A stretch of 64,000 nt of DNA. It comes from Candidatus Woesearchaeota archaeon (GTDB taxonomy: Archaea; Nanobdellota; Nanobdellia; Woesearchaeales; UBA10216). Position numbers and translations under genes: made by a program. The stretch is taken from positions 1,489 to 65,488 of the forward strand of contig JACQST010000043.1 of NCBI GenBank assembly GCA_016211185.1, read 5' to 3'. The first letter of the stretch is position 1. Each line of letters starts with the position of its first letter. Shown here one piece after another: positions 1 through 64,000 of the stretch. Below the pieces are notes generated by a model. It was not told where the DNA came from. It was given only the letters and a program-made list of their open reading frames with translations, and did not search any database.

Positions 1-1211
1 AGGTGCTGCTGCGTGTATTTTATCTGCTCTGCCTGCTGCGTGTATGCTACTTCAGCGAATATCATTCTCTGCAGGTCTGCCTCTATCTGTTTTTTATGCT
101 CTGTAAGGACTTCTGATGGGAGCTGGCTTGGCGATGCAGGCAGTATGCCGCGCAGCTGGGGCTCGTGGTGGAACATTATCTTCCACTGTTCTTCGACCGG
201 CAGGTTTTTCTCGAGATTTTGATAGAATTGAAGGGCTTTTTTTACTCTGTCCAGGGTTTCTTTTTGCTGCTTTGCCCTTTCTATTCCTCCATAGAAGCTT
301 GACATGCCCGCGTATTGGAGCCTTTGCAGGTCCACCTGCTCTATCTGGTATTGCAGTTCAGGTGTCCTTTTTGTTTTGTCAGGGTTTTCGCTGTTCCATT
401 TTTCGGTTTCTCTGACAAAGTAGTCCCATTCCCTGAGTTCCATCTTGTATCTTTCGCGGCCAGTTGCTGGATCAACTTCTGTCTCTGGTATTTTTTCGCC
501 CTTCTCATCAAACAGGTATTTGCCGCTCTCATTTGTCTTCCACACCGGGAGAGGCACGGGCTGGTCGGTTCGTATCGGTATTATCTGTCCTGTCCTGTCG
601 TCAACTATGTGGAAGACTGCTTTTTTTCGCTCCCCTTCGAGAAGGTGTGCCTCTGCGGGGTTCAGCATGAATTCAGGGTAGTTGTCGTACAGGGGCCTCT
701 GGAATTCGCCTGTGTGCACGACTATTGCTCCTCCCTGCGTAACATCTGCTGCGAAATCAACTGCCCTTTTTATCTCGTTTAGCGCCTGCTCCCTTGCCAT
801 CTCGTTGAAGCCGCCTTCTGTTAGGCCTGAGAGGTTTCCGACTCCTATTGACGCGTGGGTTGTGAGTATCACCTTGTTCCACTCTGCGAGCTCCTTTATG
901 TCTCTTCTTTCCTCCATTCCGTACATCTCTGGTGTTGTTGAGCCCTGTCCCATTGAGCCTTTTCCTCTTCCTGTGAAGCCGAGCTCGACTCTTGACGCGC
1001 CCTGCCTTATCTTTGCCTGCAGCGCTTCGAGCTGGTTCTGCATTGGAGGGGTTGGTATTCCTATCTGGCTTGGCGTGAGGCCTGAAAGCTGCGGTTCGCC
1101 GTCCATTGGCTCTATTGGCGCCATCACGTTGGCGTCATCCGATAGCGGCTGGTATCCCCTGTCCATCGCGTGGAAGTATGCGCCTTTGTAGTAGTTGTTT
1201 CCGTAGAGCAT
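1..1211 (-). CDS. Xylose-isomerase-like TIM-barrel protein (sugar phosphate isomerase/epimerase family), partial; C-terminus lies beyond the window start
   Basis: Hand translation of the minus strand gives MLYGNNYYKGAYFHAMDRGYQPLSDDANV...GASRVELGFTGRGKG...ILTTHASIG...AIVVHTGEF. This follows the AP-endonuclease-2/xylose-isomerase TIM-barrel pattern. The ORF runs off the window edge, so the track does not list it. The start is ATG at 1211 or 1166. Confidence 0.45.
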   Translation of the reverse strand, partial: MLYGNNYYKGAYFHAMDRGYQPLSDDANVMAPIEPMDGEPQLSGLTPSQIGIPTPPMQNQLEALQAKIRQGASRVELGFTGRGKGSMGQGSTTPEMYGMEERRDIKELAEWNKVILTTHASIGVGNLSGLTEGGFNEMAREQALNEIKRAVDFAADVTQGGAIVVHTGEFQRPLYDNYPEFMLNPAEAHLLEGERKKAVFHIVDDRTGQIIPIRTDQPVPLPVWKTNESGKYLFDEKGEKIPETEVDPATGRERYKMELREWDYFVRETEKWNSENPDKTKRTPELQYQIEQVDLQRLQYAGMSSFYGGIERAKQQKETLDRVKKALQFYQNLEKNLPVEEQWKIMFHHEPQLRGILPASPSQLPSEVLTEHKKQIEADLQRMIFAEVAYTQQAEQIKYTQQH

Positions 1212-1221
1212 CGTTGCACCG

Positions 1222-1812
1222 TTAGTAGACTGTTTTTTTCTTTTTGGCCTGTGTGTAGAACTCCTCTATTTTTTCTGTTTCGTGGCCCGGGGTTGCCTTT
1301 CTGTGCTCGTATGTTGCTTCTGTGCTGAATTCTGGCTTTTGGTATGTTACGCTTGTTTTTTGGGGTTGTGTGACTGTGTCATAAGGGTTTTCTGCTTGCT
1401 GCGCGTATTGTGGTGGTGTGTGGCTTGCAGTTGCCTCTTCTATTCTGGTGCCGTACTGTGCCTGTGCTTCCTGCTGCTTTGCCTGTGCTTCTTCAACAGA
1501 CTCCTCAAGAGGTTTTGCAGTCGGGGTTTCCTGCTGTGGCTGGCTGGCTGCAGTCAGGGAAACGTTTCTTTTCGCAGCCCACAGGAGCTTTGCCTCTATT
1601 GTTTCGAGCGTATCCGGGCTGGCTGCCTTCATGTGGGGAATTGGGAGCTGCTGCTTTTCCTGGTCTGAGATGGCTTCCCTTTCTGCCTCCTTCAGGAGCT
1701 TGTCTGTTTCCTCAAGCTCCTTCTTGCTCGCCTCCTCAAGCTCCTTCAGCCTCTTTATCTTTTCTGCCGGAGAAAGCTTCCTGAGTTCTTTTATTTCGTC
1801 TTCAAGCGTCAT
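1222..1812 (-). CDS. Hypothetical low-complexity/coiled-coil protein (196 aa)
   Basis: Track ORF; charged Lys/Glu-rich N- and C-termini with a Q/T/P-rich middle. It sits between two co-oriented genes with gaps of 5 and 10 nt. Confidence 0.45.
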   Translation of the reverse strand: MTLEDEIKELRKLSPAEKIKRLKELEEASKKELEETDKLLKEAEREAISDQEKQQLPIPHMKAASPDTLETIEAKLLWAAKRNVSLTAASQPQQETPTAKPLEESVEEAQAKQQEAQAQYGTRIEEATASHTPPQYAQQAENPYDTVTQPQKTSVTYQKPEFSTEATYEHRKATPGHETEKIEEFYTQAKKKKTVY

Positions 1813-1816
1813 CTGC

Positions 1817-3223
1817 TCACCATGTCAGCATGCCGTGCATCTTCTTGTAGTTTTTGTAGGTCTCATAGATGTCCTTTTTAACTGTCCCGTTTGCTTTTTT
1901 TATTTCATCAGCAATGGCTACCTTGTCCTCATGCTCTTTTTTGCCTTCCTTCTTCGGCGCCATTGACTCGAATATTTCTCCGATTCCGTCGAATACCGCC
2001 TTGAACGGCTCTATCAGGGAGGGGGCTGGCTTTTTTTCCGCTTGCCTTGGAGGCTCAAAGGTTTCTCCTCCTTCCATAAGGTAGTGCTTGAGTTCGTCGC
2101 CAAGAGCTTCCATGGATTCCTTTATTGAGTCGTTTATCATGCTCATCAGCTGCAGGTCTTCCTCTTCCCTCATCTTGATGTAGTTTTCTTCGTGGTGCTG
2201 GCTCCAGACGTATGCCCTCATTGTGAGGTCGAATTTTCCTGTGTGCATGGGTCCTCTCTGGTATCCTTCGCCGACATACTGCATGGCCGGCCTTGTCCTG
2301 AACATGAAGTGTATCAGTATGTATGGCTTGAATTTCCTGTATCCCGGGTCTTCCTTTTTGGCAAGAACCTCGACTTCTATCATTGAGCCTTCAAAGGCTG
2401 CTATCATGTCTGCTGATTCGAGTTTTTTCTGGTCGAGCTGAAGCCTTCTTATGTTCCTCAGGTATGGTTTTATCCAGCCCATGTAGAGCTTTATGGTTTC
2501 GTAGTGCTGCCTTAGGTATTTTATTATGAATTTCCTTCTCGTGCTGAGCTCGTTGTAGGTCCTTTTTTTCCATTCATAGAACTGCCTGAGCTTCCTCTTC
2601 AGGACTTCCTTGACCTTGTCGTTGAACTCAAGCCTGTCAACTTCGCTGTCGAGTTGGTCTATGTTTTTTATCCTGACCCTGAAGAACAGGTCCGGGAGTA
2701 TTGTGAATCCCACGCTTTGCGACAGCCCGTATACTGAAGCGGCGTTTTTCACTCCGCCCTCTACCTGGTCCACCCAGACTCCTTTCAGGGTTATTTCTGA
2801 GCTTTGCGCGCTGGGCCTGTCCTCGTATGAGTCTATGTAGTATTGCAGCCTTTCGTCAATTATTCTCAGTTCCCTAACTATCTGGAAGAGGGCCTTTATC
2901 ATCTCGCTTATGCCTCTGAGGTATCCTGCTGCTTTTTCCTGCTGTGACGCGAGCCTCTGTTCTGACACGCCGAAGAATGCTGACTGCTCTGAGGCGGCAA
3001 ACACGTCTGTGATTTTCGTGAAGGTTGTGTATCCCCAGTCGTACCTGAGGTGGTCTATTATCCAAAAGTATGCTGATTCTATGGGCTGGCCTGTGGACTC
3101 AACGACTATTCTGTTCCTGAAGTCAGGCTTAGGGTATCCAGTTGGTCTTTGGACATGCAAGAGGTGTTCCTCAGCGCTCTCCTGGCCAAACCCGTACCGC
3201 TTGAGCAGTTTTTCGTCAGCCAT
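1817..3223 (-). CDS. Hypothetical protein, 468 aa, no recognised domain
   Basis: Long uninterrupted ORF with plausible codon usage; it is the first gene of a three-gene co-directional cluster. Confidence 0.55.
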   Translation of the reverse strand: MADEKLLKRYGFGQESAEEHLLHVQRPTGYPKPDFRNRIVVESTGQPIESAYFWIIDHLRYDWGYTTFTKITDVFAASEQSAFFGVSEQRLASQQEKAAGYLRGISEMIKALFQIVRELRIIDERLQYYIDSYEDRPSAQSSEITLKGVWVDQVEGGVKNAASVYGLSQSVGFTILPDLFFRVRIKNIDQLDSEVDRLEFNDKVKEVLKRKLRQFYEWKKRTYNELSTRRKFIIKYLRQHYETIKLYMGWIKPYLRNIRRLQLDQKKLESADMIAAFEGSMIEVEVLAKKEDPGYRKFKPYILIHFMFRTRPAMQYVGEGYQRGPMHTGKFDLTMRAYVWSQHHEENYIKMREEEDLQLMSMINDSIKESMEALGDELKHYLMEGGETFEPPRQAEKKPAPSLIEPFKAVFDGIGEIFESMAPKKEGKKEHEDKVAIADEIKKANGTVKKDIYETYKNYKKMHGMLTW

Positions 3224-3277
3224 ATTGGTTCTCTGGGCTGTGCAGCTATTAAATCTTTTCCTTATTGCTTTTGTGCC

Positions 3278-4105
3278 TTACTGCCATCGCTTCATAACTG
3301 TTGCTACCTTGTCCGCGAGGTCTGTGGCTGTGAAGCCGTAGCCGTATTCCCTGTAAAGAAGGTCGCCTGCCATGCCTGAGATGAATGCTGATGCGCATGC
3401 AGCCATTATGAGGCTGTTTTTCTGCGCTGCAAGGCCTGCGCACAGCCCTGCAAGGACGTCCCCTGTGCCTGAGACAGTCATGCCTGCATTCCCTGTTTTG
3501 CTAAGGCGTATGCCCTCCCTGGATATCATGGTGTCTGTCCTGCCTTTTAGCAGGATAATGTTGCTGCCCGAGGCTTTCCTCGCGAGAGTTATTGATTCTT
3601 TTCCGCTTGCTTTGATGCCTGTGTTGCGCAGCAGGGTTTGGAACTCTTTGAGGTGGGGTGTTATTATTGCGTTCTCAGTATCCTTCAGCCCGATGGCTTT
3701 TATCGCGTCAGCATCTATCACTTTTGGGCACAGCGTGTTCCTGACAACTTTCCTGACAAGAGCCTGCGTCTGTTTCCTGAGCCCTATGCCGTTTCCTATG
3801 AGCAGGGAATCAAAGCCTTCGCTGAGCCTGATTAGCTTGTTGGCGTGAGCCTCTTTTAAGTAGCTGGCGTTTATTCTGACCGTCATGAAGTCCGGCCAGG
3901 CTCTTACAACGCGGGCAACGTCTCTTGGCGAAGCAATTACAACTGCGTCTGCCCCAGACCTGTACGCAGCCATGCCTGCAAGCATCACTGCGCCAGTGTA
4001 TTCAGGGCTTCCCCCGATTATCAGCACTCTCCCGTTTTGGCCTTTGTGGGAATCAGGCTTTCTTTTCGTGAGCTTTATGCTGCGCCATGTTATTAGTTCA
4101 GGCAT
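3278..4105 (-). CDS. nnrD: ADP-dependent NAD(P)H-hydrate dehydratase (YjeF C-terminal, carbohydrate-kinase-like domain)
   Basis: HKGQNGRVLIIGGSPEYTGA and the C-terminal GTGDVLAG motifs are typical of YjeF-C/Nnr2. Confidence 0.8.
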   Translation of the reverse strand: MPELITWRSIKLTKRKPDSHKGQNGRVLIIGGSPEYTGAVMLAGMAAYRSGADAVVIASPRDVARVVRAWPDFMTVRINASYLKEAHANKLIRLSEGFDSLLIGNGIGLRKQTQALVRKVVRNTLCPKVIDADAIKAIGLKDTENAIITPHLKEFQTLLRNTGIKASGKESITLARKASGSNIILLKGRTDTMISREGIRLSKTGNAGMTVSGTGDVLAGLCAGLAAQKNSLIMAACASAFISGMAGDLLYREYGYGFTATDLADKVATVMKRWQ

Positions 4106-4189
4106 GAGTTTTCTACACGCAAAGGCTATTTATGGTTATTGGTGTTGCCAAGAGAAAGTTTTAAATACGCAGTCTGGTGAGGGCAAAGC

Positions 4190-4375
4190 GTGGTAAGCAA
4201 AAAGGGCTACATAATCAGCTATGGTGACTGGTTCAAGGGCTTTATTATCGGAGCCCTTGTCGGGGCTGTCCTCGCTTATCTTGTGATTAATGGCATATTG
4301 AAGGTTCCGGCGTACACTGCAAAGGACGCTGCTTCAAAGGCCATGCTTCTGCTGCCGCTTGCGAAACGGTTTTGA
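4190..4375 (+). CDS. Small hypothetical membrane protein (61 aa)
   Basis: Single predicted TM helix (GFIIGALVGAVLAYLVINGIL); it fills an intergenic gap. Confidence 0.3.
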   Translation: MVSKKGYIISYGDWFKGFIIGALVGAVLAYLVINGILKVPAYTAKDAASKAMLLLPLAKRF

Positions 4376-4378
4376 AGA

Positions 4379-4798
4379 TTAACCTATCCTGTAGTCAAGG
4401 AAGGGCATCATCTTTATCAGCGATTCCCCTGCGAAGTCCCAGAAGTATGGCGCGGCAAATATTATTGCCCCAATCATGAGGGTGTGGTGGAACTTCTCGC
4501 CTACCCTTCCAACTATGGCGGCTGCCGCACTTACTTTTAGCATTGCGATTATCGCTATGAATGCCCTGACGCCGAACTCAACATAGCCTGTCACAGCCAT
4601 CTGCTGCCCTATGAGTCCCAGTCCCCATGCAACATTCATGCTTACGAAGGTGAAGAACATGGTTGCCGGTATTGCGTGAAGGCCATGCCCAAGCCATCCC
4701 ATTCCTCTTTCATCCTGGTGGACAAAGAAAAGCTCGATTATGCCTATTGCCGCGCCCATGAAAAGCGCAGGGACTACGATTAGCTGCGTCTCAGCCAT
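4379..4798 (-). CDS. Hypothetical integral membrane protein (139 aa, about 4 TM helices)
   Basis: Hydrophobic segments throughout the track ORF. Confidence 0.5.
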   Translation of the reverse strand: MAETQLIVVPALFMGAAIGIIELFFVHQDERGMGWLGHGLHAIPATMFFTFVSMNVAWGLGLIGQQMAVTGYVEFGVRAFIAIIAMLKVSAAAAIVGRVGEKFHHTLMIGAIIFAAPYFWDFAGESLIKMMPFLDYRIG

Positions 4799-4888
4799 GC
4801 GCTGATTCTGAACCAGCTATTATTTAAACCTTTGCCAAGCTCTTCTTGAGCGTTTTTAGAAAAGTTTTTATAAAGGCCTTGTGAAGGG

Positions 4889-6163
4889 TTGAAGATGAAA
4901 GAGGCAGGCACTTCTGTCAGGGCTATAAGGGTGCTGCTTGTTCTCGCTGTTCTTCTGATTGTTGTTCCTTCTGTGCTGTCTGAGACAATCCTTGAGAGAA
5001 GCCTTAACAGGCTGGGCGTTGACAAGAACCAATTCGATGTCCAGAAGATTTATGACAATTACCAGCCTTTCCTTGACTTTGTTGCTTACGCCATACTCTT
5101 CATAGGCGTCTCCATGATGGGTCTGAAGAAGACCTTTGGGGAATCAACTGTTGTGCCTGTAGTCGTAGGCATGGTTCTTGCGGTTGCCGCTGCCTTTTAC
5201 GCTTCTACCATTAAGTTCAAGCTGGGTGATGAACTTGGTCCCACTGCCCTCCTTATAGGAGTTGGGCTCGTCGGGTTCATGGTGTTTAATGTGTTCAAGG
5301 GCATGAATGTTGACGGGTTTCATTCTGCTGCGTGGGGGATAGTTATTGCTGGGGCTTTGATAGTTCCTGTAGCCGAGAAGGCAATGGCTGGTGTCCCCCA
5401 GGATAGTCTGTTGCGCACGATTTTAGACTGGGCGTATGTTATCCTTACAATTGCAACCCTTGTCCTGATAGTGGGCTTGTTCCGCTCAGTGTTTGGAATG
5501 TGGAGGGGCTCAACGCAGGCAACACAATCCACAGCAGCAACTTCAGCAGCTTCAAATACGCCATGGCCAAGTCACACACCTATGAGTCCAATGGGCGCAA
5601 CAGGCGCTTCTGGGACTCCGCCAACAGGTACAGGGGGAGGTAGTGGTCCGACTGGCAAGCCGCCGAATTTTGATCCCTTCAAGAAGGCACATAAAAACGC
5701 TGATACGATGGCAAAGTCTATGGAGAAGCGGTTAGTTCATAACATAAACGACAAACACCTTAAAAATATAGTTACCGCTTTGTCTGCAGTTCCGGCCAGG
5801 AACACAGATGCAAGCAAAAGCGCAGAAAAAGCCATAAACGAGCTTAAAGAGATAAACAGGGATCTAGATTGGGTGAAAAAATACGTGAGTGTTATGGACG
5901 CTGCTCTCGGTTCTGCATTCAGAAGTTCAAGTTCAGGAAAAGCTTCAATAGTGGCAAAAGGCCTTCTGGAAATCAATCAACAGATAATATTCATGGATTT
6001 AGCTATATCAAAATTATCTGCTCAGTTAGGGGACATGAAAACGGCTCCCGCTGCAACAAAGGTTTCACCCACCGATACAACTATAAAAGCATGTATAGGC
6101 CATGTTAAAGTTATACTGGTTGAACTTAGCAGGATAGAAGTTCAGATCTCTGCTGGACCTTAG
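4889..6163 (+). CDS. Membrane protein with N-terminal multi-TM domain, Ser/Thr/Pro/Gly-rich linker and helical C-terminal domain (paralog 1)
   Basis: The N-terminal 200 aa align clearly with the 6930..8204 protein. Shared segments include VVPSV.S..I...SL.R.GV.K..F.V..IYD.YQPFLDFVAYAILFIG and ADSLL.V..DW.YVIL. The linker is TQSTAATSAASNTPWPSHTPMSPMGATGASGTPPTGTGGGSGPTGKPP. Confidence 0.6.
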   Translation: MKMKEAGTSVRAIRVLLVLAVLLIVVPSVLSETILERSLNRLGVDKNQFDVQKIYDNYQPFLDFVAYAILFIGVSMMGLKKTFGESTVVPVVVGMVLAVAAAFYASTIKFKLGDELGPTALLIGVGLVGFMVFNVFKGMNVDGFHSAAWGIVIAGALIVPVAEKAMAGVPQDSLLRTILDWAYVILTIATLVLIVGLFRSVFGMWRGSTQATQSTAATSAASNTPWPSHTPMSPMGATGASGTPPTGTGGGSGPTGKPPNFDPFKKAHKNADTMAKSMEKRLVHNINDKHLKNIVTALSAVPARNTDASKSAEKAINELKEINRDLDWVKKYVSVMDAALGSAFRSSSSGKASIVAKGLLEINQQIIFMDLAISKLSAQLGDMKTAPAATKVSPTDTTIKACIGHVKVILVELSRIEVQISAGP

Positions 6164-6196
6164 TTGGATGCTTTATGCCTTGGTTGGTTATGCTCT

Positions 6197-6841
6197 ATGG
6201 TCAGGATACCAAAAACACTCGATGAGATTAATGCTAACCTACTGCGGCCTTCAAATGAAAATGCGGCGAGAGATGCAAATTCGATAAAGTACAGGCTCGA
6301 GGGCATTGTAGATGAACTTAGGAATGCCAAGTCTGCTTATGAAGGTTTACCTTCTGCTGTGGATTCTCCACCTGTAAGGGATACTATCCAGTCCACAGGA
6401 AAGCTGAAACAGGTCAAAGTGGCTTTGAAGATAGCAAACTATACTGCGAAAGTTGGCTGGGTAAAATTGAGGGGCACAGAAAAAGAGAGGTTTAAAAGAG
6501 GTATAGATAAAGCCTTGCGGAATGTCAGATTCAGCCTTAACAAAGCTGCCACTAAAATGAGGGAACTGAAGGAGAAAGTTGAATCTATAAAGGGCGTATT
6601 AAATTCATTGCAAAATAGTGAAGCCAAAGTTTACATAAATTCACAAATACAAATCGTTGAACAAAAAAGTAATGCAGTTTTGTTGTTGATAACAGAATTG
6701 GCTGAAAAGGTTAACCTGTTGAATTTTGAAGACTTCGATATTACTGATTTTGATAAGGCCTTGACTGCTGCAGAAAATGCTATCTCGCCGGTAAAAGGAA
6801 TGATACATGCTTTTGCAAATATTGATAGTAAATTAAAATAA
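6197..6841 (+). CDS. Coiled-coil protein (about 215 aa); it may be the C-terminal continuation of 4889..6163, separated from it only by a single TAG
   Basis: The track ORF begins at TTG 6164, immediately after the TAG at 6161..6163 and in the same frame as the upstream gene. The first ATG is at 6197. Helical heptad-like content (KLKQVKVALKIANYTAKVGWVKL...). Confidence 0.45.
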   Translation: MVRIPKTLDEINANLLRPSNENAARDANSIKYRLEGIVDELRNAKSAYEGLPSAVDSPPVRDTIQSTGKLKQVKVALKIANYTAKVGWVKLRGTEKERFKRGIDKALRNVRFSLNKAATKMRELKEKVESIKGVLNSLQNSEAKVYINSQIQIVEQKSNAVLLLITELAEKVNLLNFEDFDITDFDKALTAAENAISPVKGMIHAFANIDSKLK

Positions 6842-6929
6842 GGTGTTAAGCATCAAGCGATATTCATATCAGATATCAGGCAAAGCTTTTTATCCTACAG
6901 GGTTTATGAGCGTTAAAAAAGGTGCTTTG

Positions 6930-8204
6930 ATGAACAAGAGGTTGCTTCAGTTAGTGCTACTTGCAACGATACTTGCGGTTATTGTTCCTTCTGTTGTTTC
7001 CCAGTCAATCATTGACAAGAGCCTTAGCCGCATAGGGGTTAGCAAGGACAAGTTTAACGTCGCAAATATTTATGACAAGTATCAGCCTTTCCTTGACTTT
7101 GTTGCATATGCTATCCTGTTCATTGGGATTGCGACGTTTGCGCTGGGGCAGCATTTCAGGGGCACTGCAACTGTGCCTGTGATGGTTGGCATTATCCTTG
7201 CGATTGCTACTGCTGTGTTTGCCAGCAAGATGAAGCCTCCGTTCATGCTTGCAGACTTGGGGCCTTTTGCCCTTATCATCGGCCTGGGCCTTATTGCCTT
7301 CATGATTTACAGTATGTTTAGGGGCATGGGCATGAATTGGCCGCACGCGGCTGCGTGGGGGCTTTTCCTTGCGGGCGCTGCCCTGCTTCCCATTGCCGAG
7401 AGGGCATTGGCAAGTGTTCCTGCGGACAGCCTTCTCCATGTGATGGCTGACTGGATGTATGTGATTCTTTTCGTTGCAGCTGTTGGCCTTATAATACAGC
7501 TTTTCCAGCTGGTTTTCGGGTTGTGGGGCGGTGGTGCTCAGCCTGCAGGTGCTGCTCCTGCCCCAGGCGCAGCTCCGCCTGCTGGACCGGCTGGGCCAAG
7601 AGCTGGTGCTGCTGCGGCTGCAGGAGGCGGTCCTCCTCCTCCGCCTGGTGGGCCTGGAGCTGGTGCAGCTGGAGCAGGTGGTGGTGCGCCGTATGCTGCT
7701 CCTAACCAGTTGCCACATGTGTTTGAGCCAGCAAGGCAGAGGCTGCAGAGTGCGCTGACTGCCATGAATGCTCATTATGAGCATGTTAGGAACTTACTTA
7801 ACACGTTGCCTGCACCGGCAATGGGTGCTGCCAGGGTTGCCGCTACTAACGGCGCCAGGGCTGTTCTGGGCGGCCCGATTAATGCTGCTGACACCGCAAT
7901 TACTACTGAGCTTAACGCCTTGACAAACCCTGCGCTGCTTAACGCTGCTTTCGTAGACCCGGGGAGGCGGGCGAGGGTTGCGACTGCTTTAGGAAACATA
8001 ATGGCGAGTTATGCTGCTGTGCAGGCCATGCGCACTCATGCTGTTACCACTTTGGGGCCGGCGGGCAGCCCGATAAATACTGCAAACGAGGCCTCGGCAA
8101 TGGGCTATGCTGCTTCTGCACGGGATAATGTTTGGAGTGCTACTGTGCAGACGGAGATGGGGACTATTGTTACACAGGTGCACGCGGCAATGGTTGGGCC
8201 TTAG
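6930..8204 (+). CDS. Membrane protein with N-terminal multi-TM domain, Ala/Gly/Pro-rich linker and Ala-rich C-terminal domain (paralog 2)
   Basis: Paralog of 4889..6163 in the TM domain. The linker is GAQPAGAAPAPGAAPPAGPAGPRAGAAAAAGGGPPPPPGGPGAGAAGAGGG. Start chosen at MNKRLLQLVLL; the track start at 6843 is also possible. Confidence 0.6.
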   Translation: MNKRLLQLVLLATILAVIVPSVVSQSIIDKSLSRIGVSKDKFNVANIYDKYQPFLDFVAYAILFIGIATFALGQHFRGTATVPVMVGIILAIATAVFASKMKPPFMLADLGPFALIIGLGLIAFMIYSMFRGMGMNWPHAAAWGLFLAGAALLPIAERALASVPADSLLHVMADWMYVILFVAAVGLIIQLFQLVFGLWGGGAQPAGAAPAPGAAPPAGPAGPRAGAAAAAGGGPPPPPGGPGAGAAGAGGGAPYAAPNQLPHVFEPARQRLQSALTAMNAHYEHVRNLLNTLPAPAMGAARVAATNGARAVLGGPINAADTAITTELNALTNPALLNAAFVDPGRRARVATALGNIMASYAAVQAMRTHAVTTLGPAGSPINTANEASAMGYAASARDNVWSATVQTEMGTIVTQVHAAMVGP

Positions 8205-8264
8205 GCACAGGACAAGTCTTAGCTTAATTTTTCGGAGAATTTTCAAGGTTCAGGAAATTTTAAA

Positions 8265-8327
8265 ATGAAGACTTTTGTGGATACAAACGCACTTATTGAC
8301 CTATATCAAGAGAATAATAACGAATGA
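8265..8327 (+). pseudogene. Truncated VapC/PIN N-terminal remnant (20 codons)
   Basis: ATG..TGA encodes MKTFVDTNALIDLYQENNNE; the MKxFVDTNALI opening is the canonical PIN/VapC N-terminus and it stops after 20 aa. Confidence 0.35.
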
Positions 8328-8369
8328 CAGTGACTTTAAAAGAGTGGCGGGCCTGGAGGTTATAGGGTA

Positions 8370-8684
8370 TTAGTCCTCTATCATCTCTATCTCTATGTTG
8401 AGGCCTTCAGGTATCGGGACTCTCATTACCAGACGTAATGCGCGCTCGTCCATTGCTAGGTCAATAAGCCTTTTGTGGATGCGCATTTCGTATCTGTCGA
8501 AAGAAGCCTTTCCGTCGCCGCATGGGCATTTCCTTGTTGTTACCCTGAGCCTTTTGGTTGGTAGGGGTATTGGGCCCTTCATCTCAACGCCTGTGCGCTC
8601 GACTATGTCCTTCATTGACTGGCATACCTGGTTTAGCTTGGCTATGTCTGTGCTTGCTATTTTTATTCTTGCTTTTTGAGCCAT
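8370..8684 (-). CDS. rps10: 30S ribosomal protein S10
   Basis: [52 protein letters not shown]... matches the S10/uS10 family; it lies directly downstream of tuf, as is typical in archaea. Confidence 0.9.
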
Positions 8685-8757
8685 TTTTGGTATGCCTTCC
8701 ACACAATAATGTTTCTTTATTGTGTTCCCCTGCGCGGGGAACTCAACAAATGGAGCC

Positions 8758-10053
8758 TTACTTGAGCTCCTTCTTAACGAGGTCTATGCACATCCCTGCT
8801 GCAACTGTTGCGCCTGAGTCACGAACCGCGAATCTTGACATCTGTGGTATGTCCATCTGCTTCTCTATTACGAGTGGCGTTGTGGGCTTGACTTTTACTA
8901 CTGCGATGTCTCCGTTCTTTATGAAGTCTGGTTTTTCCTGCAGGGTTTCTCCTGTTGCAGGGTTTACCTTTTTCTCTATGGACAGTATCTGGCACGCCAC
9001 TTGTGCTGTGTGCACGTGGAATACTGGTGTGTAGCCTGCTGTGACGACTGTCGGGTGGTTTATGATTGCTATCTGCGCTGTGAATTCTGTGGCGAGGGTT
9101 GGTGCCTTGTCAGGGTGGCCTATTACGTCTCCTCTTGTTATGTCTTGCTTTGCTATTCCCCTTATGTTGAATCCTATGTTGTCTCCGGGCTCTGCGATGT
9201 CTATTGTCTCGTGGTGCATCTCTATGGTCTTGACTTCGCCGTGGACTCCTTTGCCTTCCCTTCCTGGCACTGCTATGACTTTGTCGCCTACCTTCATCTG
9301 GCCTGTTTCAACCCTTCCGACAGGAACAACTCCTATGCCTGTGATGTTGTAGACGTCCTGTATTGGTAGCCGTAACGGGAGGTTGATTGGCTTGTCTGGC
9401 TGCTTTAGGTTGTTTATTGCCTCTATCAGTGTAGGCCCTTTGTACCATGGCATGTTTTCTGACCTGTTCTTTACGTTTTCTCCCAGGTATGATGCCATCG
9501 CGACGAATTGTATCTCATCTGGGTTGTATCTTACTGTTTTAAGTAAAGCGCTTACCTCTGCCTTTACCTCATCGAACCTTTTCTGGTCGTACTGTACCAT
9601 ATCCATCTTGTTTATTCCGACGATGAGTTGGCCGACTCCGAGTGTTCGGGAGAGGAATATATGTTCCTTTGTCTGCGCCATTACGCCTTCTCCTCGGTTT
9701 GCTGATACTACAAGGACTGCTGCGTCTGCCTGTGACGCTCCTGTTATCATGTTCTTGATGAAGTCCCTGTGTCCTGGCGCGTCTATTATTGTGAAGTAGT
9801 ATTTGTCTGTCTCAAACCTTTTATGGGCGAGGTCTATTGTGAGCCCTCTTTCCTGCTCCTCCTTGAGGTTGTCCATTACGAATGCGAATTCGAAGCCGCT
9901 TTTCCCAAGCTCCTTTGCCTTTTCCTTGAGCTTCCTCATGGTCTGCTCATCTACGGTGCCTGAGTCATAGAGGAGCCTTCCGACTGTTGTTGATTTGCCG
10001 TGGTCTACGTGACCTATGAACACTACGTTAAGGTGTGGTTTTTGCTTAGCCAT
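8758..10053 (-). CDS. tuf: Translation elongation factor 1-alpha (aEF-1A)
   Basis: [30 protein letters not shown] and NKMD GTPase motifs. The start was refined to ATG at 10053; the track ORF carries a spurious 54-aa N-terminal extension. Confidence 0.95.
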
Positions 10054-10160
10054 TTTGTTTTTTTCCTCCTGAAATGATGGTAAATTTGTTGTTTCTGGGA
10101 TTTGGGCAGGGTATTTAAATTTTGTGGTATAGAAAAGTTTATAAATCAGTAACCTGAAGG

Positions 10161-10664
10161 GTGTGCTGTAAAGAGGTGAACAGGTTGCAAAGGAAGGGTG
10201 CGCTTGATGTATCAATCAATTCTATTGTCGTTATTGTTTTCGCGATAACAATGCTCGGGCTGGGGCTTGCCTTCATAAAGGGCAAGTTTAGTGAGATAGG
10301 CAAGACTGTTACTTTTCCTCAGCCTGAGATACCTGCATCTGCCGAAGAGCCTATCGTTTTGCCGTCTGAAGTTATGAGCGTAAACAGAGGCACAAACGCT
10401 GAGGTGAGCATTAATTTTTACAATAATCAGAATAGTGATGTTACCTCTAGTGTTATCCCTGAAATCAAGAATTGCGTGGGAACAAGCGGCAGCTCTTTTG
10501 CTCTTGGTGTGACAGCAGGCGGCCAGAATGTTCCTGTTGGCCGTAGTGTTACATATAAGGCGTTGGTGGTTATTCCTCCTGATAAGCCCTCAGGGACTTA
10601 TACTTGCACGCTCCATATAAGTGATACCACAAAGCAGTTCTTCCTGAAGGTGAGTGGAAAATAA
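10161..10664 (+). CDS. Type IV pilin-like protein with class III (prepilin-peptidase) signal peptide
   Basis: N-terminus ...NRLQRKG|[26 protein letters not shown]: a basic n-region, KG followed by a hydrophobic stretch. The C-terminus ([14 protein letters not shown]) resembles that of 11011..11574. Confidence 0.55.
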
Positions 10665-10666
10665 AG

Positions 10667-10996
10667 GTGATTATTATGGCTAAGAAGAAGTCTGCAAAAG
10701 GCATTGATTATGCTGAGGACATGACAAGGAATCTGAACATTGCGCCCAGCAAGTTCAAGCCGAAGATTGTTTTCGGCAAGGTCAAGAGAAAGCTGTCTGT
10801 TGAGCAGGAGTTCGAAATCATGAAGCTGGTGCTTGACAAGTTCCTGTGGCTTGGGTTCGGCATAATGGCTTATGGGCTGTATAGGATATATACGAGCACT
10901 GAGCTCAGGGATTTTTATGTGATGCTTGTTGGAGCTTCTGTGCTGCTGCTCTTCATATGGATACTTGTGCGCGAGTATGAAGTGGCCAAGTTCTGA
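10667..10996 (+). CDS. Small hypothetical membrane protein (109 aa, basic N-terminus and two C-terminal TM helices)
   Basis: Track ORF lying between two pilin-like genes. Confidence 0.45.
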   Translation: MIIMAKKKSAKGIDYAEDMTRNLNIAPSKFKPKIVFGKVKRKLSVEQEFEIMKLVLDKFLWLGFGIMAYGLYRIYTSTELRDFYVMLVGASVLLLFIWILVREYEVAKF

Positions 10997-11010
10997 TTTT
11001 TCTTTTTGCC

Positions 11011-11574
11011 ATGGCCCGCAGGAGGAAGGACAGGAAGGGTGTTGAGCTTACTGTAAATTTCTTTGTCATTGTTGCGCTTTCTGTTGTCATCCTTGTTTTC
11101 GGCCTGAAGCTGCTTTATGACGTGCTGGGCAGGGCTTATGTGCAGATAGAGAACCTTGGCAACTGCGACTCCAAGCAGATAGATATTTTGCTGGCTGACA
11201 GCAGGGTTGCTGTTTGCCCGCAGAAGGCAACAATAGGCAGGGGGGCTTCTGGCAGGATGTGGCTCGGTATCCTTAATACAGATGACAACACTGCCTTCAA
11301 GGTTGAGCTGGAGGCCGGCTCAGGCGTTGATTCTGCTGGAGGAAGAATTGATGGTGTTGCTTTTGTTTTTAACTATGTCAGCAGCTACACAATCGGGCGG
11401 AACAAGGACCAGAAAGTGGCTGTGGTTGTGAGCGTGCCGAAGGAAATTCCAAGGGGGACTTACCCTGTCAGCGTTTTTGTCTGCTCAGGCAGCTCAACCC
11501 CTGGCAGCTGCAAGAATATGGCTCCAGCAGAGAGGTATGCGCCTGTGCAGAAGTTTTATGTTGCTGTGCCTTAA
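11011..11574 (+). CDS. Type IV pilin-like protein with class III signal peptide (paralog of 10161..10664)
   Basis: MARRRKDRKG|VELTVNFFVIVALSVVILVFGL; the C-terminal PKEIPRGTYPVSVFVCSGS motif is similar to the first pilin. Confidence 0.55.
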   Translation: MARRRKDRKGVELTVNFFVIVALSVVILVFGLKLLYDVLGRAYVQIENLGNCDSKQIDILLADSRVAVCPQKATIGRGASGRMWLGILNTDDNTAFKVELEAGSGVDSAGGRIDGVAFVFNYVSSYTIGRNKDQKVAVVVSVPKEIPRGTYPVSVFVCSGSSTPGSCKNMAPAERYAPVQKFYVAVP

Positions 11575-12248
11575 AGCCCTGAGACAAGTTCTTCAACTGC
11601 TTTTTTCCTGTCTTCAGCGCCCATGACGTAGTTGGCCACAAGGACTCCTTTTGTGCCAAGCTCTACGGCCTTTTTTACGTCTTCTTTCCCGTTTATCCCT
11701 GCCCCGCAGATGACTGGTATTGGCCTTATTTTTCTTACTGATTGTATCGTTTCGGTTATTATTTCAGGCCGCGCCTTTGACACTGATATGTTTCCGCCTA
11801 TGAGTTCAGGCGGCTCTATGGCAATGTAGTCAGGGCTGCAGGGCTTTGCTATGGCTTCTGCCTCTCTTGTTGTTGCGGCGCAGGCTATTGCCAGCAGCCC
11901 GTTTTTGTGTGCCTTTTCAACTGTTTGCTGTATGGATTGGATGCTGATTTTGTGCTCTGCGTGGTTGATTAGGGTGCCTATGGCTCCTGCCTCTTTGACT
12001 GACTCTGCGGTTATGAAGCCTGTGTTTTTTCCCTGGTCTACAGGGTCGATGTGTTGCGCAATTATTGGCGCGCTCAGTCTTGAAAGCCTGTATATGTCTG
12101 CTGCCTGCGCGGCTATTATCACCTGTTTTCCTGCTTGCTGCGCCTGCTGAATGCAGGCTTTTGCTGTGTCTTCTGCTTTCCGGCCTGTTCCAGAGGGGTA
12201 TGTCTTGTAGTTGATTATTATGAACGGCTCATTGAGGATTTTTGCCAT
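11571..12248 (-). CDS. tpiA: Triosephosphate isomerase, archaeal type
   Basis: FIIINYKTY, GTLINHAEH, AIEPPELIG and VICGAGI motifs. The start was refined to MAKILNEPF. Confidence 0.85.
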   Translation of the reverse strand: MAKILNEPFIIINYKTYPSGTGRKAEDTAKACIQQAQQAGKQVIIAAQAADIYRLSRLSAPIIAQHIDPVDQGKNTGFITAESVKEAGAIGTLINHAEHKISIQSIQQTVEKAHKNGLLAIACAATTREAEAIAKPCSPDYIAIEPPELIGGNISVSKARPEIITETIQSVRKIRPIPVICGAGINGKEDVKKAVELGTKGVLVANYVMGAEDRKKAVEELVSGL

Positions 12249-12356
12249 CTCATTCTTTGTCACCAAAATCTTTATATATTTGTTGGTTCCAGTTGAAACC
12301 AAGGTTTTCCCTAAAAAGAGGCGGTTATAGTAGTGAACAGAGGAGGGGCTGGAAAA

Positions 12357-12791
12357 ATGGCTGGGTTTTTGACGAATATTAAGGACAGGTTTTCTGACAT
12401 GTTCAGGTCAGAGGGTGACGAGTCTGAACTTATTGAGGCTGGCGACAAGGAGTATGTTGAGTTGGACACTTCTGGTAGCGGGGAGAGGAGCAAGGTTGTG
12501 GTGAGGCCTTTCACGATTGAGGACTTTGCAGACATCAAGCTTATCCTTGAGACTCTGAGAGAGGGTTCCACTATTGCGCTTGTCAACATCAAGCCTTTGA
12601 AGGACAAGGACATTATTGAGCTGAAGAGGGCTATAAACAAGCTGAAGAAGACCTCTGATGCTATTGGCGGCGACATTGCTGGCTTCGGTGATGAGTATGT
12701 TGTGATTACGCCGAGTTTTGCCCGGGTTTACAGGTCCAAGCCTGTCCAGCAGCAGGCGCAGGAGATCCAGCTTGAGGAAGGGGCTGCCTGA
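12357..12791 (+). CDS. sepF: Cell division protein SepF (DUF552)
   Basis: N-terminal amphipathic MAGFLTNIKDRFSDMF plus a C-terminal core VVVRPFTIEDFADIKLILETLREGSTIALVNI...GGDIAGFGDEYVVITP that matches the SepF fold. Confidence 0.7.
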   Translation: MAGFLTNIKDRFSDMFRSEGDESELIEAGDKEYVELDTSGSGERSKVVVRPFTIEDFADIKLILETLREGSTIALVNIKPLKDKDIIELKRAINKLKKTSDAIGGDIAGFGDEYVVITPSFARVYRSKPVQQQAQEIQLEEGAA

Positions 12792-12825
12792 TTTTTTGAT
12801 AATTTTCATAAAAAAGTAGGCGCGG

Positions 12826-13233
12826 TCACAGCCCAAGCTCTTGGTCTATTTTTTTTGCTATGAGCTTCATGTCTTCGAATGCCCGTTCAACATCCCGCTC
12901 TATTTCAGCTACCAGAACTTCAAGGTTGTCGACCCTGAGCCTGTATTTGTTTTTTTCCGACGCTATGATTCCTGAGTCAGAGAGCCTTTTTATGTGGTGT
13001 ATTACTGTGGCCCTGCTGAGCCCAAGGTTGTGGGCTATCTCATCGCTTGACACTGTGTTTTGGCTCTTCACGGATTTTATCAGCTCGACGAAAATCCTGT
13101 AGCATGAGCTGTCCTTGTCTCTTATGCCGAACAGCCCAAGAGAGTTAGCTATCCATTTTATTTCGTCGTTTACAGTGCTTTTCCTTATGGGCCGGTTAGC
13201 CCTTATTATGGTTATCCTGCGGCTTTCAAGCAT
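12826..13233 (-). CDS. Winged-helix transcriptional regulator (hypothetical)
   Basis: HTH-like segment SSDEIAHNLGLSRATVIHHIKRLSDSGII. Confidence 0.5.
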   Translation of the reverse strand: MLESRRITIIRANRPIRKSTVNDEIKWIANSLGLFGIRDKDSSCYRIFVELIKSVKSQNTVSSDEIAHNLGLSRATVIHHIKRLSDSGIIASEKNKYRLRVDNLEVLVAEIERDVERAFEDMKLIAKKIDQELGL

Positions 13234-13414
13234 GTTCGTCAGTTTGTTTTTCTTTGTTTATAAACTTTGTTAGAAAAATTTAAATAGTTGTTGTTCATTC
13301 CAAATAAACAGAGTTGATTTAAGCTCAACAGGAGGTGGTTCGGATGGATGACTTTTTGAAGAAATGCAAGGACGACGGGGTTGAGGAGACTCCGAATAGA
13401 GTGAGGCGGATTGC

Positions 13415-13927
13415 ATGAAAAATGAGCATGGAAGCGGAAAGTCTGAATGCTGCAGCAGGGAGCAGCACGAGGAAGTGTGTAACCCGTGCAACAGCAAATG
13501 CAGCGGCGAGTGCAGTGAACTGAAAGACATACTCCAGCGGCTTCAGGCTGACTTCGAGAACTATAAGAAAAGGTGTGCCCGCGAATCCGCTGAGGCTATG
13601 GAGCGAGGCAGCATGGATGTGCTCGCGGGCATACTGCCTGTGCTTGACAGCTTTGAGCTTGCGCTGAAAAGCCTTGAGGGCCAGGGGCGCATCTCAGACG
13701 GTGTGAGGATGATTTATGCGCAGCTCTGCTCTGCCCTTGAATCATTGGGGCTGAGAAAAATCGAGGCTTTGGGAATGAAGTTTGACCCGAATGTGCACGA
13801 GGCGTTGATGGTAGAGGACTCTGATAAGGGCGATGTTGTGCTTGAGGAATTCCAGAAGGGTTACGTGTTCAAAGACGCTGTTCTGAGGCACAGCAGGGTG
13901 AAGATTGGTAAAAACCCGATTATATAA
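13415..13927 (+). CDS. grpE: Nucleotide exchange factor GrpE
   Basis: Coiled-coil (LQRLQADFENYKKR) followed by a GrpE C-terminal domain (FDPNVHEALMVE...); located immediately upstream of dnaK. Confidence 0.85.
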   Translation: MKNEHGSGKSECCSREQHEEVCNPCNSKCSGECSELKDILQRLQADFENYKKRCARESAEAMERGSMDVLAGILPVLDSFELALKSLEGQGRISDGVRMIYAQLCSALESLGLRKIEALGMKFDPNVHEALMVEDSDKGDVVLEEFQKGYVFKDAVLRHSRVKIGKNPII

Positions 13928-13961
13928 TTATTAGACATAATGAAGTTGGAGGCAAAAATAC

Positions 13962-15812
13962 ATGGCAAAGATTATAGGTATCGATTTGGGCACGAGCAAT
14001 TCTGCAGCGGCTTTTCTGGAGGCTGGCAAGCCAAGGATAATCCCTTCTGCAGAGGGCGTTACGCAGTACGGGAAGGCTTTTCCGTCAGTGGTTGCCTTCA
14101 CCAAGGAAGGCGAGGTTCTTGTCGGAGAGCCTGCAAGGAGGCAGGCTGTGAGCAACCCTGAGGGCACATTGGTTGCGGCAAAGAGGAGGATGGGGACTGC
14201 ACACAAGTACAGGATAATGGGCAAGGATTATACGCCGCAGCAGATATCTGCGTTCATTCTGCAGAAGATAAAGCGGGACGCAGAGGAGTTTCTCGGGGAA
14301 AAGGTGGAAAAGGCAGTAATAACTGTTCCTGCTTATTTTGATGACAACCAGAGGCAGGCGACAAAGGACGCTGGCGCAATAGCCGGACTTGACGTGGTGA
14401 GGCTTGTGAATGAGCCTACTGCAGCCGCGTTTGCCTACGGGCTTGACAAGGCAGGCAAGGTCCAGACCATCATGGTTTTTGACCTTGGTGGAGGGACTCT
14501 TGATGTCACGATAATGGACATGGGCGAGGAGGGCGTCTTCGAGGTTAAGGCCACAAGCGGTGACACTCAGCTTGGCGGGACAGACATGGACAGGACTGTT
14601 GTGGATTTCCTTGTGAAGGAGTTCAAGTCCTCTGAAGGCATTGACCTGAGCAAAGACAAGGTTGCGATGCAGCGCCTGTTTGAAGCTACTGAGAAAGCCA
14701 AGATTGAGCTCTCAACAACGCTTGACACCGAGATAAACCTGCCGTTCATAACAGCGACAAAGGACGGCCCGAGGCATTTCAGCTACAGGCTTTCAAGGGC
14801 AAAGCTTGAGAGCCTTCTTTCACACATTGTTGAGAGGTGCAGGCATCCGATAGAGCAGGCGCTGTCAGATGCAAAGCTGAGCTCCAATGACATACACAAG
14901 GTTATTCTCGTCGGAGGCCCGACCAGGATGCCTTACGTTCAGCGCTTTGTTGAGCAGGTTGTGGGCAAAAAGGTTGAGAGGGGCATAGATCCCATGGAGT
15001 GCGTTGCGATGGGTGCTGCTGTGCAGGGAGGCATACTTGCAGGAGACATAAAGGACGTGCTGCTGCTTGATGTGACTCCGTTGTCGCTTGGTATTGAGAC
15101 TCTGGGTGGCGTGTTCACTAAGCTGATTGAGAGGAACACCACGATTCCCACAAGGAAGAGCCAGGTTTTCAGCACTGCTTCAGACAACCAGCCTGCAGTA
15201 AGCATTAAGGTGCTGCAGGGCGAGAGGTCCATGGCTGCTGACAACAAGCTCCTTGGCCAGTTCGACCTTGTAGGGATTCCACCTGCTCCAAGGGGTGTCC
15301 CGCAGATTGAGGTCAGCTTTGATATAGATGCAAACGGGATTGTGCACGTAACTGCAAAGGACCTCGGGACAGGCAAGGAGCAGTCCATAAGGATAACTGC
15401 AGGGCAGAAGCTCAGCGAGGCAGAGATTGAAAGGATGAGGAAGGACGCTGAGAATTTTGCAGATGCGGACAGGAAGAGAAGGGAGGAGGCAGAGCTTGTT
15501 AACGAGGCTGACAGCATGGTTTATTCCTCTGAAAAGCTTGTTTCAGACTTGAAGGGGAAGGTTGCTGATGAGCGCCTTGAGTCGATAAAAAAGGGCGCTG
15601 GGGAGTTGCGGGAGCTGCTGTCCATGAGCCCAAGGGACTCTGCCGAGATATCACGGAAGAAAGATGAGCTTTCGAAGCTTGTGCAGGAGGCAAGCACAGA
15701 GCTTTATCAGAAGGCAGCTACTGAAAGGCAAGGCAAGGGCCAGGGCAGTGAAAGCGAAACAGATAAAAACGAGCGCGTAGTTGATGCTGATTACAAGGTA
15801 AAGGACCAGTGA
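13962..15812 (+). CDS. dnaK: Hsp70 chaperone DnaK
   Basis: [23 protein letters not shown] and [11 protein letters not shown] Hsp70 signatures. Confidence 0.95.
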
Positions 15813-15830
15813 CTTAACACCGGGTTTTAA

Positions 15831-16244
15831 ATGGACATTAAACTAAAGATAGCTGTTTCAACGCTTTTGCTGCTGCTCGTGATAGGTACCACCTTTTATC
15901 ACTTTGTGGAGGAGTGGTCGCTGGTTGACTCATTTTATTTCACAAGCATAACTTTGACCACCATAGGGTACGGGGATGTGCACCCTGTGAAAGATGTGAG
16001 CAAGATTTTCACATCCTTCTTCGCGATATTGGGTGTTGCGGTGGCGCTTTATGCGCTCACCATTATTGGTTCCGACTACTTTGCCAGGAGGGAGCAGGAC
16101 TTTATGCGGAGGATGAGCCAGTCCTCTGATGACAAGTCGGCAAGACTTAACCTGAGCATATCGACTGCGAACCAGCACTTGATGAAGGCTGACCAGCACA
16201 TAGTCAGCCTGATGAGGAAGATAGACGAGCGCTTGAAGAAGTAG
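15831..16244 (+). CDS. Two-TM potassium channel (TVGYG-type selectivity filter)
   Basis: TLTTIGYGD selectivity filter flanked by two TM helices; 137 aa. Confidence 0.75.
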
Positions 16245-16261
16245 AGGTTGGGGCGGTTCTG

Positions 16262-17320
16262 ATGGCAAAGGATTACTACGGGATTCTCGGCGTGGCGAAA
16301 GGGGCTGGCAAGGAAGAGATAAAGAAGGCATACAGGATTCTGGCAAAGAAGTATCATCCTGACCTTAACAAGAGCCATGATGCTGCAGAGCGCTTCAAGG
16401 AAATCAGCGAGGCTTATTCTGTTCTTTCTGACGACAGGAAGCGGGAGTCTTATGACCGCTTCGGCACTACTGCAGAGGGGTTTGGGCCTGGGGCCTCTGG
16501 CTTTGACTTCAGTGACTCCGGTGTTTTTTCAGAGTTCGGATTTGACATGAACGACATATTTGAGCGGTTTTTCGGCGGAAGAAACATGAACAGGGGAGCT
16601 GACATAAGGGTTGAGGTTTCTGTCTCCCTTGAAGAGGTGGCTTCAGGCATGCTGAAGAGCATAACTGTGCCCAGGACTGAGCGCTGCGGGAAATGCAGGG
16701 GCTCAGGGGCTGAGTCCTCTTCTGATGTGTTGAAGTGCCCTGATTGCAACGGCTCAGGTTATGTGAGGAGGAGCCAGCGTATTGCGCTTGGAATGTTCAC
16801 TGCCACAACTTCCTGTTCTAAGTGCAGGGGTGCCGGAACAATTATCAGGAATCCTTGCAGGGCATGCAAGGGAAAGGGAAGCGTTATGGAGAGAAGAAGC
16901 ATCGAGGTCAGGATTCCTGCTGGTGTTGAGGACGGGACTATGCTCAGGATTCAGGGGGGTGGCAACAGCAGCGATGTTCCCGGGAACCTGTATGTGCTCA
17001 TCCGTGTGCTGCCGCACAAGATTTTCAGCAGGCAGGGAAGCGACCTGGTTCTTGTTGTGCCCATCAGCATGGTGCAGGCAGCGCTTGGCTCTGAAATCGA
17101 TGTTCCTGTGCTTGGCGGAGGGAAGGTGTCAGTGTCTGTTACTGCAGGCACCCAGCCAGGGACTGTTTTGAGAATCAGGGGCAAGGGCTTGCCTGACATG
17201 GAAACAGGGCATGTTGGGGACATAAAGGCTCGGCTCGATGTCAGGATACCTGCCCGGCTATCAAGGAGGCAGAAGGAGCTTCTTGAGCAGTTTGGGAAGG
17301 AGGATAAGCCGTCCTTGTAG
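16262..17320 (+). CDS. dnaJ: Hsp40 co-chaperone DnaJ
   Basis: J-domain (DYYGILGV...KKYHPDLN) plus four CxxCxGxG zinc-finger repeats. Confidence 0.9.
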
Positions 17321-17354
17321 AAATCTTTATATTGGGCTTTAGCTTTGCCCTCAT

Positions 17355-18266
17355 ATGGCGCTGTTTGAGCTTGCCCTGACTGTAGCTGGGCTTTCTCTGT
17401 TCGAGGTCATAAGCAGCATCGATAACGCCATCATCAATGCCGAGGTTCTTTCGACAATGCAGGAAAGGGCCAGGCGCTGGTTTCTTCTTTGGGGTTTGCT
17501 GTTCGCGGTGTTCGTAATCAGGGGCGTGCTACCTTGGCTTATTGTCTGGGCCACCGCACCTTCACTCGGCCCGGTAGGTGCATTGACAGCCACGTTCAGC
17601 AGCGACCCGCGCGTGATTGAGGCTGTGGAGATGTCTGCTCCCATTCTGCTGATTGGTGGAGGGACTTTTCTTGTGCTGCTGTTTTTCCACTGGCTGTTCA
17701 TGGAGCAGAAGCATTATGGCTTGGTGGGAGAGAGATTTTTCCATTCGCAGGGAGTGTGGTTCTACGCTGTTGCGTCCATCTTCCTTGCAGTGATTGTGTG
17801 GTTTGCGCTGCACAAGAATCCGCTGATGGCTTTCTCATCGGTTGTTGGCTCCACTGCTTTTTTCATCACGCACGGCTTCAAGCAGAACGCCGAGCACGAG
17901 GAGGAAAGGCTTCTTGAGAAGGGGAGGTCTGACCTGAGCAAGGTATTTTATCTTGAGGTGATAGACGCGACATTCTCAATAGACGGTGTGCTTGGGGCGT
18001 TCGCGTTCACGCTTTCAGTTCCGCTTATCCTGCTGGGGAACGGACTGGGTGCTGTTGTTCTCAGGCAGATGACCGTAACAAACATAGACCGAATAAAGAA
18101 ATACAAGTACCTGAAGAACGGGGCGATGTATTCGATACTTTTCCTGGGGATGATAATGGTTCTTGACAGCTTCGGATTTCACATACCGAGCTGGCTATCG
18201 CCTGTTACTACTTTTGGCGTTGTAGGTTACTTTTTCTGGAAGTCGAGCCGGGAGATGGGGAGATGA
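17355..18266 (+). CDS. TerC/DUF475-like integral membrane protein
   Basis: Repeated E-x-I-S-S-I-D-N-A/E-V-I-D-A-T-F-S-I-D-G motifs across 7-8 TM segments. Confidence 0.5.
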   Translation: MALFELALTVAGLSLFEVISSIDNAIINAEVLSTMQERARRWFLLWGLLFAVFVIRGVLPWLIVWATAPSLGPVGALTATFSSDPRVIEAVEMSAPILLIGGGTFLVLLFFHWLFMEQKHYGLVGERFFHSQGVWFYAVASIFLAVIVWFALHKNPLMAFSSVVGSTAFFITHGFKQNAEHEEERLLEKGRSDLSKVFYLEVIDATFSIDGVLGAFAFTLSVPLILLGNGLGAVVLRQMTVTNIDRIKKYKYLKNGAMYSILFLGMIMVLDSFGFHIPSWLSPVTTFGVVGYFFWKSSREMGR

Positions 18267-18294
18267 ATAAGGAGTAAAATTCAAGCAATAACTA

Positions 18295-18675
18295 TCAGTC
18301 ATTGCCTTCAGGTGATGTTTTCCTTGGCCTCAAGTATTCCACGTTGTTGGCAAGGTAGGCCAGAAACGCATCGGCTAACCATATGATCTCAGGTAGCTTG
18401 CTTTCATCACCACTATGTTCCTTGAGCTGTCCCGCCTTGTAGTCGTCAAGCATGACTTTTGCGCTCATAACGGCACAGCTATAAGTCAGTTTAGGTGCGA
18501 GCGTAAAGGCAGTTGCAACAGCCCGAACACCTGCGGCGATTTGCATGGAACTTTTTTCATCAGGCTGCGTGCCATTCATGGCAACATAGACGTTTGTAAT
18601 TATGGATTCCAGCTGGCCATCAGTGAATAGTTGGCGTGCTTCCTCAATCATATTGACATCCTGCATAAAAACCAC
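18295..18675 (-). CDS. Hypothetical protein (126 aa)
   Basis: Track ORF with no confident domain. Confidence 0.4.
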   Translation of the reverse strand: MVFMQDVNMIEEARQLFTDGQLESIITNVYVAMNGTQPDEKSSMQIAAGVRAVATAFTLAPKLTYSCAVMSAKVMLDDYKAGQLKEHSGDESKLPEIIWLADAFLAYLANNVEYLRPRKTSPEGND

Positions 18676-18884
18676 CTCGATTTATTAAACTAGCTATAAA
18701 CAGTCATACTACTGCTTTAAATTTGTATGCCATCTTGGGGAGGTGACGAATTTTGCATTACATGCGAGCTCTGCTTTTAAAATGCGCCGCGGCTGGGAGT
18801 TTCGCCCATAATGGTTTTGAGCCCAGAAAGCCCTTTCGGGCTAGACGGGTTTCAGCCATCCGCCATAACCAGATTAGGCGACCG

Positions 18885-19774
18885 CAGTAGGTATTGTTCA
18901 GAGATAGGGTGTTAAGTGACGGCTGATAATCAAAGGCTGATTAAAAACTCAATTTCCTATAACTATCGCATTATAACAATGCGGCTTATAGGCGAGGAAT
19001 GGGAAATGGAGAACAACGAATACCAAACGAGGAAGGCTAAAAGTCTTGAAATGTTAAGGTCAGGAGTAGAGCCAGTTAAGGACTGCTTCAACGAATACCT
19101 TATACCGAGCCAGTCCGAAAAGGGCAAACGATACAAAGTAGCCATCAAAAACGGCTGGTATAACTGTGAATGCCTTGATGACCATATTGGAAACCTCTGC
19201 AAGCACACTCTTCTTTTAAAGACTTATTTGGCTTTGGAATTCAAGGCGCAAGAGCTAAAGCGAAATATGAGCGTGGCTACTCCCTGCCCGAACTGCGAAG
19301 GCAGGAGATTGCAGAAGGACGGCACAAGAAAAACTACTATGGGCAAGAAGCAGAGATGGCTTTGCCTTGACTGTAAGCGAAGGTTTGTTTTAAGCCCTGT
19401 TCAGAAGATTAAAGGTAACGCCGAAGCAGTCATTACGGCTATTGACCTTTACATCAAAGGGGTTTCTTATAGAGGCGTTGCTGATAGTACGAAACAGCAC
19501 GACAGCAACAACAATGTCATAGAGAGATTTCACGAATCATTCAGGCAGAGGGATAAGGTTATGCGTGGCTTCAATGGCAACCAGAAGCAATACGCAGAAA
19601 ACTTTAGGACATACTACAACTTTATCCGCAAACACCAAGAACTCAAAACCACGCCAGCAAAACGGGCAGGAATACAAGAAGCAGACCTATGGCGAGAACT
19701 GCTTGAAAAAGCAACGAATCAGCCGAACCTTAACAGCCGAGATTCAACAGCCAAAGAATGAACAATACCTACTG
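18885..19774. mobile_element. IS-like element (about 890 bp) with perfect 16-bp terminal inverted repeats
   Basis: CAGTAGGTATTGTTCA at 18885..18900 is the reverse complement of TGAACAATACCTACTG at 19759..19774. The repeats bracket a single transposase-like ORF, and the right repeat overlaps that ORF's stop codon. Confidence 0.6.
18916..19761 (+). CDS. Transposase-like protein with SWIM-type zinc finger and Cys4 zinc ribbon; IS1/IS6-like C-terminal motif, catalytic core apparently incomplete
   Basis: YNCECLDDHIGNLCKHTLLL (CxCx(n)CxH SWIM) and CPNCEGRRL...CLDCKRRF. The C-terminal NNNVIERFHESFRQRDKVMRGF...YNFIRKHQEL resembles the segment after the catalytic E of IS1/IS6 DDE transposases. Confidence 0.55.
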   Translation: MTADNQRLIKNSISYNYRIITMRLIGEEWEMENNEYQTRKAKSLEMLRSGVEPVKDCFNEYLIPSQSEKGKRYKVAIKNGWYNCECLDDHIGNLCKHTLLLKTYLALEFKAQELKRNMSVATPCPNCEGRRLQKDGTRKTTMGKKQRWLCLDCKRRFVLSPVQKIKGNAEAVITAIDLYIKGVSYRGVADSTKQHDSNNNVIERFHESFRQRDKVMRGFNGNQKQYAENFRTYYNFIRKHQELKTTPAKRAGIQEADLWRELLEKATNQPNLNSRDSTAKE

Positions 19775-19807
19775 TCCGAAAAAATTATAAGCCCCTTTTG
19801 ATGGTTT

Positions 19808-20650
19808 TTGTGCATGCAGGGGATGCAGAGAATTGCTGTCAGTGATTTCAGCCTGAAGCACACGCTGGAGTGCGGCCAGGTGTTTCGTTTTGATAAGGCT
19901 GGGGAGCTTTATTATCTGGTGGCTGGCGATGATGTTCTTAAGCTGAGGCAGGCTGATGGCTTTCTTGAGTTCAGCAGCAGCAGTGGTGTGGGCGCAGGGT
20001 TTGTGAAGGGTCTTTTCAGGCTTGATGAGGATTATTCGTGTGTGCTGGGCTCTGTTTCCAGGGACAGCCTGATGCGGTCTGCTGTGCTTCATTCCATGGG
20101 GCTTCGTATTATGAGGCAGGAGCCAAGGGAGTGTCTTCTCACTTACCTGTGCTCTGCGAACATGTCCGTTCCCGGGGTTAAGAGAATGGCTGACGGGTTG
20201 GCAAGGAAGTTTGGAAGGCGAATTGCCTTTGATGGAATGGAGTTCTTCTCGTTCCCTGTGAGAATCGGCTCTGCCCGGGAAGTCCGGGGTTGTGGAACAG
20301 GGTTTCGCGCGGAGAGGATTGCAGAGGCAGGCTCTTTGGGAAAAGGCTTTTTCAGCAGGCTCAGGGGGCTGTGCTATGTGGATGCCAAAGAGAAGCTTAT
20401 GCTTTTAAATGGTGTGGGTGACAAGATTGCTGATTGCTGCCTGCTGTATTCCCTTGGCTTCCTTGAGGCCTTTCCTGTTGACAGGTGGATACGAAGGGTT
20501 GTCGCGGCTAATTATCTTGATGGCACGGCAAATGAGAGATCGGTGAGGGATTTTGCAGCCAGTTACTTTGGGGGCTACGCGGGCTATGCGCAGCAGTTTC
20601 TTTATCATTACGCTCGAACGTCAGGAAGGCTTAATCCTGTATCTCGATAA
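19808..20650 (+). CDS. ogg: 8-oxoguanine DNA glycosylase / AP lyase (Ogg-type HhH-GPD)
   Basis: N-terminal HTLECGQVFRF and an HhH-GPD segment LLNGVGDKIADCCLLYSLGFLEAFPVDRWIRRV. Confidence 0.75.
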   Translation: MCMQGMQRIAVSDFSLKHTLECGQVFRFDKAGELYYLVAGDDVLKLRQADGFLEFSSSSGVGAGFVKGLFRLDEDYSCVLGSVSRDSLMRSAVLHSMGLRIMRQEPRECLLTYLCSANMSVPGVKRMADGLARKFGRRIAFDGMEFFSFPVRIGSAREVRGCGTGFRAERIAEAGSLGKGFFSRLRGLCYVDAKEKLMLLNGVGDKIADCCLLYSLGFLEAFPVDRWIRRVVAANYLDGTANERSVRDFAASYFGGYAGYAQQFLYHYARTSGRLNPVSR

Positions 20651-20849
20651 CCTTGTTTTTTGAGTTGTGCCCGGTTAATAGCCTAGCACGACCTCCAAGT
20701 TCCCTGGATATCAGATTGAGGAGCTCAATGTTGGCTTTGTTGTTTTCCGGGGGCGACCTTAGTTTTGCAAAGTACTGTTTCTTTTCAGCGTTGTATGAAA
20801 GCGCCTGTTTCTTGGCTCTTGTTGTCACGCTGACTTCTATTCTTGCCAC
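20631..20849 (-). CDS. DUF167/UPF0235 (YggU-like) protein
   Basis: VSVTTRAKKQ...PENNKANIELLNLISRELG...LLTGHNSKNKVIEI fits the DUF167 pattern. Confidence 0.55.
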   Translation of the reverse strand: MARIEVSVTTRAKKQALSYNAEKKQYFAKLRSPPENNKANIELLNLISRELGGRARLLTGHNSKNKVIEIQD

Positions 20850-20934
20850 CTGAAGGTTTCTATTGATGATATTTTTAAGCTTTTTTACCGCAAGTTTTTT
20901 AAGCTGCTGGTCCGGTATTCTTGATGGTGCTTTA

Positions 20935-23622
20935 ATGGATTTTTATTCTGCTGAGATTAAGGACGTTTTCTTGAATGCCGGCAGCTCGAAGGATGGCCTT
21001 TCGGCAAGCGAAGCTAAAGCCAGGCTTAAGAGGCACGGGTTTAACGAACTGGTTAGGAAGAAGAGGAGGACTGCGCTCAAGATTTTTTTTGAGCAGTTCA
21101 GGAACTTCCTGATACTCCTGCTTTTGTGTGCGAGCGTGCTTGCGGTATTTCTGGGCGATTACGTTGAGGCTGTCGGCATGATTTGCATAGCGATTTTGTC
21201 TGCCATACTGGGGTTTGTTCAGGAGTATAAGGCTGAGCGGGCCATGGAAGCGCTAAAAAGGATTTCTGCCCCGACCGGGAAGGTCGTGAGGGATGGCTCT
21301 GAGAAAAAGATACCTGCCCGGGAGATTGTTCCAGGTGACGTGATAGTTATCGAGTCAGGCGACATAGTTGCCGCGGATGCACGGCTGTTCGAGGATTCAA
21401 GCCTGCAGGTTGATGAGGCGATACTGACAGGCGAGTCTGTTCCTTCTCCAAAGGATACCAAGAAGCTGAAGGAAGGCACTGAAATCACTGAGAGGACGAA
21501 TATGGTCTTCATGGGAACAATAGTCACTTATGGGAAGGGAAGGGGGGTTGTTACCGGCACCGGAATGGATACTGAATTCGGCAAGATTGCCCTCACAATT
21601 GAGGAGGCTGAGGAGCCAAAGACTCTTTTGCAGAACAAGTTTGAGTCCCTTGCGAGGCAGATAGGGCTGGTGGTCATAGTCCTTGTAGGTGTTGTGTTTG
21701 TCTTGGGCCTTTCTTTTCAGAAGGAGGTTTCAATTGCGCGCATGCTGATTTTCTCAATCAGCCTGGCGGTTGCTGCTGTTCCGACTGCGCTGCCTGCCAT
21801 AGTGACTATAGGCTTGGCGCTTGGCGCGAGCAGCATGGCCAAGAGGAACGTGATAATCAAGAAGCTGCCCGCAACTGAGAGCATGGGCTCTGTTACTGTT
21901 ATTTGCAGCGACAAGACAGGCACGTTGACAAAGAGCCAGCTTAGCGCGACAAGGCTGTTCTTTGACGGGAATGTTATTGATGTTTCAGGCATAGGGTATG
22001 AGCCTAAGGGGGAATTCAAGCACGGGACTGAGAAGATGGACAAGAAAAGCCTTGAGTTCATGCTGAGGATAGGGTATCTGTGCAACAATGCGAAGCTTGT
22101 TGAGAAGGGTGGCCGGTGGGATATCATTGGGGACCCGACTGAGGGTGCATTGGTGGTGCTTGCAAGGAAGGGCAGGCTTGATGAGAAGGCGTTGTCGCGG
22201 CGCCTTTCAGTTGTGAAGGAGCTTCCATTCAGTTCTGAGCGCAAGATGATGACTGTTATTGCTGGCAGGAAAAGGAAGCCTGAGCGTGTATGCGCCTATG
22301 TGAAGGGCGCTCCGGATGTTGTTCTCAAGAAGTGCGCAAGGATATATGATTCCGGCAGGATAAGGAGTCTTACGAAGAGGGACAGGGAGTCCATCCTTTC
22401 TGTTAATGAGTCATTTGCCGAGGATGCCCTCAGGGTGCTTGGGCTTGCGTGCAGGGATATGCCTGCGGGCGGCAAGTATGAGATTGAGGGTGTTGAGAGG
22501 GACCTTGTTTTTGTAGGGCTTGTCGGCATGATTGATGCTCCCCGTGAGGAGGTTGCTGCTGCTGTGAAGCAGTGTGAGGACGCGGGGATAAATGTCATAG
22601 CCATAACAGGCGACCACCCTGTAACAGCGAAGGCTGTTGCGGACAGGATTGGCCTACTGAAGAAGGATGACCTCGTGGTTACCGGGGAGTATATTGACCG
22701 GCTCAACGATTCTGAGCTTATGGAGAAGCTTGGCAGGATAAGAGTTGTGGCGAGGGCGCTTCCAGGCCACAAGCTCAGGATGGTGAAGCTGCTGAAGAAG
22801 CAGGGCCATGTCGTTGCAATGACTGGCGATGGTGTTAATGACGCGCCGGCATTGAAGACTGCTGACGTCGGCATCGCGATGGGTATCACTGGCAGCGACG
22901 TGGCCAAGGAGGTGTCAAAGACAGTTCTTGTTGACGATAACTTTGCAAGCATAGTTAACGCCATCAGCGAGGGGCGCAACATATATGACAAAATCATCAA
23001 GTCTTCCCGTTATCTTTTGTCGTGCAACCTCGGCGAGATAATAACTGTTTTCCTTGCGATAATGCTGAACCTGCCGCTGCCCCTTGTCCCTCTCCAGATA
23101 CTTATGATGAATCTCCTTACAGATGGCCTGCCTGCACTTGGCCTGGGCATGGAGGGCGCTGAGGAGGACGTGATGAAGAGGTCTCCAAGGAACCCTAAGG
23201 AAAGCCTGTTCACGAATGAGATGCTTATACTTACCCTGATATTCGGCATCGTGATGGGGATAGGCACGCTTTTCATATTCAACACTTATCTTGACAGGGG
23301 GGAGGAGGTTGCGAGGACTGCTGCGTTCACAACGCTTGTGCTGTTTGAGATGTTTGCAGTGGTGGGAAGCAGGTCCCTTTATCCGTTCAGGAAGCTCAAC
23401 ATATTCACCAACAAATGGCTCCTGCTTGGAATCCTTGCTTCGGTATCCATCCAAGTGGCTATTGTGAACTGGGGGCCTCTTCAGGCCATCTTCAGCACAG
23501 TTTCCCTGAGCAGCTCAGACTGGCTGAGGATAGTCACGATATCAAGCCTTGGCTTCTTCGTCATGGAGCTCGGCAAGGTGTTTGTGAGCGGGCTCAGGGC
23601 AGGCAGGAACGCCCCTTCATAG
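20935..23622 (+). CDS. P-type cation-transporting ATPase (type II, Ca2+/cation)
   Basis: CSDKTGTLT phosphorylation site, TGDGVNDAPALK hinge and 10 TM helices. The start was refined to MDFYSAEIKD. Confidence 0.9.
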   Translation: MDFYSAEIKDVFLNAGSSKDGLSASEAKARLKRHGFNELVRKKRRTALKIFFEQFRNFLILLLLCASVLAVFLGDYVEAVGMICIAILSAILGFVQEYKAERAMEALKRISAPTGKVVRDGSEKKIPAREIVPGDVIVIESGDIVAADARLFEDSSLQVDEAILTGESVPSPKDTKKLKEGTEITERTNMVFMGTIVTYGKGRGVVTGTGMDTEFGKIALTIEEAEEPKTLLQNKFESLARQIGLVVIVLVGVVFVLGLSFQKEVSIARMLIFSISLAVAAVPTALPAIVTIGLALGASSMAKRNVIIKKLPATESMGSVTVICSDKTGTLTKSQLSATRLFFDGNVIDVSGIGYEPKGEFKHGTEKMDKKSLEFMLRIGYLCNNAKLVEKGGRWDIIGDPTEGALVVLARKGRLDEKALSRRLSVVKELPFSSERKMMTVIAGRKRKPERVCAYVKGAPDVVLKKCARIYDSGRIRSLTKRDRESILSVNESFAEDALRVLGLACRDMPAGGKYEIEGVERDLVFVGLVGMIDAPREEVAAAVKQCEDAGINVIAITGDHPVTAKAVADRIGLLKKDDLVVTGEYIDRLNDSELMEKLGRIRVVARALPGHKLRMVKLLKKQGHVVAMTGDGVNDAPALKTADVGIAMGITGSDVAKEVSKTVLVDDNFASIVNAISEGRNIYDKIIKSSRYLLSCNLGEIITVFLAIMLNLPLPLVPLQILMMNLLTDGLPALGLGMEGAEEDVMKRSPRNPKESLFTNEMLILTLIFGIVMGIGTLFIFNTYLDRGEEVARTAAFTTLVLFEMFAVVGSRSLYPFRKLNIFTNKWLLLGILASVSIQVAIVNWGPLQAIFSTVSLSSSDWLRIVTISSLGFFVMELGKVFVSGLRAGRNAPS

Positions 23623-23686
23623 CCCTTCGTAGGTTGGGCTTTTTGTTGCAAAAACAATTTAAGCGGCTTCGTGTCAACCGGCTATT

Positions 23687-24712
23687 ATGGGAGGAAAGGA
23701 CGCTACCATACAGGGCTTAGGTTTATTTATTCCTGACACGTCATATCTCATAGACCTTTCGCAAAGGAATATCTGGACGCTTCATGCTCATGATGCTTAC
23801 GCCAGGGCTGGGAACCCTGAGATCCGTGTTCCTGACAGGGTAATAAATGAATACCTTGGAAAAGTGGGTATGCATGATGAATACGGCGTGCCTCTGACAA
23901 GCAATGAAGTAAAATCTGCGCTGGAAGAAATACTTGGTTCTTGGGATACTAACATTACATCATTCGCACAGGAAGACATGGACAGGATTCACGGGATGTG
24001 GACGCTGCGGTGTCGTAAGAGCAGGATACCTGGCCACAGATACAGCAAGACTGACATGGACATCATGAGCACTGCAGTGACAAAGGCAAAGGAAGGCTTC
24101 ACTGTCTATGTGGCCTCTTCAGACAGAGACATAACGGAAACTCTGATGGGTCATCAGGATAATGGCTTCCCTATAGTGGTGTTTATGCCTTCCACCCCGA
24201 GGAAAGACGTCCTTGATAAGGTGTGCATGCTCGTGACCGGGCAGGCACTTATGCAGGTACCTGAAGTTGTTGGTCGCGGCTACGAGTCCTACAACTATTT
24301 TCTGAAGGTGGTTAAAGGTGTGCCTTTCGGAGAGGGCTGCACAGCAAATGTCGCTGTGGCTGCAGAGAGATTCGACTCATTCAGGAAGCCGCCAAAACAG
24401 GAGGGTATATCATGGGTGAAGATCATAGTAGGAACTCTTGGAGACGACGCAAGGAATGCCAATCGATTTTGGCACAGAACCCGTGAGTTTGGGCTGAATG
24501 AGCTTGTTGGCTTTACCTGCTGTGCTTATCCTGGAGATTTCAGCCTCTACAAAATAGGTCTCGAAACCAATGGGGCACAGCCAACGGCATACGCGACCTC
24601 CCGCATATCAGTGGATGCTGAGGAAGTGGTCTGGGCAAGGGTTGACCTGCCTTTCATGAGGGCCCATTCTCCACGCGCGCTCGGTATGCTCAGCCCGTAT
24701 ATGAATCGGTAG
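23687..24712 (+). CDS. PIN-domain protein with an uncharacterised C-terminal extension of about 170 aa
   Basis: Acidic residues placed as in a PIN fold (FIPDTSYLID, VPDRVINEYLG, KTDMDIMSTA, VASSDRDITE); the C-terminal half has no recognisable domain. Confidence 0.5.
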   Translation: MGGKDATIQGLGLFIPDTSYLIDLSQRNIWTLHAHDAYARAGNPEIRVPDRVINEYLGKVGMHDEYGVPLTSNEVKSALEEILGSWDTNITSFAQEDMDRIHGMWTLRCRKSRIPGHRYSKTDMDIMSTAVTKAKEGFTVYVASSDRDITETLMGHQDNGFPIVVFMPSTPRKDVLDKVCMLVTGQALMQVPEVVGRGYESYNYFLKVVKGVPFGEGCTANVAVAAERFDSFRKPPKQEGISWVKIIVGTLGDDARNANRFWHRTREFGLNELVGFTCCAYPGDFSLYKIGLETNGAQPTAYATSRISVDAEEVVWARVDLPFMRAHSPRALGMLSPYMNR

Positions 24713-24729
24713 GAGAGCCTTCTCGTGGA

Positions 24730-26508
24730 ATGTCCATTGCTTTATCAATGGTGTTATCCAGAAAGCCTTTTAAAATGCATGGTTATCCTGCCGGCATGGA
24801 GAACTTCAAAACAGGCTTTTATTCTGAGCTTGTGTCTGCTCTGAGGAACAGCAGGTTCGATAAGGCTGAGTTCTCAAGGCTGAAATCGAGTCTTGCAAGT
24901 AAGTATTCCTTGAAAAGCATTCCGACAGATATTGAGGTAATGCTTAACCTGCCTGAAGAATCAAGGAAGCATATCAAGCTCGTGACCAAGCCTACACGGA
25001 CTGTTAGCGGCGTTGCAGTGGTTGCCCTTATGAGCGCTCCTCTGAGCTGCCCTCATGGGAGGTGTGTTTTTTGCCCTGGCGGCCCAGGCTCTGTTTTTGG
25101 TGACGTTCCGCAGAGCTATACAGGGAAGGAGCCTTCGACTATGAGGGCTATCAGGGCAGGTTACGATCCTTATGTCATTATGTTTAACAGGCTTGAGCAG
25201 TATGCTGTTTCGGGGCACAGCTTTGGCAAGGTGGAGGTTATTGTGCAGGGAGGCACATTCCCTTCTTATGACTGGTCGTATCAGGAGATGTTTGTGAGAG
25301 AAGCTTTTGCAGCGATGAACAGCTTTTCACGGCTTTTTTTCAGGAGGGAAGGGAAGTGGGAAGGGGAGCTGGATTTCGTGGGCTTCAAGGATTTCTTTGA
25401 TCTTCCTGGCGAGGTCGGGAGCTCTGAGCGCATGAGGAAGGTTCACTCAAGAATATTCGAGGCCAAGAACTCGTCACAGGCAAGGAGCCTTGAGGAGGAG
25501 CAGGAAGAGAACGAGTCTTCCAATGTGAGGTGTGTTGCGCTTTGCATCGAGACAAAGCCTGACTTCAGCAAGTCTGAGCACATCAATGACATGCTCAGGC
25601 TGGGGACAACGAGGGTTGAGCTTGGGGTGCAGACACTTTATGATGACGTCCTGTCAAGGGTTAACCGGGGCCACACCCTGCAGGACACTTTGGAGGCTGT
25701 GCAGCTTCTGAAGGATTCCTTCCTGAAAGTTGGCTTTCACATGATGCCAGGCCTTCCAGGCTCGGATTATCAGAGGGACATCGCTATGTTCAGGGAGCTT
25801 TTCGAAAACCCCGCATACATGCCCGATAATCTGAAGGTTTATCCCTGCATGGTTATGCCTGGAACAGAGCTTTACGATGACTGGAAGAGGGGGGATTTTG
25901 CTCCTTTGTCCACAAGGGAGGCTGCGGAAATAATAGCTGAGTCAAAGAGGTTTGTGCCTGAGTATTGCAGGGTCATGAGGGTGCAGAGGGATATTCCGAC
26001 TTATGTGACATCTGCAGGTGTTGACAGGACAAATCTCAGGCAGTATGTGGATATGATAAGGGCTGAGCAGGGGATTTTCTGTAGGTGCATAAGGTGCCGT
26101 GAGCCAATGTCAAGGAAGTTTGATTTGGGCAGGGCTGAAATCATAGTTCGGCGCTACGCTTCAAGTGGCGGAACAGAGGTATTTATTTCGGCAGAGGATG
26201 TTTCGTCTGATGTGATGCTTGGGTTCTGCAGGCTCAGGATTCCGTTCAGGCCGTTCAGGCCAGAGATAACCCCTGGCTCTGCAGGTGTGAGGGAGCTGCA
26301 TGTATTCGGCCCCGCAGCCTCTCTTAACAGAGTGGGGAGTGTTCAGCACAGGGGCTTTGGAAAGCTTCTTCTTTCAGAGGCTGAGCGTGCCGCGAGGGAT
26401 GAGCTTGGTGTGGAGAAGCTGCTCGTGATTTCAGGTGTCGGCGCAAGGAACTATTACCGGAAGCTTGGCTACGAGAGGGATGGGGCGTATATGGGTAAGA
26501 GGCTTTAG
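24730..26508 (+). CDS. elp3: Elongator complex protein 3 homolog (radical SAM plus GNAT; tRNA U34 carboxymethyl modification)
   Basis: CPHGRCVFCPGG radical-SAM cluster motif and a C-terminal GNAT (HRGFGKLLLSEAERAA). Confidence 0.85.
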   Translation: MSIALSMVLSRKPFKMHGYPAGMENFKTGFYSELVSALRNSRFDKAEFSRLKSSLASKYSLKSIPTDIEVMLNLPEESRKHIKLVTKPTRTVSGVAVVALMSAPLSCPHGRCVFCPGGPGSVFGDVPQSYTGKEPSTMRAIRAGYDPYVIMFNRLEQYAVSGHSFGKVEVIVQGGTFPSYDWSYQEMFVREAFAAMNSFSRLFFRREGKWEGELDFVGFKDFFDLPGEVGSSERMRKVHSRIFEAKNSSQARSLEEEQEENESSNVRCVALCIETKPDFSKSEHINDMLRLGTTRVELGVQTLYDDVLSRVNRGHTLQDTLEAVQLLKDSFLKVGFHMMPGLPGSDYQRDIAMFRELFENPAYMPDNLKVYPCMVMPGTELYDDWKRGDFAPLSTREAAEIIAESKRFVPEYCRVMRVQRDIPTYVTSAGVDRTNLRQYVDMIRAEQGIFCRCIRCREPMSRKFDLGRAEIIVRRYASSGGTEVFISAEDVSSDVMLGFCRLRIPFRPFRPEITPGSAGVRELHVFGPAASLNRVGSVQHRGFGKLLLSEAERAARDELGVEKLLVISGVGARNYYRKLGYERDGAYMGKRL

Positions 26509-26510
26509 TT

Positions 26511-26909
26511 TCAAGCATCGCCAAGTCTGAGACCGGGAATATTTTTAAAATCCTTGAGGTTCCGCGTCAGGAGAACATTATTGTTTTCCTTGCATATGCT
26601 TGCTATCATTAAGTCTATTTCCTGTGTGATGAGTCCTCTTGATTTGAGGAACGCATAATCCCGGCCAAATATAAGGCAGCTGTGCTTTGAATGTTGAAGC
26701 AAGTTGACACTTTCAAGAAACCTGTTGACAAAACTCAGTCCCTCTTCAGGTTTTACAGACATAAATGCGCCTTTATATAGCTCGCAGAGGGTTAAGGGAG
26801 TTATGCTTATATCGGCTTCCATGTTCTGCAGAAGGCTTAATCTTTTTACTGCCGAGCTTTCTCCTCTGATAAAATCAATGGCAAAATCTGTATCGAGGCA
26901 GTACATCAA
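26511..26909 (-). CDS. vapC: PIN-domain toxin VapC
   Basis: MMYCLDTDFAIDFIRG...; 132 aa; overlaps the upstream antitoxin by 4 nt. Confidence 0.75.
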   Translation of the reverse strand: MMYCLDTDFAIDFIRGESSAVKRLSLLQNMEADISITPLTLCELYKGAFMSVKPEEGLSFVNRFLESVNLLQHSKHSCLIFGRDYAFLKSRGLITQEIDLMIASICKENNNVLLTRNLKDFKNIPGLRLGDA

Positions 26910-27136
26910 AACCCTACCTTCCGTAATTTAAACTTTTTCCTATCCTCATAGATAGTCCTCTTGATGGTTTCAAGTTCTTGATTTCCTCCAGGCCATTTTC
27001 CCGCAAGCTCAAGAAGGGACTTCTTTTTTTCAGTTGACGCAATTCTGTTGACTACATCAGAGAACGATTCACCTTCCTTCTTCAAAGATTTTAGGCATGT
27101 GTAGGCTTCATCCGAAAGCGAGATTACCTTGGTCAT
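26906..27136 (-). CDS. vapB: VapB-type antitoxin (archaeal)
   Basis: MTKVISLSDEAYTCLKSLKKEGESFSDVVNRI matches the common archaeal VapB-like antitoxin; translationally coupled to vapC. The start was refined from the track. Confidence 0.6.
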   Translation of the reverse strand: MTKVISLSDEAYTCLKSLKKEGESFSDVVNRIASTEKKKSLLELAGKWPGGNQELETIKRTIYEDRKKFKLRKVGF

Positions 27137-27192
27137 TAAGTGCATGTATGCATGCATGTATATAAATTTACCGTTCCAGAAGTTTCCGAACA

Positions 27193-27438
27193 TCAAGACT
27201 TTTTGTATGTAACGTTGAGATATGCAGAGTCTATATCAGTTTTCCCGCCAGGTGTTACAAGGATTTGTGCAATGCCCTTGTTTATCATAGGGTTAAGTGT
27301 GGCTGTTTTTCTTTCCCTGACAAAGTCATCACAATGTACATAATAGTCAGGTATGGGTTTCCATTCGTCGAACTCTGTAAGTGTGTACATAGAAAAAACA
27401 TAAGTGCACAGAACATCAACAACCGCTTTTGTCTCCAC
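27193..27438 (-). CDS. Hypothetical protein (81 aa)
   Basis: Track ORF in an AT-rich islet with no recognisable domain. Confidence 0.35.
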   Translation of the reverse strand: METKAVVDVLCTYVFSMYTLTEFDEWKPIPDYYVHCDDFVRERKTATLNPMINKGIAQILVTPGGKTDIDSAYLNVTYKKS

Positions 27439-27495
27439 TACCTGTCCGAATTCGGAAACATTGAACTTGATTAATTGTTCCTCTTTCTGGGATCA

Positions 27496-27867
27496 TCATT
27501 TCTTCTTGCCTCCGAAGCTCCTTATTAGGTCTATTACGTATTTTCCCTCGTCAACCTTGTATATGAGTGGCTCGTTTTTCATCATCTGGACTAAGTCAAG
27601 TTCGTAGGTTCCTGGCTTCATTATCCTTATTGTTTCTAAGTCAAGCACAACAGGTTCGTGTTCCTCCTGCTCGCCTATTATCTCCATGACGTCCTGCTCT
27701 ATCTGGTCTTTTTCTGTTTCTGTGAGGTTGGCTGAGAGTTCCCTTATCCTGTCAAGCTTTTCCTTTTTTATGAAGAAGAACAGCTTGCCTCCACAGGGGC
27801 ATCCCTTGAGGACTTCCTCTGCCTTGTCTTCATAGAACGTGTTGCATCGCACGCATTGGTGGGGCAT
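27496..27867 (-). CDS. Zn-ribbon protein (DUF2072-like); third gene of a GTPase/DUF2073/Zn-ribbon triad
   Basis: MPHQCVRCNTFYEDKAEEVLKGCPCGGKLFFF is a CxxC...CxC ribbon; an acidic middle and a C-terminal beta-rich domain follow. Confidence 0.55.
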   Translation of the reverse strand: MPHQCVRCNTFYEDKAEEVLKGCPCGGKLFFFIKKEKLDRIRELSANLTETEKDQIEQDVMEIIGEQEEHEPVVLDLETIRIMKPGTYELDLVQMMKNEPLIYKVDEGKYVIDLIRSFGGKKK

Positions 27868-27869
27868 TT

Positions 27870-28268
27870 TCAGGCCTGCTTTGTTCTTTTTCTTCTGGTG
27901 CTTTTTTCAACAGTGAACAGCTGTATCTTGTCAGGGTCTTTTTTTATTTCCTTGACTATTGTTGCGGGCCCGACTATGGTTATGCCATTCCTCCCGCCTG
28001 ATATCATGTCTATTACTTTCTGCTGGAGCATCTTCAGTATTCCATGCTCCCTCATGTCTGGTGTTAAGGAGAGCAGTTCTATTCCCTTGAACTTTCCATT
28101 TATTGTTTCCATTGTGGCGCTTATGAGTTTTGATTTTTCCTGCTCTGTCAGCTTAGCCTCAATGAGGAGTATTCTTCCGTCCCTTATTATTTCGAGTATC
28201 CTCTTTATTTTTTTTTCAGGGCTTAAGTCGCCTATCTGTGAATACGGGAGGAACTGGATTGTTATCAT
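27870..28268 (-). CDS. DUF2073-like protein
   Basis: 132 aa lying between the GTPase and the Zn-ribbon gene with gaps of 12 and 2 nt. The family assignment is from memory of the conserved archaeal triad. Confidence 0.45.
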   Translation of the reverse strand: MITIQFLPYSQIGDLSPEKKIKRILEIIRDGRILLIEAKLTEQEKSKLISATMETINGKFKGIELLSLTPDMREHGILKMLQQKVIDMISGGRNGITIVGPATIVKEIKKDPDKIQLFTVEKSTRRKRTKQA

Positions 28269-28280
28269 TTTTTTCGGGCC

Positions 28281-28910
28281 TCAGGTTATCTTGAACAGGG
28301 CCTCGTACAGCTTCTCGATGTTTGTGCCGTACTTTGCCGCTACTGGTATTACCTCGTATTGCGGGAATGCTGCCTGTATTTTTTTTATGTTTGCCTTTCT
28401 GAGGTCTGTCTTGTTAGCGACGATGAGCATTGGCGTTCGTCGTGCCTCAAGGTTTCCTATTATGGTTATGTTGACCTGGGAGTATGGGTCTTTTGTTGAG
28501 TCCAGCACAACTATGACTGCATCCATGTCATCAAGCCATTTTATTGCGTCGATTACTCCCCTTGTGGCTTCCTTTGCGCGCTTCTTTGCTATTTTGGAAG
28601 GCATGCCTGCCTTCACGAAGTCCTCGTAGTCTATCTTTGTGGCTATTCCTGGGGTATCCACCAGCGTAAAGAGCAGCTCTTTCTTTCCCGACCTTATTAT
28701 GATTTGGTCCTTTAGCTGCACTTCCCTTGTTTCATGGGGTATGTGGCTGACTGTTCCCATCTCCTCGCCTATCCAGTCTATGCAGATTCTGTTTGCAAGG
28801 GTGGTTTTGCCGCCATTCGGAGGCCCGTAAAGTCCTATCTTGATGTTTCTTTTGCTCCTGAAAAGGTGTGTGAATACTCTGTGTATAAGGTTGCTGAAGA
28901 CTGTTATCAT
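28281..28910 (-). CDS. Small Ras/Arf-like GTPase
   Basis: G1 GPPNGGKTT, G3 DTPG and G4 NKTD motifs; 209 aa. Confidence 0.75.
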   Translation of the reverse strand: MITVFSNLIHRVFTHLFRSKRNIKIGLYGPPNGGKTTLANRICIDWIGEEMGTVSHIPHETREVQLKDQIIIRSGKKELLFTLVDTPGIATKIDYEDFVKAGMPSKIAKKRAKEATRGVIDAIKWLDDMDAVIVVLDSTKDPYSQVNITIIGNLEARRTPMLIVANKTDLRKANIKKIQAAFPQYEVIPVAAKYGTNIEKLYEALFKIT

Positions 28911-29004
28911 CCTTTGTGCCTCTTTTCTACCCCCTATCCCCTCGTTGCGATATATAAAAAGATTGCGGTAGCTTTATATATTTCTTTTCTCAGTTTTCTT
29001 TGCC

Positions 29005-29547
29005 ATGATTCCAGTGGTTAAGGAAGACATTCTTCTTGTCCTGAAGGATGTTGATTCGGCTATAGCCAGGAATGATGTTTCCGCTCTGAAGCTTATGAGT
29101 GACAGGACTATACACAATTCATCTATTTTTCAGGATGAGGATTCCATTACTATAGCAGTTGTTATTTACTCACTGTCAAAGATTGCTGAGCGAGGCATAG
29201 TTAAGCTGGAAAGGGCATCTGGGTTTGTGAAGCATGCGCTCAGGCATCTTAAGAGGGATGAGCTGCACAGGTATAAGGCAGTGATGAAGAGGCTTTCAAA
29301 GTTCATTTCAGACAATGATTTCAGGTTCAAGATTTATGTGCAGGACGTCATTGACAAGGCACAGGTTGCCAAGGGCTCCAGGATTTATTACCATGGGATT
29401 TCGCTGGCACAGGCCGCGAATATACTTGGGATTTCACAGTGGGACTTGATGGGGTATGTGGGCAAAACCAAGATAATCGACAGCTATGGCAGGATTGGGA
29501 ACGTCAAGGATAGGCTGAATCTCGCGAGGCGGCTTTTCATAAAATGA
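29005..29547 (+). CDS. UPF0175-like HTH protein (putative antitoxin) with an N-terminal extension of about 100 aa
   Basis: The C-terminal ISLAQAANILGISQWDLMGYVGKTKI matches the UPF0175 HTH; it overlaps the downstream PIN gene by 4 nt (ATGA). Confidence 0.5.
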   Translation: MIPVVKEDILLVLKDVDSAIARNDVSALKLMSDRTIHNSSIFQDEDSITIAVVIYSLSKIAERGIVKLERASGFVKHALRHLKRDELHRYKAVMKRLSKFISDNDFRFKIYVQDVIDKAQVAKGSRIYYHGISLAQAANILGISQWDLMGYVGKTKIIDSYGRIGNVKDRLNLARRLFIK

Positions 29548-30248
29548 GGTCAGTTGTGTTTGATGCGGGGCCGGTCATAAGCCTGAGCATGAACAACCTT
29601 CTCTGGCTACTTGAGCCTCTCAGGAAGAGCTTTGGCGGCGAGTTTCTTATCCCTGAGCCTGTGAAGGAGGAGCTTGTTGACAGGCCGCTTAAGATAAAGC
29701 GGTTTGAGTTCGAGGCGTTGCAGGTTCAGAGCGAGATAGACTGCGGGGTTTTCAGGGTTGTGAATGACACAAGGGTTGACGCGCTTGCAAAGGAGCTCTA
29801 TGAGCTTGCCAACAGCTGCTTCTCTGCAAAGGGCAGCAATATCAGCATGCTTCACTTTGGTGAGGTTTATACGCTTGCATCGGTTTCTGTTATGGGGTGT
29901 GAAGCTGCGGTGGTTGATGAGCGGACTACAAGGGAGCTTGTTGAGAGCCCTGAGGACATTGCGAAGCACATGCAGGCCAAGCTGCACACGAAGGTCAGCA
30001 TTGATTACGGAAGGCTGGACAAGCTGCGCAGCATGGTGGACGGCATGAGAATCTTGAGGTCTGTTGAGCTTGTCGCGGTTGCTTTTGAGATGGGGCTGCT
30101 GGACAGGTATATTGACAGGTGCAGGAACCCTACCGAGGAGATGAGGGCAAGGCTTCTTGACAGTGTTTTGTGGGGCGTGAAGCTTGAGGGCTGCGCAGTC
30201 AGCGAAAAGGAGATTGAGAGGATTATGAGCCTTGAGATGGCTAAATAA
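29544..30248 (+). CDS. PIN-domain protein of the DUF3368 type (putative toxin partner of UPF0175)
   Basis: VVFDAGPVISLSMNNLLWLLEPLRKSFGGEFLIPEPVKEEL matches the DUF3368 N-terminus. Confidence 0.5.
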   Translation: MRSVVFDAGPVISLSMNNLLWLLEPLRKSFGGEFLIPEPVKEELVDRPLKIKRFEFEALQVQSEIDCGVFRVVNDTRVDALAKELYELANSCFSAKGSNISMLHFGEVYTLASVSVMGCEAAVVDERTTRELVESPEDIAKHMQAKLHTKVSIDYGRLDKLRSMVDGMRILRSVELVAVAFEMGLLDRYIDRCRNPTEEMRARLLDSVLWGVKLEGCAVSEKEIERIMSLEMAK

Positions 30249-30259
30249 GTGGCGACATT

Positions 30260-31204
30260 TCAGGATTTCATTATCTTCGCTATGAAAAAGCCTTCTGTGT
30301 CGTTGTCCTGTGGCCATATCCTCAGGCATTTCCCGATATTCTTATCGTATTCATCCCCATCAAATTGTGCTATAGTTTCGGAGCTTTTCACCGCGAGGCT
30401 TATCTTTTGGAGCTTTGCACCTTCCTCATTCTTTAGCAGGTGGTCAACCGCCCCTTCGTTCTCCTCCGGCTCCATTGAGCAGGTCGAGTAGACGAGTGTT
30501 CCGCCTTGGTTTAGGAGGCTGTATGCCTTTTTTATGAGGCCTTTCTGCATGGCCGCAAGCCTTTTGACAAGGGCATAATTGTATTGCTGGAGAACGTGCA
30601 GGTTTCTTCTTATTGTTCCTGTGGCTGAACAGGGCGCATCCAGCAGTATTTTGTCAAATGTCTGTATTCTCATGTTCCTTCCCTCCATGTGCGTTATGAC
30701 TGTGTTTGCTACTCCTGCTCTGTTAAGGTTGAGTCCCAGCGCTTTGATTCTGTCAGCATTGATGTCGTTTGCTATTATGGCCCCTTTGTTTGCCATCATG
30801 GCTGCCATCTGGGTTGTCTTGCTGCCTGGCGCTGCGCACATGTCCAGCACGGTTTGGTGAGGACGGGGGGATAGTGCAAGGGGCGGTATCATGCTTGCTG
30901 ATTCCTGGACATATATGTAGCCCAGTATGTGCTCAGGCAGGTTGCCTATGTCCAGCCTGCTTCCGGTTATCCAGAACCCTTCCCTGCACCATGGTATCTG
31001 CTCAAGCTGCCAGTCTTGAGACAGCCTCCTCCTGAGTTCCTTGACAGTTATCTTTAGGGTGTTGACCCTTATGCTTCTCCTTATGAAAGAGGTTGAGTGC
31101 TCCATGAAGTCAGGATATTTTTCTTGCAAGAGTTCACTATACCTTTCCTTGAATTCTTTTTTTATAACAAGGCTTTCTCTTCCCGGTATTGGCTTGAGGG
31201 GCAT
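30260..31204 (-). CDS. NOL1/NOP2/Sun-family RNA cytosine-C5 methyltransferase
   Basis: MCAAPGSKTTQMAA SAM motif, DAPCSATG and TLVYSTCSMEPEENE catalytic cysteine motifs. Confidence 0.85.
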   Translation of the reverse strand: MPLKPIPGRESLVIKKEFKERYSELLQEKYPDFMEHSTSFIRRSIRVNTLKITVKELRRRLSQDWQLEQIPWCREGFWITGSRLDIGNLPEHILGYIYVQESASMIPPLALSPRPHQTVLDMCAAPGSKTTQMAAMMANKGAIIANDINADRIKALGLNLNRAGVANTVITHMEGRNMRIQTFDKILLDAPCSATGTIRRNLHVLQQYNYALVKRLAAMQKGLIKKAYSLLNQGGTLVYSTCSMEPEENEGAVDHLLKNEEGAKLQKISLAVKSSETIAQFDGDEYDKNIGKCLRIWPQDNDTEGFFIAKIMKS

Positions 31205-31205
31205 T

Positions 31206-31817
31206 TTAGGTCAGGCGCAGGTTTTCTGCTCCGAGCACAAATATGCTTATGCCGCCTGAGACTACTCCGGCAAGTATCATTATGAGCCCTGTCTTTATCA
31301 TGCTCTCCTTTGATATCCTTCCGAGGAAGGCTCCCAGGAGGAAAAGTGTGGAGAATGCTATTGCTGCAGAGTATATGTACATCTGCTTTACTGTCAGGAA
31401 TGGAGATAGCAGTAGGAAGGGCAGCAGTATTATCAATGCGGATAGGAAAGGCGCTAGTCCGTCAATTATTGCTATTATGAAAACTGCTGCTGTGGCTGCT
31501 CGGCCTATCTTTGTTTCCGACAGCTTTGACAGGGTTGCCCGCTCAAGCTCCCTTATTTCTCTTTGCCTTTCTGCCCTCTCAGTCAGGTATGCGCCCCATA
31601 TCCCTGACACGCCCATGGCTATGCCTGCTCCGATGCTTGTGCTTATGACAACCTTCGGGTGCGAGCCCACTATGTAGCTTCCTATCAGGATGCCCATTAT
31701 GGCAAGCACCCCGTCAAAGGCATTCATGACGAAGTAACGCCTGGCTATTCGGTCTATCTTGGCTATTCGGTTGTAGTCCTTGAGTACCTTCAGCTTGGCG
31801 TTTATTGTAGAAAGCAT
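31206..31817 (-). CDS. VIT1/CCC1-family membrane protein (putative Fe/Mn transporter)
   Basis: MNAFDGVLAIMGILIG...IGAGIAMGVSGIWGAYLTERAERQRE pattern. Confidence 0.45.
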   Translation of the reverse strand: MLSTINAKLKVLKDYNRIAKIDRIARRYFVMNAFDGVLAIMGILIGSYIVGSHPKVVISTSIGAGIAMGVSGIWGAYLTERAERQREIRELERATLSKLSETKIGRAATAAVFIIAIIDGLAPFLSALIILLPFLLLSPFLTVKQMYIYSAAIAFSTLFLLGAFLGRISKESMIKTGLIMILAGVVSGGISIFVLGAENLRLT

Positions 31818-31824
31818 GATGAGC

Positions 31825-32094
31825 TTAGCTGCCGACTACCTTCTTTCCTGTTGATACGCGGTCTATGCTCTTGACTGTTGCGCCGTAGTCATTTATTATC
31901 TTGAGCAGGCTGTCGTACATGAAGTCAGTCCCCTCTATGGTTATCTTGGCTGTCTCGACTTTCCTGTCGACAGACATGATTGTGACGTCAACGCCCTCCA
32001 CTCCCTTGACAGAGCCCAGTTTCCTGGCCATGTCCAGTATGGACGGCTCGTGCGGCTTCAGCACGTCCAGTACCATAAGCTTTACCACTCCCAT
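31825..32094 (-). CDS. DUF211-family protein
   Basis: 89 aa, VLDVLKPHEP...; lies next to a YchF-type GTPase. Confidence 0.4.
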   Translation of the reverse strand: MGVVKLMVLDVLKPHEPSILDMARKLGSVKGVEGVDVTIMSVDRKVETAKITIEGTDFMYDSLLKIINDYGATVKSIDRVSTGKKVVGS

Positions 32095-32174
32095 GCACTG
32101 AAGCTCGGCGGTTTTGTTTAAATAGTTATTGGTTTTTTTAGTTTCTACAGATTAGTTTGTACAGATATTTGCCT

Positions 32175-33371
32175 TTACTTATCACTCACTATCTCCACAA
32201 CATCGCCTGTCTGGAGAAGGTGCTCTTTGCCTACTGTTATTCTTTTCTTCACGTCTATTGCCCGGATGAAGCTGTTCCCTATGTCTGTGTGTATCCTGTA
32301 AGCGAAGTCCAGTGCAGTTGTGTTTTGGGGCATGAGGAAGCAGTCTGGCAGGACTCTTCCGTACTGGTCTGAGAGCTTGTTTAGGCCGCCTGGGAAAATC
32401 GCGATGTATTTCAGTACTTCAAACACTGCCTTGTTCAGTGTTTCCTGAACTCCTGTGATTCCGTATTCTTCAAGGACTTTCTGCCTGATGAATTCAAGCG
32501 CTTTTCTTTGCTGGGGGGTTAGCTCTATGTCGCTTTTTATCGTAAACCACGGGTCGCCTGCCCTGTATGCTATAAGCTCTTTCCTTGCAGCCTCTTTTAG
32601 CGCGAGTTCAGCTTCAGCGCTTGTAGGTATTATCGTGTAGTGCGGGAACTGCTGTTTTAGTGCTGGAAGGTTTTTTTTGCCTGATTCTGTGTCGACCTTG
32701 TTCGCTGCTATTATCATTGGCTTTGTCTCTTTCCTGAGCTCTGTTGCAAAGCTTGCGAGGTCCTGCTCAGTCCATTTTATGGGGTTTTCAGCAAGCTTCA
32801 GCTTTTCTATTATTGATGCAGCCATTTTTTCTGTTGCGTTTAGGCCTGAGAACTGTTTGGCTATGGCTATGCTTGCCTTTTTCTGCTCCATTAGTGCCTG
32901 CCTTGAGAACTTCTCCCATGGCTTTTTAAGGATTGACAGATACCATAAATCAAGCTCCTGCTCAAGGAAGGCTATGTCGTTTGCAGGGTTGTGGCTTCCT
33001 TCCGGAACAGGCTCGCCGTTTGCGTTGGTTGAGCCTGACGCGTCAATTATGTGTATGAGCACGTGGGCCTGCCTGAGGTCATCAAGGAACTGGTTGCCGA
33101 GCCCTTTTCCCTGGTGTGCTCCCGGAACGAGCCCTGCCACGTCAAGCAGTTCTACTGGGACAAACCTGTTTCCATCAGAGCAGTAGCCTTCACGGGGGTT
33201 GCACTGTACGCCGAAAGACCTGTCTGCGCAGGCTGTGCGCACATATCCAACCCCTCTGTTTGGCTTTATGGTTGTGAACGGGTAAGGGGCTATTGCGACT
33301 TCTGCAAGGGTGAGCGCCTTGAAGAAGGTGCTTTTTCCGCATGATGGCTTCCCGACTATCCCTATGAGCAT
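32175..33371 (-). CDS. ychF: Obg-like GTPase/ATPase of the YchF/Ola1 type with a C-terminal TGS domain
   Basis: GIVGKPSCGKSTFF P-loop, DVAGLV and NKVD motifs, and a C-terminal TGS-like region. Confidence 0.8.
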   Translation of the reverse strand: MLIGIVGKPSCGKSTFFKALTLAEVAIAPYPFTTIKPNRGVGYVRTACADRSFGVQCNPREGYCSDGNRFVPVELLDVAGLVPGAHQGKGLGNQFLDDLRQAHVLIHIIDASGSTNANGEPVPEGSHNPANDIAFLEQELDLWYLSILKKPWEKFSRQALMEQKKASIAIAKQFSGLNATEKMAASIIEKLKLAENPIKWTEQDLASFATELRKETKPMIIAANKVDTESGKKNLPALKQQFPHYTIIPTSAEAELALKEAARKELIAYRAGDPWFTIKSDIELTPQQRKALEFIRQKVLEEYGITGVQETLNKAVFEVLKYIAIFPGGLNKLSDQYGRVLPDCFLMPQNTTALDFAYRIHTDIGNSFIRAIDVKKRITVGKEHLLQTGDVVEIVSDK

Positions 33372-33374
33372 GTT

Positions 33375-34031
33375 TTGGGTGGTGCGCGAAAGGTTTATAA
33401 ATTATGCGCGGGATTTTGGTGCATGGCCGGAGACAAGATTGTTCTTCCTGATCTCGAGATAATTTACAAGGATGTGTGGGTGATGCTTTATCTCTACAGG
33501 GTTACCAGATACTGGTTTTACGAGAATGGCTGGAATGACTTGACGAACAACCCAGATCACCAGAACATTGAGCACCTTTACTTGGAGCGAAGGGGAACTT
33601 CTTTCTCTCCGACTCATAGGGAGCTGAGGATTTGGTGGAGGGTTCAGAAGGTTCCCTTGTTTGTAGGCAGGGCTTACTACAATTACAGGCTTGACTTTGA
33701 GTTTAATGGCATCCAGATGACTGATGTTGAGGTGGTGAAGGATGACAAGAAAATCAAGGCCCAGCACGGCGAGCTTAGAATAACTATAAAACCATTCATC
33801 CAGCTTGAGACCCACCCAGGCATCAAGTCTCCTTCGTGGAGCAAGCACTTTCTTCTGAGATATATTGAGAGCTATTTCAAGCAGAGGGTTCTGAAGAGGA
33901 CTCTTGAGGACCACAAGAAGGAGCTGTACAGGGAGGCTTACAGGCTGCAGGGCATGCTCAAGAAGTATCTCGAGCTCAAGACGTTCCTGCCAGAGATGGA
34001 GACCTTCCAGGAGAAGTTTGAGCACATATAG
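33375..34031 (+). CDS. Hypothetical protein
   Basis: Track ORF with no known domain; the start is uncertain (MAGDKIVLPD is likely). Confidence 0.4.
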   Translation: MGGARKVYKLCAGFWCMAGDKIVLPDLEIIYKDVWVMLYLYRVTRYWFYENGWNDLTNNPDHQNIEHLYLERRGTSFSPTHRELRIWWRVQKVPLFVGRAYYNYRLDFEFNGIQMTDVEVVKDDKKIKAQHGELRITIKPFIQLETHPGIKSPSWSKHFLLRYIESYFKQRVLKRTLEDHKKELYREAYRLQGMLKKYLELKTFLPEMETFQEKFEHI

Positions 34032-34076
34032 GGAAAAACCAGTCTTTTCAAAAGACTGGTTTTTCATTGTCTGTAT

Positions 34077-34502
34077 CTATACTGTGCGGTATGAGCCTCT
34101 GTCCCAGTTGCTGTTGCCCTCAAGACAGTCCTTGAGTGCTGTGCAGTTTTTGCTGATGCAGGTGGAAATCAATGCAATTGCCTGGGAGAGTTCCGGCTCT
34201 CTTTTCCAGCCTGAATTCAGGTCGTTAGAGACTCTCTGCCTTTCTTTTCCAAGAACAGATTGGCATAGAGACGCAGAAGCTTCTATTCTTTTTCTTGCCT
34301 CTTCCAAATGCTTTGCAGCATTTTCAATTCCTCTATCCCCATTAGCTGCCCTCTTTTCGATTTCGTTCTGGACCCTCTCAAGGTTCACAGCAGCCTTTCC
34401 AAGGTCATAAATCGCGCTCTCCAGCTCAGCCCTGTAGTCTTCTCGGGGAGCATGCTGCAAATTGTGGTCTGCTGTTTTTATGGAAGAAAGTGCATTGTCC
34501 AA
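34077..34502 (-). CDS. Hypothetical protein (141 aa, helical)
   Basis: Track ORF. Confidence 0.4.
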   Translation of the reverse strand: MDNALSSIKTADHNLQHAPREDYRAELESAIYDLGKAAVNLERVQNEIEKRAANGDRGIENAAKHLEEARKRIEASASLCQSVLGKERQRVSNDLNSGWKREPELSQAIALISTCISKNCTALKDCLEGNSNWDRGSYRTV

Positions 34503-34700
34503 GTCTTCGGCCAGCTTATTTAATGCGCCTGCATTCGAAGAAAAAAGGAAGTCAAATAAACAATGACGTGATGTGTTGCGCGGGCAATTTCCACGTATTC
34601 TTGACCATCGGCCACTTTTAGGAATGCGTGGTATTCTCTGTCCTTGTACCGCAGGAGTGAAAACGTTCGGTGGTTTAGCGCAAAGTCATACGGTTCCATT

Positions 34701-35795
34701 TTACTCTTTTTCTCCAATAAGTTCAAGAAATAGTGCTGCCCACAGCATGCCTGCGTCTGAGTGGTAGAACGCCGACCTAAATGGCCGTTCCGGCGTTGCG
34801 AAGACCTCCATGTAGTTTCCGTGCCTCTCGATTGTTTCCGCATATTTATTTGTTTGCTGCATTGCTTCTTCAGGGCTGATTTTTTTGAGTAGGCTGATGT
34901 ATATTGGTCCGAGCTGCGCCCATATGGCGTCTGTCTGCCAGCCCTTCACCAGTATCTCGTAGGATATCATTTTCTGCCTGACTTCCCTGCTGGTGTATTT
35001 GAGCGGAAGGGGCTTGTCAAGGCCTTCCTGCTTTATTGCGCTGACTGATTTCTTGAGCATTGCTCTTTCAGTGAACAGTCCTGTCCAGTATGGGATTGTG
35101 TTTGCGTCGCCTGCCACGTGTTCGCTGCCGCCAAGGTCGTCAAGGAAGTATGAGCCGTTCCAGAAGTTTTCCCTTATTATTCTCTTGTATTTGTAGTGTT
35201 TGAGCGGGTTTGGTATGCCGAGGCAGGCAAGTTCCTGTGAAAGCATGGCCAGCACGGTGTTGTCGTAGCAGGAGCTTGCCCTCTTTGCATAGTCCTTCAT
35301 TGAGGAAAGCGTTTTCTGTTTTTTCACTAGGCCTGTTTCATGGTCTATGCAGTGTGCGTATATTGTTTGGGCTTCCTTTCTGAGGAGCCTTCTGTGTGCC
35401 TGCGTGAGGCTTAGGCCTGTTGCCCTTGCGCTGCGGGCCATGAATGCTGCTGAGTCCACTCCGTAATACGGGAAGTCAAACGGCTTCCCATTCGGCGTTA
35501 TTGCGACAGCTATGTGGTTCTTTCTTGAGTATTTGTCAAGGGCGTATTTGACTGTTTTCCTGGCTTGTTCGGCATATCCCAGCTTTATGAGCGCGTCAGC
35601 GCATATGCCGAAGTCCCTTGCATAGAACTGTGAGAAGTGGCCTGAGCTGGTCTGGAAGTATTTCGTGTTCCAGCAGTCCTTAACGACTTGGAGGCAGATT
35701 TGCCTTGCTGTTCCCTTGTATCTTTTGTGCCCGTATATTTTCCTGTCGAGTGAGTGCCTGAATATCCTCATGCCTTCGAACAGGTGTGTTATCAT
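34701..35795 (-). CDS. Putative (alpha/alpha)6-barrel glycoside-hydrolase-like protein
   Basis: 364 aa with Trp/Tyr-rich repeated helical hairpins (ANTIPYWTGLF, GMLWAALFLE); the family was not resolved. Confidence 0.4.
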   Translation of the reverse strand: MITHLFEGMRIFRHSLDRKIYGHKRYKGTARQICLQVVKDCWNTKYFQTSSGHFSQFYARDFGICADALIKLGYAEQARKTVKYALDKYSRKNHIAVAITPNGKPFDFPYYGVDSAAFMARSARATGLSLTQAHRRLLRKEAQTIYAHCIDHETGLVKKQKTLSSMKDYAKRASSCYDNTVLAMLSQELACLGIPNPLKHYKYKRIIRENFWNGSYFLDDLGGSEHVAGDANTIPYWTGLFTERAMLKKSVSAIKQEGLDKPLPLKYTSREVRQKMISYEILVKGWQTDAIWAQLGPIYISLLKKISPEEAMQQTNKYAETIERHGNYMEVFATPERPFRSAFYHSDAGMLWAALFLELIGEKE

Positions 35796-35827
35796 TATTA
35801 CTGGATTATTGACTTTATTGGCTTATT

Positions 35828-35937
35828 GAACTTTATACGAGCCTGCGGGGACTTTCGTAGCTGCGCTGAATTCGAACCCCGAACCGACAGCTTAGGAGGC
35901 TGTCGCCCTTTCCGGGAAAGTTTCTATCCAGATTAGG
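35828..35937 (-). tRNA. Putative tRNA-Arg(CCU) with two non-canonical introns (about 16 nt in the D-arm, about 19 nt in the T-arm)
   Basis: Minus strand: acceptor GAGCCTG/CAGGCTC, D-loop AATCTGGATA, anticodon stem-loop ACAGC-CTCCTAA-GCTGT, T-arm CGGGG-TTCGAAT-[19-nt insert]-CCCCG. A palindromic 16-nt insert AAACTTTCCCGGAAAG sits in the D-arm. The mature length is about 75 nt. Confidence 0.45.
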
Positions 35938-36033
35938 CTACAGGCTCGCGGATTAATGTTTATTAATGATTATTTAAAAAGGTTCTTAATTTGCATTTGG
36001 CGAATGAGTTAGAAGGCTGGCGGTTGCTCGCTC

Positions 36034-36585
36034 CTACATCAGCTTTATGATTGCAGGGGCGAATCTGGTAAATAGTAGTATGTTGAAGAGCACGTTTGAG
36101 CCTACGTATATTGCCCCGTAAAGCAGTGTGCCGCCTGTTGCAAGCTGGATTGGCGCGGTTATTGCGTGATAGGCTATGACCATGGTTATCCCGAGGGCTG
36201 TTATGTTCCAGTTTGAGAATAGGTCGGCAAGCACTGCTATTACTGCTATTCCGAGTAGGGACGGCATTGCTGTGTGGTCAAGCTTTTCCGAGAGTATCTT
36301 GCTGGCGAGTGTCGATATGATGCCTGTTGCAAGCCCTATGACTGCTCCGTAGCTGGCTGCTGTGAGTATGGTTGAGAATTTTATGAGCTCGAAGTTGATT
36401 GGGCTCTTGAAGAAGTTGTGGTAAAAGGTGGAGACTGTTGCTATTATCAGAAGCGATGTCACGAAGAATATTATGTTAAGTTTCCTTCCGAAGATTAGGA
36501 TGACTGCAAGCACTGCTATTGTGGCTATGAAAAGCTTAAGGTAGTATGGCTTTAGGGTTCTGTTGAGTTTCGAAAGGTTTTTCAT
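36034..36585 (-). CDS. Hypothetical membrane protein (183 aa); paralog of 38133..38690
   Basis: Shares STFYHNFFKSPINFELIK...TIL.A.Y.AV.G...GI.STL.S...LDH with the paralog. Confidence 0.55.
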   Translation of the reverse strand: MKNLSKLNRTLKPYYLKLFIATIAVLAVILIFGRKLNIIFFVTSLLIIATVSTFYHNFFKSPINFELIKFSTILTAASYGAVIGLATGIISTLASKILSEKLDHTAMPSLLGIAVIAVLADLFSNWNITALGITMVIAYHAITAPIQLATGGTLLYGAIYVGSNVLFNILLFTRFAPAIIKLM

Positions 36586-36609
36586 TTATGCCCTGTTTTT
36601 GGCTTTATT

Positions 36610-37605
36610 TTGATAAATGTTGTGTTTGGGATGGAAATCAAATGCAGGGCTGAGGATTTTGTTGTTGATGAGGAATTCACTATGCCTGCTTTGGATGGCG
36701 GGCAGTTCTCATACTTTGTGTTGGGAAAGAGGGGGATGAACACGAGTGACGCTGTGAGGCTGGTTGCCAGGCTTTTCTGGGTTAACTCGGGGAGCATAGG
36801 CTATGCGGGACTCAAGGACAGAGTGTCGGTGAGTTCACAGCTTATCTCTGTGAAGGGATTGGGAAAAGGGTTTAGGCAGGATTTCGCCAGAGGCGGTGTT
36901 TCGCTCAGGTTTCTTGGCACAGGTTCGAGTCCTGTGACGCTTGGTTGCCTGAAGGGAAATCTTTTCTCGGTAGTTGCGAGGCGTGTTTCGAGGGAAGAGG
37001 CAAGCGCTTTTGTGCAGAAGGTCCATGCTTTTTCTGACAAGAACTACCGGATGCCTAACTTCTTCGGCGAGCAGAGGTTTGGAAACAGCAACCATCTTGT
37101 GGGCAAAGCCATAATCTCGGGCGATTTGAAGGCTGCAGCGCGCATGGTTTTCGGCAGCGTTAATGGGGACTGCGCGGCTGCTCTCAGGTCTTTGCCACGG
37201 AAGATGGCTTTGCTTTATGTGCACGCATACCAGTCTTTCCTCTTCAACAGGTGCCTTTCAGCGCTGGCTTCAGACACTGGAGAGTTTTCTCTGCCTCTGG
37301 TTGGCTTCGGGACTGAGCTTGAATCGCTGGAGGGGAGAAGGGGAATAGTTGCAGATATCCTTGAGGAGGAATGCGTGCGGCCAAGAAGCTTCGTCGTGAG
37401 GAGCCTGCCTGAGCTCAGCTGTGAGGGTGGTGAGCGGGCTGCGTTTGTAAGGGTGAGAGATTTCAGGCACAGGATGGCTGATGACGAGATGAACCCCGGC
37501 TTTTTGAAGTGTGAGCTGTCCTTTTGGCTTCCCAAGGGGAGCTACGCAACTGTGCTTGTGCGTTTTCTTTTTGGAGAGCTATCCGAGGTATGCAAGCCTG
37601 TCTGA
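36610..37605 (+). CDS. truD: tRNA pseudouridine synthase TruD/Pus7 family
   Basis: GYAGLKDRVSVSSQ and NFFGEQRFG motifs. Confidence 0.8.
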   Translation: MINVVFGMEIKCRAEDFVVDEEFTMPALDGGQFSYFVLGKRGMNTSDAVRLVARLFWVNSGSIGYAGLKDRVSVSSQLISVKGLGKGFRQDFARGGVSLRFLGTGSSPVTLGCLKGNLFSVVARRVSREEASAFVQKVHAFSDKNYRMPNFFGEQRFGNSNHLVGKAIISGDLKAAARMVFGSVNGDCAAALRSLPRKMALLYVHAYQSFLFNRCLSALASDTGEFSLPLVGFGTELESLEGRRGIVADILEEECVRPRSFVVRSLPELSCEGGERAAFVRVRDFRHRMADDEMNPGFLKCELSFWLPKGSYATVLVRFLFGELSEVCKPV

Positions 37606-38049
37606 TGGCTCTATGTCCTTGCTCCATGAGTCCCTGAGCTGGCTTATTACTGTGGCAACGTTTTTTTTCTCAGATATCCAGAATGCGAGTGCCTGTGCAA
37701 TGAATTCTGCATCTGCCTTCTCATCGTTGAGCATGTAGAGGAAGTCTGCCTGCCTCTTTGTGGACATCAGGCGCTTGTATGACTCGAACATTTCCTTTTT
37801 TTGTTCCTCCTCAAACACCCTGCTCTCGTAAAGCGAGTTTATGTCTGTGTCAGGGTGCAGAACCATCGACAGTATGTCGCAGGCTGCCTGTATCTTTTCA
37901 GCTATTTTCTCCCTGATTTCCCTGATTATGTTGCCGTTCTCATCTATTTTTGCTATGTCGAATTCGGTGTCTATTTCATTGAGTGATGGAAGCCTGTATG
38001 CTTTTTTCATGTCTTCGTATTTTTTTATCAAGGCTGGGTTCATATGCAA
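37579..38049 (-). CDS. Hypothetical protein (156 aa)
   Basis: Track ORF. Confidence 0.4.
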   Translation of the reverse strand: MHMNPALIKKYEDMKKAYRLPSLNEIDTEFDIAKIDENGNIIREIREKIAEKIQAACDILSMVLHPDTDINSLYESRVFEEEQKKEMFESYKRLMSTKRQADFLYMLNDEKADAEFIAQALAFWISEKKNVATVISQLRDSWSKDIEPSDRLAYLG

Positions 38050-38132
38050 AGTATTTTGGGTCTGTTTATATAGTTTTCCGCTGCTCGATAATATAATTCA
38101 GCGGGAAAAAACTGAACTGGTTTTTCCCAGCT

Positions 38133-38690
38133 TCATTGCATGGCTTTCAATGCCTGGCTGAGGATTGGCTCAAAGGCTAAGAGGATTGCGGCATTGAATA
38201 TGATGTTTGTTGCCGCATACACTGCAACGAAAGAAGGCCTGTCACCTGTCCATATGCTCACAGGTGCTGTGAGCGCGTGATATGCCGTTACAAGGACTAT
38301 GCCTTTTACAGCCAGGCTTGTGATGGGGATGCTTTGTGCAATTGCTGCAACAGCTGATATTCCGATGAGTGATATTAATGTCCGGTGGTCAAGTCTGCCT
38401 GTCCACAGCCTGCTCAGGAGCGTGGACGTAATTCCTACAATGATTCCCACGACTGCGTCGTATGCCAGTGCTGACAGTATGGTTGCGGGCTTTATCAGCT
38501 CGATGCTTATGGGGCCGTGGAAGTAGTTGTAGTAGAATGTTGACATGGAGGCAATGGCTATAAGTGCTGCGACCGCAAGAATTATCTTGAGTTTGTATCC
38601 TGCAATTAAGTACAGCAGGGCAAGGGCCGCTGCCAGGATAAGTGCGGTGCGGGAGAGGAATGGCTTGCGCATTCTTTCAGGGCTTTTCAT
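38133..38690 (-). CDS. Hypothetical membrane protein (185 aa); paralog of 36034..36585
   Basis: See the paralog entry. Confidence 0.55.
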   Translation of the reverse strand: MKSPERMRKPFLSRTALILAAALALLYLIAGYKLKIILAVAALIAIASMSTFYYNYFHGPISIELIKPATILSALAYDAVVGIIVGITSTLLSRLWTGRLDHRTLISLIGISAVAAIAQSIPITSLAVKGIVLVTAYHALTAPVSIWTGDRPSFVAVYAATNIIFNAAILLAFEPILSQALKAMQ

Positions 38691-38693
38691 AGC

Positions 38694-39371
38694 TTACTGC
38701 AACTCGTCAAGTATCACTGCTTTTCCCTTGACGCCTGCAATGAATCTTTTTTCTGCCTCTTGCGAGCTGTCGCCAAGCAGCCTGCGGTAGTGTATCGGGA
38801 TTGAGACTTCGGCTCGGATTGCGTTCGCGGCTGATATTGCCTCCTGTATGTCCATTGTGTATGTTCCGCCTATCGGCAGCATTGCCGCATCAAGCTTTCC
38901 AAGGTTGTTCATTTCCTGTATGTGGTCTGTGTCGCCTGCATGGTATATTGTTTTCCTGTTTGCATGGATTATGTAGCCCACCCAGTTGTTTGTCTTTGGG
39001 TGGAAGGATAGCCTTGATGGATGGATGTTGTATGCAGGGACTGTCCTGAACATGAACCCGTTATGCGAGTAGCTTTTGTTCGGTTCTACTGTTTCTGTAT
39101 TCATGCCGAGTTCCTGGCTGCATCCTTTGGGTGCGAATATCTTTGTTTCAGGTGTTGCTATTTTTGCGAGGTCCTGCCTGCTGCAGTGGTCGAAGTGTGC
39201 ATGAGTTATCAGGACGATGTCTGCTTTCTTTGCTGGCCTTCCCCTGAAGTCAAACGGGTCCACGTAGTAAACCCTTTGGCCTGTTGAGTCATCCTCCAGC
39301 ATTACTGTTGCGTGACCGAACCATGTCAGTTCGGATTTCAGTTGCCCTGCTATTTCAGTTGGGTTTCCCAT
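38694..39371 (-). CDS. Metallo-beta-lactamase-fold hydrolase
   Basis: ITHAHFDH motif and HAGDTD. Confidence 0.7.
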   Translation of the reverse strand: MGNPTEIAGQLKSELTWFGHATVMLEDDSTGQRVYYVDPFDFRGRPAKKADIVLITHAHFDHCSRQDLAKIATPETKIFAPKGCSQELGMNTETVEPNKSYSHNGFMFRTVPAYNIHPSRLSFHPKTNNWVGYIIHANRKTIYHAGDTDHIQEMNNLGKLDAAMLPIGGTYTMDIQEAISAANAIRAEVSIPIHYRRLLGDSSQEAEKRFIAGVKGKAVILDELQ

Positions 39372-39429
39372 ATATTAGAAAAAGTCTGGCTGGTTTATAA
39401 ATTTTTGGCGCCGATTCCAGAATCCATGA

Positions 39430-40077
39430 TCACATGCTTGCTATCATGACAGTGCCGTAGGCTATGCTCGTAAGGCCTATTATGCAGTTCATGACCTCCA
39501 TCACAACTGTTCTGTGGGCTTTTATTATGGGGTATGCAAGTGCTGTGCTGAACGCTATCATTCCGGCCGCTACACCAATGCTGAACATGGCTATCCCGAC
39601 TGCGGCACCGGCAAAGGTTGTTATGCCGAGCATAGCTGTTATCAGTATCAGCAATTCATCGTTGCTCGCCAGGCCGTGTATGATTCCTATGCCAAACATG
39701 TGCCTGTGGGTGTGGTCTTCCCTGTTTTTTTTCAGGTGGATATGAGTATGGCTGTGGACTGATTCTCTGTGGGTGTGGCTGTGTGCGTGGAATATTCTCA
39801 TCCTGTATAGGCTAAGCGCACCCAGTATTATCAGCATTACTGCAACTGCGAGCTCGAACCTTTCAAGGAAAACACTGAGGAATGCGTCCTTGAAAATAAA
39901 AAGTGCCGCTGTAATTATTGTAGCTGTGAGCATGTGCCCTACTGCCCAGCTTAGCGCTATCTTTGCGGCGTGCACTGTGCTCCTTGCCTTCACGAGGAAG
40001 TTGGATACTGCAAGCAGGTGGTCTGCATCAAAGCTGTGCTTCAGGCCAAGCAGCAGTGCCATTAGTGGTATGAACAT
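39430..40077 (-). CDS. Ni2+/Co2+ transporter of the NicO/RcnA type with a His-rich loop
   Basis: HSFDADHLLAVSN signature and a His-rich HAHSHTHRESVHSHTHIHL loop. The start was refined to MFIPLMALL; the upstream part of the track ORF is rejected as an extension. Confidence 0.65.
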   Translation of the reverse strand: MFIPLMALLLGLKHSFDADHLLAVSNFLVKARSTVHAAKIALSWAVGHMLTATIITAALFIFKDAFLSVFLERFELAVAVMLIILGALSLYRMRIFHAHSHTHRESVHSHTHIHLKKNREDHTHRHMFGIGIIHGLASNDELLILITAMLGITTFAGAAVGIAMFSIGVAAGMIAFSTALAYPIIKAHRTVVMEVMNCIIGLTSIAYGTVMIASM

Positions 40078-40422
40078 GCTGTTAGTTGAACTGATTGCGT
40101 ATTTAATCTTTTCCACTTTTTCACTTCGGCCGGGTCGCTGCAAAAGTTTTTTATAATGCGGCTTGTTCAGGACGGGTATGGGGTTTTTTGATGCTTTTTT
40201 GGGCTTGGTATTCAGGAGGGGAACCGGTCTTTTTAAGCTGGTTTTTGCGCTTGATGACCTTATCAGGCTTTTCACTATGTCGCTGGTGTTTTTTCTTGGA
40301 CTGAGCCTTCTGGGTGTGGGCAATCCCCTGCTGATGGCCGGCGTCATTTTTGGCTTAATTATAGATATCCACGACATCTTTGATGACATCCAGAGCGGGA
40401 AGCCTCTTGACCTCGGTTTTAA

Positions 40423-41100
40423 TTGAATCGAATTCTTGTAGGCTCTTCTTGTAGAAAGCATTATATATCCTGTCTCCGAAAAAAAGGCGTGGACTTCCGC
40501 GTGCCTGACATTGAAGCGCTGAGGGAGCGTTATGCAGAGATTGGTTCTCCTCTTGGATACAGCCCTTCTTATTTTACGTATTGCATGTTGTGGCAGATAC
40601 AGCTTGAGATGCAGCTTGGCGAGCCGCAAAAGCTGAGTGAACATCTTTCATATGGCCACATTGGTGATGCACTCAGGAAAGCGGGTTATGCCGGATATGA
40701 TGGTGACTCTTCAAGGACCCCTGCGATGGTTAAAAATGCCATAAGCGCTGCTTTCGCATACGGGCATCCGAACCCTGAGAAGTATATTTCTGACCGGTGG
40801 GGCTTATACTATCTGTTGGGTTTTGATTCTTCATATGGTGCGCTTGAAAAGTTCGTTACCGACGAAACACATTACATGATTGAAAGGGAAGGGCACTCAT
40901 GGAATGAATTACAGAGAAGGTTTGAAGGGCTTGGTGATTCTGACTACAGGAACGTGAGAGCCCGTGTCATAGATGCTGTTGTCCGGCTGGGGATAGACTA
41001 TTTCCATCCCGAGACGGGGCATAATGCTTTTAACAGGCTTGATGAGAACTTCAGGCGCCCTCTGGATAGCTGGATTTCTTCTGAGAAGGTTGCACTGTAG
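40423..41100 (+). CDS. Hypothetical protein
   Basis: Track ORF with no known domain; the start is uncertain. Confidence 0.4.
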   Translation: MNRILVGSSCRKHYISCLRKKGVDFRVPDIEALRERYAEIGSPLGYSPSYFTYCMLWQIQLEMQLGEPQKLSEHLSYGHIGDALRKAGYAGYDGDSSRTPAMVKNAISAAFAYGHPNPEKYISDRWGLYYLLGFDSSYGALEKFVTDETHYMIEREGHSWNELQRRFEGLGDSDYRNVRARVIDAVVRLGIDYFHPETGHNAFNRLDENFRRPLDSWISSEKVAL

Positions 41101-41169
41101 TTAGGCAGAAAGCTTTCTCAAAATAGAACTATGGAAGCGAGAAGGGGTTTTCCCTCCTTCTTATATGGA

Positions 41170-41253
41170 AGCCTCCGAGGGGAGTTGCACCCCCGACCTG
41201 CAGATTTCCTAATGGATACAAGTCTGCCGCAATAGCTACTATGCTACGGAGGC
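41170..41253 (-). tRNA. Putative tRNA-Thr(UGU) with an 11-nt intron at the canonical 37/38 position
   Basis: Minus strand GCCTCCG-TA-GCA..TGC-G-GCAGA-CTTGTA[TCCATTAGGAA]A-TCTGC-AGGTC-GGGGG-TGCAACT-CCCCT-CGGAGGC-T. The acceptor stem pairs perfectly; the anticodon is TGT. Confidence 0.5.
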
Positions 41254-41379
41254 GTTTCGTGGGATTTCGTGGAGCTTGCGAAGCAATGCTCCACTTAAAT
41301 AGTTTTGGTCCAGCTTTACTAAAAGATGGAGCTGGTATGCTACGGAGGCGTTTCGTGGGATTTCGTGGAGCTTGCGAAG
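41230..41379. repeat. Direct repeat of about 50 bp (2 mismatches) duplicating the 5' 24 nt of tRNA-Thr plus 30 nt of its leader
   Basis: AGCTacTATGCTACGGAGGCGTTTCGTGGGATTTCGTGGAGCTTGCGAAG at 41230..41283 and again, with gg in place of ac, at 41326..41379. Inside it TTTCGTGG is tandemly repeated, and a TTATATATAA TATA-like box lies just beyond the second copy. Confidence 0.55.
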
Positions 41380-41397
41380 AAATTCTGTTATATATAA

Positions 41398-43257
41398 TTA
41401 TTGTTGGGTGCTGCGCTTTACCAGCTCTGCTATTTTCTGGCCCGGGGCTTTTCCCCTGAGTTTCTCCATGGCCTTGCCTATTAGTGCGTTTGTAGGCATG
41501 CCCTTGTTCTGGCTGATTATCTCTTTTATTGCATTGTTCAGTTCATGCTCTGTGAGCTTTGCGTATTTCTTTGTGGCTTCCACTAATGGTTTCCCTTTTG
41601 CTTTTTCGAGGAGGATTTCGAACACTGCTTCCCGTGATATTGTGTCGTTGTTGAGGCTGTTGAGGACTTGTTCGTAGTCGTGGCTTGTGATGTCTGGCGT
41701 GATGCTGTATCTTCTTCTTATCTCTTTTTCTGTTGTTAGGAGTGTTGTGGCTATGAAGTATGGGTCGACTCTTGTATATTTCGCTGTGTATTGCTCGAAC
41801 TGTGCGAAGCTTGTTCTTGATATTTGTTGGGCTATGTCCTTGCTTAGCCCCATTTTTTCGTATTTGGCCTGCTTCTCAGTCATGAGTTCTGGTGCTTCTA
41901 TTCCTTCTGTTTCAGGGATTATCGGAGTTGTGTCTGTTTCCGGATACATGCGGGCAGAGCCGGGCATTGGTCTCAGGTATGTGGTTGTTCCATCTGGGTT
42001 TGCTTTTCTTACTTCGCTGGGCACGCCTTGGATGGCTTGGTGTGCCCGCCGGGTGATTGCCTTGATAGCTTTTTCGGCTTGTTCTTTGTTTGCAATTACT
42101 ATTATGAACGCGTCTTTTTGGGAGCACGAGAGCTTCCTTTTTATTTCGTCCACTTGTGGCTGTGTTATTCCGTGGGCTGGGAGCTCATCTGAGTGTATTG
42201 CTCCTCCTGCGCCTGTTGTGCGGGCATGCTCTGAGAATTCCTTGCCTAGTCTGCGGCCGGGCTGTATTTCTGTGCCTATTATTTCGGCGAATCCCTCTAG
42301 TTTTGTCGCCACGGCTTCTGAGCCTTTCTCGATTTGGCTTTTTACAAAGCCTGGCTCTGAGTTTTTTATTATTCCTGTTATGTCTGTTGCTTTGCCTGTT
42401 GCCTCTGCGCCTCTTTTTTTCAGTTCGGCTGATATTGAGAGCAGTTTTTTTTGTCTTTGAGCTTCTGTTTGAGCAAGTTTTGGCAGGAGCTTGAGTTCCT
42501 GTGCCCCTTTTATCTCGACTCGTGTTCCTCCTGCTATTGATACGTTTATGTCCTGCCTTATTGTTCCTATTCCTCGCTTGGCTTTTCCTGTGCTTCTCAG
42601 GACCATTCCTATGTGCTCAGCTACTTCCCTGGCCTGTTCCGGGCTCGTTATGTCTGGCCCTGTGGCTACCTCTATGAGTGGTATCCCGAGCCTGGATAGG
42701 CTGTATATTACTGAGTCCTGTGCTGTTTCTATTATCTTTGCGGATTCTTCTTCTATGCAGATTGTTGGTATTGTTATGTGCGTTTTTTTAGTGGTTATTT
42801 CTCCGTTTCTTGCTATCAGTGCGGTTCTCTGGAAGCCTGAGGTGTTGCTTCCGTCGACTACTGTTTTTCTCATGACGTAGGCCTTATCGACTGGTGTGGC
42901 TTTCAGGGCTTTTGCTGCCTGGAGTGCTGCCTGCAGCGATTCATGGCTTAGGTTGTGTATTGGTTCCTCGTCAAGCTCTACTGCGCATGTCGAGTTTCTG
43001 TAGGCATGGTATATGAATAGCCTGTCTCTCTGCATTTCATGCATTGCTGCGATGTCTATCTCGCCTTCTTCGCCTGCGGCAGCCCTCAGCCTTCTCGTGA
43101 CTATGAGGTCAGGCTGGGCATCTTCTGCTGTCTCCGGGTTGCAGCTGCAGAAGAGCTTCCCTATGTTTAGCTGCTGGTGGATTTCAAGGCCTATCCTGAT
43201 GCCTAGGCTCTCATTTTCTTGTGTATGCTGCATGCTCCATCCTTCTGTATCAGTCAA
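41398..43257 (-). CDS. gatE: Glu-tRNA(Gln) amidotransferase subunit E
   Basis: N-terminal GLEIHQQLN..KLFCSC and the archaeal GatE architecture (619 aa). Confidence 0.9.
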   Translation of the reverse strand: MTDTEGWSMQHTQENESLGIRIGLEIHQQLNIGKLFCSCNPETAEDAQPDLIVTRRLRAAAGEEGEIDIAAMHEMQRDRLFIYHAYRNSTCAVELDEEPIHNLSHESLQAALQAAKALKATPVDKAYVMRKTVVDGSNTSGFQRTALIARNGEITTKKTHITIPTICIEEESAKIIETAQDSVIYSLSRLGIPLIEVATGPDITSPEQAREVAEHIGMVLRSTGKAKRGIGTIRQDINVSIAGGTRVEIKGAQELKLLPKLAQTEAQRQKKLLSISAELKKRGAEATGKATDITGIIKNSEPGFVKSQIEKGSEAVATKLEGFAEIIGTEIQPGRRLGKEFSEHARTTGAGGAIHSDELPAHGITQPQVDEIKRKLSCSQKDAFIIVIANKEQAEKAIKAITRRAHQAIQGVPSEVRKANPDGTTTYLRPMPGSARMYPETDTTPIIPETEGIEAPELMTEKQAKYEKMGLSKDIAQQISRTSFAQFEQYTAKYTRVDPYFIATTLLTTEKEIRRRYSITPDITSHDYEQVLNSLNNDTISREAVFEILLEKAKGKPLVEATKKYAKLTEHELNNAIKEIISQNKGMPTNALIGKAMEKLRGKAPGQKIAELVKRSTQQ

Positions 43258-43371
43258 TCATTATTTTTGATATGTATAGATTGAACCTGTTTTGGGCCAA
43301 AAGGTGCTGGAAGAGGTCTCTTATCATTTGAGCAAATGTGCGGTCTTTGTTTTTGAAGTTTTTTGATTCAG

Positions 43372-44025
43372 CTATGCTGCTTGTCTGAGTTTATTGGACT
43401 TCAACTGTGATTCGAGTTGGTCGATATACCCCCTTATTGTTTCTTCACTGATTTTTAATTTTCTTATTGTGTTAGATTCCCTTACCATAAGGTCCACCAG
43501 TGCACTCCGGGCTGCAGATAGATTAGCAGGGTCTTTTTCTGCCAGCTTTTCGCTGCCAAGAATTTCTTTCAGTCTTATCAATAAGTTCCCTTGGACTTGT
43601 AGCGTTGTTAACAGGGCGTTTATCGCGTCAATCTCCTCGGTAAGTGTGGCAACCATGGAAGGTTCGTCAATAGCTGTTCCTGCGAGGCGTTGCTTGCTTT
43701 TGCTTCTTATCAGAGTCTGAAAGTCTGTATTTTGTCTTCCGAGTGTCTCAATTATCACTGTTACGACTTTAGCTGCTGCGCTCTTTGTTTTTCTTATTTC
43801 CTGTTCTTTTATTCTATTTACTGCGAAGTCACAGATATTTTTTAGGAGAGGCACGAGGCTGTCAGATATAACTGCGAATTTTCTTTCTTCAAGGAGAAAT
43901 TCTCTTGCAGTAATTATTACTGCTTCGCGCTCTAAGTTTACGATTTGCTTGACAAGTGTTGCCCAGTCCTCAATATTCTTTGGATGATGCTCTGACTCAA
44001 GCCTGTGAAGTATAGGGTCTGTCAT
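43372..44025 (-). CDS. Hypothetical protein (217 aa) located between gatD and gatE
   Basis: Track ORF; abuts the upstream gene with no gap. Confidence 0.45.
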   Translation of the reverse strand: MTDPILHRLESEHHPKNIEDWATLVKQIVNLEREAVIITAREFLLEERKFAVISDSLVPLLKNICDFAVNRIKEQEIRKTKSAAAKVVTVIIETLGRQNTDFQTLIRSKSKQRLAGTAIDEPSMVATLTEEIDAINALLTTLQVQGNLLIRLKEILGSEKLAEKDPANLSAARSALVDLMVRESNTIRKLKISEETIRGYIDQLESQLKSNKLRQAA

Positions 44026-44658
44026 TCAGTCTCTCACCAGTGTGTCTGCTGTGCATGCGCCTATGACTGCTGTGAGGGATACTGTGGCAACCTGCTTGTA
44101 GACTTCCGGGAATGATTCGCCGAATCCCGGGAAGAAAAGCAGGAGGACTGCTACTGATACCGTCATTGAGACTGCGTATAGGACCACCATTCTTATTGGC
44201 AGGTAGAACAGTGCGTTGCCTCCTTCCATTCTCCTGAACCCTGTTATGTAGAGGAATATTGTGCCCATTATGAATGACAGCACGTATATTATTGTTGCCC
44301 TCGTCATTGTTATTTGTTCTGCGACTTTGAGGCCGTAGAGGAATGTGTAGTGCAGCGTGGTTCCCACGAATGCGCCAAGGCTTCCCCTGAATATGTCCTT
44401 GACTGTTATTTTTGTGAGAGGGTGCTGCTTTACCTGTTCCCTGACTTCCTGCTCTATCTGCTCGAGTTTCTCGAGTTCTGTGAGCTGCTGCTTTTCAAGT
44501 GCCGCGACTTCGTCTTCCTTGCGTTCGGTTTCCTTTTCTTCAAGCTCTATTGTTTGCTCTTCATTCAGGAGTTCCTGCTGGCCTTCAAGGAGCTTGTCGA
44601 GTTTTTTGCTTATTGCAGAGTCTGGCTTGGTTTTTCCTGCCTTTTTTTGCTTTTTCAT
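44026..44658 (-). CDS. Hypothetical membrane protein with an N-terminal charged coiled-coil (210 aa)
   Basis: KKLDKLLEGQQELLNEEQTIELEEKE coiled-coil followed by 4 TM helices. Confidence 0.45.
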   Translation of the reverse strand: MKKQKKAGKTKPDSAISKKLDKLLEGQQELLNEEQTIELEEKETERKEDEVAALEKQQLTELEKLEQIEQEVREQVKQHPLTKITVKDIFRGSLGAFVGTTLHYTFLYGLKVAEQITMTRATIIYVLSFIMGTIFLYITGFRRMEGGNALFYLPIRMVVLYAVSMTVSVAVLLLFFPGFGESFPEVYKQVATVSLTAVIGACTADTLVRD

Positions 44659-44668
44659 GTCTATTGGT

Positions 44669-45988
44669 TTAGTTTAGGAACGAGTCTATCTCTGTCCTTT
44701 CGGCTATTTCGCCTCTTAAATCTTTCGTTATTAGCTGCCTTGTCTCTTCCTTGGTGTGGTTGCTGAGGAGCCATGCGAGCTTTATGAGTGCTGTTTCTGG
44801 CGTCATGTCGCTGAGGTGGCCAAGGACGCCTGCGTCAAGTAGCTTTCTTTGCGGGGAGTAGACCTTCATGTTTATTCTTCCGTAAACTGTCTGGGGTGCC
44901 ATCACGATTGTTGTTCCTTCCTTGATTAGCGTCTTTACGGCTCCATGTATCTTTGTGTGTTCTGTTGTGTGGTTGTCTGTTTGCTGGTTGGGTATGTGGC
45001 CGAGCCCTGTCCCTTCAATTATCAGCCCGTCATATCCCCTGTATGCAAGGAACTGGTCTGCGTGCATGTTGGGGTGTGTCTTGATTATTGCAACCTTTAT
45101 GTTTTCCCTGAGGAGAGTGACGCGGGGTTTTGACTGTTTTCTTTTTTTGTATGGCTGTGTCATGTAGGTTATTTTTTTCTGCTCGTAGTTTACCTCTGCT
45201 ATGGGTGTTGTGTTTATTGGCCTGAATGCGTCCCTTCTGCTGGTGTGCATTTTTCTTGTTTTTGTTGCAGGCAGTATCAGGCAGCTTGTGTCGTTCATTG
45301 TTTCGTGCATGCATATTGCGACTTCTGCAAGGTCTGTGTTTGCTATGAAGTAGGCTGCTGATATCAGGTTGAGGGCTGCGTCTGTGCTTCCCCTGTCCGA
45401 GCTTCTTTGCGCGCCTACCATTATGACTGGTATTGGGAGGTCCTGGAGCATGAATGCGAGTGCGGCAGATGTGTAGTGCATGGTGTCTGTTCCGTGCGTT
45501 AGTATTATCCCCTGTATGCCTCTCTGGGCCTCTTTTTCTATCTCGCGTGCCATTATGTTGTAGTGGGCAAACCTCATCATTTCTGACTGTGCCTGCATTA
45601 TCTGGCGGGAGGTTATTCTTGCTATGCTGTTCAGCTCGGGGAACATGTTGAGCATTTCTTGTGGTGTGAAGCCTGCTGTGACTCCTCCTGTTCTGTAATC
45701 AACTTTGGATGCGATTGTTCCTCCTGTGTGGAGTATGGATATTTCCGGCAGGTCTTTTTGCTGGGCGTGCTCATGGGCCTGTGCATGCTTGTGGGCTGCT
45801 TTTTCTAGAATTGTGAGCTGTTTTATGCTTTCTTTTTTTATGCCTATGTTGTAGCCGCTTTGGAGCTTGATTATGACTGTGTCCTGCTCGGTTTCCGGGC
45901 TCGGCACAAAGAAGCCCTTGATTTTTTCAGTCGGCGTTTCTGCCTCAACGATGTCGCCCGGCTGCGGGTTTGTGTCTTGCTTTGCCAT
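44669..45988 (-). CDS. gatD: Glu-tRNA(Gln) amidotransferase subunit D (asparaginase-like)
   Basis: ISILHTGGTIASKVDYRTGG asparaginase motif; 439 aa. Confidence 0.85.
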   Translation of the reverse strand: MAKQDTNPQPGDIVEAETPTEKIKGFFVPSPETEQDTVIIKLQSGYNIGIKKESIKQLTILEKAAHKHAQAHEHAQQKDLPEISILHTGGTIASKVDYRTGGVTAGFTPQEMLNMFPELNSIARITSRQIMQAQSEMMRFAHYNIMAREIEKEAQRGIQGIILTHGTDTMHYTSAALAFMLQDLPIPVIMVGAQRSSDRGSTDAALNLISAAYFIANTDLAEVAICMHETMNDTSCLILPATKTRKMHTSRRDAFRPINTTPIAEVNYEQKKITYMTQPYKKRKQSKPRVTLLRENIKVAIIKTHPNMHADQFLAYRGYDGLIIEGTGLGHIPNQQTDNHTTEHTKIHGAVKTLIKEGTTIVMAPQTVYGRINMKVYSPQRKLLDAGVLGHLSDMTPETALIKLAWLLSNHTKEETRQLITKDLRGEIAERTEIDSFLN

Positions 45989-45995
45989 TGTTTTG

Positions 45996-46346
45996 TTACT
46001 TCAGGGGGTCTGCTGCGAGCCTTAGCTTTTTCCCCGAGTGGATTATTCTTTCTGCGTTGTGCTTCAGGTCTGTTGCAAGCCTTTTCTGGACTGAAAGCAT
46101 GCCTTTTTCAGACTGGACAAGCTGCTGGAGTAGGTTCATCCTGTTTGTCTTATTCTGTATGGATTGCGCTTGGCGTATGCCGCTGTTTATTGAGTCGATT
46201 CTTGAGTGTATGTGTGTTATCTGGCTTGAGAGCGCCCTGTGGCGCTCGATAAGCGCCTTGAGCTTGTGGTATTCGGAGAGCAGCTCTGCGAGCTTCTGGT
46301 GAAGCCTCTCCTCTGTTTGCGGGGAGAAGAAGCTGAGTATTCCCAT
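45996..46346 (-). CDS. Hypothetical coiled-coil protein (116 aa)
   Basis: Track ORF between cdc48 and gatD. Confidence 0.4.
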   Translation of the reverse strand: MGILSFFSPQTEERLHQKLAELLSEYHKLKALIERHRALSSQITHIHSRIDSINSGIRQAQSIQNKTNRMNLLQQLVQSEKGMLSVQKRLATDLKHNAERIIHSGKKLRLAADPLK

Positions 46347-46368
46347 TTTTTCACCTCTTTTTTCAGTT

Positions 46369-49300
46369 TCAGCCCATGTAGGATGGCTTTTCGTCCTTTA
46401 TCTGTCTTGCCCTTGCCTGCCTTACCTGGTCTCTTATGCTTTCATATACCTCTTCTGTTTCTTTTGACACTGATGGCTTTATTTTCTTGAGGGATTCCTC
46501 GAAGTTTTTTGCAGTTACGGACTTCGCGTTCATGTCTTTCCTTAGTGCAAGTATCGCGGCTTCCCTGCAGACTGCCTCTATGTCTGCTCCTACGTATCCC
46601 TGGGTTTCTTCTGACAGCTGGTTTATGTTGACTTCCTTGAGGGGCATGTTCTTTGCGTGCACCCTGAAGATTTCTGTGCGGGCTTCCTGGTCAGGGACTG
46701 GTGTCAGTATTATCCTGTCGAATCTTCCCGGCCTGAGTAGTGCGGGGTCTATCATGTCTGGCCTGTTTGTGGCAGCTATCACGACGACGTCATACAGGTC
46801 CTCGAGTCCGTCTATTTCTGTTAGGAGCTGGTTTACTACTCTTTCTGTTGAGTGGCTGTCTGATGACATTCCGCGCCTTGGCGCTAGGCTGTCTACTTCG
46901 TCAAAGAAAACTATTGTGGGGGATGTCTGCCTGGCTTTCTTGAATATCTCCCTTACTGCCTTTTCGCTTTCGCCAAGCCATTTTGAGAGCAGTTCCGGGC
47001 CTTTTACCTGTATGAAGTTGGCTTCGCTTTCTGTTGCTACGGCCTTTGCAAGCAGGGTTTTTCCTGTTCCGGGCTCTCCGTAGAGGAGTATTCCCTTTGG
47101 CGGCTTGACTCCGAGCCTCTTGAATGCGTCGCCGTGCTTTATTGGCCACTCCACAGCTTCTATTAGTTCCTGCTTTACGTCTTCGAGGCCTCCTATGTCT
47201 GTCCATTTTATGGTTGGGACTTCGACAAGGACTTCCCTCATTGCTGAAGGCCTTACGACTTTGAGGGCTTCCTTGAAGTCCTTTCTTGTTATCATGAGCT
47301 TTTCAAGCAGTTCTTTTGGTATCGGCTCGTCTTCCTGGAGCTTGAGTTCTGGAAGTACTCTTCTTAGGACTATCATGGCCGCTTCCTTGCAGAGGGCTGC
47401 AAGGTCTGCTCCCACAAATCCGTGCGTTATGGCTGCTATTTCTTTCAGGTTGACGTTTTTTGACAGCGGCATGTTTCTTGTGTGTATCTTGAGTATGTCG
47501 ACTCTTCCCTCTTTTGAGGGAACGCCTATCTCTATTTCCCGGTCAAACCTTCCCGGTCTTCTGAGCGCAGGGTCGAGCAGGTTCGGTACGTTTGACGCTG
47601 CTATGACTATTACCTTTCCCCTGCTCTTTAGGCCGTCCATTAGCGCAAGCAGCTGGGCCACAACCCTTCTTTCGACTTCTCCGTGGACTTCTTCCCTTTT
47701 TGAGGCTATTGCGTCTGTCTCATCTATGAATATTATGCTCGGTGCGTTCTTTTCTGCTTCTTCGAATTTCTTGCGGAGGTTTTGCTCTGACTGGCCATAA
47801 TATTTGCTATTATGAAGTAGTAACAATCCCGATGTCATAAAGCTGTCATCTTCAACTGTAAAATCATATAGCTCCTGTTCGCCTGCATAGCTTATTGATT
47901 CTATCCACTCCCATGCAATATCCTTCCTTGTCAGCAGCTCATATTCCCTTTTTATGGCAGGGGTCAAGGCGTTGTTTCTGGAAGCTATTTTGTACAGCTT
48001 GCCGAGAGCATGCTCAGTGAATTTAGCCTTCCTGCAAACATAAATGTCATTATTCCTGCATTCTGAATAAGGAAGCCTTTTCCTTACAGACTCTATCAGC
48101 AACCGGGGTTCAGGTATATGCTCAGAATGCCTGTTTGTGGATCTGAGTTTTGAAAGCCTCGCCCTTTTCTTCAGGCTGGCCGGAACAATAAGTTTTCTGA
48201 ACTCTTCCCGTCCCTTATTTCCCTTTGTCGCCAGTTCGTACATCATTCCGAGACGGGTTTTATGCTTGTTGAGCTTTGTTGGGATGGAAAGCTTTAGCTG
48301 CATCAGAGTCTGCATTTCCTGAAGAAACCCATATGAGGAACTGTTGAGTTTCGGAGTAGGGTAATTCCCATTCATTGATACCGTTCCATCACCATCAAAA
48401 TATCCCTTGACAAATGCCGCCACTTCCTCTTTTGGCAATGAATAAAAGAGCGGGGGTATTGCGGGATTTCTTTTTCCATGAAGCATGCCGGATTCCTTGA
48501 TTAAGGCCGCAAGGGTCTTTGAGTAGACTATTACTCTTCCGTCAGGATACTCTCTTGGGTTGGTGATTGCAAACAGGCTGCGCAACAAATCCTTATATCG
48601 TTCCCTGAGCATCTCATCGTTGTTGGTAAAGGTGATTCCATCCTCAGAAACATATCCTTCAGACATGACCAGTCCAAGGTATTCAAGAAAATCAGGGGAT
48701 GTTTGTTCCGGTATCGTTATCCAGTTACTGCGGGATAGGTTCCTTCCCTTTGGCGCCTTTTTCCCGTTTTTCTTTTCAAGTCCTTCGAGAGAAAGTTTCT
48801 GGCTGGATTCCTCAAGATCTATCTTGTTTACTCTTGCAACGAACTGGCCTTCAGCTAAGTCTTCAAGTTTTTTCCAGACAAGGCCGCCGTTCTCATATAC
48901 CAAGAAAGGCTGGTTCTTTGAGCACATCATCCGAGTTCCGTTGCTAAAAGAAAGCCTGTATGCTGGAGCGATAAGTTTTGCCATATGTGTGATTTTTGAT
49001 TTCGATATTCGGCCCTTGGAATAGGCAAATGTCTTTATCGGCTGTGCAAGCTCAATGACTTTTATTTTATCATCCCTGATTTTTTTCCCCCTTGCATTGT
49101 CAAACATGTCCCTGGCCTTTATGTGTCCTTTGGGATTAGTGAATATTCTTGTATCCCCATCAACGCACATTATCTCCGGGCCATTGATGAGGATGAAGTG
49201 CGCGTTTGTCTCGTTTGCAACTGCCTTTGCGAGGAGCGTCTTTCCAGTTCCGGGTGGCCCATGCAGCAGGACTCCTTTAGGCGCCTCGATTCCGAGCCTC

Positions 49301-50019
49301 TCGAAGATCTCCGGGTGCTTCAGGGGAAGCTCGACCATCTCCCTGATTTTCTTTATCTCTTCCCTGAGGCCGCCTATGTCCTCGTAGGTTACTTCAAGGG
49401 CTGCCTCCTCTGACACCTCGACTGCCTCTGGGTTGAAGACTACCTCTGTTAAGTCGCTCACAATCACAGCCTGCTTCGGCATTGTGTCTACAACGAGGAA
49501 CTTTATGTCCCCAAACCCGAACCCGTAGACGTCCTCGTCAAGCATCCTGAATATGTCTTCGAACGGGCTGTGCGCGAGGGTCGCTCTTCTCCTTGTGCCC
49601 CCACCCAGCGCGACTATGTCTCCCTTCATTAGAACCCTCCCGAGAAGTCCCTGCTTGAACAGGTCTGATGATGCCCTGATTATGATGCCTTTTCTTGCAG
49701 GCGCTATGACAACTTTCTTGGCTTCCTTCACGTCTGCCTTCTGTATCGCTACTGTCTCGCCTATGCTTGTCTTTGTGTTCCTCCTTATTATGCCGTCCAT
49801 CCTTATTATGTTGAGGCCGATGTCTCCAGGGTATGCGCGGTCAGCTATCGCGACTGTTTTCCTTCCGCCTTCTATCTCTATTATGTCCCCTGGCCTGACG
49901 CCTATGTGCTGCATGAAGCTTGTGTCTATCCTCACTATTCCCTTGTTTACGTCGTCCTGCACCGCCTCTGCAACCTTGAGTTTCAGTTCTCGATCAGGCA
50001 TGGGTTCGAGTATTGGCAT
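46369..50019 (-). CDS. cdc48: Cdc48/VCP-like AAA+ ATPase (two AAA domains) interrupted by an intein
   Basis: N-domain [20 protein letters not shown] and two Walker A motifs ([30 protein letters not shown]). The D1 sequence GPEIM | CVDGD...LLLLHN | [30 protein letters not shown] shows a 453-aa insert. Confidence 0.9.
47809..49167 (-). mobile_element. Intein (453 aa) with a LAGLIDADG homing-endonuclease domain, inserted in the Cdc48 D1 domain
   Basis: It begins with Cys (CVDGDTRIF) and ends with HN followed by the extein Ser. LAGLIDADG-like blocks [17 protein letters not shown] and [12 protein letters not shown]. Removing it restores the conserved [30 protein letters not shown] sequence. Confidence 0.8.
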
Positions 50020-50218
50020 GTTATAGATAAATGTTTCGGATGGTGTGAGACGGGTTTCTGACGACTTGTGACGAGAAAAAAGGACTGTTTATGCGGCAGG
50101 AATGTTTTCAGTAGCGCTGTGCTTTGTGAGCAGTGAAGACGCTATGAATACTGCGGAAGAATTAACGAATGCAGGGACAAATGCCTGTTTTTGGTTATAA
50201 CGAAGCTGCCAATATCAG

Positions 50219-50623
50219 TCAGTCTCTCTTTACCTTGGGAAGCGGCAGTGGCGGGGGGAGGTTGACATCCCTGCTGAGTATTATTGCCTCGACGTTGCAC
50301 CTGGTCAGCACTGTGTCCATCATCTCTGCCATTATTGGCTTGGGAACGTTCCTGCTCTTCTTCCAGCTCTTTATTACCTCGTCGTGCGTCTTCTGGTCGC
50401 CGAGGTAAAGTATCTCGCCTTCAAGCATGAGTTCCCCTATGTCCGGCTCGTATTTAGATGTGAATTCAAACTTGAATGTTAGCCCCTTCTGCTTCTGCTT
50501 TCCCAGCGGGAAGTCGGATTCCTGAACATCCCTAATGAGAGCGTTGTTGTTTATGTCAACCTGCCCTGTAATTGGGTTTTTCTTGAGCGCAGTTATCTTG
50601 TTGAAGCTGAAGCCGATTATCAT
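50219..50623 (-). CDS. Hypothetical protein (134 aa)
   Basis: Track ORF. Confidence 0.4.
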   Translation of the reverse strand: MIIGFSFNKITALKKNPITGQVDINNNALIRDVQESDFPLGKQKQKGLTFKFEFTSKYEPDIGELMLEGEILYLGDQKTHDEVIKSWKKSRNVPKPIMAEMMDTVLTRCNVEAIILSRDVNLPPPLPLPKVKRD

Positions 50624-50694
50624 GTTTTTTGTTGTATGCCTTTTGTTTTTAAAGTTATTGCTTGCGAACTTTTTCCTTATAATTCTGCTTGCAA

Positions 50695-51471
50695 TTATAC
50701 TGGCTGCTTGTAGCTGGCTATCAGTTTCCTTGCAGGAGTTGAGATGTGTATGCCAAACCCAACGGCGCTGGCTGAGAGAAGTGCAAGGTTTATTCCGAAG
50801 TATTGAGTGTTTGTGAAAGTTATTGCTGCTGCCAAGATGGTTGCCGCTGCAGACACTGCCTTAAGCGGCTGCATTGAGTAATGCTTGAGTATGGGCTTGG
50901 AGTAAGGCAGGAATTGCAGTTCAGTTGCCCTGACCGCCGTGCCTATGCTTACTATTGCGAGCCAGTGTGAAATCATGACAGGGTAAGGCACGGTTCCTCC
51001 GGCAAGCATTGCGCCGAGCAGGAATCTGAGGCTGTGTGTTGATGTTGCCGTGAGCATGTCAAGGTATGGTGTTTTTTTGGCGAGGTATGTGTAGAAAAGA
51101 TTAAGCGCGATGAACGCGAGAAATACAGCTGCCATTTTAGGGCCAAAGAATGCATAAGCTATCATGATTGATGTTGCAATCAGTATTGCTGCAAATGTTG
51201 TGGCTTGCTTTTTTGTTACTTCACCGGAAGGTATCGGCCTTTTTTTCTTGGCTGTGTCTGATGAGTCTGTATCTGCGTCTGCTATCGCGTTTATTGTGTA
51301 TAGTCCTCCGTAAAGTAAGATGTTGAATACGGGATAAAGGACGATTATTGACTTCAGCAGCTCAATGGTCACATTCTGTGAGGTGACTATGGCAGCAAAG
51401 ATAACTGTTGCATATGTTATGCTGAACCTTAGCCTTATTAGCTTCAGGTAGCTTTTTGGGTTCATATCCAT
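50695..51471 (-). CDS. UbiA-family prenyltransferase (DGGGP-synthase-like)
   Basis: YTINAIADADTD Asp-rich motif and 8-9 TM helices. Confidence 0.7.
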   Translation of the reverse strand: MDMNPKSYLKLIRLRFSITYATVIFAAIVTSQNVTIELLKSIIVLYPVFNILLYGGLYTINAIADADTDSSDTAKKKRPIPSGEVTKKQATTFAAILIATSIMIAYAFFGPKMAAVFLAFIALNLFYTYLAKKTPYLDMLTATSTHSLRFLLGAMLAGGTVPYPVMISHWLAIVSIGTAVRATELQFLPYSKPILKHYSMQPLKAVSAAATILAAAITFTNTQYFGINLALLSASAVGFGIHISTPARKLIASYKQPV

Positions 51472-51911
51472 TACACCTTGGCTGCGATTATTCCTATGAT
51501 TATTCCTATTGCTGCTCCTGCCATGACATCAGGGATAAAGTGTTTCTTGAGCCTTATCCTTGACCATGCCACAAGGGATGCAAGCACTATGCTTATGGCG
51601 ACTGCTTCAAGCGAGGGGTGTATGGCTGTAAGTGCTGAAGTTACTGCTGATATCCTTGCTGTGTGCGTACTGGGAAAGCTTCCTGCATCTATGTGCTCGA
51701 TTATGTTCCTCCTTGACTGCGGGGTTGGCCTTTCTTTTCTGTAGACGAGTTTTATTGATGCGCAGGCTGCTTCTGCAAGGATTGCTGCTGCAATGAGCCT
51801 GTATGCAAGAGGCCTGCTTGAGATGAACGCGATCGCTATTATTGGCAGGTAGAAAGCCGGGGTGCCCAATAACGATACCGCGCTGATGATTCTGCTTGTG
51901 CTTGCCCTCAT
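51471..51911 (-). CDS. PAP2-family lipid phosphatase
   Basis: KERPT, SFPSTHTA and SRIRLKKHFIPDV motifs (the PAP2 tripartite signature). Confidence 0.7.
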   Translation of the reverse strand: MRASTSRIISAVSLLGTPAFYLPIIAIAFISSRPLAYRLIAAAILAEAACASIKLVYRKERPTPQSRRNIIEHIDAGSFPSTHTARISAVTSALTAIHPSLEAVAISIVLASLVAWSRIRLKKHFIPDVMAGAAIGIIIGIIAAKV

Positions 51912-51976
51912 GGCTTGTCGGCTTGCTCTTGAGTAGATAAAATTTTGCGTTCATGGTTAAATTTATTAATTAGGCT

Positions 51977-52378
51977 GTGCTTCTTGCAGGCATGCATGTT
52001 AAGTCTTGGACTCTGCCGAGGGTTTTTCTCGGGATTGTTTTTCTTGGCGCAGGCATATACAGGGTTTTTTTCTTCGATGATGCCAAAAATGAGATGGCTG
52101 CGCTGGGGCTGCCCTGGTTTCTTGCTGTTGTTGTCATTTTTCTGGAGATTGTAGGAGGCACAATGCTTGTTGCGGACAGAAAGCCCAATGTGGCAGCCGG
52201 CTTTCTCGGCTTCATGATATTGCTTGGGATTGCAGCTGGGCTTTTGTCAAGGTGGGATTCGATTTTTGGAGGTCTCAGGGAACTGTTCACGTTCAATGCC
52301 ACGCCTGTGAGCATGCTGCTGCACGTGGCTTTCATTGTGATGCTGGCCGGAATCGCGTTGAGAAAGCCAGGAGAATGA
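51977..52378 (+). CDS. DoxX-family membrane protein
   Basis: 133 aa, 4 TM helices, DoxX-like pattern. Confidence 0.55.
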   Translation: MLLAGMHVKSWTLPRVFLGIVFLGAGIYRVFFFDDAKNEMAALGLPWFLAVVVIFLEIVGGTMLVADRKPNVAAGFLGFMILLGIAAGLLSRWDSIFGGLRELFTFNATPVSMLLHVAFIVMLAGIALRKPGE

Positions 52379-52437
52379 TTATCCTCTTATTATATTCAGC
52401 GATGGATTTATAAGCCACCTTTGTTAAGCATCTTTTT

Positions 52438-53637
52438 ATGAGGATTGCTGTTTTCACGGATTGTTTTCTGCCGCAGCGCAACGGGGTTGTAACCTCAGTT
52501 ACTAATGCTGCCAGGTGGCTTGCCGCAAGGAACCATCTTTTGCTCATAGTTACTTCCAGCCGGGTAAGGAGGGCTTCTCATAAGGAGGGTAGGAACATAT
52601 CTGTTTTTTTCTGCAGGAAGTTTAATTTCCTCAAGCTCATGAAGTTCAGGGACTTTGATCCTGCATTGCCGAGCCACTCTGTAGTCAGGCAGGTCAGGAG
52701 TTTCCGGCCTGATGTGGTCCACGCGCATTTCCCTTCTTTTCTTGGATGGGCTGCTGTCATCTGCTCACGGATGTTGAGGGTTCCTCTTGTGGGAACGTAT
52801 CACACGCTGTTTCATGATTTCCTTATGCATACGAGGCTTCCAAGGAGGGTTTCAGAAAGCAGTCTTGCGCGGTGGGTTGTTTGCAGCTACACGAAAAGGT
52901 TCTACAACATTTGTGACGTTGTTATTGCGCCTTCGCAGGCTGCAAGGAGGGAGCTTTTGAGGTTCGGGGTTGTGAAGCCTGTGGTCGTGATTTCAAACGG
53001 TGTCGATACGGGTGTTTTTCGTGCCGGGAAATGGAGGGCTACTCCAGGAACAATACTCCACGTCGGCAGGCTGGGTTACGAGAAAAGGGTTGACATGGTC
53101 ATACGGGCTTTCAGGCTTTTCGCGAGGAGAAACCCATCTTGCCGCCTTGTAATAGTTGGTGAGGGCCCTGAGGAGAACGCGCTTAAGAAGCTGTGTGGAC
53201 CTCTGCTTGGTAAGAGGATTTTCTTTTTAGGCGGGGTTGAGCACAGCAGGATTGCAGAGGTTTATTCAGGTGCTGACCTGTTCATGACTGCTTCCACTAT
53301 AGAAACTGAGGGACTAGTCATTCTGGAGGCGATGGCTTCCGGGTTGCCTGTTGTAGGGGTTGACGTGATGGCCATTCCTGAGATTGTTAGGGATGGGGTG
53401 AATGGTTTTGTTGTTGGGAGGAACAATGTCGTTGGAATGGCTGACCGCATTGAGATGGTCCTTACTGACTGCAAACTCAGGAGGAAGATGTCTTTGAATT
53501 CTGTACGGCTGGCTGAGAGGCATTCTGTTGACAGGTCGGTGAAGCGGCTGGAAATGGTTTATCACTTGCTGGCAGCTCGCAGGGCTGGTGTGCAGAGGAA
53601 TCGTATTGATTTCAGGAAGTTTTCTATTTCCAATTGA
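52438..53637 (+). CDS. Glycosyltransferase family 4
   Basis: MRIAVFTDCFLPQRNGV N-terminal motif and EGLVILEAMASGLPVV in the C-terminal domain. Confidence 0.8.
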   Translation: MRIAVFTDCFLPQRNGVVTSVTNAARWLAARNHLLLIVTSSRVRRASHKEGRNISVFFCRKFNFLKLMKFRDFDPALPSHSVVRQVRSFRPDVVHAHFPSFLGWAAVICSRMLRVPLVGTYHTLFHDFLMHTRLPRRVSESSLARWVVCSYTKRFYNICDVVIAPSQAARRELLRFGVVKPVVVISNGVDTGVFRAGKWRATPGTILHVGRLGYEKRVDMVIRAFRLFARRNPSCRLVIVGEGPEENALKKLCGPLLGKRIFFLGGVEHSRIAEVYSGADLFMTASTIETEGLVILEAMASGLPVVGVDVMAIPEIVRDGVNGFVVGRNNVVGMADRIEMVLTDCKLRRKMSLNSVRLAERHSVDRSVKRLEMVYHLLAARRAGVQRNRIDFRKFSISN

Positions 53638-54413
53638 ACAGTGCCTGGCTCGCTTATGACTATTATGTGGTTTGAGTTGCTTATCTCCTTGTATGTTGAG
53701 GCTTTTATCATTTTGTGCAGCTTTCTTGAGTTTTTTGGGCTCACTATAGTGTCCTGTTTCCCCACAAGTATGAGGCACGGGAGATTCATTGTCGCCAAAG
53801 ATTCTGTTCCGTCAAATGATGAAAAGGCGCGCAGTGATGAAAGCCATGAAGCAAGTGACGTTGTCGTGATGTCTGCCAGGATTCTATTTAAGTTCCAGTC
53901 AGATGTACCTCTGTACCGGTCAAAGTCCCTGTGCATGAACGTTTGTGAAGCCGGCTTTCGTATGAATGGCGTTAGTGCTGTGTGCATGAGCGAGATGCCT
54001 ATCCTGTTTAGGGTTGCTGGTATCCTGTAGGCTGTGCTTATCAGCACGTATGCAGCTGCTTTGTTCGGGAACAGCCTGTGGAACGTTATGACGACTGCCC
54101 CGCCGAAGCAGTGACCTATCAGCACGAAGTTTTTTGCCTTTTCTTTTTTTAGGACTGCGTGGATGTCCCTTGCAAAGCAAGTCAGCTTGTAGTGGCTTGG
54201 TGTGGGTGGCCTTTCTGAGAGCCCATGGCCTCTGAGGTCGATTGAGATTGTTGAAAAGCCTGACTTGTTGAATGGCTTGCTTATTCTTTTCCAGACATTC
54301 AGGTCTCCGCCCATTCCGTGCACGAATACCATGAACCTGTCAGACCTTTTTTCAACTGAGTAGCTTATCGCTGTTCCGTCATGGCTCTTTACTGTCTTAT
54401 GCATGGTGCGCAA
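53562..54413 (-). CDS. Alpha/beta hydrolase
   Basis: HGMGGDLNVW and the nucleophile elbow GHCFGG. Confidence 0.7.
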   Translation of the reverse strand: MRTMHKTVKSHDGTAISYSVEKRSDRFMVFVHGMGGDLNVWKRISKPFNKSGFSTISIDLRGHGLSERPPTPSHYKLTCFARDIHAVLKKEKAKNFVLIGHCFGGAVVITFHRLFPNKAAAYVLISTAYRIPATLNRIGISLMHTALTPFIRKPASQTFMHRDFDRYRGTSDWNLNRILADITTTSLASWLSSLRAFSSFDGTESLATMNLPCLILVGKQDTIVSPKNSRKLHKMIKASTYKEISNSNHIIVISEPGTVQLEIENFLKSIRFLCTPALRAASK

Positions 54414-55430
54414 ATGACTCGGAAAGATTTATATGGTTTTTGGGTGGCTATGGCAAGGGTTTGGGCAAACTTTAATAACTGCTTCTCATTGCAGTGGCGT
54501 ATGGGGAAGCACAACCTGAGGAAAATCAGGCCCGTAACCGTAAGGAAGGGAATGACAGTGAACGAGCTTGTTCTTGAGATGTCCCGTTCAGGCGTCATGG
54601 GCGCCGGGAGCCTTGCGAGGTCTGTTGACGTGCTTGAAGCGATGATAAGGGATAATGACTGCAGGGTTTTCTTTGGCCAGGCTGGCGCAATGGTTCCGGG
54701 AGGGATGCGAAACATTATTATCGATATGCTTGAGCTTGGCTGGGTTGATGCCTTCGTAACTACAGGGGCAACACTGACGCATGACCTTGTTGAGGCTTTG
54801 GGCTTCAGCCATTTTCAGGGCTCTGCTTCTGTTGACGACGCTAAGCTGCACAGGGAGGGCTGGGACAGGATGTATGACAGCTACATGCCGAATGACGTGT
54901 ATGGGAAGATGGAGGATTTCCTTCATCCAATCATGAAGGCAATGGCAGGGAAGGAATGGACTATAAAGGGTTTTCTATGGGAGATCGGGAGCAGCGTGAA
55001 GGAAAGGTCAATTCTGAAGGTTTGCGCTAATAAGCAGATTCCCCTATTCTGCCCTGCAATATCTGACTCAGGCCTTGGGCTCCAGGTCTGGAGTTTCATC
55101 CAGAAGCGCAAGCTCAATGTTTCTGCTTTTGATGACCTCAAGGAGGTTCTTGACATTGCCTGGACTTCAAAGAGGGCAGGCACGTTTTACGTTGGTGGAG
55201 GAGTTCCCAAGAACTACATCCAGCAGGCTATGCAGTTCAGCCGCGAGGCAAGCTATGCTGTTCAGATTACGACTGACAGGCCTGAGCCAGGGGGCAGTTC
55301 TGGCGCTCCTCTGAAGGAAGGCATATCATGGGGGAAGCTTGACCCGAAGGCGAGCTACGTTGACCTGTTTTGCGACGCAACGATCGCGTTGCCCATAATT
55401 CACGCTTCCCTGAAGGAGAGGCTTTTGTGA
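54414..55430 (+). CDS. dys: Deoxyhypusine synthase
   Basis: GGMRNIIIDMLELGWVDAFVTTGATLTHD and ITTDRPEPGGSSGAPLKEGISWGK motifs. The start was refined to MTRKDLYGF to avoid overlap with the upstream gene; the track start 54381 is an alternative. Confidence 0.75.
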   Translation: MTRKDLYGFWVAMARVWANFNNCFSLQWRMGKHNLRKIRPVTVRKGMTVNELVLEMSRSGVMGAGSLARSVDVLEAMIRDNDCRVFFGQAGAMVPGGMRNIIIDMLELGWVDAFVTTGATLTHDLVEALGFSHFQGSASVDDAKLHREGWDRMYDSYMPNDVYGKMEDFLHPIMKAMAGKEWTIKGFLWEIGSSVKERSILKVCANKQIPLFCPAISDSGLGLQVWSFIQKRKLNVSAFDDLKEVLDIAWTSKRAGTFYVGGGVPKNYIQQAMQFSREASYAVQITTDRPEPGGSSGAPLKEGISWGKLDPKASYVDLFCDATIALPIIHASLKERLL

Positions 55431-55846
55431 TGGATCGCGCTTTGAAAAAAGCCATTGCGGCCACAAGGATTATCGTTTCTGGCCAGGAGCTTTCAGTTAT
55501 TGAGGTTCCTACATCTGACATTGATTACGGCTTGGTTGCCAATGCAAATCCTTTTGCCTTGCTTTTTGAAGGAGAAAAAACTACTGTTGTTATCCCAACT
55601 AACCGCCGGAAGCTGTTTGGAGCTAAGGCAAAAGCCTGTGATGGTTACAATGTCATACTCTTTGATGCCGAGCTTCCCATGGATTTGGTAGGATACTTTG
55701 CTGAGATTACTAGGGTTTTGGCGTCTGTGAATGTGACAGTGCTTGCGTTCTCAAGCTATTCTCACGATTATGTTTTGGTGAGGAAAAAGGACGCTAAAAA
55801 GGCAGTTAAGGCTCTGAATCAGCTCGTCAAGTCCTGCAGTGATTAA
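55430..55846 (+). CDS. ACT-domain-like small protein
   Basis: MDRALKKAIAATRIIVSGQELSVIEVP...; its start overlaps the dys stop (TGATG). The family is uncertain. Confidence 0.45.
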   Translation: MDRALKKAIAATRIIVSGQELSVIEVPTSDIDYGLVANANPFALLFEGEKTTVVIPTNRRKLFGAKAKACDGYNVILFDAELPMDLVGYFAEITRVLASVNVTVLAFSSYSHDYVLVRKKDAKKAVKALNQLVKSCSD

Positions 55847-56594
55847 CATGCTCCTTGCTGATGTCCATGCCCATATTGGCCTTTTCAGGCCTGATGAGGT
55901 TTCTGGCGTTGTTGACCGGGCTGCTTCTGCCGGAGTAAAGGCAATAATCAACAACGGCATTGACGTGAAGAGCAACAGGGTTTGCCTTGAGCTTGCTTCG
56001 CGCTACAATTTAGTCAAGGCTGCGCTTGGCCTTTACCCTGTTGATGCTTTGCAGCTCACTGATGAGGAGATAGATGCCGAGCTTGCCTTCATCAAGAAGA
56101 ACAGGTCAAGGGTTGCCGGTATTGGCGAGATAGGGATGGATTTCCTCAAGGCAGGCGAGCAAGTGAGGCAGAGAGATATTTTCCTGAGGCAGGTTGAGCT
56201 TGCCACGAGCATGCGCAAGCCTGTTATTGTGCATTCAAGGAAGGCTGAGGCAGAGGTTGTGGATGCCCTTGTCTCTTCTGGGGCAAGGAAGGTGGTCATG
56301 CATTGCTGCATGGGCAGCATGAAAGTTATAAGGAAAGCCGATGATGCAGGGTTCTGTTTCTCAATCCCTGCCCTTATAGTGAGGAACTCGCATTTCAGGA
56401 AGGTTGTGGAGGTTGTTCAGGGAACGCAGATATTGACTGAGACAGACGCTCCTTTCCTCAGCCCTCGTGAAGGAGAAAGGAGCGAGCCTGCGATGGTTGC
56501 AGAGTCTGTAAAGGTGATTGCCGAAATCAAGGGAATAACCTCTGAGGAGTGTGCTAACGCGGTTTTTTCTAATTATCAGAGATTGTTTTCATAG
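55839..56594 (+). CDS. tatD: TatD-family metal-dependent hydrolase
   Basis: LLADVHAHIGLF, GEIGMDF and the TIM-barrel metal ligands of TatD. Confidence 0.8.
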   Translation: MINMLLADVHAHIGLFRPDEVSGVVDRAASAGVKAIINNGIDVKSNRVCLELASRYNLVKAALGLYPVDALQLTDEEIDAELAFIKKNRSRVAGIGEIGMDFLKAGEQVRQRDIFLRQVELATSMRKPVIVHSRKAEAEVVDALVSSGARKVVMHCCMGSMKVIRKADDAGFCFSIPALIVRNSHFRKVVEVVQGTQILTETDAPFLSPREGERSEPAMVAESVKVIAEIKGITSEECANAVFSNYQRLFS

Positions 56595-56606
56595 AGATTA
56601 GAATAT

Positions 56607-56930
56607 TCACGCAGCTGCCTTCTGCCTTGCCTGCATCTTGCTTGTCTCTTCCCTGATTATCTCCCAGTGCATGCGCACAAGCCTTTTTATTGTGGGGTCG
56701 TCTGTGTTCAGCTTGAACAGTTTTGCTTTCCCAATCTTTCTGGTGTGGATTACTGCGTTTTTATCGAGCAGCTTTTTCCATGCGCGTGTAAATGAAGTCC
56801 ACCCGACATTTGCGCCTTCTGCTATTTCAGTCATCGGGTAGTCAAAATCCTTGCCCAGTACGAGAAAGTTGATTATCCTAACGAGTGGTGAATCTCCGAA
56901 ATATTCCACAAAGATGCTTTCTTCTTTCAT
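56607..56930 (-). CDS. Winged-helix transcriptional regulator (hypothetical)
   Basis: 107 aa with an HTH-like SFTRAWKKLLDKNAVIHTRKIGKAKLFKL. Confidence 0.45.
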   Translation of the reverse strand: MKEESIFVEYFGDSPLVRIINFLVLGKDFDYPMTEIAEGANVGWTSFTRAWKKLLDKNAVIHTRKIGKAKLFKLNTDDPTIKRLVRMHWEIIREETSKMQARQKAAA

Positions 56931-57089
56931 TGTATTCCTCAGTATTTGTAAGCATGTATGTTAATGTATGTAATTAATGTATGTAATTATTCTGTTTCTG
57001 ATGCATCTCATACTATTTAAACATTCCCATTTAGGCGATTAAGTTATCAAAAGAAAACCTATAAATAGTAGTTTTTGTTTTATTGCTTT

Positions 57090-57365
57090 ATGCCTGAGCG
57101 CTTTTACGAAAAAATAAAGCTGCACATCCTGAAAAAGCTTTTTGATATGCGCTGCTGGATGGGGAAACACGCTAGCATTCATACCATGCAAAAGGGATTG
57201 CCTTCACACGCAAGGGATTCCAAAACAATAAGCAAGGTCATCAGTGAGCTGGCACAAAAGGAATGGATTTTAACAAAGCCAACACATTACGGGCTGGAAT
57301 TATCGCTTAATATCCAAAAGAAAAGAGATATTGAGGAGTTCATAGAGGCGAACTTGGATTTTTAA
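57090..57365 (+). CDS. Winged-helix-like small regulator (hypothetical)
   Basis: Divergent from 56607..56930 across an AT-rich repeat-containing spacer. Start chosen at MPERFYEK. Confidence 0.4.
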   Translation: MPERFYEKIKLHILKKLFDMRCWMGKHASIHTMQKGLPSHARDSKTISKVISELAQKEWILTKPTHYGLELSLNIQKKRDIEEFIEANLDF

Positions 57366-57546
57366 GATTCAATTGGACGAAAAACGAAAGTTTTTTAAGT
57401 AACCTTTACACTGCTTGTAAAAGTATGGGTTCATTAAAAGAAAAGTTACTGGAGTTTCGGGCAGCATTTCCGGATTTACGAGCTTTCTTGGCTCATACAA
57501 CGTCTGCCATAGCCTTTGCGCAGGGCTTATCGGTCTTCTAAGCATA

Positions 57547-57825
57547 TTGGGAATTGTTGTAGCAGGCATGCCGCTATTGTTTCTTACAAAAGTGGCTGTT
57601 TATTTCTGGATTACCTCTGTAGGGCTGCTGTTGCTGATGGCTGTTTTAAAGGCAACAGCCTTAAAGGGGCTTTCCTCCAGAATGCTTGTGCTTAATTCAG
57701 GGTTTATTTTCTTAGGAATTCCTTTCAATCTTGACTATAATGTCCTGTTCAGGATAATAGGTGGGATGCTTATCTCGATCGCGTTAGCTCTAATAATTAA
57801 AGCTAAATGGAGGGATAAAAAATGA
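57547..57825 (+). CDS. Small hypothetical membrane protein (92 aa)
   Basis: Three TM helices; overlaps the next gene by 4 nt. Confidence 0.4.
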   Translation: MGIVVAGMPLLFLTKVAVYFWITSVGLLLLMAVLKATALKGLSSRMLVLNSGFIFLGIPFNLDYNVLFRIIGGMLISIALALIIKAKWRDKK

Positions 57826-58472
57826 AGATTGAAAATGCGCTTCTTTACGGTTGCCTTGCAGTAGCTATCACGGCACTGGTTTTTACGGCATATACTTTTA
57901 CAGCAACAATGCATATGCTCGAAAATAAAGACACGCCCGCGAGTCCAGTAGCTCGCTCTGGAAAAATTCTTTTCGCGGAATTCGACCAAAAAAAAGTGGT
58001 TGGGTTTATGGACTCTAATCACGATGGCCTGTGCGATTTGTGTGGGATGAGGATAGAGGACTGTATTGCTGCCGGAATGCTGGAATGCACAATGGATCCT
58101 AACGCCAGAATAGGGCTTTTGGGAAGCCAGCATGCCCATGCTGACATCAAGGTTTATGTAGGAGGAGAGGAGGTAAACCTTGCTGATCCTAAATATTTTG
58201 TAAAAAGCAGATTTGTGCACGTTGAAAATGACGGTCCGGGAAAGTCAGGGAACATCGTGCATGTCCATTCAAGCGGCATTAGAGTGGGATTTCTCCTTGA
58301 AAGCCTCGGGATAAGCAGCAAGGACCTGAAGGTTTATGTGAATAATGAACCCCAGAAAGCAGGGCTCGAATATGTCATCAGGGACCATGACAGAATCCTT
58401 GTGACAGACAGCTCTGACGAAAGCAGGATAAACAGTCAGATTGGCTCACTGACATCCTTTACCTCACTTTAA
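57822..58472 (+). CDS. Membrane-anchored secreted protein (hypothetical)
   Basis: N-terminal TM anchor, then a His/Cys-containing domain (DSNHDGLCDLCG, HAHADIKVYVGGEEV, NIVHVHSSG). Confidence 0.45.
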   Translation: MKIENALLYGCLAVAITALVFTAYTFTATMHMLENKDTPASPVARSGKILFAEFDQKKVVGFMDSNHDGLCDLCGMRIEDCIAAGMLECTMDPNARIGLLGSQHAHADIKVYVGGEEVNLADPKYFVKSRFVHVENDGPGKSGNIVHVHSSGIRVGFLLESLGISSKDLKVYVNNEPQKAGLEYVIRDHDRILVTDSSDESRINSQIGSLTSFTSL

Positions 58473-58520
58473 CAGGGTAGGCGAAACATTTAAATAATTA
58501 GTTTTCCGGATTTTATGTAA

Positions 58521-59087
58521 ATGCCTCACTCCAACTTTGCTGGTGTCCTGTCTTTTTTCGATAGGATTGGCGTATTTGAGGTTTTGCTTCCTTTTCTTCT
58601 TGTTTTCACGCTTGTGTTTGCGCTGCTTGAGAAGACAAGGATTTTCGGGGTTGAGAAGCTTCCCACTGGTGAGGAGTACACGAGGAAGAATCTTAACGCT
58701 ATGACTGCGTTCTCCATAGCTTTTTTCGTGGTGGCTTCTTCAAGGATTGTTGAGATAATCACTAAGGTTTCTGCCAACATGATTGTGTTGCTGCTGGCTT
58801 CTGTGTTTTTCCTTCTGCTTGTGGGCTCTTTCCATCAGGAGAAGAAGGAGGGATTCTTCCTTGAGAAGGGGTGGAGGACTGTGTTCATGCTTATCATGTT
58901 TGTGGGGCTTGCGGTTATTTTCCTTGATGCGATGAAGATTGGCAGCAGGTCGTGGCTTCAGCAGATTATTGGCTGGCTGCAGGGTTTCGGGACTAATGAC
59001 GTTGTTCCTTCTATTGTTCTTTTGCTTGTGATGATAGGGATAATTGCCTACATTACGCACACGCCCAAGCCTGAGGCTTCCAAATAG
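58521..59087 (+). CDS. Hypothetical polytopic membrane protein, tandem paralog A
   Basis: Shares LLPFLLVFTLVFALLEKTRIFG with B and C. Confidence 0.55.
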   Translation: MPHSNFAGVLSFFDRIGVFEVLLPFLLVFTLVFALLEKTRIFGVEKLPTGEEYTRKNLNAMTAFSIAFFVVASSRIVEIITKVSANMIVLLLASVFFLLLVGSFHQEKKEGFFLEKGWRTVFMLIMFVGLAVIFLDAMKIGSRSWLQQIIGWLQGFGTNDVVPSIVLLLVMIGIIAYITHTPKPEASK

Positions 59088-59140
59088 GTTAAATATTTAA
59101 AGGAGCTATAACCATGTTGTGTCTAAAAGTGGTGATGTGA

Positions 59141-59728
59141 TTGGTTGCTGACGGCTTTAACCGGATTTTCATTGTTCTTGACGAGTTGAACGTTCTTGAC
59201 TCGCTGCTGCCTTTCCTCCTGATATTCACGTTGGTTTATGCTATTATGGAGAAAACCAAGATTATTGGAGAGGGCCGGAAGAATTTCAACGTGATTGTGG
59301 CCCTTATTCTGTCCTTGATGGTGGTTATCCCTCACATTATGGGTAGGTTTCCTCCTGGTCAGGACCCTGTGGTGATTATTAACACGGCTCTTCCGAGCGT
59401 TTCCATAGTGATTGTGGCCATTCTTGCGGTTCTGCTATTAATCGGCATTTTCGGGAAGAACCTCGACATTGCAGGCAGTTCACTTGCAGGCTGGGTCGCG
59501 ATTGGTGCTTTTGCCATTGTTTTCTGGATTTTTGGCTCTGCTGCAGGATGGTTTGGCGAGTTTCCGGCTGTATTCGGCTTCCTGAATGACCCTGATACGC
59601 AGGCTCTCTTGATAATGATACTGGTGTTCGGCCTAATAATAATGTTCATAACGTCTGATAGTGGTGAACGCAGGATTACCGGGCCGTTTGGAAAAATCCT
59701 TGATGCGTTCAGGGGAGCTATCAAGTAG
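59141..59728 (+). CDS. Hypothetical polytopic membrane protein, tandem paralog B
   Basis: LLPFLLIFTLVYAIMEKTKIIG. Confidence 0.55.
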   Translation: MVADGFNRIFIVLDELNVLDSLLPFLLIFTLVYAIMEKTKIIGEGRKNFNVIVALILSLMVVIPHIMGRFPPGQDPVVIINTALPSVSIVIVAILAVLLLIGIFGKNLDIAGSSLAGWVAIGAFAIVFWIFGSAAGWFGEFPAVFGFLNDPDTQALLIMILVFGLIIMFITSDSGERRITGPFGKILDAFRGAIK

Positions 59729-59743
59729 CCCTTTGGTGAAGGG

Positions 59744-60310
59744 TTGAAAATGGCAACTGTTCTTGACCTGTCTGTCCTGAAGACATTTATGCCGGTTTTT
59801 AGCTGGATTTTCGCTTTTCTGCTTGTTTACGGCTTTCTGGAGATGACCCAGATTTTCAGGAACAGGGGCATTCACGCGATGCTTGCCTTTGTTTTTTCTG
59901 TGATGGTGGCTGTTTCAGGAACTGCTACTGCCACGATTGCGGCTATGGCTCCGTGGTTCCTTGTAGTGATTTTTTTTATCTTCATCATTTACCTGATAGG
60001 CAACTTTATGGGGCTGAGCAGCGGTGACATTCTTGGCGCTGTTGGCGGCAAGGGTGCTGTGTGGTGGTTTATTATCATCGGGTTTATCATTCTTGCTGCA
60101 GGGCTTAGCCAGACCTTTGGGCAGAGGCTTCTTGAGGCCCGGCAGGGTGGTGGGGGGAATGAGACCTTTGTTCCTGTTCAGGGCGAGGGCCAGCCGACTC
60201 ACGGCCAGGCTGTCCTTCTTATTCTGACTAACCCGAAGGTTCTTGGAATGCTACTGCTGTTCTTTATCGCAGCCCTGACTGTTTCCCTGATGACAGGGCC
60301 TGTCAAGTAG
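59744..60310 (+). CDS. Hypothetical polytopic membrane protein, tandem paralog C
   Basis: FMPVFSWIFAFLLVYGFLEMTQIF; similar length and topology, with a Gly-rich loop. Confidence 0.5.
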   Translation: MKMATVLDLSVLKTFMPVFSWIFAFLLVYGFLEMTQIFRNRGIHAMLAFVFSVMVAVSGTATATIAAMAPWFLVVIFFIFIIYLIGNFMGLSSGDILGAVGGKGAVWWFIIIGFIILAAGLSQTFGQRLLEARQGGGGNETFVPVQGEGQPTHGQAVLLILTNPKVLGMLLLFFIAALTVSLMTGPVK

Positions 60311-60350
60311 TTGTTTGGCTGCTCAGTATAGAATCTCGGTATAGAATAAG

Positions 60351-61019
60351 TCACTTCTTTTTCAGGTCCTTTACAGCCCTTGACAGCTCGTTGACGTTTT
60401 CTGTGAATGTCGGGAGGAGCTTCTGGAAGACTTTTTCAAGGGCTTTCAGCTCGGAGTTTACGTTTGTGACGTTCTGGTCGTAGTCGTTTATCTTTGACAG
60501 CACTGCTTTCTGGAGCGTGTCGAAGCTCTGCTTTAGGTCCTGCTGTCTCTGCTCAAGAGCCTTTATGTTTGCTTCCATGGTGTTTTTCCAGTCAACTATC
60601 TTGTTTATGTCCTTGAGAAGGTCGTTCCACTTTTCCTCTATTATTGCTTCAGCCACTTCCTCGATTTTTTCCTCGTATGACTGGGTTTGCTGAGGCTGGG
60701 CTGGCTCGTATTCCTGGTATGCCTGCTGAGGCTGCTGTGGCTGGATTTCCTGCGGGGTTTGCTGGTCAAAATATGGTGCGCCGGGTATCTGGTCTCCTGT
60801 GCGGCCTATCTCTGCCTGGTTCAGAGCATCAAATACCTGGTGGGTTTTGTAGCCGTTCCTTTGCAGTGTCTCTATTATTTGCGAGTTTGAAAGTCCTTGC
60901 TGCCTGAGCCTCGTGACTTCGTCGACAGGAGTTATGGGCTGCGGCATGGGCGGTGGCGGAACTTGCTGTGGCTGCTGTTCTGGCGCCTTTTCTTTCTTTC
61001 TTATCTGGAATAGACCCAT
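60351..61019 (-). CDS. Hypothetical protein with a Pro/Gln-rich N-terminus, an HTH-like segment and a C-terminal coiled-coil
   Basis: Track ORF of 222 aa. Confidence 0.4.
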   Translation of the reverse strand: MGLFQIRKKEKAPEQQPQQVPPPPMPQPITPVDEVTRLRQQGLSNSQIIETLQRNGYKTHQVFDALNQAEIGRTGDQIPGAPYFDQQTPQEIQPQQPQQAYQEYEPAQPQQTQSYEEKIEEVAEAIIEEKWNDLLKDINKIVDWKNTMEANIKALEQRQQDLKQSFDTLQKAVLSKINDYDQNVTNVNSELKALEKVFQKLLPTFTENVNELSRAVKDLKKK

Positions 61020-61066
61020 GTTGCGTTATCTGCTCGCGGGAGCGCTGTTTTTAAAATTTGCGTTAT

Positions 61067-61453
61067 TCATTTCGTTATTTCTTCTGCTGCTCGCTTGGCT
61101 ATCTTCTCGGCTTCGCTTCTGGTTATGAAGTTTACTGGCTCCCACAGGTTCAGGTATTTTTTTAGAACGTCAACATCCTCTCTTTTTGCAAGCGTGTGCA
61201 GCTCTTTTATTATGAATTCTATCTTCTCGTTGAGGTCTTCTGCCTGCTTCTTCAGGTCTGTTATTTCTGAGTTGAGTGTCTTGAACTCTGAGTGGGCTTT
61301 CTTGTTGGCTGTTATGACGTTTTCCTCAAGCACCTGTACTCTCCTTATGAGGTTGTTGTAGCGCTCTTCAAGGTTTCTGACTGCCCTGCCGGAATCTGGC
61401 GCGGCTGTGTCTTGTAAGGCTGGTTGCATTTTTAGGAACATATTTATATACAT
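61067..61453 (-). CDS. Hypothetical coiled-coil protein (128 aa)
   Basis: Track ORF. Confidence 0.4.
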   Translation of the reverse strand: MYINMFLKMQPALQDTAAPDSGRAVRNLEERYNNLIRRVQVLEENVITANKKAHSEFKTLNSEITDLKKQAEDLNEKIEFIIKELHTLAKREDVDVLKKYLNLWEPVNFITRSEAEKIAKRAAEEITK

Positions 61454-61476
61454 TTGTTGGCTAATTAAATGTTTCG

Positions 61477-63762
61477 GTGGGCTTGATGGATATCGATAAA
61501 GAGGGCTGTTTCGGCTGGGACTTGCTGAGGGAGGGCGAGGAGAATGTGCTCAGGGTTAACTGTGAGCAGTGCTCGTTTTTCCCATCGATTGAGGACAATC
61601 CTCTGGTGATGTCAAAGCTTATGGATATCCTGATTTCTAACCAGGGTGTTAGCAGGATAATCTTTTACCAGAAGCGTGACTATGAGTATGATTATGAGCA
61701 GACCAGGCTGCTTACAGAGGTAGCCCGGATTCAGAACCGGCTGGTTAAGGGCGGCTTTGCTGCCCACAGGGTGTTTGGGGTTAACGCGAAGGCTGACCAG
61801 AGGTATGTGGAACTGCAGAACATGGTTCATAACGTCCTCAAGAGCGACCCTGTAAGTGCGTTTGTTGAGATTAAGAGGATTCATAGGCGCGAGGTTTTAA
61901 GGCTTGAGTCGCTTCCGCAGGAGTATGTTGAGAGGCAGAAGGCCTATGTTGCGCTTCTTGAGGGCGTCGCGAGGGTTATTGAAGATTCTCGCCTGGTAAG
62001 GCTCGCCGGGCCTTTCCTTGCAGGCCACAAGCCCGGTGACAGAGCTGTCTACAGGGAGCTGTTCAGGCCCATTACAAAGCCTGACTTCATGTTTACCAAG
62101 CTGATGGCTGCGTTTCCTGCTGAGGCTGAGGAGATTGACAGCTACACTGTGAAGGACAGCGAGGTTGCGATTTTCAGGGTCCCTGACACAATCAAGCTTC
62201 TTTATCATTTGACCCCTCCTGAGTTCAGGCTTTCTGAGGAGAAGTATGAGATTCTTGATGCTGCCCGCTCCATCATCTCCGAGCACAAGCCGCAGAAGTC
62301 TGAGTTTGTCGACCCTGAGCGGCTGAGGCAGGTGTTTTCGAATGTTGGCTCAGACCTTATTGAGGAGCTTTCTTCTTCCAGAGGCGTCAAGCTGAGGAAC
62401 TCCGAAGTAGGGGAATTGACCCGCATCCTTGTCCGCCACACGATTGGTTTCGGGCTGATTGACGTGCTTCTTCAGGACGAGAAGGTTCAGGACATCACAG
62501 TAAACAGTCCCATGGGCATGAATCCTGTCTTTCTTGTGCATGAGTCTTATGAGGACTGCTTTACCAACATCATCCCTTCGCAGAGCGAGGGTGAGTCATG
62601 GGGGTCTAAGCTGAGGCTGCTTTCCGGCCGGCCGCTTGATGAAGCCAATCCCATACTCGACACTGAGCTGGTCATTCCGAATGCGAGGGCGAGGGTTGCA
62701 GTTATAGGCCCTCCTCTTGACCCTTCTGGGCTTGCGTACGCGTTCAGGCGCCACAGGGACAAGCCGTGGACTTTGCCCCTGTTTGTGAAGCAGAGGATGC
62801 TGTCGCCTCTGGCTGCTGGGCTGCTGAGCTTTGTGATTGATGGCTCCAGGACACTGCTGATTGCAGGGACGAGGAGTGCTGGAAAGACTTCTTTACTCGG
62901 AGCTTTGATGACTGAAATCATGAGGAAGCACAGGCTGATTACTATTGAGGACACGCTTGAGTTGCCTGTTTCTGCTTTGAAGGAGCTTGGCTACAACATC
63001 CAGTCTATGAAGGTTGCGAGTGCCATGACCCGGGGCACTACTGAGGTTCCGGCTGATGAGGGTATCAGGACAACCCTTAGGCTGGGCGACTCAGGGCTTA
63101 TCGTGGGGGAAGTGAGGTCTGTTGAGGCCAAGGCCCTGTATGAGGCCATGAGGGTTGGAGCGCTCGCCAATGTTGTTGCTGGAACCATTCATGGCGATTC
63201 GCCCTTCGGTATCTTTGACAGGGTTGTCAATGACCTTGGTGTTCCGAGGACTTCGTTCAAGGCCACAGATATAATAGTGGTGGCAAATCCAATAAGGAGC
63301 GCTGACGGGCTTCACAGGTGGAGGAGGGTTACCCAGATAACAGAGGTTGGAAAGTTTTGGGTGGATGACCCGCTCATAGAGAAGGGCTTCAGGGACCTGA
63401 TGAAGTATAACTCTGAAACAGACACTGTTGAGCCGACAGCAGACCTCCTTAACGGTGATAGCGACATATTGAAGGCGATTGCCGGAAACGTGAAGGAGTG
63501 GTCTGGGAGCTGGGATGCTGTTTGGGATAATGTGCTTTTGAGGGCGAAGATGAAGGAGGCGCTGATAGGCTATTCCGACAGGCTTGGAATGCCTGACATG
63601 CTTGAGGCAGGGTTCGTAATTCAGGCAAATGATGAGTTTCACAGGGTTGCTGAGTCTGTGAGGGAGGAGCTGGGCTTTCTGGACAGCAAGAGGATTTTCT
63701 TTGATTGGAATGAGTGGCTCAAGAGGAAGGTCAAGAAGGCGAGCATTGCCAGCGAGGTATGA
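61477..63762 (+). CDS. Type IV filament assembly ATPase (GspE/VirB11/FlaI superfamily) with a long N-terminal extension
   Basis: AGTRSAGKTSLLGALM Walker A, DSGLIVGEVR Walker B/Asp box, and conserved His/Glu boxes; 761 aa. Confidence 0.8.
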   Translation: MGLMDIDKEGCFGWDLLREGEENVLRVNCEQCSFFPSIEDNPLVMSKLMDILISNQGVSRIIFYQKRDYEYDYEQTRLLTEVARIQNRLVKGGFAAHRVFGVNAKADQRYVELQNMVHNVLKSDPVSAFVEIKRIHRREVLRLESLPQEYVERQKAYVALLEGVARVIEDSRLVRLAGPFLAGHKPGDRAVYRELFRPITKPDFMFTKLMAAFPAEAEEIDSYTVKDSEVAIFRVPDTIKLLYHLTPPEFRLSEEKYEILDAARSIISEHKPQKSEFVDPERLRQVFSNVGSDLIEELSSSRGVKLRNSEVGELTRILVRHTIGFGLIDVLLQDEKVQDITVNSPMGMNPVFLVHESYEDCFTNIIPSQSEGESWGSKLRLLSGRPLDEANPILDTELVIPNARARVAVIGPPLDPSGLAYAFRRHRDKPWTLPLFVKQRMLSPLAAGLLSFVIDGSRTLLIAGTRSAGKTSLLGALMTEIMRKHRLITIEDTLELPVSALKELGYNIQSMKVASAMTRGTTEVPADEGIRTTLRLGDSGLIVGEVRSVEAKALYEAMRVGALANVVAGTIHGDSPFGIFDRVVNDLGVPRTSFKATDIIVVANPIRSADGLHRWRRVTQITEVGKFWVDDPLIEKGFRDLMKYNSETDTVEPTADLLNGDSDILKAIAGNVKEWSGSWDAVWDNVLLRAKMKEALIGYSDRLGMPDMLEAGFVIQANDEFHRVAESVREELGFLDSKRIFFDWNEWLKRKVKKASIASEV

Positions 63763-64000
63763 ACATGGAGCAGGGCAAGGAAGACCTCATCGCAAAGTAC
63801 AAGGCGCGGCTTGAAGGGCAATTCGCGGCAAAGGGGGAAGCTGCAGCCAGGAAGGTTGCGAAGGAATCTGCTCTCTCAACTAATTATCTCGAGTTCAAGA
63901 AGGAGCTGCTGCCCAAGCACCTTAGCACTTATGAGCGGCTTTGCAATGTGAGCGGGAGGCTTCTCAGGATAAAGCCTGACAAGAAGCAGTCAGAATCTTT
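63758..64000 (+). CDS. Probable TadC/FlaJ-like platform membrane protein, N-terminal part only (runs off the window)
   Basis: ATG overlaps the ATPase stop (ATGA). The open frame MNMEQGKEDLIAKYKARLEGQF... continues to the window end; the assignment rests mainly on its position. Confidence 0.35.

Follow-up and report, generated by a model that had tools for sequence, protein, structure and literature searches.

The multi-intron tRNA genes of the Thermoproteales were reportedly described by Sugahara et al. in 2008. In these Crenarchaeota, several BHB-type introns, up to three per gene, interrupt the D-loop, the T-loop and other sites, and the genes are missed by simple tRNA finders. Splicing is carried out by a broad-specificity EndA, an (alpha-beta)2 enzyme carrying a Crenarchaea-specific loop, and the non-canonical introns are regarded as having been acquired recently through transposition. 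In Pyrobaculum calidifontis, 71 introns in 46 tRNA genes have been counted, a figure cited in PMC8450103. [quoted passage not shown] The archaeal BHB motif itself is a 4-bp helix with 3-nt bulges on opposite strands (summarised in PMC6379350).

Non-canonical and multiple tRNA introns, the 59/60 position included, are documented in archaea including DPANN lineages (PMC3239211, PMC5829648, PMC6379350). In ARMAN-2 (Candidatus Micrarchaeum), pre-tRNA-Cys(GCA) carries an intron at 59/60 and pre-tRNA-Pro(GGG) carries two T-loop introns (Fujishima et al. 2011, PMC3239211), the 59/60 site being used in both precursors (PMC3239211). Kaneta et al. 2018 (PMC5829648) attributed to several DPANN lineages an alpha4 EndA with an 'L3' loop and an increased disruption of tRNA genes. 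Their survey, in which a Woesearchaeota MAG was included, reported non-canonical and multiple introns and considered that incomplete tRNA sets probably hide further disrupted genes; the paper also mentions the pre-tRNA-Glu(UUC) of Methanopyrus kandleri, which contains multiple introns, including non-canonical relaxed-BHB introns (PMC5829648).

The locus reported here is located in a window of 64,000 nucleotides (the whole stretch of DNA that was analysed) from a contig labelled Candidatus Woesearchaeota archaeon. On the basis of its sequence features, it is very probably a functional tRNA-Arg(CCU) gene of a DPANN archaeon, reading AGG codons and containing two archaeal-type introns that would be spliced by proteins. 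It is one of the hidden disrupted genes that the above census considers probable. As in ARMAN-2, the host belongs to DPANN, the introns are short, show a BHB or relaxed-BHB motif at non-canonical sites and include one at the 59/60 T-loop site, and more than one intron is present per gene; unlike in ARMAN-2, the second intron is in the D-loop, and both the tRNA identity and the lineage (Iainarchaeota/Woesearchaeota-labelled groundwater MAGs) are different. With the Thermoproteales genes it shares the several BHB-type introns and the failure of simple tRNA finders, but its host is not a crenarchaeon and its 59/60 intron is common to seven deeply diverged orthologues. The M. kandleri gene is similar in its multiple introns, in its relaxed BHB and in belonging to an archaeon outside the TACK group, whereas M. 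kandleri is a euryarchaeon whose (alpha-beta)2 EndA has no specific loops and cleaves the relaxed motif weakly (PMC5829648). The genomes surveyed by Kaneta et al. 2018 are from the same superphylum; however, that study is a genome-level census, which apparently describes neither the tRNA-Arg(CCU) gene itself nor the series of its orthologues or the positions of its introns (PMC5829648). The present locus adds a well-supported DPANN case of multiple non-canonical introns, accompanied by a seven-member orthologue series, and leaves the understanding of how archaeal tRNA introns work unchanged. What is mildly new is that the 59/60 intron has been kept across a deep divergence, together with a D-loop intron that occupies one of two sites separated by 2 nt or is missing altogether.

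Read on the minus strand from position 35947 downwards, the 5' part of the gene is laid out as GAGCCTG TA GCCT AATCTGGAT[AGAAACTTTCCCGGAA]A GGGC G ACAGC CTCCTAA GCTGT and the 3' part, down to position 35838, as CGGTT CGGGG TTCGAA[TTCAGCGCAGCTACGAAAG]T CCCCG CAGGCTC G, the inserted segments being given in outer brackets (Table 1). All the elements listed in the original prediction were found on this strand, i.e. the acceptor halves GAGCCTG/CAGGCTC, the GG of the D-loop, the CCT anticodon arm ACAGC-CTCCTAA-GCTGT and the T-arm CGGGG-TTCGAAT...CCCCG. The position first given for them, 35828-35937, was 10 nt too low.

Table 1. Position and content of the tRNA-Arg(CCU) gene, of its parts and of the neighbouring elements discussed in the text.
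Feature	Coordinates	Strand	Length (nt)	Content
Whole tRNA-Arg(CCU) gene (pre-tRNA body)	35838..35947	-	110	CCA not encoded
TATA-box-like promoter element	35971..35980	-		TTTTTAAATA; about 24-33 nt upstream of tRNA position 1
Exon 1	35926..35947	-	22	tRNA 1-20a: acceptor 5' strand, U8 A9, D-stem 5' strand, most of D-loop
Intron 1	35910..35925	-	16	AGAAACTTTCCCGGAA; D-loop, between U20a and A21
Exon 2	35871..35909	-	39	A21, D-stem 3' strand, anticodon arm, variable loop, T-stem 5' strand, T-loop 54-59
Anticodon CCT (in exon 2)	35896..35894	-
Intron 2	35852..35870	-	19	TTCAGCGCAGCTACGAAAG; T-loop, site 59/60
Exon 3	35838..35851	-	14	U60, T-stem 3' strand, acceptor 3' strand, discriminator G73
tRNA-Thr(UGU)	41170..41253	-	84	11-nt intron TCCATTAGGAA at canonical 37/38; 51.3 bits with Rfam tRNA in e-value mode

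When both inserted segments (nt 23-38 and 78-96 of the 110-mer) were removed, analysis of the edited sequence by ARAGORN gave a perfect 75-nt tRNA-Arg(cct) with a canonical cloverleaf. The spliced molecule contains a 7-bp Watson-Crick acceptor stem, a 4-bp D-stem and 5-bp anticodon and T-stems, with a 10-nt D-loop containing GG, the anticodon loop CUCCUAA, a 5-nt variable loop, the T-loop UUCGAAU and a discriminator G. Removal of either segment alone led to a wrong or defective cloverleaf, which agrees with the claim that the tRNA can fold only after a 16-nt and a 19-nt segment have been taken out.

The gene escapes the standard tools. No tRNA was found in the whole window by ARAGORN in its default mode, the unspliced 110-mer gave no ARAGORN match, the tRNA-Arg(CCU) gene was still missed with the intron or relaxed-score options (-i, -ps), and no match was obtained across the window with Rfam at gathering thresholds. 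With relaxed thresholds, the unspliced locus reached 21.7 bits (E=0.038) with RF00005 (tRNA), i.e. below the gathering score of 29, in an alignment that depends on a false T-arm built from part of intron 2. Two other readings of the locus draw on these failures. In the first, the locus would be a decaying pseudogene, a former tRNA-Arg disrupted by two random insertions and out of use, for which its absence from the output of standard tools and the low score of the unspliced sequence could be taken as signs. In the second, it would be an intergenic region that resembles tRNA parts by chance. However, a gene containing two non-canonical introns is expected to score below the threshold, and a fortuitous assembly of tRNA parts is at odds with the perfect 75-nt cloverleaf obtained upon splicing. 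For the functional gene, the consequence would be that the organism's cognate tRNA for its top arginine codon is invisible both to default ARAGORN and to Rfam at the gathering score, so that MAG annotations of this clade would wrongly look devoid of tRNA-Arg(CCU).

According to the rule reportedly set out by Marck and Grosjean in 2003, each bulge of the BHB motif is located 3' of its own helix strand and the cut takes place after the second bulge nucleotide. Leaving aside the 2 nt that immediately precede each splice site, the last four exon bases upstream of the 5' site are thus required to pair with the last four intron bases upstream of the 3' site. Among the conditions named as refuting the original prediction was that no BHB-like structure could be drawn at its exon-intron junctions; such structures can be drawn at both of them, in the register that gives the canonical product.

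For intron 1, the central helix is formed by CTGG (35931..35928; C17-G19) and CCGG (35915..35912), with 4/4 pairs of which one is G-U, and is accompanied by the bulges AT|A and AA|A and by the inner helix GAA/TTC. For intron 2, TTCG (35876..35873; U54-G57) and CGAA (35857..35854) form 4/4 pairs, the bulges are AA|T and AG|T, the 5-bp T-stem serves as the outer helix and AGC/GCT as the inner one. This register places intron 1 between U20a and A21; the inserts, correctly attributed to the D-arm and the T-arm at the outset, are thereby refined to the U20a/A21 site and to the 59/60 site of the T-loop. At each junction, a 4-bp helix is found between two 3-nt bulges with both cuts within the bulges, as in the strict motif or its relaxed forms (hBH, HBh', BHL). 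Intron 1 is a relaxed motif and not a strict 3-4-3 hBHBh' form, because an internal loop (3x3 or 2x2) lies between its central helix and the D-stem, which is its outer helix. Intron 2 is close to the strict hBHBh' form, with a 5' bulge of 3-5 nt and a short inner helix.

The splice registers that are equivalent in sequence gave at most 1/4 central pairs. Shuffled versions of intron 1 gave a 4/4 in-register helix with P=0.023 and those of intron 2 with P=0.039, and these values fell to 0.0018 and 0.0039, respectively, when an inner helix of at least 2 bp was also demanded. Furthermore, the unconstrained minimum free energy (MFE) structure of the 110-nt precursor holds the acceptor stem, the D-stem, the CUGG/CCGG helix and the anticodon arm, as well as the T-stem, the UUCG/CGAA helix and the 3-nt AGU bulge on the 3' side. 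Within the window, tRNA-Thr(UGU) provides an internal control: its canonical 37/38 intron follows the same register rule, with a CTTG/TAGG helix of 4/4 pairs.

The 16-nt segment had been described as palindromic. The palindrome CTTTCC/GGAAAG is real, but it is not a splice structure, and it was rejected as a functional structure of intron 1: it is unconserved in the orthologues and absent from the MFE structure of the precursor. The helix that recurs at intron 1 is CUGG/CCGG, and not the palindrome.

Orthologous loci were recovered with a pattern of 30-32 nt taken from the core of exon 2, in five other genome assemblies (GTDB) and in one metagenome contig (JGI), the scan of the metagenomes giving that single locus. 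The relatives include the assemblies GCA_964504135.1 and GCA_016202305.1, as well as those that contain JACPTG01, JACPTE01, JACPBS01 and CAYJXD01. Seven distinct sequences were thus compared: those of the window, of L001 (identical in sequence to L002, L003 and L006), L007, L004, L009, L008 and L005. All seven are located between homologues of the same flanking proteins, in the conserved order p364 - tRNA - p183 - TruD; in L001, for example, a GTPase is followed further on by a 361-aa protein, a gap containing the orthologous tRNA, a 181-aa protein and TruD. The occurrence of the same gene in these assemblies and in the metagenome contig, with conserved synteny, already refutes the reading of the locus as a chance resemblance, whose probability is practically nil. 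The tRNA-like design of the locus exceeds chance, as given by the shuffling values and by its recurrence in six further distinct orthologues.

The exons and the inserted segments behave in opposite ways. Whereas the flanking proteins are only 37-61% identical to those of the window, the spliced exons show 1-5 differences in 75 nt (given as 96-99% identity). Exon 1 of the window differs from those of the six other orthologues only at acceptor position 2 (in L009 and L005) and at one D-loop base (in L005), exon 2 carries a single substitution relative to all the orthologues (C versus A, in the variable loop), and exon 3 is conserved, with position 71 changing in step with position 2. The acceptor pair 2-71, whose halves are about 100 nt apart in the gene, covaries as A-U, C-G or U-A, and the 21/21 stem pairs form in every sequence of the spliced alignment. 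This covariation concerns one pair in four distinct sequences, with an observed score reached by 39/500 shuffles, and it is limited to one pair because the exons vary little.

The inserted segments, in contrast, vary both in sequence and in length (15-26 nt), except where they pair with the exons. In the seven orthologues, the central helix is fully paired (4/4) in 12 introns out of 12, in the register from which the common mature tRNA results. The 59/60 intron of the T-loop is present in 7/7 distinct orthologues, with a length of 15-26 nt. These introns are identical in L001 and L007 and otherwise unrelated, apart from the helix strand CGAA, CGGA or TGAA, which pairs with UUCG and is followed by two bases and then by UCCCC; their inner helices vary from gene to gene (GGCA/TGCC in L008, GCAC/GTGC in L005, GCAAAT/ATTTGC in L004). 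In the D-loop, an intron of unrelated sequence with the helix CTGG/CCAG is found at the window's site in L004 and L009, and an intron with the helix ATCT/GGAT is found 2 nt upstream, after G19, in L001 and L007. In L004 and L008, a weak central helix containing G-U pairs is missing from the local MFE structure. As a separate observation, the outer helix of the precursor in L001 (3357-3468, minus strand) and in L007 may also be drawn as a longer D-stem that runs directly into the central helix, giving a stricter BHB than that of the window.

The D-loop intron is absent from L008 and L005. L008 reads GCCTAATCTGGATAGGGCG, which is exactly the junction predicted for the window by splicing, and the D-arm of L005 departs from the predicted splice product by one D-loop base. 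The claim of an archaeal tRNA-Arg(CCU) with two non-canonical interruptions is borne out by these orthologues without D-loop intron, by the conserved exons accompanying unrelated introns, by the BHB register and by the archaeal host.

These comparisons bear on a further reading, in which both segments would be retained and the mature tRNA would have enlarged D- and T-loops, as an expansion-segment tRNA. Against this reading, the segments are conserved neither in sequence nor in length and the one in the D-loop is absent from two orthologues; besides inner hairpins that are specific to each gene, the only constraint common to the segments is pairing with exon bases in the BHB geometry. Moreover, from what is established about tRNA structure, the 19-nt insert between A59 and U60 would disrupt the fold of the T-loop and the elbow formed by the D- and T-loops. 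Retention of the segments is therefore highly improbable, and removal of both as introns is the preferred reading.

The comparison also disagrees with the pseudogene reading. A disused gene is difficult to reconcile with exons that differ at only 1-5 positions in 75, with a compensatory change that preserves pair 2-71 or with random insertions that would keep an in-register splice helix in every case. In addition, the promoter box upstream of the gene is conserved. The TATA-like sequence TTTTTAAA (TTTTAAA) or TTTAAAA starts at -33 to -31 in 6/7 orthologues, and in L005, as judged by eye, TTTTATAA is located at about the same distance; outside this box, the upstream sequence is unconserved among the orthologues. 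Codon usage points in the same direction: in the window ORFs, AGG is the main arginine codon (58% of the Arg codons, 33.7 per 1000), and the CCU anticodon arm of the tRNA-Arg(CCU) gene is the only one present in the window. An ad hoc scan of the window for other hidden tRNAs with an interrupted T-arm returned only this gene. The conserved TATA-like box, the dominance of AGG and the single CCU arm make a decaying pseudogene very unlikely, so that a functional, intron-containing gene is favoured.

We infer transcription, cleavage by EndA and ligation by RtcB from the established archaeal pathway, and the maturation of this functional gene would proceed as follows. First, the TATA box about 32 nt upstream would direct transcription of the gene. 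Within the resulting precursor, C17-G19 of the D-loop would form pairs with CCGG, towards the 3' end of intron 1, and U54-G57 of the T-loop with CGAA, towards that of intron 2. Then, EndA would cut the four bulges after their second nucleotide, leaving 2',3'-cyclic phosphate and 5'-OH ends, and RtcB would join the three exons, with GGAU-AGGG and UUCGAA-UCCCC as the expected junctions. Finally, the ends would be trimmed and, because CCA is not encoded, it would have to be added to give the complete 75-nt tRNA.

The window encodes GatD/GatE, aEF-1alpha, ribosomal protein S10, Elp3, TruD, deoxyhypusine synthase and a CDC48 with an intein, and is therefore part of an archaeal chromosome. TruD is 100% identical to an NCBI protein of a MAG labelled 'Candidatus Woesearchaeota archaeon'; the relatives that come next are only about 45% identical and are labelled Diapherotrites/Iainarchaeum or Woesearchaeota. 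These best matches to DPANN MAGs place the host in the DPANN group. The interrupted tRNA had been announced as informative about its host lineage. The archaeal origin stands, and the lineage is now refined to DPANN and not to a classical multi-intron lineage such as the Thermoproteales.

Pfam scans of the 76 ORFs of at least 70 aa revealed neither EndA nor RtcB in the window. The paralogues of about 180 aa that flank TruD (36034-36585 and 38133-38690) were considered as divergent EndA subunits and rejected, because they are multi-pass membrane proteins. The tRNA-Arg(CCU) gene predicts a broad-specificity splicing endonuclease in the host lineage. ARMAN-2 has an epsilon2 EndA; the EndA of the window organism could be an alpha4 enzyme with an L3 loop (as proposed for DPANN, PMC5829648), an epsilon2 enzyme as in ARMAN-2 or an (alpha-beta)2 enzyme.

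Concerning the history of the two introns, the kinship of the seven genomes was judged from a few flanking proteins. It is plausible, with arguments evenly balanced, that in this family- or order-level DPANN clade the 59/60 intron is old and vertically inherited and the D-loop intron labile. The latter is missing from two orthologues, follows U20a in three and follows G19 in two, and in every version it has an in-register splice helix of its own. If so, the tRNA-Arg(CCU) gene would constitute a natural series for the gain, loss or sliding of introns. The EndA of the clade, possibly of the alpha4 type with L3 loop proposed for DPANN, would also have to accept a relaxed BHB outside the anticodon loop.

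Several other features of the window and of the related loci were noted. The tRNA-Thr(UGU) gene is also missed by ARAGORN in its default mode and is mislabelled as Ser(tga) with the -i option; it is missed by Rfam in gathering mode because of the Rfam speed filters. Its D-loop is devoid of the usual GG and its T-loop is UGCAACU. A 57-nt direct repeat (41234-41290 and 41330-41386, 93% identical, spaced by 96 nt) duplicates, just upstream of this gene, its first 20 nt together with 37 nt of upstream leader, giving the orphan 5' tRNA fragment GCCTCCGTAGCATAccAGCT. An AT-rich, TATA-like stretch was seen by eye in front of each copy. Local duplication may account for the repeat; it could also represent a separate 5' tRNA piece.

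The two paralogous multi-pass membrane proteins of about 183 aa on either side of TruD, both encoded on the minus strand, have no Pfam match. The paralogue proximal to the tRNA is found in all the related loci, and the second copy is found wherever the retrieved locus extends that far. The CDC48/AAA+ ATPase (1216 aa, 46369-50019, minus strand) contains an intein with a LAGLIDADG homing-endonuclease domain (Pfam Intein_splicing and LAGLIDADG_3).

The L005 and L006 contigs bear the name 'uncultured Methanosarcinales archaeon' in the public records. Both agree with the DPANN relatives in gene order and in their proteins, and the name is probably a taxonomic mislabel.

In the window, the regions 1-8200 and 57000-61500 consist of runs of ORFs without Pfam match, e.g. 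the three ORFs of 424, 225 and 453 aa at 4889-8204. The first 4 kb show a very strong negative AT skew, and ARAGORN in relaxed mode gives spurious calls there (1-8200 and 57000-61500). Finally, the stretch 26511-27196 (minus strand) encodes a toxin-antitoxin pair made up of a PIN-domain (VapC-like) toxin and a VapB-like antitoxin, adjoining a homologue of OapC (origin-associated protein) at 27496-27867; the region of this pair and of OapC may be located near a replication origin.

Follow-up and report, generated by a model that had tools for sequence, protein, structure and literature searches.

This analysis identified an intact tRNA-Thr(UGU) gene with an 11-nt intron on the minus strand of a 64-kb stretch of woesearchaeal DNA (64,000 nt, called here the window, with coordinates counted from its first letter), preceded by a front module of two parts, a partial copy of the tRNA 5' end (F) and a spacer with two conserved hairpins (E). 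The reading preferred here, with a probability of roughly 0.5, is that the locus holds one working gene, that the front module is an old insertion in the D-loop region which came with a replacement 5' end, and that a local 57-nt repeat arose later. As judged by sequence comparison, the layout recurs in related uncultured archaea, and so appears to be neither a one-off scar nor an assembly error. The intron-bearing archaeal tRNA, and the local recombination that would lie behind the 57-nt repeat, are ordinary parts of the locus; searches of the literature returned no description of an F-E front module of tRNA-Thr in Woesearchaeota. The features of the locus are as follows, all on the minus strand.

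41170..41253, minus strand: tRNA-Thr(UGU) gene, 84 nt with its intron and 73 nt spliced (Rfam and ARAGORN -i)
41206..41216, minus strand: intron TCCATTAGGAA, 11 nt, at position 37/38 (bulge-helix-bulge scan and fold; the insertion in the cmscan alignment is 13 nt)
41254..41268, minus strand: leader tail GAAATCCCACGAAAC (sequence)
41269..41294, minus strand: hairpin HP2, GTGGAGC A TTGC TTC GCAA GCTCCAC, 11 bp with one bulged A (folds and covariation)
41294..41309, minus strand: BRE/TATA-like box 2, ACCAAAAC plus TATTTAAG, about 40 nt before the intact tRNA
41310..41335, minus strand: hairpin HP1, CCAGCT / AGCTGG with a 14-nt loop containing TTTT (RNA fold; homologues in L031, L015, L016 and L013)
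41234..41290, minus strand: repeat copy B, made of tRNA nt 1-20 and the 37-nt leader that ends spacer E (repeat search, exact cores)
41330..41386, minus strand: repeat copy A, a copy of the E tail (41350..41386) plus F (41330..41349) (repeat search, exact cores)
41388..41397, minus strand: TATA box 1, TTATATATAA, directly after the gatE stop and about 38 nt before F (table of A/T runs)
41398..43257, minus strand: gatE, Glu-tRNA(Gln) amidotransferase subunit E, the upstream neighbour and synteny anchor (stop codon 41398..41400)

The gene at 41170..41253 was matched as a full cloverleaf by Rfam RF00005 (51.3 bits against a gathering score of 29, E 5.6e-10, model positions 1-71 of 71), the sole Rfam match across the 64 kb, and ARAGORN in intron mode (-i) returned identical coordinates. 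A preliminary description, made from the sequence alone, had proposed a minus-strand tRNA in this place, with anticodon TGT and an 11-nt insert at position 37/38, and all of this was borne out: the anticodon lies at 41218..41220 and the insert is TCCATTAGGAA. Searches for the tRNA gene were divided, however. ARAGORN with introns and RF00005 found the gene, but neither ARAGORN in default mode nor the whole-window Rfam gathering run called it, which is a warning for annotation, where partial copies are also open to miscalling. The discriminator is T (41170), CCA is not encoded, the T-loop is TGCAACT and the D-loop is AGTAGCTA. Once spliced, the tRNA is identical at 70 of 73 positions to the intronless gene of relative L045 and is 85% identical to that of L031, both of which ARAGORN labels Thr(tgt). 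The label Ser(tga) that ARAGORN -i gave to the window gene was rejected, as the program had misplaced the intron. With a UGU anticodon, a body orthologous to tRNA-Thr and no long variable arm, the gene is a tRNA-Thr(UGU).

Position 37/38 is the canonical archaeal intron site. A strict bulge-helix-bulge (two 3-nt bulges, a 4-bp central helix and flanking helices) was not found at the intron, which sits in a relaxed helix-bulge-helix-loop motif with a 5-bp anticodon stem and the central helix CTTG:TAGG. The 3' cut would fall after the second A of the AAA bulge, and the 5' cut between A and T of TAT within the terminal 7-nt loop (h3 = 0).

Read along the minus strand, the locus runs from the gatE stop through TATA box 1, a 37-nt leader, F, HP1, ACCAAAAC-TATTTAAG, HP2 and GAAATCCCACGAAAC to the tRNA. 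An NCBI protein of 'Candidatus Woesearchaeota archaeon' matches the window GatE at 100%; it is the only copy in the database, and the next relatives are at 61%. The gatE ORF as taken here begins 8 codons upstream of the database protein's start. TATA box 1 occupies the same place behind gatE as the tRNA promoter of the relatives L001 and L035, in which a tRNA-Thr(UGU) without F lies 37-44 nt after gatE, behind AACTATTTAAA. The second box, CTATTTAAG (41294..41302), has CCAAAAC just before it and resembles the AACTATTTAAA promoters of these F-less orthologues. It is kept in L031 as ACTAAAATTATTTAAG, and its counterpart in L015 is GGATCCAAAC(ACATTCAAG). The earlier statement, by which no strong TATA box exists other than the one ahead of the partial copy, was therefore incorrect, since this second one stands about 40 nt before the intact gene. 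The similar offsets of the two boxes, about 38 nt from F and about 40 nt from the tRNA, argue that a promoter is not confined to the partial copy.

The direct repeat comprises 57 nt at 41234..41290 and 41330..41386, with a spacing of 96 and 93% identity (53/57). Each copy is made up of 37 nt of leader, with two mismatches at the edge, and tRNA nt 1-20, of which 14 are exact, followed by CC versus GT and then AGCT. F is accordingly GCCTCCGTAGCATA-CC-AGCT (41330..41349, minus strand), exact over 41336..41349. Within the repeat, an exact block of 43 nt consists of a 29-nt leader core and tRNA nt 1-14, for each of which the chance expectation is 0 matches; the leader core was found only twice within the window. 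All 4 mismatches are confined to the two edges. The preliminary description had reported that 24 nt of tRNA and 30 nt of leader were repeated about 95 bp upstream with two mismatches. The direct repeat is real and its spacing is 96, but its extents are 20 nt and 37 nt, and four mismatches were counted in the 57 nt. Nor is 'tandem duplication' an apt label, as the 39 nt that separate the copies are unlike the tRNA body and TRF, run over the region, reported no head-to-tail tandem array, only 57 of the 96 nt being repeated.

In L031, the sequence 5' of F is unrelated to the E tail, and in L013, L014, L015 and L016 the tRNA bases alone are repeated (15-22 nt), without the leader. Mismatches at the edges only, together with the lack of an E-tail copy before F in L031, indicate that the long repeat was derived in the window lineage. 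From this pattern it is better read as the product of a recent local gene conversion, or of unequal recombination, between F and the true 5' end. Such an event would have refreshed F and placed the last 37 nt of E in front of it, leaving 1.6 units of a 96-nt period; an integrase crossover would not produce this combination of edge mismatches and a copied E tail.

E is represented in five genomes, since homologous spacers occur in the window, L031, L013, L015 and L016. Against 3000 shuffles, the similarity reached z = 9.0 for window-L015, 5.4 for window-L016, 6.0 for L013-L016 and 10.4 for L015-L016, and among the window, L015, L016 and L013 it spans the whole length. E measures 80-95 nt; the stretch that is not repeated is 39 nt long in the window, against 67-93 nt at the other loci. 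HP1 begins right after the exact part of F, and its 5' arm overlaps the last six nt of F. In a four-sequence alignment, 92% of HP1 and HP2 positions were paired, six pairs had changed on both sides, and none of 500 shuffles reached the covariation score. For HP2 across the five genomes, 97% of the cells were paired and four of the seven pairs were double-changed (G-C/A-U, G-C/U-A, G-C/C-G and G-C/A-U/U-A), again with 0/500 shuffles matching the score, while slid controls paired at 31-58% (34-58% for HP1 plus HP2). Folding of F plus E gave a z-score of -3.55 in the window, where both hairpins form, and -2.14 in L031. MAFFT misaligned HP1 and HP2 for the window and L031; in the correct register of HP1, both hairpins are nearly all Watson-Crick, the sole G-U pairs being two in the hand-drawn outer stem of L031 HP1. 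The near exclusiveness of Watson-Crick pairs means that the constraint is compatible with palindromes in DNA as well as with stems in RNA. With homology in several genomes and compensated base pairs, E is a conserved structured element, of RNA or of DNA.

Between L015 and L016, the segment from F through HP1 to GGATCCAAAC is 85-100% identical, and the flanks about 43%. The leader tail of the window, with the CCAC before it, forms a short internal tandem (CCACGAAAT / CCCACGAAAC) and corresponds to a 5-nt gap in the alignment with L031. An nhmmer profile of E detected no copies beyond tRNA-Thr loci in 382 kb of sequence, and a dispersed repeat or MITE was rejected on this distribution. No Rfam family covered the spacer in the window, L013, L014 or L016, and no C/D or H/ACA boxes were seen in it by eye.

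Related loci were sought in metagenomes with a pattern of two copies of GCCTCCGTAGCATA 67-97 nt apart, which four further contigs matched (L013, L014, L015 and L016). Four of the six locus types in total thus came from a pattern that requires an intact 14-mer in F, and the sample is biased to well-kept copies of F. The four share a common order of TATA box, F (15-22 nt), an adjoining hairpin, further hairpins and an intact, intron-bearing tRNA-Thr, with anticodon GGU in L013, L015 and L016 and UGU in L014. In L031, which belongs to the closest relative by GatE (61%), E is again present with HP1, ACTAAAAT-TATTTAAG and HP2, and the right part of E, including TATA box 2 and HP2, is 75% identical to that of the window. 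The F of L031 has decayed to GCTTCCGTATCTTA, an 11/14 match, and it was these three substitutions that kept L031 out of the pattern matches. The decayed copy still lies at the usual distance, about 25 nt, behind a TATA box of its own, and can still form 7/7 pairs with the 3' strand of the acceptor, a C-to-U change included. In L013, L015, L036 and L031, F stands at the predicted transcription start behind a canonical TATA box.

A second type is formed by L014 and by L036, L037 and L038, which were recovered by a 100% match to the L014 neighbour protein and have the same layout. It carries F, but its spacer shows no significant homology to E. The break point also differs: it falls at tRNA positions ~20-22 in the window family, but at ~15-19 in loci of the L036 type. 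The module is absent from L001, L002, L035, L039 and L042-L045. In L039, L042/L043, L044 and L045 (80-83% identity in the neighbour protein), a single tRNA stands exactly at the position of F, behind a promoter (TATA box) and leader homologous to those of L036; the tRNA of L039 has two introns. The gene near gatE in L047 is a tRNA-Arg, not a tRNA-Thr, and the sequence of L048 ends 29 nt past the gene. F thus occupies the ancestral start of the tRNA, which makes the module either an insertion into a normal gene or a readily lost part of it. Gain and loss are alike compatible with this distribution, as F could recombine with the true 5' end, an event that would excise E exactly and after which the gene would have no F.

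On the preferred reading, the course of events would be that a DNA insertion in the D-loop region carried its own copy of the tRNA 5' end, so that the gene remained intact and the old 5' end, from nt 1 to nt 14-22, was left stranded as F, ahead of E and its two hairpins. In the lineage of the window and L031, the insertion would also have brought its own BRE/TATA box. The intact copy would now be transcribed from TATA box 2 within E, with a predicted leader of about 19 nt, or by read-through from TATA box 1, or both. RNase P would trim the leader, the splicing endonuclease would remove the intron at the relaxed helix-bulge-helix-loop motif, and F would be excluded from the mature tRNA.

Some of the evidence sits less comfortably with F and E as mere relics. 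The conservation of F and the left part of E between L015 and L016 looks like selection, and the covarying hairpins suggest that E is constrained, so that an RNA function involving F could be conceived. Modelled conformers in which F serves as the acceptor strand were about level with the normal fold in L013 (+0.5 kcal/mol) and 2-10 kcal/mol more stable in the other four loci. On these models, co-transcribed F should disturb folding of the tRNA, a cost that neutral persistence leaves unexplained. Interference by F would fit its decay in L031, the separate TATA box in E of the window and L031, and the run of four T in the HP1 loop.

The main rival for the origin of the module, but not for that of the 57-nt repeat, is site-specific recombination: F and the tRNA 5' end would be attL and attR, and E the remnant of an element, or a miniature, non-autonomous att cassette mobilised in trans. 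This account is partly supported, but on the whole we consider it unlikely. The preliminary description had pointed to an integrase scar, and both the geometry of the repeat and the empty sites in relatives agree with this, while the lack of an integrase and the 39 unique nt between the repeats do not. The repeated block includes the tRNA 5' end (starting at -2 to +1 in the other loci) and ends in the D-loop (+15 to +22), and empty sites exist for the window (L001 and L035) and for the L036 type (L039 and L042-L045). A Phage_integrase ORF directly follows the tRNA-Thr in L037, L036 and L037 diverge from the T-loop onward, and L031 has what may be a short 3'-end scar, in that 15 nt of the tRNA 3' end recur 69 nt further downstream. 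E would also supply a promoter, as an element integrating at a 5' end must. Against this, a Pfam search found no integrase or transposase among the 27 ORFs of the window between 27.8 and 58.5 kb, and so none within about 14 kb of the locus, and the L037 integrase had no tblastn match anywhere in the window, so that, within these limits, the search for an integrase gene proposed in the preliminary description was negative on both counts. No related att site emerged from viral contigs, scans of which with the tRNA 5' 15-mer and the HP1/GGATCCAAAC motif gave only chance matches in coding DNA.

Among the archaeal cases described by She et al. 2001 (cited in PMC3218864) and van der Gulik et al. 2023 (PMC9897764), partial tRNA copies flank integrated elements as attL and attR, and partial tRNA genes that derive from element integration are common in archaea (PMC9897764, PMC3218864). 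The likeness to the present locus lies in a direct repeat of one tRNA end, a partial copy that keeps the old flank, and relatives with an empty site. The documented elements, however, comprise an integrase and 9-23 kb of foreign DNA (PMC9897764), and the repeats that flank them, of about 44 bp, mostly lie at the 3' end of the tRNA. The known integrase example works at the 3' end rather than the 5' end. Here, the repeats are of the 5' end, and between them lie 39-93 nt of non-coding, hairpin-forming spacer, conserved across genomes and far short of kb-scale element DNA. That the same short E, of similar length and with covarying hairpins, is found in five genomes would not be expected from independent deletions, and the leader, of which the window repeat takes in 37 nt, belongs to the conserved spacer. 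Cis-mobilisable elements (CIMEs) of streptococcal ICEs are kb-sized, bacterial, non-autonomous att cassettes. They resemble the locus in having att-like direct repeats around a short segment that lacks a recombinase and can be moved in trans by a related integrase. We know of no att cassette of about 100 bp in archaea, and the likeness to CIMEs is one of sequence layout.

It is conceivable, though doubtful, that the locus represents something new. In Woesearchaeota, F and E might form a module that acts in cis on the pre-tRNA, with F imitating the 5' strand of the acceptor ahead of two conserved hairpins, and that gates both the folding of tRNA-Thr and the maturation of its 5' end; or they might mark a tRNA gene disrupted in a new manner, with two competing 5' ends. 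In a variant of this, E would be a non-autonomous element of about 100 bp that homes into the D-loop region of tRNA-Thr and brings a replacement 5' end.

In a related proposal, which we regard as quite improbable, F and E would work as RNA, whether within the precursor or as a small RNA of their own, and would govern how tRNA-Thr folds, how its 5' end matures or how abundant it is, for instance by serving the 3' acceptor strand as a decoy or kinetic trap. The covarying hairpins, the high identity of F, HP1 and GGATCCAAAC between L015 and L016 (85-100%, with flanks at about 43%), and the fold z-scores of the window (-3.55) and L031 (-2.14) are all in keeping with this, as are the position of F at the predicted start behind a TATA box in L013, L015, L036 and L031, its modelled ability to replace the true 5' strand energetically, and the 7/7 pairing preserved in L031. 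On the other side, most relatives manage without F and E (L001, L002, L035, L039 and L042-L045), F has decayed in L031, and the spacer of the L036 type is unrelated. The spacer has no Rfam match, no partner or sensor is evident, and the almost pure Watson-Crick pairing of HP1 and HP2 fits DNA palindromes equally well.

It is very unlikely that a second tRNA-Thr gene, arranged head-to-tail with the present one, has left its remains in the upstream unit, with HP1 as its former anticodon arm. Some resemblances can be pointed out: TCCATCTTTTAGTAAAGCTG of the window is weakly similar to the intron plus stem TCCATTAGGAAATCTG, in collinear position, as is AACAAAGGCTAGG of L015 to AACAAAAAGGCTGAGG; the upstream unit of L013 is tRNA-like as far as the start of the anticodon loop; and the HP1 loops of L013, L015 and L016 fit the pattern U33...A37. 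The similarities to the tRNA body are no better than those of shuffled sequences, however (p = 0.08-0.84), the upstream unit does not match the tRNA model even at E <= 10, and the T-arm and 3' acceptor strand are missing. Compensatory changes in the hairpins also speak against free decay.

A disrupted gene, with F as the true 5' exon and with E and the downstream nt 1-14/22 as a large D-loop intron or a split-like arrangement, is highly improbable. Split, tri-split and permuted tRNA genes have reportedly been found in Nanoarchaeum, Caldivirga and other Crenarchaeota (Randau 2005, Fujishima 2009), and non-canonical introns in the D-loop of archaeal tRNAs were reportedly described by Marck and Grosjean in 2003 and Sugahara in 2008. 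Both kinds of gene are known from other archaea (PMC3218864, PMC4090602), the split, tri-split and permuted genes being covered by Chan, Cozen and Lowe 2011 (PMC3218864) and the non-canonical introns by a review (PMC4090602). The promoters at canonical distance from F would suit such a gene, and a free-standing 5' fragment with its own promoter in a DPANN or other archaeal genome, in which a splicing endonuclease is expected, is reminiscent of a split tRNA. Split genes, however, lack an intact copy, and directly behind the fragment comes the complement of the leader of the other piece, with which it forms a bulge-helix-bulge; here, the intact gene lies 96 nt downstream and no such pairing occurs. 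Neither a second T-arm and acceptor piece nor a complement of the sequence after F was found in the 64-kb window, and split and tri-split genes were rejected for the window on these grounds.

Likewise, D-loop introns interrupt the tRNA at positions ~14-22, as here, and the host tRNA already has a canonical intron, but such introns do not duplicate an exon and are bounded by a bulge-helix-bulge, whereas exon nt 1-14/22 are duplicated in the present case and the bounding motif was not found. A strict scan of five precursors detected no motif with equal exon positions in F and the downstream copy, and the 'unusual processing scheme' suggested in the preliminary description gains no consistent support, since in none of these loci is the partial copy linked by a bulge-helix-bulge to the corresponding point in the intact gene. 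The best candidates, in L015 and L016, are weak, clash with HP1 and would yield an aberrant 11-nt D-loop; the downstream copy in these loci has the D-loop AGUAGCCA, and one derived from F would be AGGUAGCUAGC or AGAUAGCUAAC. L014 and L036 do have a perfect 4-3-4-3-4 bulge-helix-bulge, which pairs the spacer with nt 5-19 of the downstream tRNA. It was rejected as a splice site, because cutting there would fall inside the tRNA, remove its nt 1-14 and leave a 59-nt insert, and the ligated product would be no tRNA and would have no second motif. The downstream copy is, moreover, complete and conserved, with a 5' part identical to that of F-less orthologues, and F is decayed in L031.

That the 96-nt period was made by the assembler is scarcely credible: the window comes from a single metagenome assembly and there is only one database copy of its GatE, but 4 positions distinguish the two repeat copies, the 39-nt spacer, itself unique, has homologues among the spacers of four other genomes that were assembled independently, and four assemblies made from different samples show an identical layout of the L036 type.

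The tRNA genes of DPANN archaea are noted for introns, splits and integration scars, which bear on the evolution of tRNA genes and on their use by mobile elements. The locus described here is a recurrent arrangement that fits none of these cleanly, with a stranded 5' end and a covarying spacer before an intact tRNA-Thr. If the module is merely a product of recombination, it illustrates the creation, homogenisation and loss of short direct repeats at the 5' ends of tRNA genes. Should F or E have a role as RNA, this would be a new way of controlling tRNA precursors in very small genomes.

Default ARAGORN did not detect the tRNA-Thr(UGU) gene when run on the window (41170..41253, minus strand, with an 11-nt intron at 37/38), and an Rfam 'gathering' run over the whole 64-kb window returned no match, despite the 51.3-bit score of this tRNA. 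It was recovered by Rfam only with an E-value threshold, under which the filters are more permissive than those of the 'gathering' run. The intron-bearing tRNAs of this clade are easily overlooked.

The window tRNA-Thr and those of five related archaeal loci (L002, L013, L015, L035 and L045) have in common the T-loop UGCAACU, in which G replaces U55, a residue present in nearly all tRNAs, and the D-loop AGUAGCUA, which lacks the G18-G19 pair. The D-loop/T-loop contacts in the tRNA-Thr of the window's clade must differ from the usual ones. The T-loop at locus L001 is of the normal form (UUCAAAU), while L031, the closest GatE relative, shares CGCACAU with L044.

The tRNA-Thr(UGU) of L039 (2150..2270) carries two introns, one at 37/38 and a second, TTGAAGCAACAAACATTGTTTCATGCAAG, within the T-loop; its close relatives have one or none. 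At L040, a free-standing LAGLIDADG_3 ORF (2322..2966) is inserted between a 204-aa gene and the tRNA-Thr promoter. The window itself encodes a CDC48-type AAA ATPase ORF of 1216 aa (46369..50019, minus strand), the first ATPase domain of which contains an intein (Intein_splicing, residues 335-737) with a LAGLIDADG_3 domain (residues 531-611).

In L031, the promoter of the decayed partial tRNA copy (F) is separated from a 108-aa ORF by approximately 350 nt of non-coding sequence (4190..4540), which contains several GC-rich hairpins. In L014 (1..186) and L036 (2156..2260), which share one layout, the spacer includes GCTATGCTCGTACGG, predicted to form with tRNA nt 5-19 a strict bulge-helix-bulge (4-3-4-3-4), the only one of this precursor. 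Cleavage at this motif would remove nt 1-14 of the tRNA.

Repeats were also present on the 3' side of tRNA-Thr. In the window, the 9-nt sequence GCTTCCATA, comprising the final 3 nt of the tRNA and its trailer, occurs as a direct repeat (41164..41172 and 41130..41138) flanking a 25-nt hairpin, TAAGAAGGAGGGAAAACCCCTTCTC, and is a small counterpart to the 57-nt repeat at the 5' side of the same gene. In L031 (4734..4830), 15 nt of the tRNA 3' end, CCACCGGAGGCTTTT, are copied 69 nt downstream of the gene, beyond two hairpins; this is an att-like 3'-end scar on the same tRNA that bears the front module of F and hairpin spacer. In L037 (2454..3615), a Phage_integrase ORF lies directly 3' of tRNA-Thr, and L036, from another assembly of the same species, has small unrelated ORFs in its place, the two sequences diverging from the T-loop onward. 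Together, the integrase and this divergence indicate that the 3' end of tRNA-Thr is an integration hot spot.

Follow-up and report, generated by a model that had tools for sequence, protein, structure and literature searches.

The Cdc48 gene is interrupted within its first AAA module

The window (i.e., the whole 64-kb stretch of DNA that we analyzed) belongs to a metagenome-assembled genome (MAG) of Candidatus Woesearchaeota, a member of the DPANN archaea. On its minus strand it carries a gene for a precursor of the AAA unfoldase Cdc48/VAT, in which two host segments (exteins) are separated by an insert. The features of the gene are as follows.

46369..50019, minus strand: Cdc48/VAT precursor gene, 1216 aa plus stop (ORF listing, TIGR01243, Pfam domains)
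49168..50019, minus strand: N-extein, residues 1-284, with the N domain and the start of D1 (Walker A included), ending ...INGPEIM (alignment)
49237..49260, minus strand: Walker A, GPPGTGKT, residues 254-261, inside the N-extein
47809..49167, minus strand: intein, 453 aa, precursor residues 285-737, Cys1...His452-Asn453 (ORF translation, Pfam/TIGRFAM, phmmer, structural model, Foldseek)
47794..47808, minus strand: pore loop 1, SKYYG, beginning with the Ser+1 nucleophile, at the start of the C-extein
46369..47808, minus strand: C-extein, precursor residues 738-1216 plus stop, with Ser+1, pore loop 1, Walker B, the remainder of D1, and the complete D2

The frame runs through 1216 codons without interruption, and its assignment to Cdc48 by the first-pass annotation agrees with the TIGR01243 CDC48 profile, which the precursor matches at 1070 bits against a cut-off of 802.65. 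In the Cdc48/VAT/p97 subfamily, by definition, two AAA modules follow an N domain made of a double-psi barrel and a beta-clam, and this is the arrangement that we found (CDC48_N, CDC48_2, two AAA, and two AAA_lid_3 domains in Pfam), with the subfamily threshold exceeded. The pore loops read KYYG in D1 and KWLG in D2. The gene was also described as essential, and presumably it is, with the qualification that 64 kb of the genome are visible and a second Cdc48 paralogue is possible.

In the NCBI record (P0153), which is labeled merely “AAA family ATPase”, the protein starts at Met7 and has 1210 aa, identical to residues 7-1216 of the precursor. An exact-sequence look-up with the 1216-aa product returned no match, and the record was recovered through a search with the extein. 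Plus-strand ORFs that lie antisense to the gene (e.g., 46436..47083, 47105..47800, and 48560..49024) most likely just mirror a purine-rich coding strand (shadow ORFs) and are not counted as genes. Searches of the 64-kb window for tRNA genes and Rfam families gave no hit.

Removal of the insert leaves a mature, spliced Cdc48 of 763 aa, which aligns to Thermoplasma VAT (PDB 5g4f) with E=2.5e-246 and without a gap over the junction, so that the host sequence becomes contiguous, as had been proposed. The insertion point lies in frame between Met284 and Ser285 of mature Cdc48 (i.e., Met at position −1 and Ser at position +1), equivalent to Met261 and Ser262 of VAT. The first-pass annotation had placed it in the “D1 P-loop region”. 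We can retain D1 but not the P-loop, since the junction is at pore loop 1, 23 residues downstream of Walker A; the pore-loop-1 tyrosines of D1, which in VAT are Tyr264 and Tyr265, follow two residues later (PMC5423775).

The insert has the anatomy and fold of an endonuclease-bearing intein

The insert had been delimited exactly, as 453 residues that begin with Cys and end with His-Asn before a Ser. Its parts are as follows (domain boundaries given with ~ are approximate).

48733..49167, minus strand: N-terminal part of the Hint domain, intein residues ~1-145 (beta strands 7-139 in the model; TIGR01445 match 1-90)
Intein start, minus strand: block A, CVDGDT, from precursor residue 285 onward
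48910..48921, minus strand: block B, S83-K-N85-Q86-P-F, non-canonical (MAFFT and ungapped alignments)
48223..48732, minus strand: LAGLIDADG homing-endonuclease domain, intein residues ~146-315 (PF14528 in two stretches; fold match)
48655..48687, minus strand: LAGLIDADG motif 1, intein residues 161-171, containing LGLVMSE170G, acid E170 (helix 158-170)
48385..48414, minus strand: LAGLIDADG motif 2, intein residues 252-261, containing YFDGD260G, acid D260 (helix 246-260)
47926..48222, minus strand: helical accessory domain, intein residues ~316-414, six helices (secondary structure of the model, TliVMA match; boundaries approximate)
47809..47925, minus strand: C-terminal part of the Hint domain, intein residues ~415-453 (model strands 417-438, 442-445, and 449-452)
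Within 47809..47925, minus strand: block F, ELYDFTV, and block G, LLLLHN, in the C-terminal Hint part

All intein and endonuclease profiles were matched above their curated thresholds and at scores that chance would not produce, namely PF14890 Intein_splicing (E=4.9e-13, 49.6 bits vs a cut-off of 35.8), TIGR01445 intein_Nterm (31.1 bits vs 24.5), and LAGLIDADG_3 (PF14528; E=1.4e-17, 64.1 bits vs 22.5, in two stretches). The AlphaFold (AF2) model of the intein (pLDDT 90.9, pTM 0.89) has the Hint fold, and its top Foldseek matches are inteins containing a homing endonuclease (HEN) throughout (TliVMA 7qss, PhoVMA, PI-PfuI, and PI-TkoII). More than 40 solved inteins were matched, among them mini-inteins, for which the rmsd is about 2.2 A over about 120 residues. 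A double-motif LAGLIDADG enzyme is recognized by two acid-ended helices in a pseudo-dimeric alpha-beta-beta-alpha-beta-beta-alpha core. The two LAGLIDADG-like blocks reported from the first reading correspond to two such helices in the model, each with a terminal acidic residue and with beta hairpins after it.

At the splice junctions, the expected residues Cys1, His452-Asn453, and Ser+1 are all present and invariant in the family, and C1, S83, N85, Q86, D260, D435, H452, and N453 are among the invariant positions of a six-sequence family alignment. The intein has a GC content of 0.436, lower than that of the extein (0.506) and of the other genes of the window (0.494 ± 0.019). Outside the Cdc48 ORF, no further inteins were found in the window when family HMMs and 152 intein-bearing proteins were compared with its six-frame translation. 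Altogether, these results support the reading of the insert as an intein that is predicted to splice itself out. Specifically, the element is very probably a class-1 intein (Cys1, Ser+1, and C-terminal Asn) with a nested LAGLIDADG endonuclease and an accessory domain, which would home by DNA cleavage.

Block B lacks the canonical threonine and histidine

Block B of inteins typically reads T-x-x-H and is catalytically important, with documented exceptions, so the motif is not strictly defining. Here we found S-x-N-Q instead, and as Thr and His are both missing, the intein is not fully canonical. The position of block B was ambiguous in a gapped HMMER alignment to VMA inteins; it was settled by MAFFT, together with ungapped alignments (four in all) to inteins of known structure. 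In the latter, Gln86 pairs with the block B His of the PabCDC21-1 (TPTH) and PolII (TVDH) inteins, and MAFFT places it in the same column as the corresponding His of VMA and MCM inteins.

We considered whether a block B without His is unique to this element and rejected the idea, as it is a minority state: among 163 aligned intein segments from relatives, this position is His in 112, Gln in 23, Thr in 16, and Asn in 6. In the 27 full-length relatives that share the insertion site, block B reads S-x-N-Q-P-F without exception (27/27), and the lack of His is common to every family member, including those in the D2 domain. A few natural inteins have no block B His and yet splice, and bulky residues at position −1 are able to compensate for its loss (PMC6333167). 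Since Thr and His, which usually activate the first splicing step, are replaced by Ser83 and Gln86, activation of the N-terminal junction must use something else, for which the invariant Asn85-Gln86 pair and the bulky Met at position −1 are plausible candidates. It could also be that, with no block B His, individual alleles splice poorly or only under certain conditions.

The intein family is well populated and patchily distributed

A word-index search with the intein alone returned four fragments, but the extreme rarity that this would imply was rejected, since exhaustive HMMER searches, an extein search, and a genome scan revealed a sizeable family. At least 27 species genomes of DPANN archaea have this intein at this position. 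The 27 full-length relatives in GTDB species genomes are 44-65% identical to it, and all are inserted at GPE[IV]M/C...HN/SK[YF]YG (slashes mark the junctions). The intein of the nearest relative is 66% identical. Several relatives come from groundwater and sediment samples. The frame is open in 25 of them, and each of these 25 keeps the C...HN/S pattern. In the other two (L029 and L031) the frame is broken inside the intein, so decay does occur in this family. The acidic residue of LAGLIDADG motif 1 is kept in 27/27 relatives and that of motif 2 in 26/27, the pattern search giving no motif 2 match in L025. For one relative (L001), the annotation wrongly gives a 779-aa fragment. Dozens of related archaeal genomes have an intein of this family at this site, and the Cdc48 intein described here is an unexceptional member of it.

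The site is empty in syntenic orthologues, which have nothing, and no native domain, at this position. In L003, which shares with the window the gene order 135-aa ORF, Cdc48, ~118-aa ORF, GatD, and DUF2391 protein, the extein is 89% identical and the intein is absent. Around the L003 site, the protein is identical over ±12 aa and 61 of 72 nt are shared with the window; the empty target site reads GCACATTTTATTCTAATAAATGGTCCTGAAATAATG before the insertion point and AGCAAATATTATGGCCAGTCGGAGCAAAACCTTCGC after it. The intein is absent from the close relatives P0154 and P0156 as well, whereas L004 is syntenic and has it. In P0226, a 155-aa mini-intein resides at the same site and exactly the endonuclease and accessory domains are gone. 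This distribution, with the mini-intein, is the pattern of a homing intein.

At the nucleotide level, the intein shows pN of 0.21 vs pS of 0.79. Because synonymous sites are saturated (pS 0.68-0.82), we report only that pN is far below pS, together with the dN ratio: dN is 0.25 for the intein vs 0.067 for the extein (0.064-0.067 across the extein comparisons with relatives), i.e., the intein changes about 3.7 times faster at non-synonymous sites. Judged from these substitution rates, the intein is under coding constraint, yet evolves faster than its host. Across 23 genomes, intein identity to the window does not correlate with extein identity (Spearman rho 0.24, p 0.27), which may partly reflect saturation rather than horizontal transfer, since intein identity plateaus at about 45-52%.

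Cdc48 of DPANN archaea has at least the following insertion points: D1-a (M/S, the site described here), D1-b (Q/S, six residues downstream), and paralogous sites in D2. An expected mutual exclusion of D1-a and D1-b inteins, given that the sites are six residues apart, was dropped because L009 carries both. In the window gene, the paralogous D2 site is identical to the D1 site at 31 of 60 nt and is therefore an unlikely target of this endonuclease.

Comparison with characterized inteins

The closest solved counterparts are archaeal VMA-b inteins. TliVMA (PDB 7qss, Thermococcus litoralis) is the best Foldseek match over the whole length (E=1e-29, TM 0.75/0.79), and TliVMA and PhoVMA (PDB 7qst, Pyrococcus horikoshii) are the best solved sequence matches (phmmer E=7e-16 to 4e-14). 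Like the Cdc48 intein, they combine Hint, LAGLIDADG endonuclease, and accessory domains with Cys1 and a C-terminal HN, an architecture described for VMA inteins as HINT/HEN/ACD (Beyer and Iwai 2022, PMC8966425). The endonuclease is inserted at the canonical Hint split site in both, and the LAGLIDADG acids of the Cdc48 intein are aligned to their counterparts in TliVMA, whose endonuclease is active. They differ in the host protein (V-ATPase subunit A, with the site at the P-loop), in the host organisms (hyperthermophilic Euryarchaeota vs DPANN), and in block B, which is canonical T-x-x-H (VTPIH) vs S-K-N-Q here; sequence identity is just 20-22%. PI-PfuI (PDB 1dq3) and PI-TkoII (PDB 2cw7) are also full-length structural matches (E about 4-5e-20, TM 0.65-0.71) with Hint, LAGLIDADG, and an extra DNA-binding domain, but they reside in ribonucleotide reductase and DNA polymerase, are 15-16% identical, and have different accessory domains.

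With respect to block B, the nearest parallel is the Tko CDC21-1 group (cited in PMC6333167), which is likewise class-1, lacks the block B His, and has a bulky residue at position −1 (Leu, compared with Met in the Cdc48 D1 intein and Leu in its D2-site relatives). The host of that group is MCM, however, and in our census MCM-site relatives have Thr or Asn at the block B position vs Gln in the Cdc48-site family. With respect to the insertion site, haloarchaeal MCM (PMC10643990) and DnaB (PMC4760082) are comparable hot spots, with several insertion points within a few residues of a conserved ATPase motif, although the host proteins and intein families are different. Inteins in this host family are already on record, since the accessible part of an Anaeramoeba intein survey notes CDC48 ATPase inteins (PMC10710043). 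The likeness is at the level of the host family: as far as that part of the survey goes, the intein concerned is eukaryotic, most of the singletons have no obvious endonuclease, and the DPANN family is absent.

Proposed mechanism and alternative explanations

The following steps of splicing are drawn from established intein chemistry. The precursor would be translated whole, with D1 presumably non-functional before splicing, as 453 residues stand beside the pore loop, in the stretch that links Walker A to Walker B. Cys1 would then perform an N-S acyl shift on the Met(−1)-Cys1 bond, and the thioester would be attacked by Ser+1 (transesterification). Cyclization of Asn453, assisted by His452, would release the intein, and an O-N shift would restore a peptide bond between the exteins. 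We infer that the endonuclease of the free intein is active, in which case its likely targets would be Cdc48 alleles that lack the intein, cut at the conserved site GGxCCxGAxATAATG followed, across the insertion point, by AGCAAATATTATGG. Repair off the intein-bearing copy would spread the element, and such homing is what we propose as the cause of the patchy distribution among DPANN archaea. Homing by this intein is putative, as read from the empty site in L003, the patchy distribution, and the decoupling of intein from extein similarity.

A somewhat unlikely alternative to an active homing intein is a splicing-competent but immobile relic, which would have kept self-excision, lost DNA cleavage, and passed to vertical inheritance on the way to a mini-intein or to loss. 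The degenerated endonuclease of PhoVMA, one of the closest solved relatives (PMC8966425), is in line with this scenario, as are the mini-intein of P0226 at the very same site, the ~3.7-fold non-synonymous rate relative to the extein, and the modest identity of the nearest intein, which gives no evidence of very recent transfer. Nevertheless, the acids E170 and D260 persist across diverged full-length alleles at the counts given above and align with those of an active enzyme, and many further positions of the endonuclease domain are invariant; such features are expected to persist only under selection through homing. Empty sites also remain in close relatives, and intein similarity is decoupled from extein similarity. 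That the intein never splices, leaving a dead Cdc48 gene whose function a paralogue outside the window supplies, is extremely improbable. The missing block B His, the broken intein frames of L029 and L031, and the genome beyond our view could be cited for it. The 1216-codon frame is intact, however, extein dN is low with synonymous sites saturated, and no splice-junction residue varies among alleles of 44-66% identity. In addition, every family member lacks the block B His, a state that would have been lost had it prevented splicing.

An active homing intein is also to be weighed against a conditional splicing switch, in which a response to redox at Cys1, temperature, or metal ions would gate the D1 pore loop and unfoldase activity. 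Conditional splicing is reported for inteins in the ATPase domains of Pho RadA and mycobacterial DnaB, as far as the accessible parts of those reports go, the intein lies directly at a functional loop, and a block B without His could slow the first step or raise its context dependence. We consider a switch very unlikely, as the sequence bears no specific sign of regulation, P0154 and P0156 manage without the intein, and the distribution is patchy, as for a selfish element. It is practically out of the question that the insert is a Cdc48 domain native to this lineage or an artefact of assembly. The one point in favor of this idea is that the window is a metagenome-assembled contig, and it is refuted by the gap-free VAT alignment, the intein fold and profile matches, the clean empty site of L003, and the same insertion in at least 27 independently assembled genomes.

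In a broader and rather unlikely reading, the pore-loop-1-site inteins of AAA unfoldases (Cdc48 D1-a, the paralogous D2-a, and a second AAA family) would form one old clade, in which invariant Ser-x-Asn-Gln took the place of the block B Thr/His, with an uncharacterized mode of activation and possible gating of the unfoldase. Under such a common origin, the N-terminal scissile bond would possibly be activated by hydrogen bonding of Asn85/Gln86 together with the bulky Met or Leu at position −1. Since the intein adjoins the pore loop, splicing could then gate the unfoldase post-translationally in genome-reduced DPANN archaea.

Implications

The value of these results for intein biology is modest, and the current understanding of inteins is unchanged. 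Recognizing the intein leads to a correct annotation of the mature 763-aa Cdc48. The LAGLIDADG enzyme and its known empty target site represent a candidate new meganuclease specificity, and the family with Gln for His in block B, together with its mini-intein, could suit the study of first-step activation without histidine. For the DPANN archaea, our analysis describes a well-populated intein family that targets an AAA unfoldase at the pore loop that translocates the substrate, and not at the P-loop.

A class-1 intein interrupts Cdc48 at pore loop 1

The Cdc48 gene of the window encodes an insert whose anatomy, read in the light of established intein chemistry, makes it a class-1 intein. The two features lie as follows:

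46369..50019, minus strand: Cdc48 ORF, 1216 aa
47809..49167, minus strand: intein, 453 aa, from CVDGDT (starting at residue 285) to LLLHN (ending at residue 737)

Counted from CVDGDT, whose first residue is 285, to the end of LLLHN at 737, the insert is 453 aa long; translation of the ORF places residues 285-737 at 47809..49167(-), and the first-pass annotation had the coordinates, length, and terminal residues right. The whole protein scores 1070 bits against TIGR01243 (CDC48 family AAA ATPase; cut-off, 802.65) and contains CDC48_N, CDC48_2, two AAA, and two AAA_lid_3 domains (Pfam). Its residues 7-1216 are identical to a 1210-aa NCBI protein (P0153, 'AAA family ATPase [Candidatus Woesearchaeota archaeon]'), and the neighboring genes are archaeal (GatD, GatE, aEF-1alpha, Elp3, DnaK, and a P-type ATPase).

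Excision of the insert leaves a 763-aa product that matches Thermoplasma acidophilum VAT (PDB 5g4f) at E=2.5e-246, with the junction identical and ungapped. Counted along the 5g4f alignment, this junction falls between VAT Met261 and Ser262, and the next two tyrosines are VAT Tyr264/Tyr265, which are conserved, essential residues in pore loop 1 of NBD1 (PMC5423775). Walker A (GPPGTGKT) occupies precursor residues 254-261 and Walker B (IIFIDE) starts at residue 762; therefore, the intein lies between the two, at the substrate-gripping pore loop. The insertion had been assigned to the "P-loop region" of D1, the first AAA module; the module was correct, but the Walker positions and the VAT alignment move the site to pore loop 1.

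Searched alone, the insert exceeds the cut-offs of three curated profiles: Pfam LAGLIDADG_3 (E=1.4e-17; 64.1 bits against 22.5, in two stretches), Pfam Intein_splicing (E=4.9e-13; 49.6 bits against 35.8), and TIGR01445 (intein N-terminal splicing region; 31.1 bits against 24.5). By sequence, the solved structures that match it best are inteins of archaeal V-ATPases (7qsu, 7qss, and 7qst; E=7e-16 to 4e-14). An AlphaFold2 model, built from an alignment of ten family sequences, is confident (mean pLDDT 90.9, pTM 0.89), and by its secondary structure the intein has four parts:

Residues about 1-145: N-terminal Hint half
Residues about 146-315: LAGLIDADG core, with LAGLIDADG helices 158-170 and 246-260
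Residues about 316-414: accessory domain of six helices
Residues about 415-453: C-terminal Hint half

When this model was compared with the PDB using Foldseek, the top hits were exclusively inteins and LAGLIDADG enzymes, led by the TliVMA intein 7qss (E=1e-29, TM 0.75/0.79, whole chain) and followed by PhoVMA, PI-PfuI, PI-TkoII, and PI-SceI; further down, dozens of mini-inteins fit the Hint part of the model at about 2.2 A. TliVMA, PI-PfuI, PI-TkoII, and PI-SceI share the HINT/HEN/ACD plan (PMC8966425) of the model. Altogether, the profiles, the ungapped junction, and the fold support the first-pass reading of an intein with a homing endonuclease.

The terminal splicing residues are present, but block B is non-canonical

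The terminal splicing residues, Cys1 and His452-Asn453 followed by Ser+1, are all present, as is the block F Asp (ELYD435FTV). Both LAGLIDADG acids are also kept (E170 in LGLVMSEG and D260 in YFDGDG). While the intein reading holds overall, the intein is not fully canonical, as block B reads S83-K-N85-Q86-P-F instead of T-x-x-H. Gln86 aligns (MAFFT) to the block B His of VMA (VTPVH) and MCM (VTPTH) inteins; it occupies the His position in four ungapped HMMER alignments to solved inteins, namely PabCDC21-1 (RIRVTPTHPFFV) and three PolII inteins (ETTVDHPVLVYENG), and a distant relative, P0009, has His exactly there (SANHPF). Among 163 intein segments taken from the best 152 representative hits, 112 have His at this position, 23 Gln, 16 Thr, and 6 Asn, so Gln is a minority state, though not a unique one.

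Splicing would begin with an N-S acyl shift at Met(-1)-Cys1, proceed through transesterification onto Ser+1 and cyclization of Asn453 with the help of His452, and end with an O-N shift that yields the joined exteins. Because Ser and Gln replace the block B Thr and His, the first step would have to be activated differently. The block B His is reported to be essential in many inteins and naturally absent from 'a very small subset', the Tko CDC21-1 group, and its loss can be offset by bulky -1 residues (PMC6333167). Guided by that work, we see two obvious candidates for the activating role in this intein: Asn85-Gln86, which is an invariant pair, and Met(-1), which is bulky.

Related inteins occupy the same site across DPANN archaea

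Most of the 120 closest Cdc48 proteins, including the two closest (P0154, 89% identity; P0156, 86%), are intein-free, at about 756-760 aa for most; about fifteen measure 935-1283 aa. Inteins at the window's site (D1-a, M|S) include the following.

D1-a inteins and their identity to the window
P0155: extein 89%, intein 66%
P0158: extein 88%, intein 58%
P0165: extein 81%, intein 51%
P0263: extein 79%, intein 50%
L001: extein 71%, intein 60%
P0226 (mini-intein, 155 aa): extein 80%, intein 39%

The mini-intein, in a Woesearchaeota Cdc48, lacks exactly the endonuclease and accessory domains, but S-S-N-Q-P-F and HN remain, as does the block F Asp. Scanning GTDB with a single genome for each species brought up 27 full-length relatives at 44-65% identity; they come from Woesearchaeota, Nanoarchaeota, Aenigmatarchaeota, and some archaeal MAGs with loose labels. 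All 27 share the site GPE[IV]M|C...HN|SK[YF]YG, S-x-N-Q-P-F, and the motif 1 acid; the motif 2 acid pattern is matched in 26, and frames are open in 25. An exhaustive HMMER search (1624 representative proteins at E<=1e-3) also returned related inteins at the paralogous site in D2, the second AAA module (KGPELL|C...HN|SKWVGESE), at the corresponding position of a second AAA family (SPSIM|C...HN|SKFVGEAE), and in MCM and V-ATPase P-loops.

Several loci show other arrangements. The L001 locus (GCA_016180275.1, JACPBN010000066.1) encodes a complete 1312-aa intein-containing Cdc48 at 1233-5171; its gene call covers the C-terminal 779 aa alone (2832-5171) and starts within the intein, which caused the annotation error. 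Same-site matches at L029:954-2211 and L031:3001-4405 have lengths that are not multiples of three, and translating them directly runs into stops; either intein decay or faulty assembly may account for this. In two Candidatus Saccharibacteria MAGs (L034, L035), encoded sequences match the endonuclease and C-terminal half of the intein (query residues 153-453) at 25-26% identity, and thus related LAGLIDADG inteins occur in CPR bacteria.

Further Cdc48 sites were also seen. In Candidatus Woesearchaeota archaeon RIFCSPLOWO2_01_FULL_53_31 (JAGVXW010000009.1; L009:3001-4386 and downstream), one Cdc48 open frame holds two large inteins, first a 462-aa Cys1 intein at the window's site and then a Ser1 intein (SLPYEEK...GGIFAHN|SEENLR) whose block B, TGDH, is canonical; only six extein residues, SKFYGQ, the pore loop itself, separate them. 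Inteins of ~489 aa with Ser1 occur at D1-b (YYGQ|S), which lies six residues downstream from D1-a, and Woesearchaeota and other DPANN proteins carry inteins at paralogous D2 sites (GPELL|C...HN|SKWVGESE and WVGE|S) and at one more after GEVERRMVSQLL; the proteins with further sites are P0157, P0167, P0174, P0178, P0186, P0240, P0246, P0025, P0056, P0136, and P0133. In both AAA modules, the surroundings of pore loop 1 are a hot spot for inteins. One Cdc48 relative, P0175 (1007 aa), has three AAA modules, with the D1-type pore-loop segment twice (residues ~237 and ~510) before a D2-type module.

ATPase domains are the commonest intein location, although Cdc48 lies outside the top 15 archaeal hosts listed (PMC4760082). 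CDC48 ATPase is named among the host families of singleton inteins, said to resemble orthologous-site inteins of bacteria/archaea or other Anaeramoeba inteins (PMC10710043). P0240, a JGI record, already carries the automatic annotation 'AAA+-type ATPase/intein/homing endonuclease'. Our literature search, which left relevant supplementary tables outside its scope, found no description of a DPANN Cdc48 intein family, its pore-loop location, or the block B variant.

Other features of the window

24730..26508, plus strand: Elp3-like radical-SAM protein, 592 aa
8758..10215, minus strand: aEF-1alpha ORF, TTG start, 485 aa as listed

In the Elp3-like ORF, Pfam ELP3_N extends to residue 91 and Radical_SAM starts at residue 262 (profile position 74), with ~170 unassigned residues between; an intein HMM and phmmer scan gave no match in this ORF. 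The GTP_EFTU domain of aEF-1alpha starts at residue 59, and the true start of the ORF is probably downstream of the listed TTG. Coding strands show a strong enrichment in purines and in A (AT skew -0.3 to -0.6 across the minus-strand genes), which gives rise to long shadow ORFs antisense to the Cdc48 gene, e.g., 46436..47083(+) and 47105..47800(+). Neither tRNA genes (ARAGORN) nor Rfam families at the gathering threshold were found in the 64 kb.

Intein occupancy and divergence carry a probable homing signature

The window, L003 (GCA_053533055.1, no intein), and L004 (GCA_016192945.1, with intein) have a common gene order (~135-aa ORF, Cdc48, ~118-aa ORF, GatD, and DUF2391 protein), which makes them orthologous loci with different intein occupancy. 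Intein-free orthologues at the syntenic locus do not carry a native domain at this site, a possibility raised in the initial note; the syntenic L003 site is empty. There, the protein is identical to the window's flanks over +-12 residues, 61/72 nt are identical, and 28/29 nt match around the junction (GAxATAATG|AGCAAATATTATGGCCAGTC). The intein is also compositionally distinct from its exteins (GC 0.436 and GC3 0.466, against 0.506 and 0.570; thirteen other window genes have a mean GC of 0.494 +- 0.019), which points the same way as the L003/L004 occupancy, toward homing. Across 23 genomes, intein and extein identities to the window are uncorrelated (Spearman rho 0.24, p 0.27), a decoupling that horizontal homing predicts and that saturation of intein divergence near 50% could also cause.

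We considered three alternatives. That the gene is dead, with no functional Cdc48 made from this ORF, is very improbable given the intact frame, strongly conserved exteins, and invariant junction residues. A regulatory role through conditional splicing has no specific support and is improbable. The main rival, that this copy is a relic, able to splice but immobile, is a possible but doubtful reading.

Its divergence is a further signal in line with homing. Relative to L004, the intein has pN 0.21 and pS 0.79, so it is under coding constraint; dN is 0.25 for the intein and 0.067 for the exteins, and no dN/dS is given because dS is saturated. Alleles that have diverged to 44-66% identity still share the catalytic acids and many positions of the endonuclease core, and homing is the only selection expected to keep them; the endonuclease of this intein is therefore probably active, or was until recently.

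Follow-up and report, generated by a model that had tools for sequence, protein, structure and literature searches.

Five-helix membrane protein triplet encoded beside a type IV filament ATPase locus in Woesearchaeota: candidate accessory subunits of a pilus-like machine

Woesearchaeota are tiny DPANN archaea that rank with the most abundant members of this group but also with the least understood ones, and their lifestyle is thought to need cell-surface contact with hosts. To our knowledge, none of them has been well characterised experimentally. In a 64,000 nt stretch (the window) of contig JACQST010000043.1, which belongs to a Candidatus Woesearchaeota MAG, three consecutive genes encode similar small membrane proteins, here called A, B and C, and are followed by genes for two coiled-coil proteins and a secretion ATPase. 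This arrangement raises the question of whether A, B and C are subunits of one hetero-oligomeric membrane complex or members of a diversifying family, the two readings offered by the original prediction, and whether they belong to the machinery encoded next to them.

The five open reading frames described in that prediction, with products of 92, 216, 188, 195 and 188 aa on the + strand, are all present and are listed in Table 1 together with the downstream genes.

Table 1. Genes of the A-B-C locus and its surroundings, with positions counted from the first nucleotide of the window.
Feature	Position	Strand	Description
Small membrane protein	57547-57825	+	92 aa as called; outside the A-B-C module
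N-terminally anchored His/Cys protein	57822-58472	+	216 aa; outside the A-B-C module
Paralog A	58521-59087	+	188 aa, five predicted TM helices
Paralog B	59141-59728	+	195 aa, five predicted TM helices and an amphipathic helix at each terminus
Paralog C	59744-60310	+	188 aa, five predicted TM helices
p222	60351-61019	-	222 aa, soluble coiled-coil protein
p128	61067-61453	-	128 aa, coiled-coil protein
Secretion ATPase (FlaI/TadA/CpaF-type, type IV filament)	61477-63762	+	761 aa, Pfam T2SSE match
Platform-like polytopic membrane protein, 5' part	63759-64000	+	runs past the window end; assigned by position

In pairwise BLASTP comparisons, A matched B with an E-value of 3e-12 and C with an E-value of 0.011, and no significant match was obtained between B and C. 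Profiles of the three proteins, each made from ~80 orthologs, were then aligned with hhalign and matched over nearly their full length (E = 9e-36 for A-B, 2e-17 for A-C and 4e-16 for B-C). Because these alignments are nearly full-length, the similarity reflects more than shared hydrophobicity, which confirms that the three genes encode true paralogs with several membrane spans. The N-terminal LLPFLL..EKT block, which had been attributed to all three, is exact in A and B, while C contains only a degenerate version of it (FMPVFSWIFAFLLVYGFLEMTQIF).

The three genes have 1:1:1 orthologs in a fixed order in 78-82 loci (about 80, at species level), with A found in 81/82 loci and C in 78/82, always after B. 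The intergenic gaps are short, with medians of 45 and 8 bp. Among orthologs, A is the most strongly conserved paralog with a median identity of 48% (A and B range from 45 to 48%), and C is the most divergent with 31%. The paralogs share 52-58% (A), 52-55% (B) and 34-39% (C) identity with their own orthologs and 26-30% with the neighbouring paralogs. Each paralog is thus closer to its orthologs than to its neighbours, and the duplications are therefore older than the radiation of the sampled Woesearchaeota. Altogether, the family comprises 1891 representative clusters at 50% identity, and a relative of B is present in 324 species genomes. One locus (L001) carries an additional truncated B-like copy.

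A recently duplicated and diversifying surface-exposed family, whose number and sequence adapt to, for example, hosts or viruses, would be in line with the fast evolution of C, with its variable outer loop and with the extra copy in L001. This reading is refuted by the orthology pattern, by the copy number and order fixed as A-B-C in ~80 loci and by the median identity of A and B, and we regard it as highly improbable. Judged from the sequences, A-B-C is an ancient operon of fixed order and not a diversifying family.

Five TM helices, with the N-terminus outside and the C-terminus inside, are predicted for all three proteins based on an AlphaFold2 model of B (moderate confidence, pLDDT 73.5) and on the K+R bias, with K+R counts of 10.6/2.8 for A, 7.9/1.9 for B and 4.2/1.7 for C (predicted cytoplasmic versus outer side). 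Each protein starts with an acidic, helical N-terminus of 13-19 residues and has a K/R-rich loop after TM1, and a conserved mid-membrane charged residue was found in none of them. B possesses a specific conserved outer loop, PH..G.YPPG.D..IIN.ALP, with invariant His65, Asp75 and Pro residues, and the outer loop ahead of TM5 in C is variable, Gly-rich and acidic. Since the K+R bias is the same in A, B and C, a parallel assembly is expected and an antiparallel dual-topology set can be ruled out. The SMR/EmrE, DUF606 and Fluc/CrcB pairs are likewise adjacent small paralogs with an odd or small number of TM helices for which a hetero-oligomer is expected. However, these pairs have opposite K+R biases and form antiparallel dimers, and no sequence similarity to A, B and C was found. 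A single natural A-B fusion (P0277, 365 aa) was discarded as Rosetta-stone evidence, as it contradicts the topology prediction and could have arisen from an error in gene calling. We infer that A, B and C assemble in parallel, with their N-termini outside and their C-termini inside, as a heteromeric complex of ~15 helices. Of the two earlier readings, the hetero-oligomeric complex is the better one in view of the 1:1 orthologs, the fixed order and the short gaps.

The two genes upstream of A had been grouped with the triplet, and this grouping did not hold. The 216-aa product contains all reported motifs (DSNHDGLCDLCG, HAHADIKV and NIVHVHSSG), an invariant D..DG.CD.CG motif with two further Cys residues, and the His/Glu residues H104, H106, H133, E135, H147 and H149, and is probably a metal- or thiol-binding ectodomain. 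Among 5.8 billion proteins, just 9 were found to belong to its family, the homologs in other genomes adjoin unrelated genes, including SRP54 and MazE-like ones, and the gene lies beside A-B-C in none of the 80 related loci (0/80). Therefore, it was rejected as a member of the system. The 92-aa product is 47% identical (3e-25) to that of a 138-aa gene in two loci (L085 and L086), where the same kind of overlap with the start of the ortholog of the 216-aa gene is seen. Homology to the ortholog extends upstream of the annotated TTG start across a conserved CHxLC motif, suggesting that the protein is truly ~134 aa long, even though the in-frame extension contains no ATG, GTG or TTG start. Based on this distribution, the two genes are a separate, rare two-gene module.

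To look for known relatives of A, B and C, profile scans against Pfam, NCBIfam, PHROG and PADLOC were run on seven genes of the locus, and 52 orthologs of B were additionally compared with Pfam. No relative of the A-B-C family was found in these libraries or in the PDB, the latter by both sequence and fold searches, and no description of the triplet was found in the literature. DUF6057 matched 11/52 of the B orthologs (best E = 1.2e-3) and DUF2070 matched 9/52, all below gathering scores; these inconsistent sub-threshold matches are hydrophobic noise. Nor did transporter, channel and stator families (ECF, ABC-2, MotA/ExbB/TolQ, SMR and others) give any significant profile match, so that A, B and C match no known transporter family. 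For comparison, stators contain a conserved intramembrane acidic residue.

Several components of type IV filament systems were also considered and rejected. Archaeal pilins have a short positive leader ending in [KR]-[GAS], a single N-terminal helix with its N-terminus inside and a soluble domain. A, B and C possess five hydrophobic helices, the first of which has the opposite orientation, and are therefore neither type IV pilins nor archaellins. ORFs that do show the pilin signature occur elsewhere. Platform proteins contain cytoplasmic helical-bundle domains between the TM helices. An assignment of the triplet to the T2SSF/PilC/TadC/FlaJ platform proteins was dismissed, as PF00482 gave no match, also in the 52 B orthologs at E<=1, and hhalign assigned a probability of <1% to a relationship with, or an origin as fragments of, the platform-like protein of the locus. 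Prepilin peptidases (FlaK/PibD/EppA) use two catalytic Asp residues facing the cytoplasm, the second in a GxGD motif. No Pfam or NCBIfam match to Peptidase A24 (PF01478) was obtained for A, B and C, and Asp20 and Asp75 of B do not qualify as the catalytic pair since, although conserved in B, they are predicted on the outer face and are not conserved in all three paralogs.

The type IV filament ATPase reported downstream of the triplet is real. Its 761-aa product matches Pfam T2SSE (PF00437) with 6e-12, above the cut-off, and in the PDB it matches the archaeal GspE (2oap, 6.5e-29), CpaF (4.8e-22) and FlaI (2.3e-13). By these matches it is a member of the secretion ATPase superfamily (FlaI/TadA/GspE), whose hallmark is a T2SSE domain with Walker A/B motifs. 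The NCBIfam matches to the TadA family (2e-33) and FlaI (8e-32) all lie below the equivalog cut-offs, and hence no specific subfamily was assigned. In addition, the ATPase carries a long N-terminal extension with Cys residues. As for the platform locus, a gene is indeed present, with its start overlapping the ATPase stop codon (ATGA), whereas its platform identity is deduced from position. Its orthologs are ~730 aa long, and one of them shows a weak T2SSF match (E = 0.024). By-eye comparison with two orthologs indicated that its N-terminus matches the family which follows the ATPase in 25 loci.

Between C and the ATPase lie the genes for p222 and p128. In the AlphaFold2 model of p222 (pLDDT 79 overall, >93 in the long helix), a small UBA/HTH-like domain of three helices (residues 31-71) is followed by a disordered Pro/Gln-rich linker (residues 72-111) and a single continuous helix of 110 residues (residues 112-221), which probably forms a coiled coil. 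A soluble protein with such a helix could act as a stalk or scaffold. No significant relative of p222 was found in the PDB or Pfam, although one ortholog showed a weak UBA match, and the organism-named ones among its 514 homologs belong almost entirely to Woesearchaeota or Nanoarchaeota. The p128 gene is co-directional with that of p222 and divergent from the ATPase gene. The p128 protein has a conserved C-terminal motif, Y.NLWEP.NFVT, and searches of profile libraries returned only coiled-coil noise. The two proteins show no homology to each other, and a pair of paralogs similar to the E/G stalks of A-type ATPases was therefore rejected.

The surroundings of the triplet were compared across the related loci. 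The upstream flank is variable (TatD, for instance, occurs in just 12 loci, and translin in 37), while the downstream flank is conserved and, in most of the loci compared, links the triplet family to the ATPase locus, a co-occurrence that the original prediction had proposed to examine. The neighbour most tightly linked to A-B-C is p222, which follows C in convergent orientation in 66/76 loci, the two genes lying a median of 36 bp apart, and this adjacency persists at ~45% median protein identity. In L043, L052 and L059, the p222 gene immediately follows C in the same orientation. p128 is present in 51/70 loci, and the ATPase lies within the flank in 38/61 and is followed by a platform-like gene. 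About 10 related loci contain a HerA/FtsK-superfamily ATPase gene with weak similarity to CedD and CedB inserted between p222 and p128; neither the window nor most of the loci contain this gene.

Rearranged loci connect the same set of genes. In a marine MAG (L003), and similarly in L010, A-B-C has been relocated beside two class III signal peptide (pilin-like) genes, while at another locus of the same marine MAG (L087) p222 still adjoins the ATPase and platform-like genes together with two small ones, of which one is probably the p128 counterpart. In L030, p222 closes an operon of four pilin-like genes and a gene for a 1332-aa Cys-rich surface protein, convergent with A-B-C, and in L031 and L034 pilin-like ORFs are located beside p222. 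Together with the conserved downstream and variable upstream neighbours, these loci suggest that a type IV pilus-like machine of Woesearchaeota contains A, B and C as a heteromeric subcomplex, either as its membrane anchor or in an accessory role. This preferred reading is derived from gene context, and we assign it a probability of roughly 45%.

Several observations count against it. The ATPase is missing within ~5.5-8 kb in 23/61 loci with enough flank, A-B-C and p222-p128 are convergent and not co-transcribed in most loci, and A, B and C share no sequence or fold similarity with known type IV filament components. We also know of no type IV machine that needs such small polytopic proteins. 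In addition, the context evidence comes from one lineage, so part of the A-B-C synteny could be inherited gene order. A-B-C may instead be an independent housekeeping membrane complex, such as a small-molecule or ion channel, a transporter or a membrane-homeostasis factor on which these reduced, host-dependent cells rely, and its adjacency to pilus genes would then reflect inherited order or loose co-regulation rather than a physical association. The broad retention of the family and the convergent orientation relative to p222 fit such a role. The same applies to 9 loci in which A-B-C lies among housekeeping genes (D-Tyr-tRNA deacylase, archease, RtcB), with no p222 in the flank and no pilus genes within 8 kb, and the invariant residues in the outer loop of B could bind a ligand. 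However, no transporter, channel or enzyme family matched in Pfam, NCBIfam or the PDB, no transporter-type ATPase or binding-protein partner is encoded nearby, and the membrane helices lack a conserved charge. Moreover, the adjacency to p222 is kept despite the variable upstream flank, and pilin-like genes adjoin A-B-C once the arrangement breaks. A housekeeping complex is therefore possible but rather unlikely.

The link between A-B-C and p222 (66/76) is tighter than that of either to the ATPase (38/61), and in 14 loci A-B-C and p222 are retained, in 6 of these together with p128, while at least ~5.7 kb of sequence beyond them contains no ATPase. This would agree with a membrane-anchored cytoskeletal or remodelling module of A-B-C and p222, possibly with p128, which acts in division, at host contact sites or in vesicle formation outside the pilus motor, with the ATPase and pilin genes adjoining since the two systems share their place of action, the cell surface or the interface with the host. 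The layout of p222, with its globular head, P/Q-rich linker and long helix, also resembles the general layout of membrane tethers and scaffolds of division machinery. Yet p222 lies inside or beside groups of pilin-like genes in L030, L031 and L034 and remains with the ATPase and platform-like genes after A-B-C has been relocated. The searches revealed no similarity to SepF, CdvA, ESCRT or any further protein known from cell division or membrane remodelling. We consider such a module improbable, and clearly more so than a housekeeping complex.

Regarding an accessory subcomplex of a pilus-like machine, one close comparison is provided by the platform proteins TadB/TadC and EpdJ/EpdK of Tad/Epd-type pili, which belong to the T2SSF/PilC family. 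These are also paralogous polytopic proteins whose genes lie together in the vicinity of a TadA/FlaI-type ATPase gene, and they presumably act as a hetero-oligomer in the membrane core of type IV filament systems. In contrast to these, A, B and C give no T2SSF (PF00482) signal, lack cytoplasmic helical domains and pack five TM helices into ~190 aa, and their locus has a separate platform-like gene. The Ced system (CedA, CedA1 and CedA2 with the ATPase CedB) likewise comprises a number of jointly encoded membrane proteins that are small or polytopic, and it works alongside type IV pili, but CedA, CedA1 and CedA2 are not mutual paralogs, and A, B and C did not match any NCBIfam model, including those of CedB and CedD. 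An intracellular coiled-coil protein, arCOG07564, has been described in the type IV pilus loci of euryarchaeal subclade 4F and is encoded with an ATPase clade that is found in nanoarchaea as well and frequently has a Cys-containing N-terminal extension (Makarova et al. 2016, PMC4858521). By its description, it resembles p222 and p128 in being a coiled-coil protein beside an ATPase with such an extension, while no triplet of polytopic membrane proteins has been reported for that system.

By analogy, A-B-C with p222 and p128 may be compared with PilM/PilN/PilO, ArlX or ArlC/D/E, which are lineage-specific, poorly conserved and combine a membrane anchor with a coiled coil, surrounding or positioning the ATPase and platform. 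PilN, PilO and ArlX are bitopic, with one TM helix fused to the coiled coil, whereas here the membrane part (A, B and C) is encoded separately from the soluble coiled coils (p222 and p128). Comparisons of sequence and fold revealed no similarity between the two groups. In the proposed mechanism, A, B and C, three ancient and presumably co-transcribed paralogs of a five-TM family restricted to Woesearchaeota/Nanoarchaeota, would serve as an accessory membrane subunit of the type IV pilus-like machine of this lineage. The cytoplasmic faces of the complex, likely formed by the K/R-rich loop that follows TM1 and by the amphipathic helix at the C-terminus of B, would serve as docking sites for p222 and p128. 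These long coiled-coil proteins could in turn hold in position or support the hexamer of the FlaI/TadA-type ATPase and the platform protein. This would be a role analogous to that of PilM/N/O in bacteria or ArlX/ArlCDE in archaella. In a bolder version, which we deem quite unlikely, the five proteins would be core components, so far unrecognised, that set apart a class of type IV filament machine found only in Woesearchaeota. There, a heterotrimeric ring of 15 helices would replace the bitopic PilN/O- or ArlX-type scaffolds, two soluble stalks would tie the ring to the ATPase, and the machine might be specialised for attachment to host cells or for taking up material from them.

In a census of archaeal type IV pili, in which accessory components were assigned through the gene neighbourhood of type IV filament genes, with membrane or secreted proteins counted when their genes recur beside a secretion ATPase, a TadC-like gene or pilins and lack other conserved contexts, neither the pilins nor the accessory parts belonging to the nanoarchaeal ATPase clade could be identified (Makarova et al. 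2016, PMC4858521). The five unannotated genes described here (A, B, C, p222 and p128) occur throughout the lineage and are tied by context to the ATPase, the platform-like gene and pilin-like genes, which makes them concrete candidates for these missing pilus components. Should the link be merely positional, the triplet would still be a large family (~1900 clusters at 50% identity) outside Pfam that merits a family definition.

The ORFs and motifs described in the original prediction are present in the window (see table), and the product of gene B is 100% identical to HY640_02995, a 'hypothetical protein' of Candidatus Woesearchaeota archaeon on a 65.8-kb contig, which identifies the window as part of a DPANN archaeal MAG. 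In pairwise comparison, the similarity among the three consecutive membrane proteins is significant for A and B (3e-12), marginal for A and C (0.011) and not significant for B and C. Profiles built from ~80 orthologs of each protein, taken from the related loci, aligned over nearly their entire length for A and B (E=9e-36 over 170 columns) and over almost the whole length for A and C (2e-17) and for B and C (4e-16). Judged from these profiles, the proposed paralogy of A, B and C is genuine, and an artefact of hydrophobicity is ruled out. The LLPFLL..EKT block cited as their common N-terminus is exact in A and B, but C has only a degenerate form.

Genes and ORFs in the region of the triplet
Feature	Coordinates	Strand	Type
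92-aa gene	57547-57825	+	ORF
216-aa gene	57822-58472	+	ORF
A, 188 aa	58521-59087	+	ORF
B, 195 aa	59141-59728	+	ORF
C, 188 aa	59744-60310	+	ORF
p222	60351-61019	-	ORF
p128	61067-61453	-	ORF
ATPase, 761 aa	61477-63762	+	ORF
Further membrane-protein gene	starts 63759, continues past window end		ORF start

In a census of 82 non-redundant loci, 81 contain A and 78 contain C, and the order is invariably A-B-C on a single strand, with median intergenic gaps of 45 bp (A-B) and 8 bp (B-C). Ortholog identity in two distant genomes amounts to 52-58% for A, 52-55% for B and 34-39% for C, while neighbouring paralogs share only 26-30%. Since the paralogs are much closer to their orthologs than to their neighbours, the triplication must be old, with all three copies kept. 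This points to non-redundant subunits of a single complex, and the sequence comparison thus argues for the hetero-oligomer proposed earlier. The other reading offered for the triplicated genes, a diversifying family, is effectively refuted by the age of the triplication, the retention of each copy and the constant gene order. A rare exception to the fixed three-gene layout occurs in one genome, where an additional truncated B-like copy (L001:7592-8008) lies between A and B; it is 138 aa long and matches the N-terminal half of B at 50% identity. In the marine lineage with relocated A-B-C, a tiny, very acidic ORF of 33-35 aa ending in HQGDEEDTW is conserved directly upstream of A (L001:6760-6861, L003:7242-7349).

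No match to A, B or C was obtained in Pfam, NCBIfam, PHROGs or PADLOC; scanning 52 B orthologs one by one gave only inconsistent sub-threshold matches, and the B-family profile found nothing among the PDB sequences. Membership tests did not place A, B and C among the pilins, platform proteins, prepilin peptidases or known transporters/stators, and a literature search found no description of the triplet. The family is nevertheless large yet unannotated, with 1891 clusters at 50% identity (E<=1e-3), and its members are mostly 180-230 aa long among the best 150 of these clusters. In the AlphaFold2 model of B (pLDDT 73.5, from an alignment of 52 sequences), five long hydrophobic helices are flanked by one amphipathic helix at each terminus. 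Ortholog-averaged K+R counts place the loops after TM1 and TM3 and the C-terminus on the cytoplasmic side in A, B and C alike, so that all three are predicted to lie parallel, N-terminus outside and C-terminus inside. Several B-type representatives (P0188, P0217, P0246 and P0261; 224-233 aa) carry an insertion of ~35-40 residues, which adds two hydrophobic helices and keeps the topology parity. One representative protein, P0277 (365 aa), looks like an A-B fusion; this arrangement is at odds with the predicted topology and could stem from erroneous gene calling.

A relative of B is present in 324 GTDB species genomes. The 80 retrieved from this set bear the names Woesearchaeota, Nanoarchaeota or Nanoarchaeia, except for two labelled 'archaeon' only and many TPA bins labelled 'uncultured Methanosarcinales'. 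The latter are GTDB representative MAGs (L005, L008, L010, L020 and many others). Because their loci are fully syntenic with those of Woesearchaeota and reach 79% identity to them, they almost certainly carry an incorrect organism label.

The 92-aa and 216-aa genes had been grouped with the triplet, but the 216-aa gene lies beside A-B-C in none of the related loci. Its product has only 9 relatives in a collection of 5.8 billion proteins, and in other genomes its neighbours are unrelated genes. In every case, an overlapping ortholog of the 92-aa gene precedes it (47% identity, 3e-25). The pair is a separate conserved overlapping two-gene module (57421-58472). Homology of the 92-aa gene to a 138-aa ortholog does not stop at the assigned TTG start but runs further upstream, where a conserved CHxLC motif is matched and no ATG, GTG or TTG start occurs; either a non-canonical start is in use or the start was lost. 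The invariant residues of the 216-aa protein, D..DG.CD.CG, C81, C89, H104, H106, H133, E135, H147 and H149, suggest a metal- or thiol-handling pair, given the motif together with two Cys and four His.

Downstream of C, the association with the ATPase locus holds: among loci with sufficient flank, p222 follows in 66/76 (median gap 36 bp, mostly convergent), p128 occurs in 51/70 and the ATPase in 38/61. In 25 loci the gene after the ATPase encodes a polytopic protein of ~730 aa. The upstream flank is variable: 12 loci have TatD there and 37 have translin. By sequence, the ATPase is FlaI/TadA/CpaF-like, matching PF00437 (6e-12), archaeal GspE 2oap (6.5e-29) and CpaF (5e-22) in the PDB, and TadA-family (2e-33) and FlaI (8e-32) models in NCBIfam. 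The membrane protein after it is weakly T2SSF-like in one ortholog (E=0.024), and from its position we infer a platform protein. ATPase orthologs reach ~1260-1400 aa in some genomes (L006:4094-7900, L032:3513-7304, also L008 and L009), in L006 and L032 due to an intein with a LAGLIDADG homing-endonuclease domain inside the T2SSE domain; the window copy has no intein.

The coiled-coil protein p222 is soluble, and its AlphaFold2 model (pLDDT 79) shows three helices forming a head (residues 31-71), joined by a disordered P/Q-rich linker to an unbroken 110-residue helix. The second coiled-coil protein, p128, has a conserved C-terminal motif, Y.NLWEP.NFVT. Neither has a detectable known relative, and comparison rejected them as paralogs of each other. 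In ~10 loci a DUF87 ATPase of the HerA/FtsK superfamily, weakly similar to CedD and CedB, is inserted between p222 and p128 (L023:10489-12899; similar in e.g. L045, L042, L072 and L076); in L023 it is accompanied by a membrane protein of 91 aa and another protein of 200 aa. The insertion hints at a DNA-translocation add-on in some lineages.

Rearranged loci, the most telling of the set, reconnect these genes. In the marine MAG GCA_002688315, A-B-C has been relocated to a different contig, where the next two genes encode proteins with class III signal peptides (KKG/AVEVDW... and KKG/MFKTLEALIA...). The p222 gene of this MAG still adjoins the ATPase and a platform-like gene, together with two small genes whose products are 170 and 132 aa long; one of these is probably the p128 counterpart. 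L030, examined over its full length, lacks both p128 and the ATPase; here p222, convergent with A-B-C despite the rearrangement, is the last gene of an operon (L030:10160-16813, minus strand) whose other members are four pilin-like genes and the gene for a Cys-rich surface protein of 1332 aa. This large protein consists of many Cys-rich CGD-type repeats, is anchored by a C-terminal TM segment and has a long charged tail; it is likely to serve the same system as an adhesin or surface protein. A heuristic scan found pilin-like ORFs at the equivalent position in L031 and L034, and in L043, L052 and L059 p222 immediately follows C on the same strand. A-B-C, p222, p128, ATPase, platform and pilins are thereby joined pairwise in differing combinations, a pattern usually indicative of a functional neighbourhood, not of a frozen gene order. 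In the window, two ORFs of 167 and 187 aa (10161-10664 and 11011-11574, plus strand) have class III prepilin-like signal peptides (RKG/... and RKG/VELTVNFFVIVALSVV...) and no Pfam match; they adjoin the EF-1alpha gene ~50 kb away from the ATPase, and are candidate pilins for the window ATPase and platform.

A-B-C sits amid housekeeping genes in 9 loci, and the ATPase is not within reach in 23/61. An independent transport or homeostasis complex is an unlikely though serious alternative, to be set against the recurrent linkage described here. The closest partner being p222, A-B-C and p222 might form a scaffold or membrane-remodelling module not tied to the motor, which we consider quite improbable. 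Gene context tentatively favours, at a probability of about 0.45, a parallel hetero-oligomeric membrane complex accessory to a Woesearchaeal type IV pilus-like machine. The cytoplasmic face of this accessory complex would anchor the p222 and p128 stalks, which in turn would position the ATPase and platform, a role analogous but not homologous to those of PilMNO and ArlX/ArlCDE. An ATPase subclade with Cys-containing N-terminal extensions has been described in nanoarchaea, its cognate components not being identified, as has a lineage-specific intracellular coiled-coil component in a related halobacterial system (Makarova et al. 2016, PMC4858521). In DPANN, type IV pilus components often show no recognisable similarity to their counterparts elsewhere in the archaea (Makarova et al. 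2019, PMC6393860). Taken together, A-B-C is a genuine membrane module of three paralogs, ancient and conserved; it belongs to an unannotated Woesearchaeota-wide family, and its context ties it to a type IV pilus-like locus.
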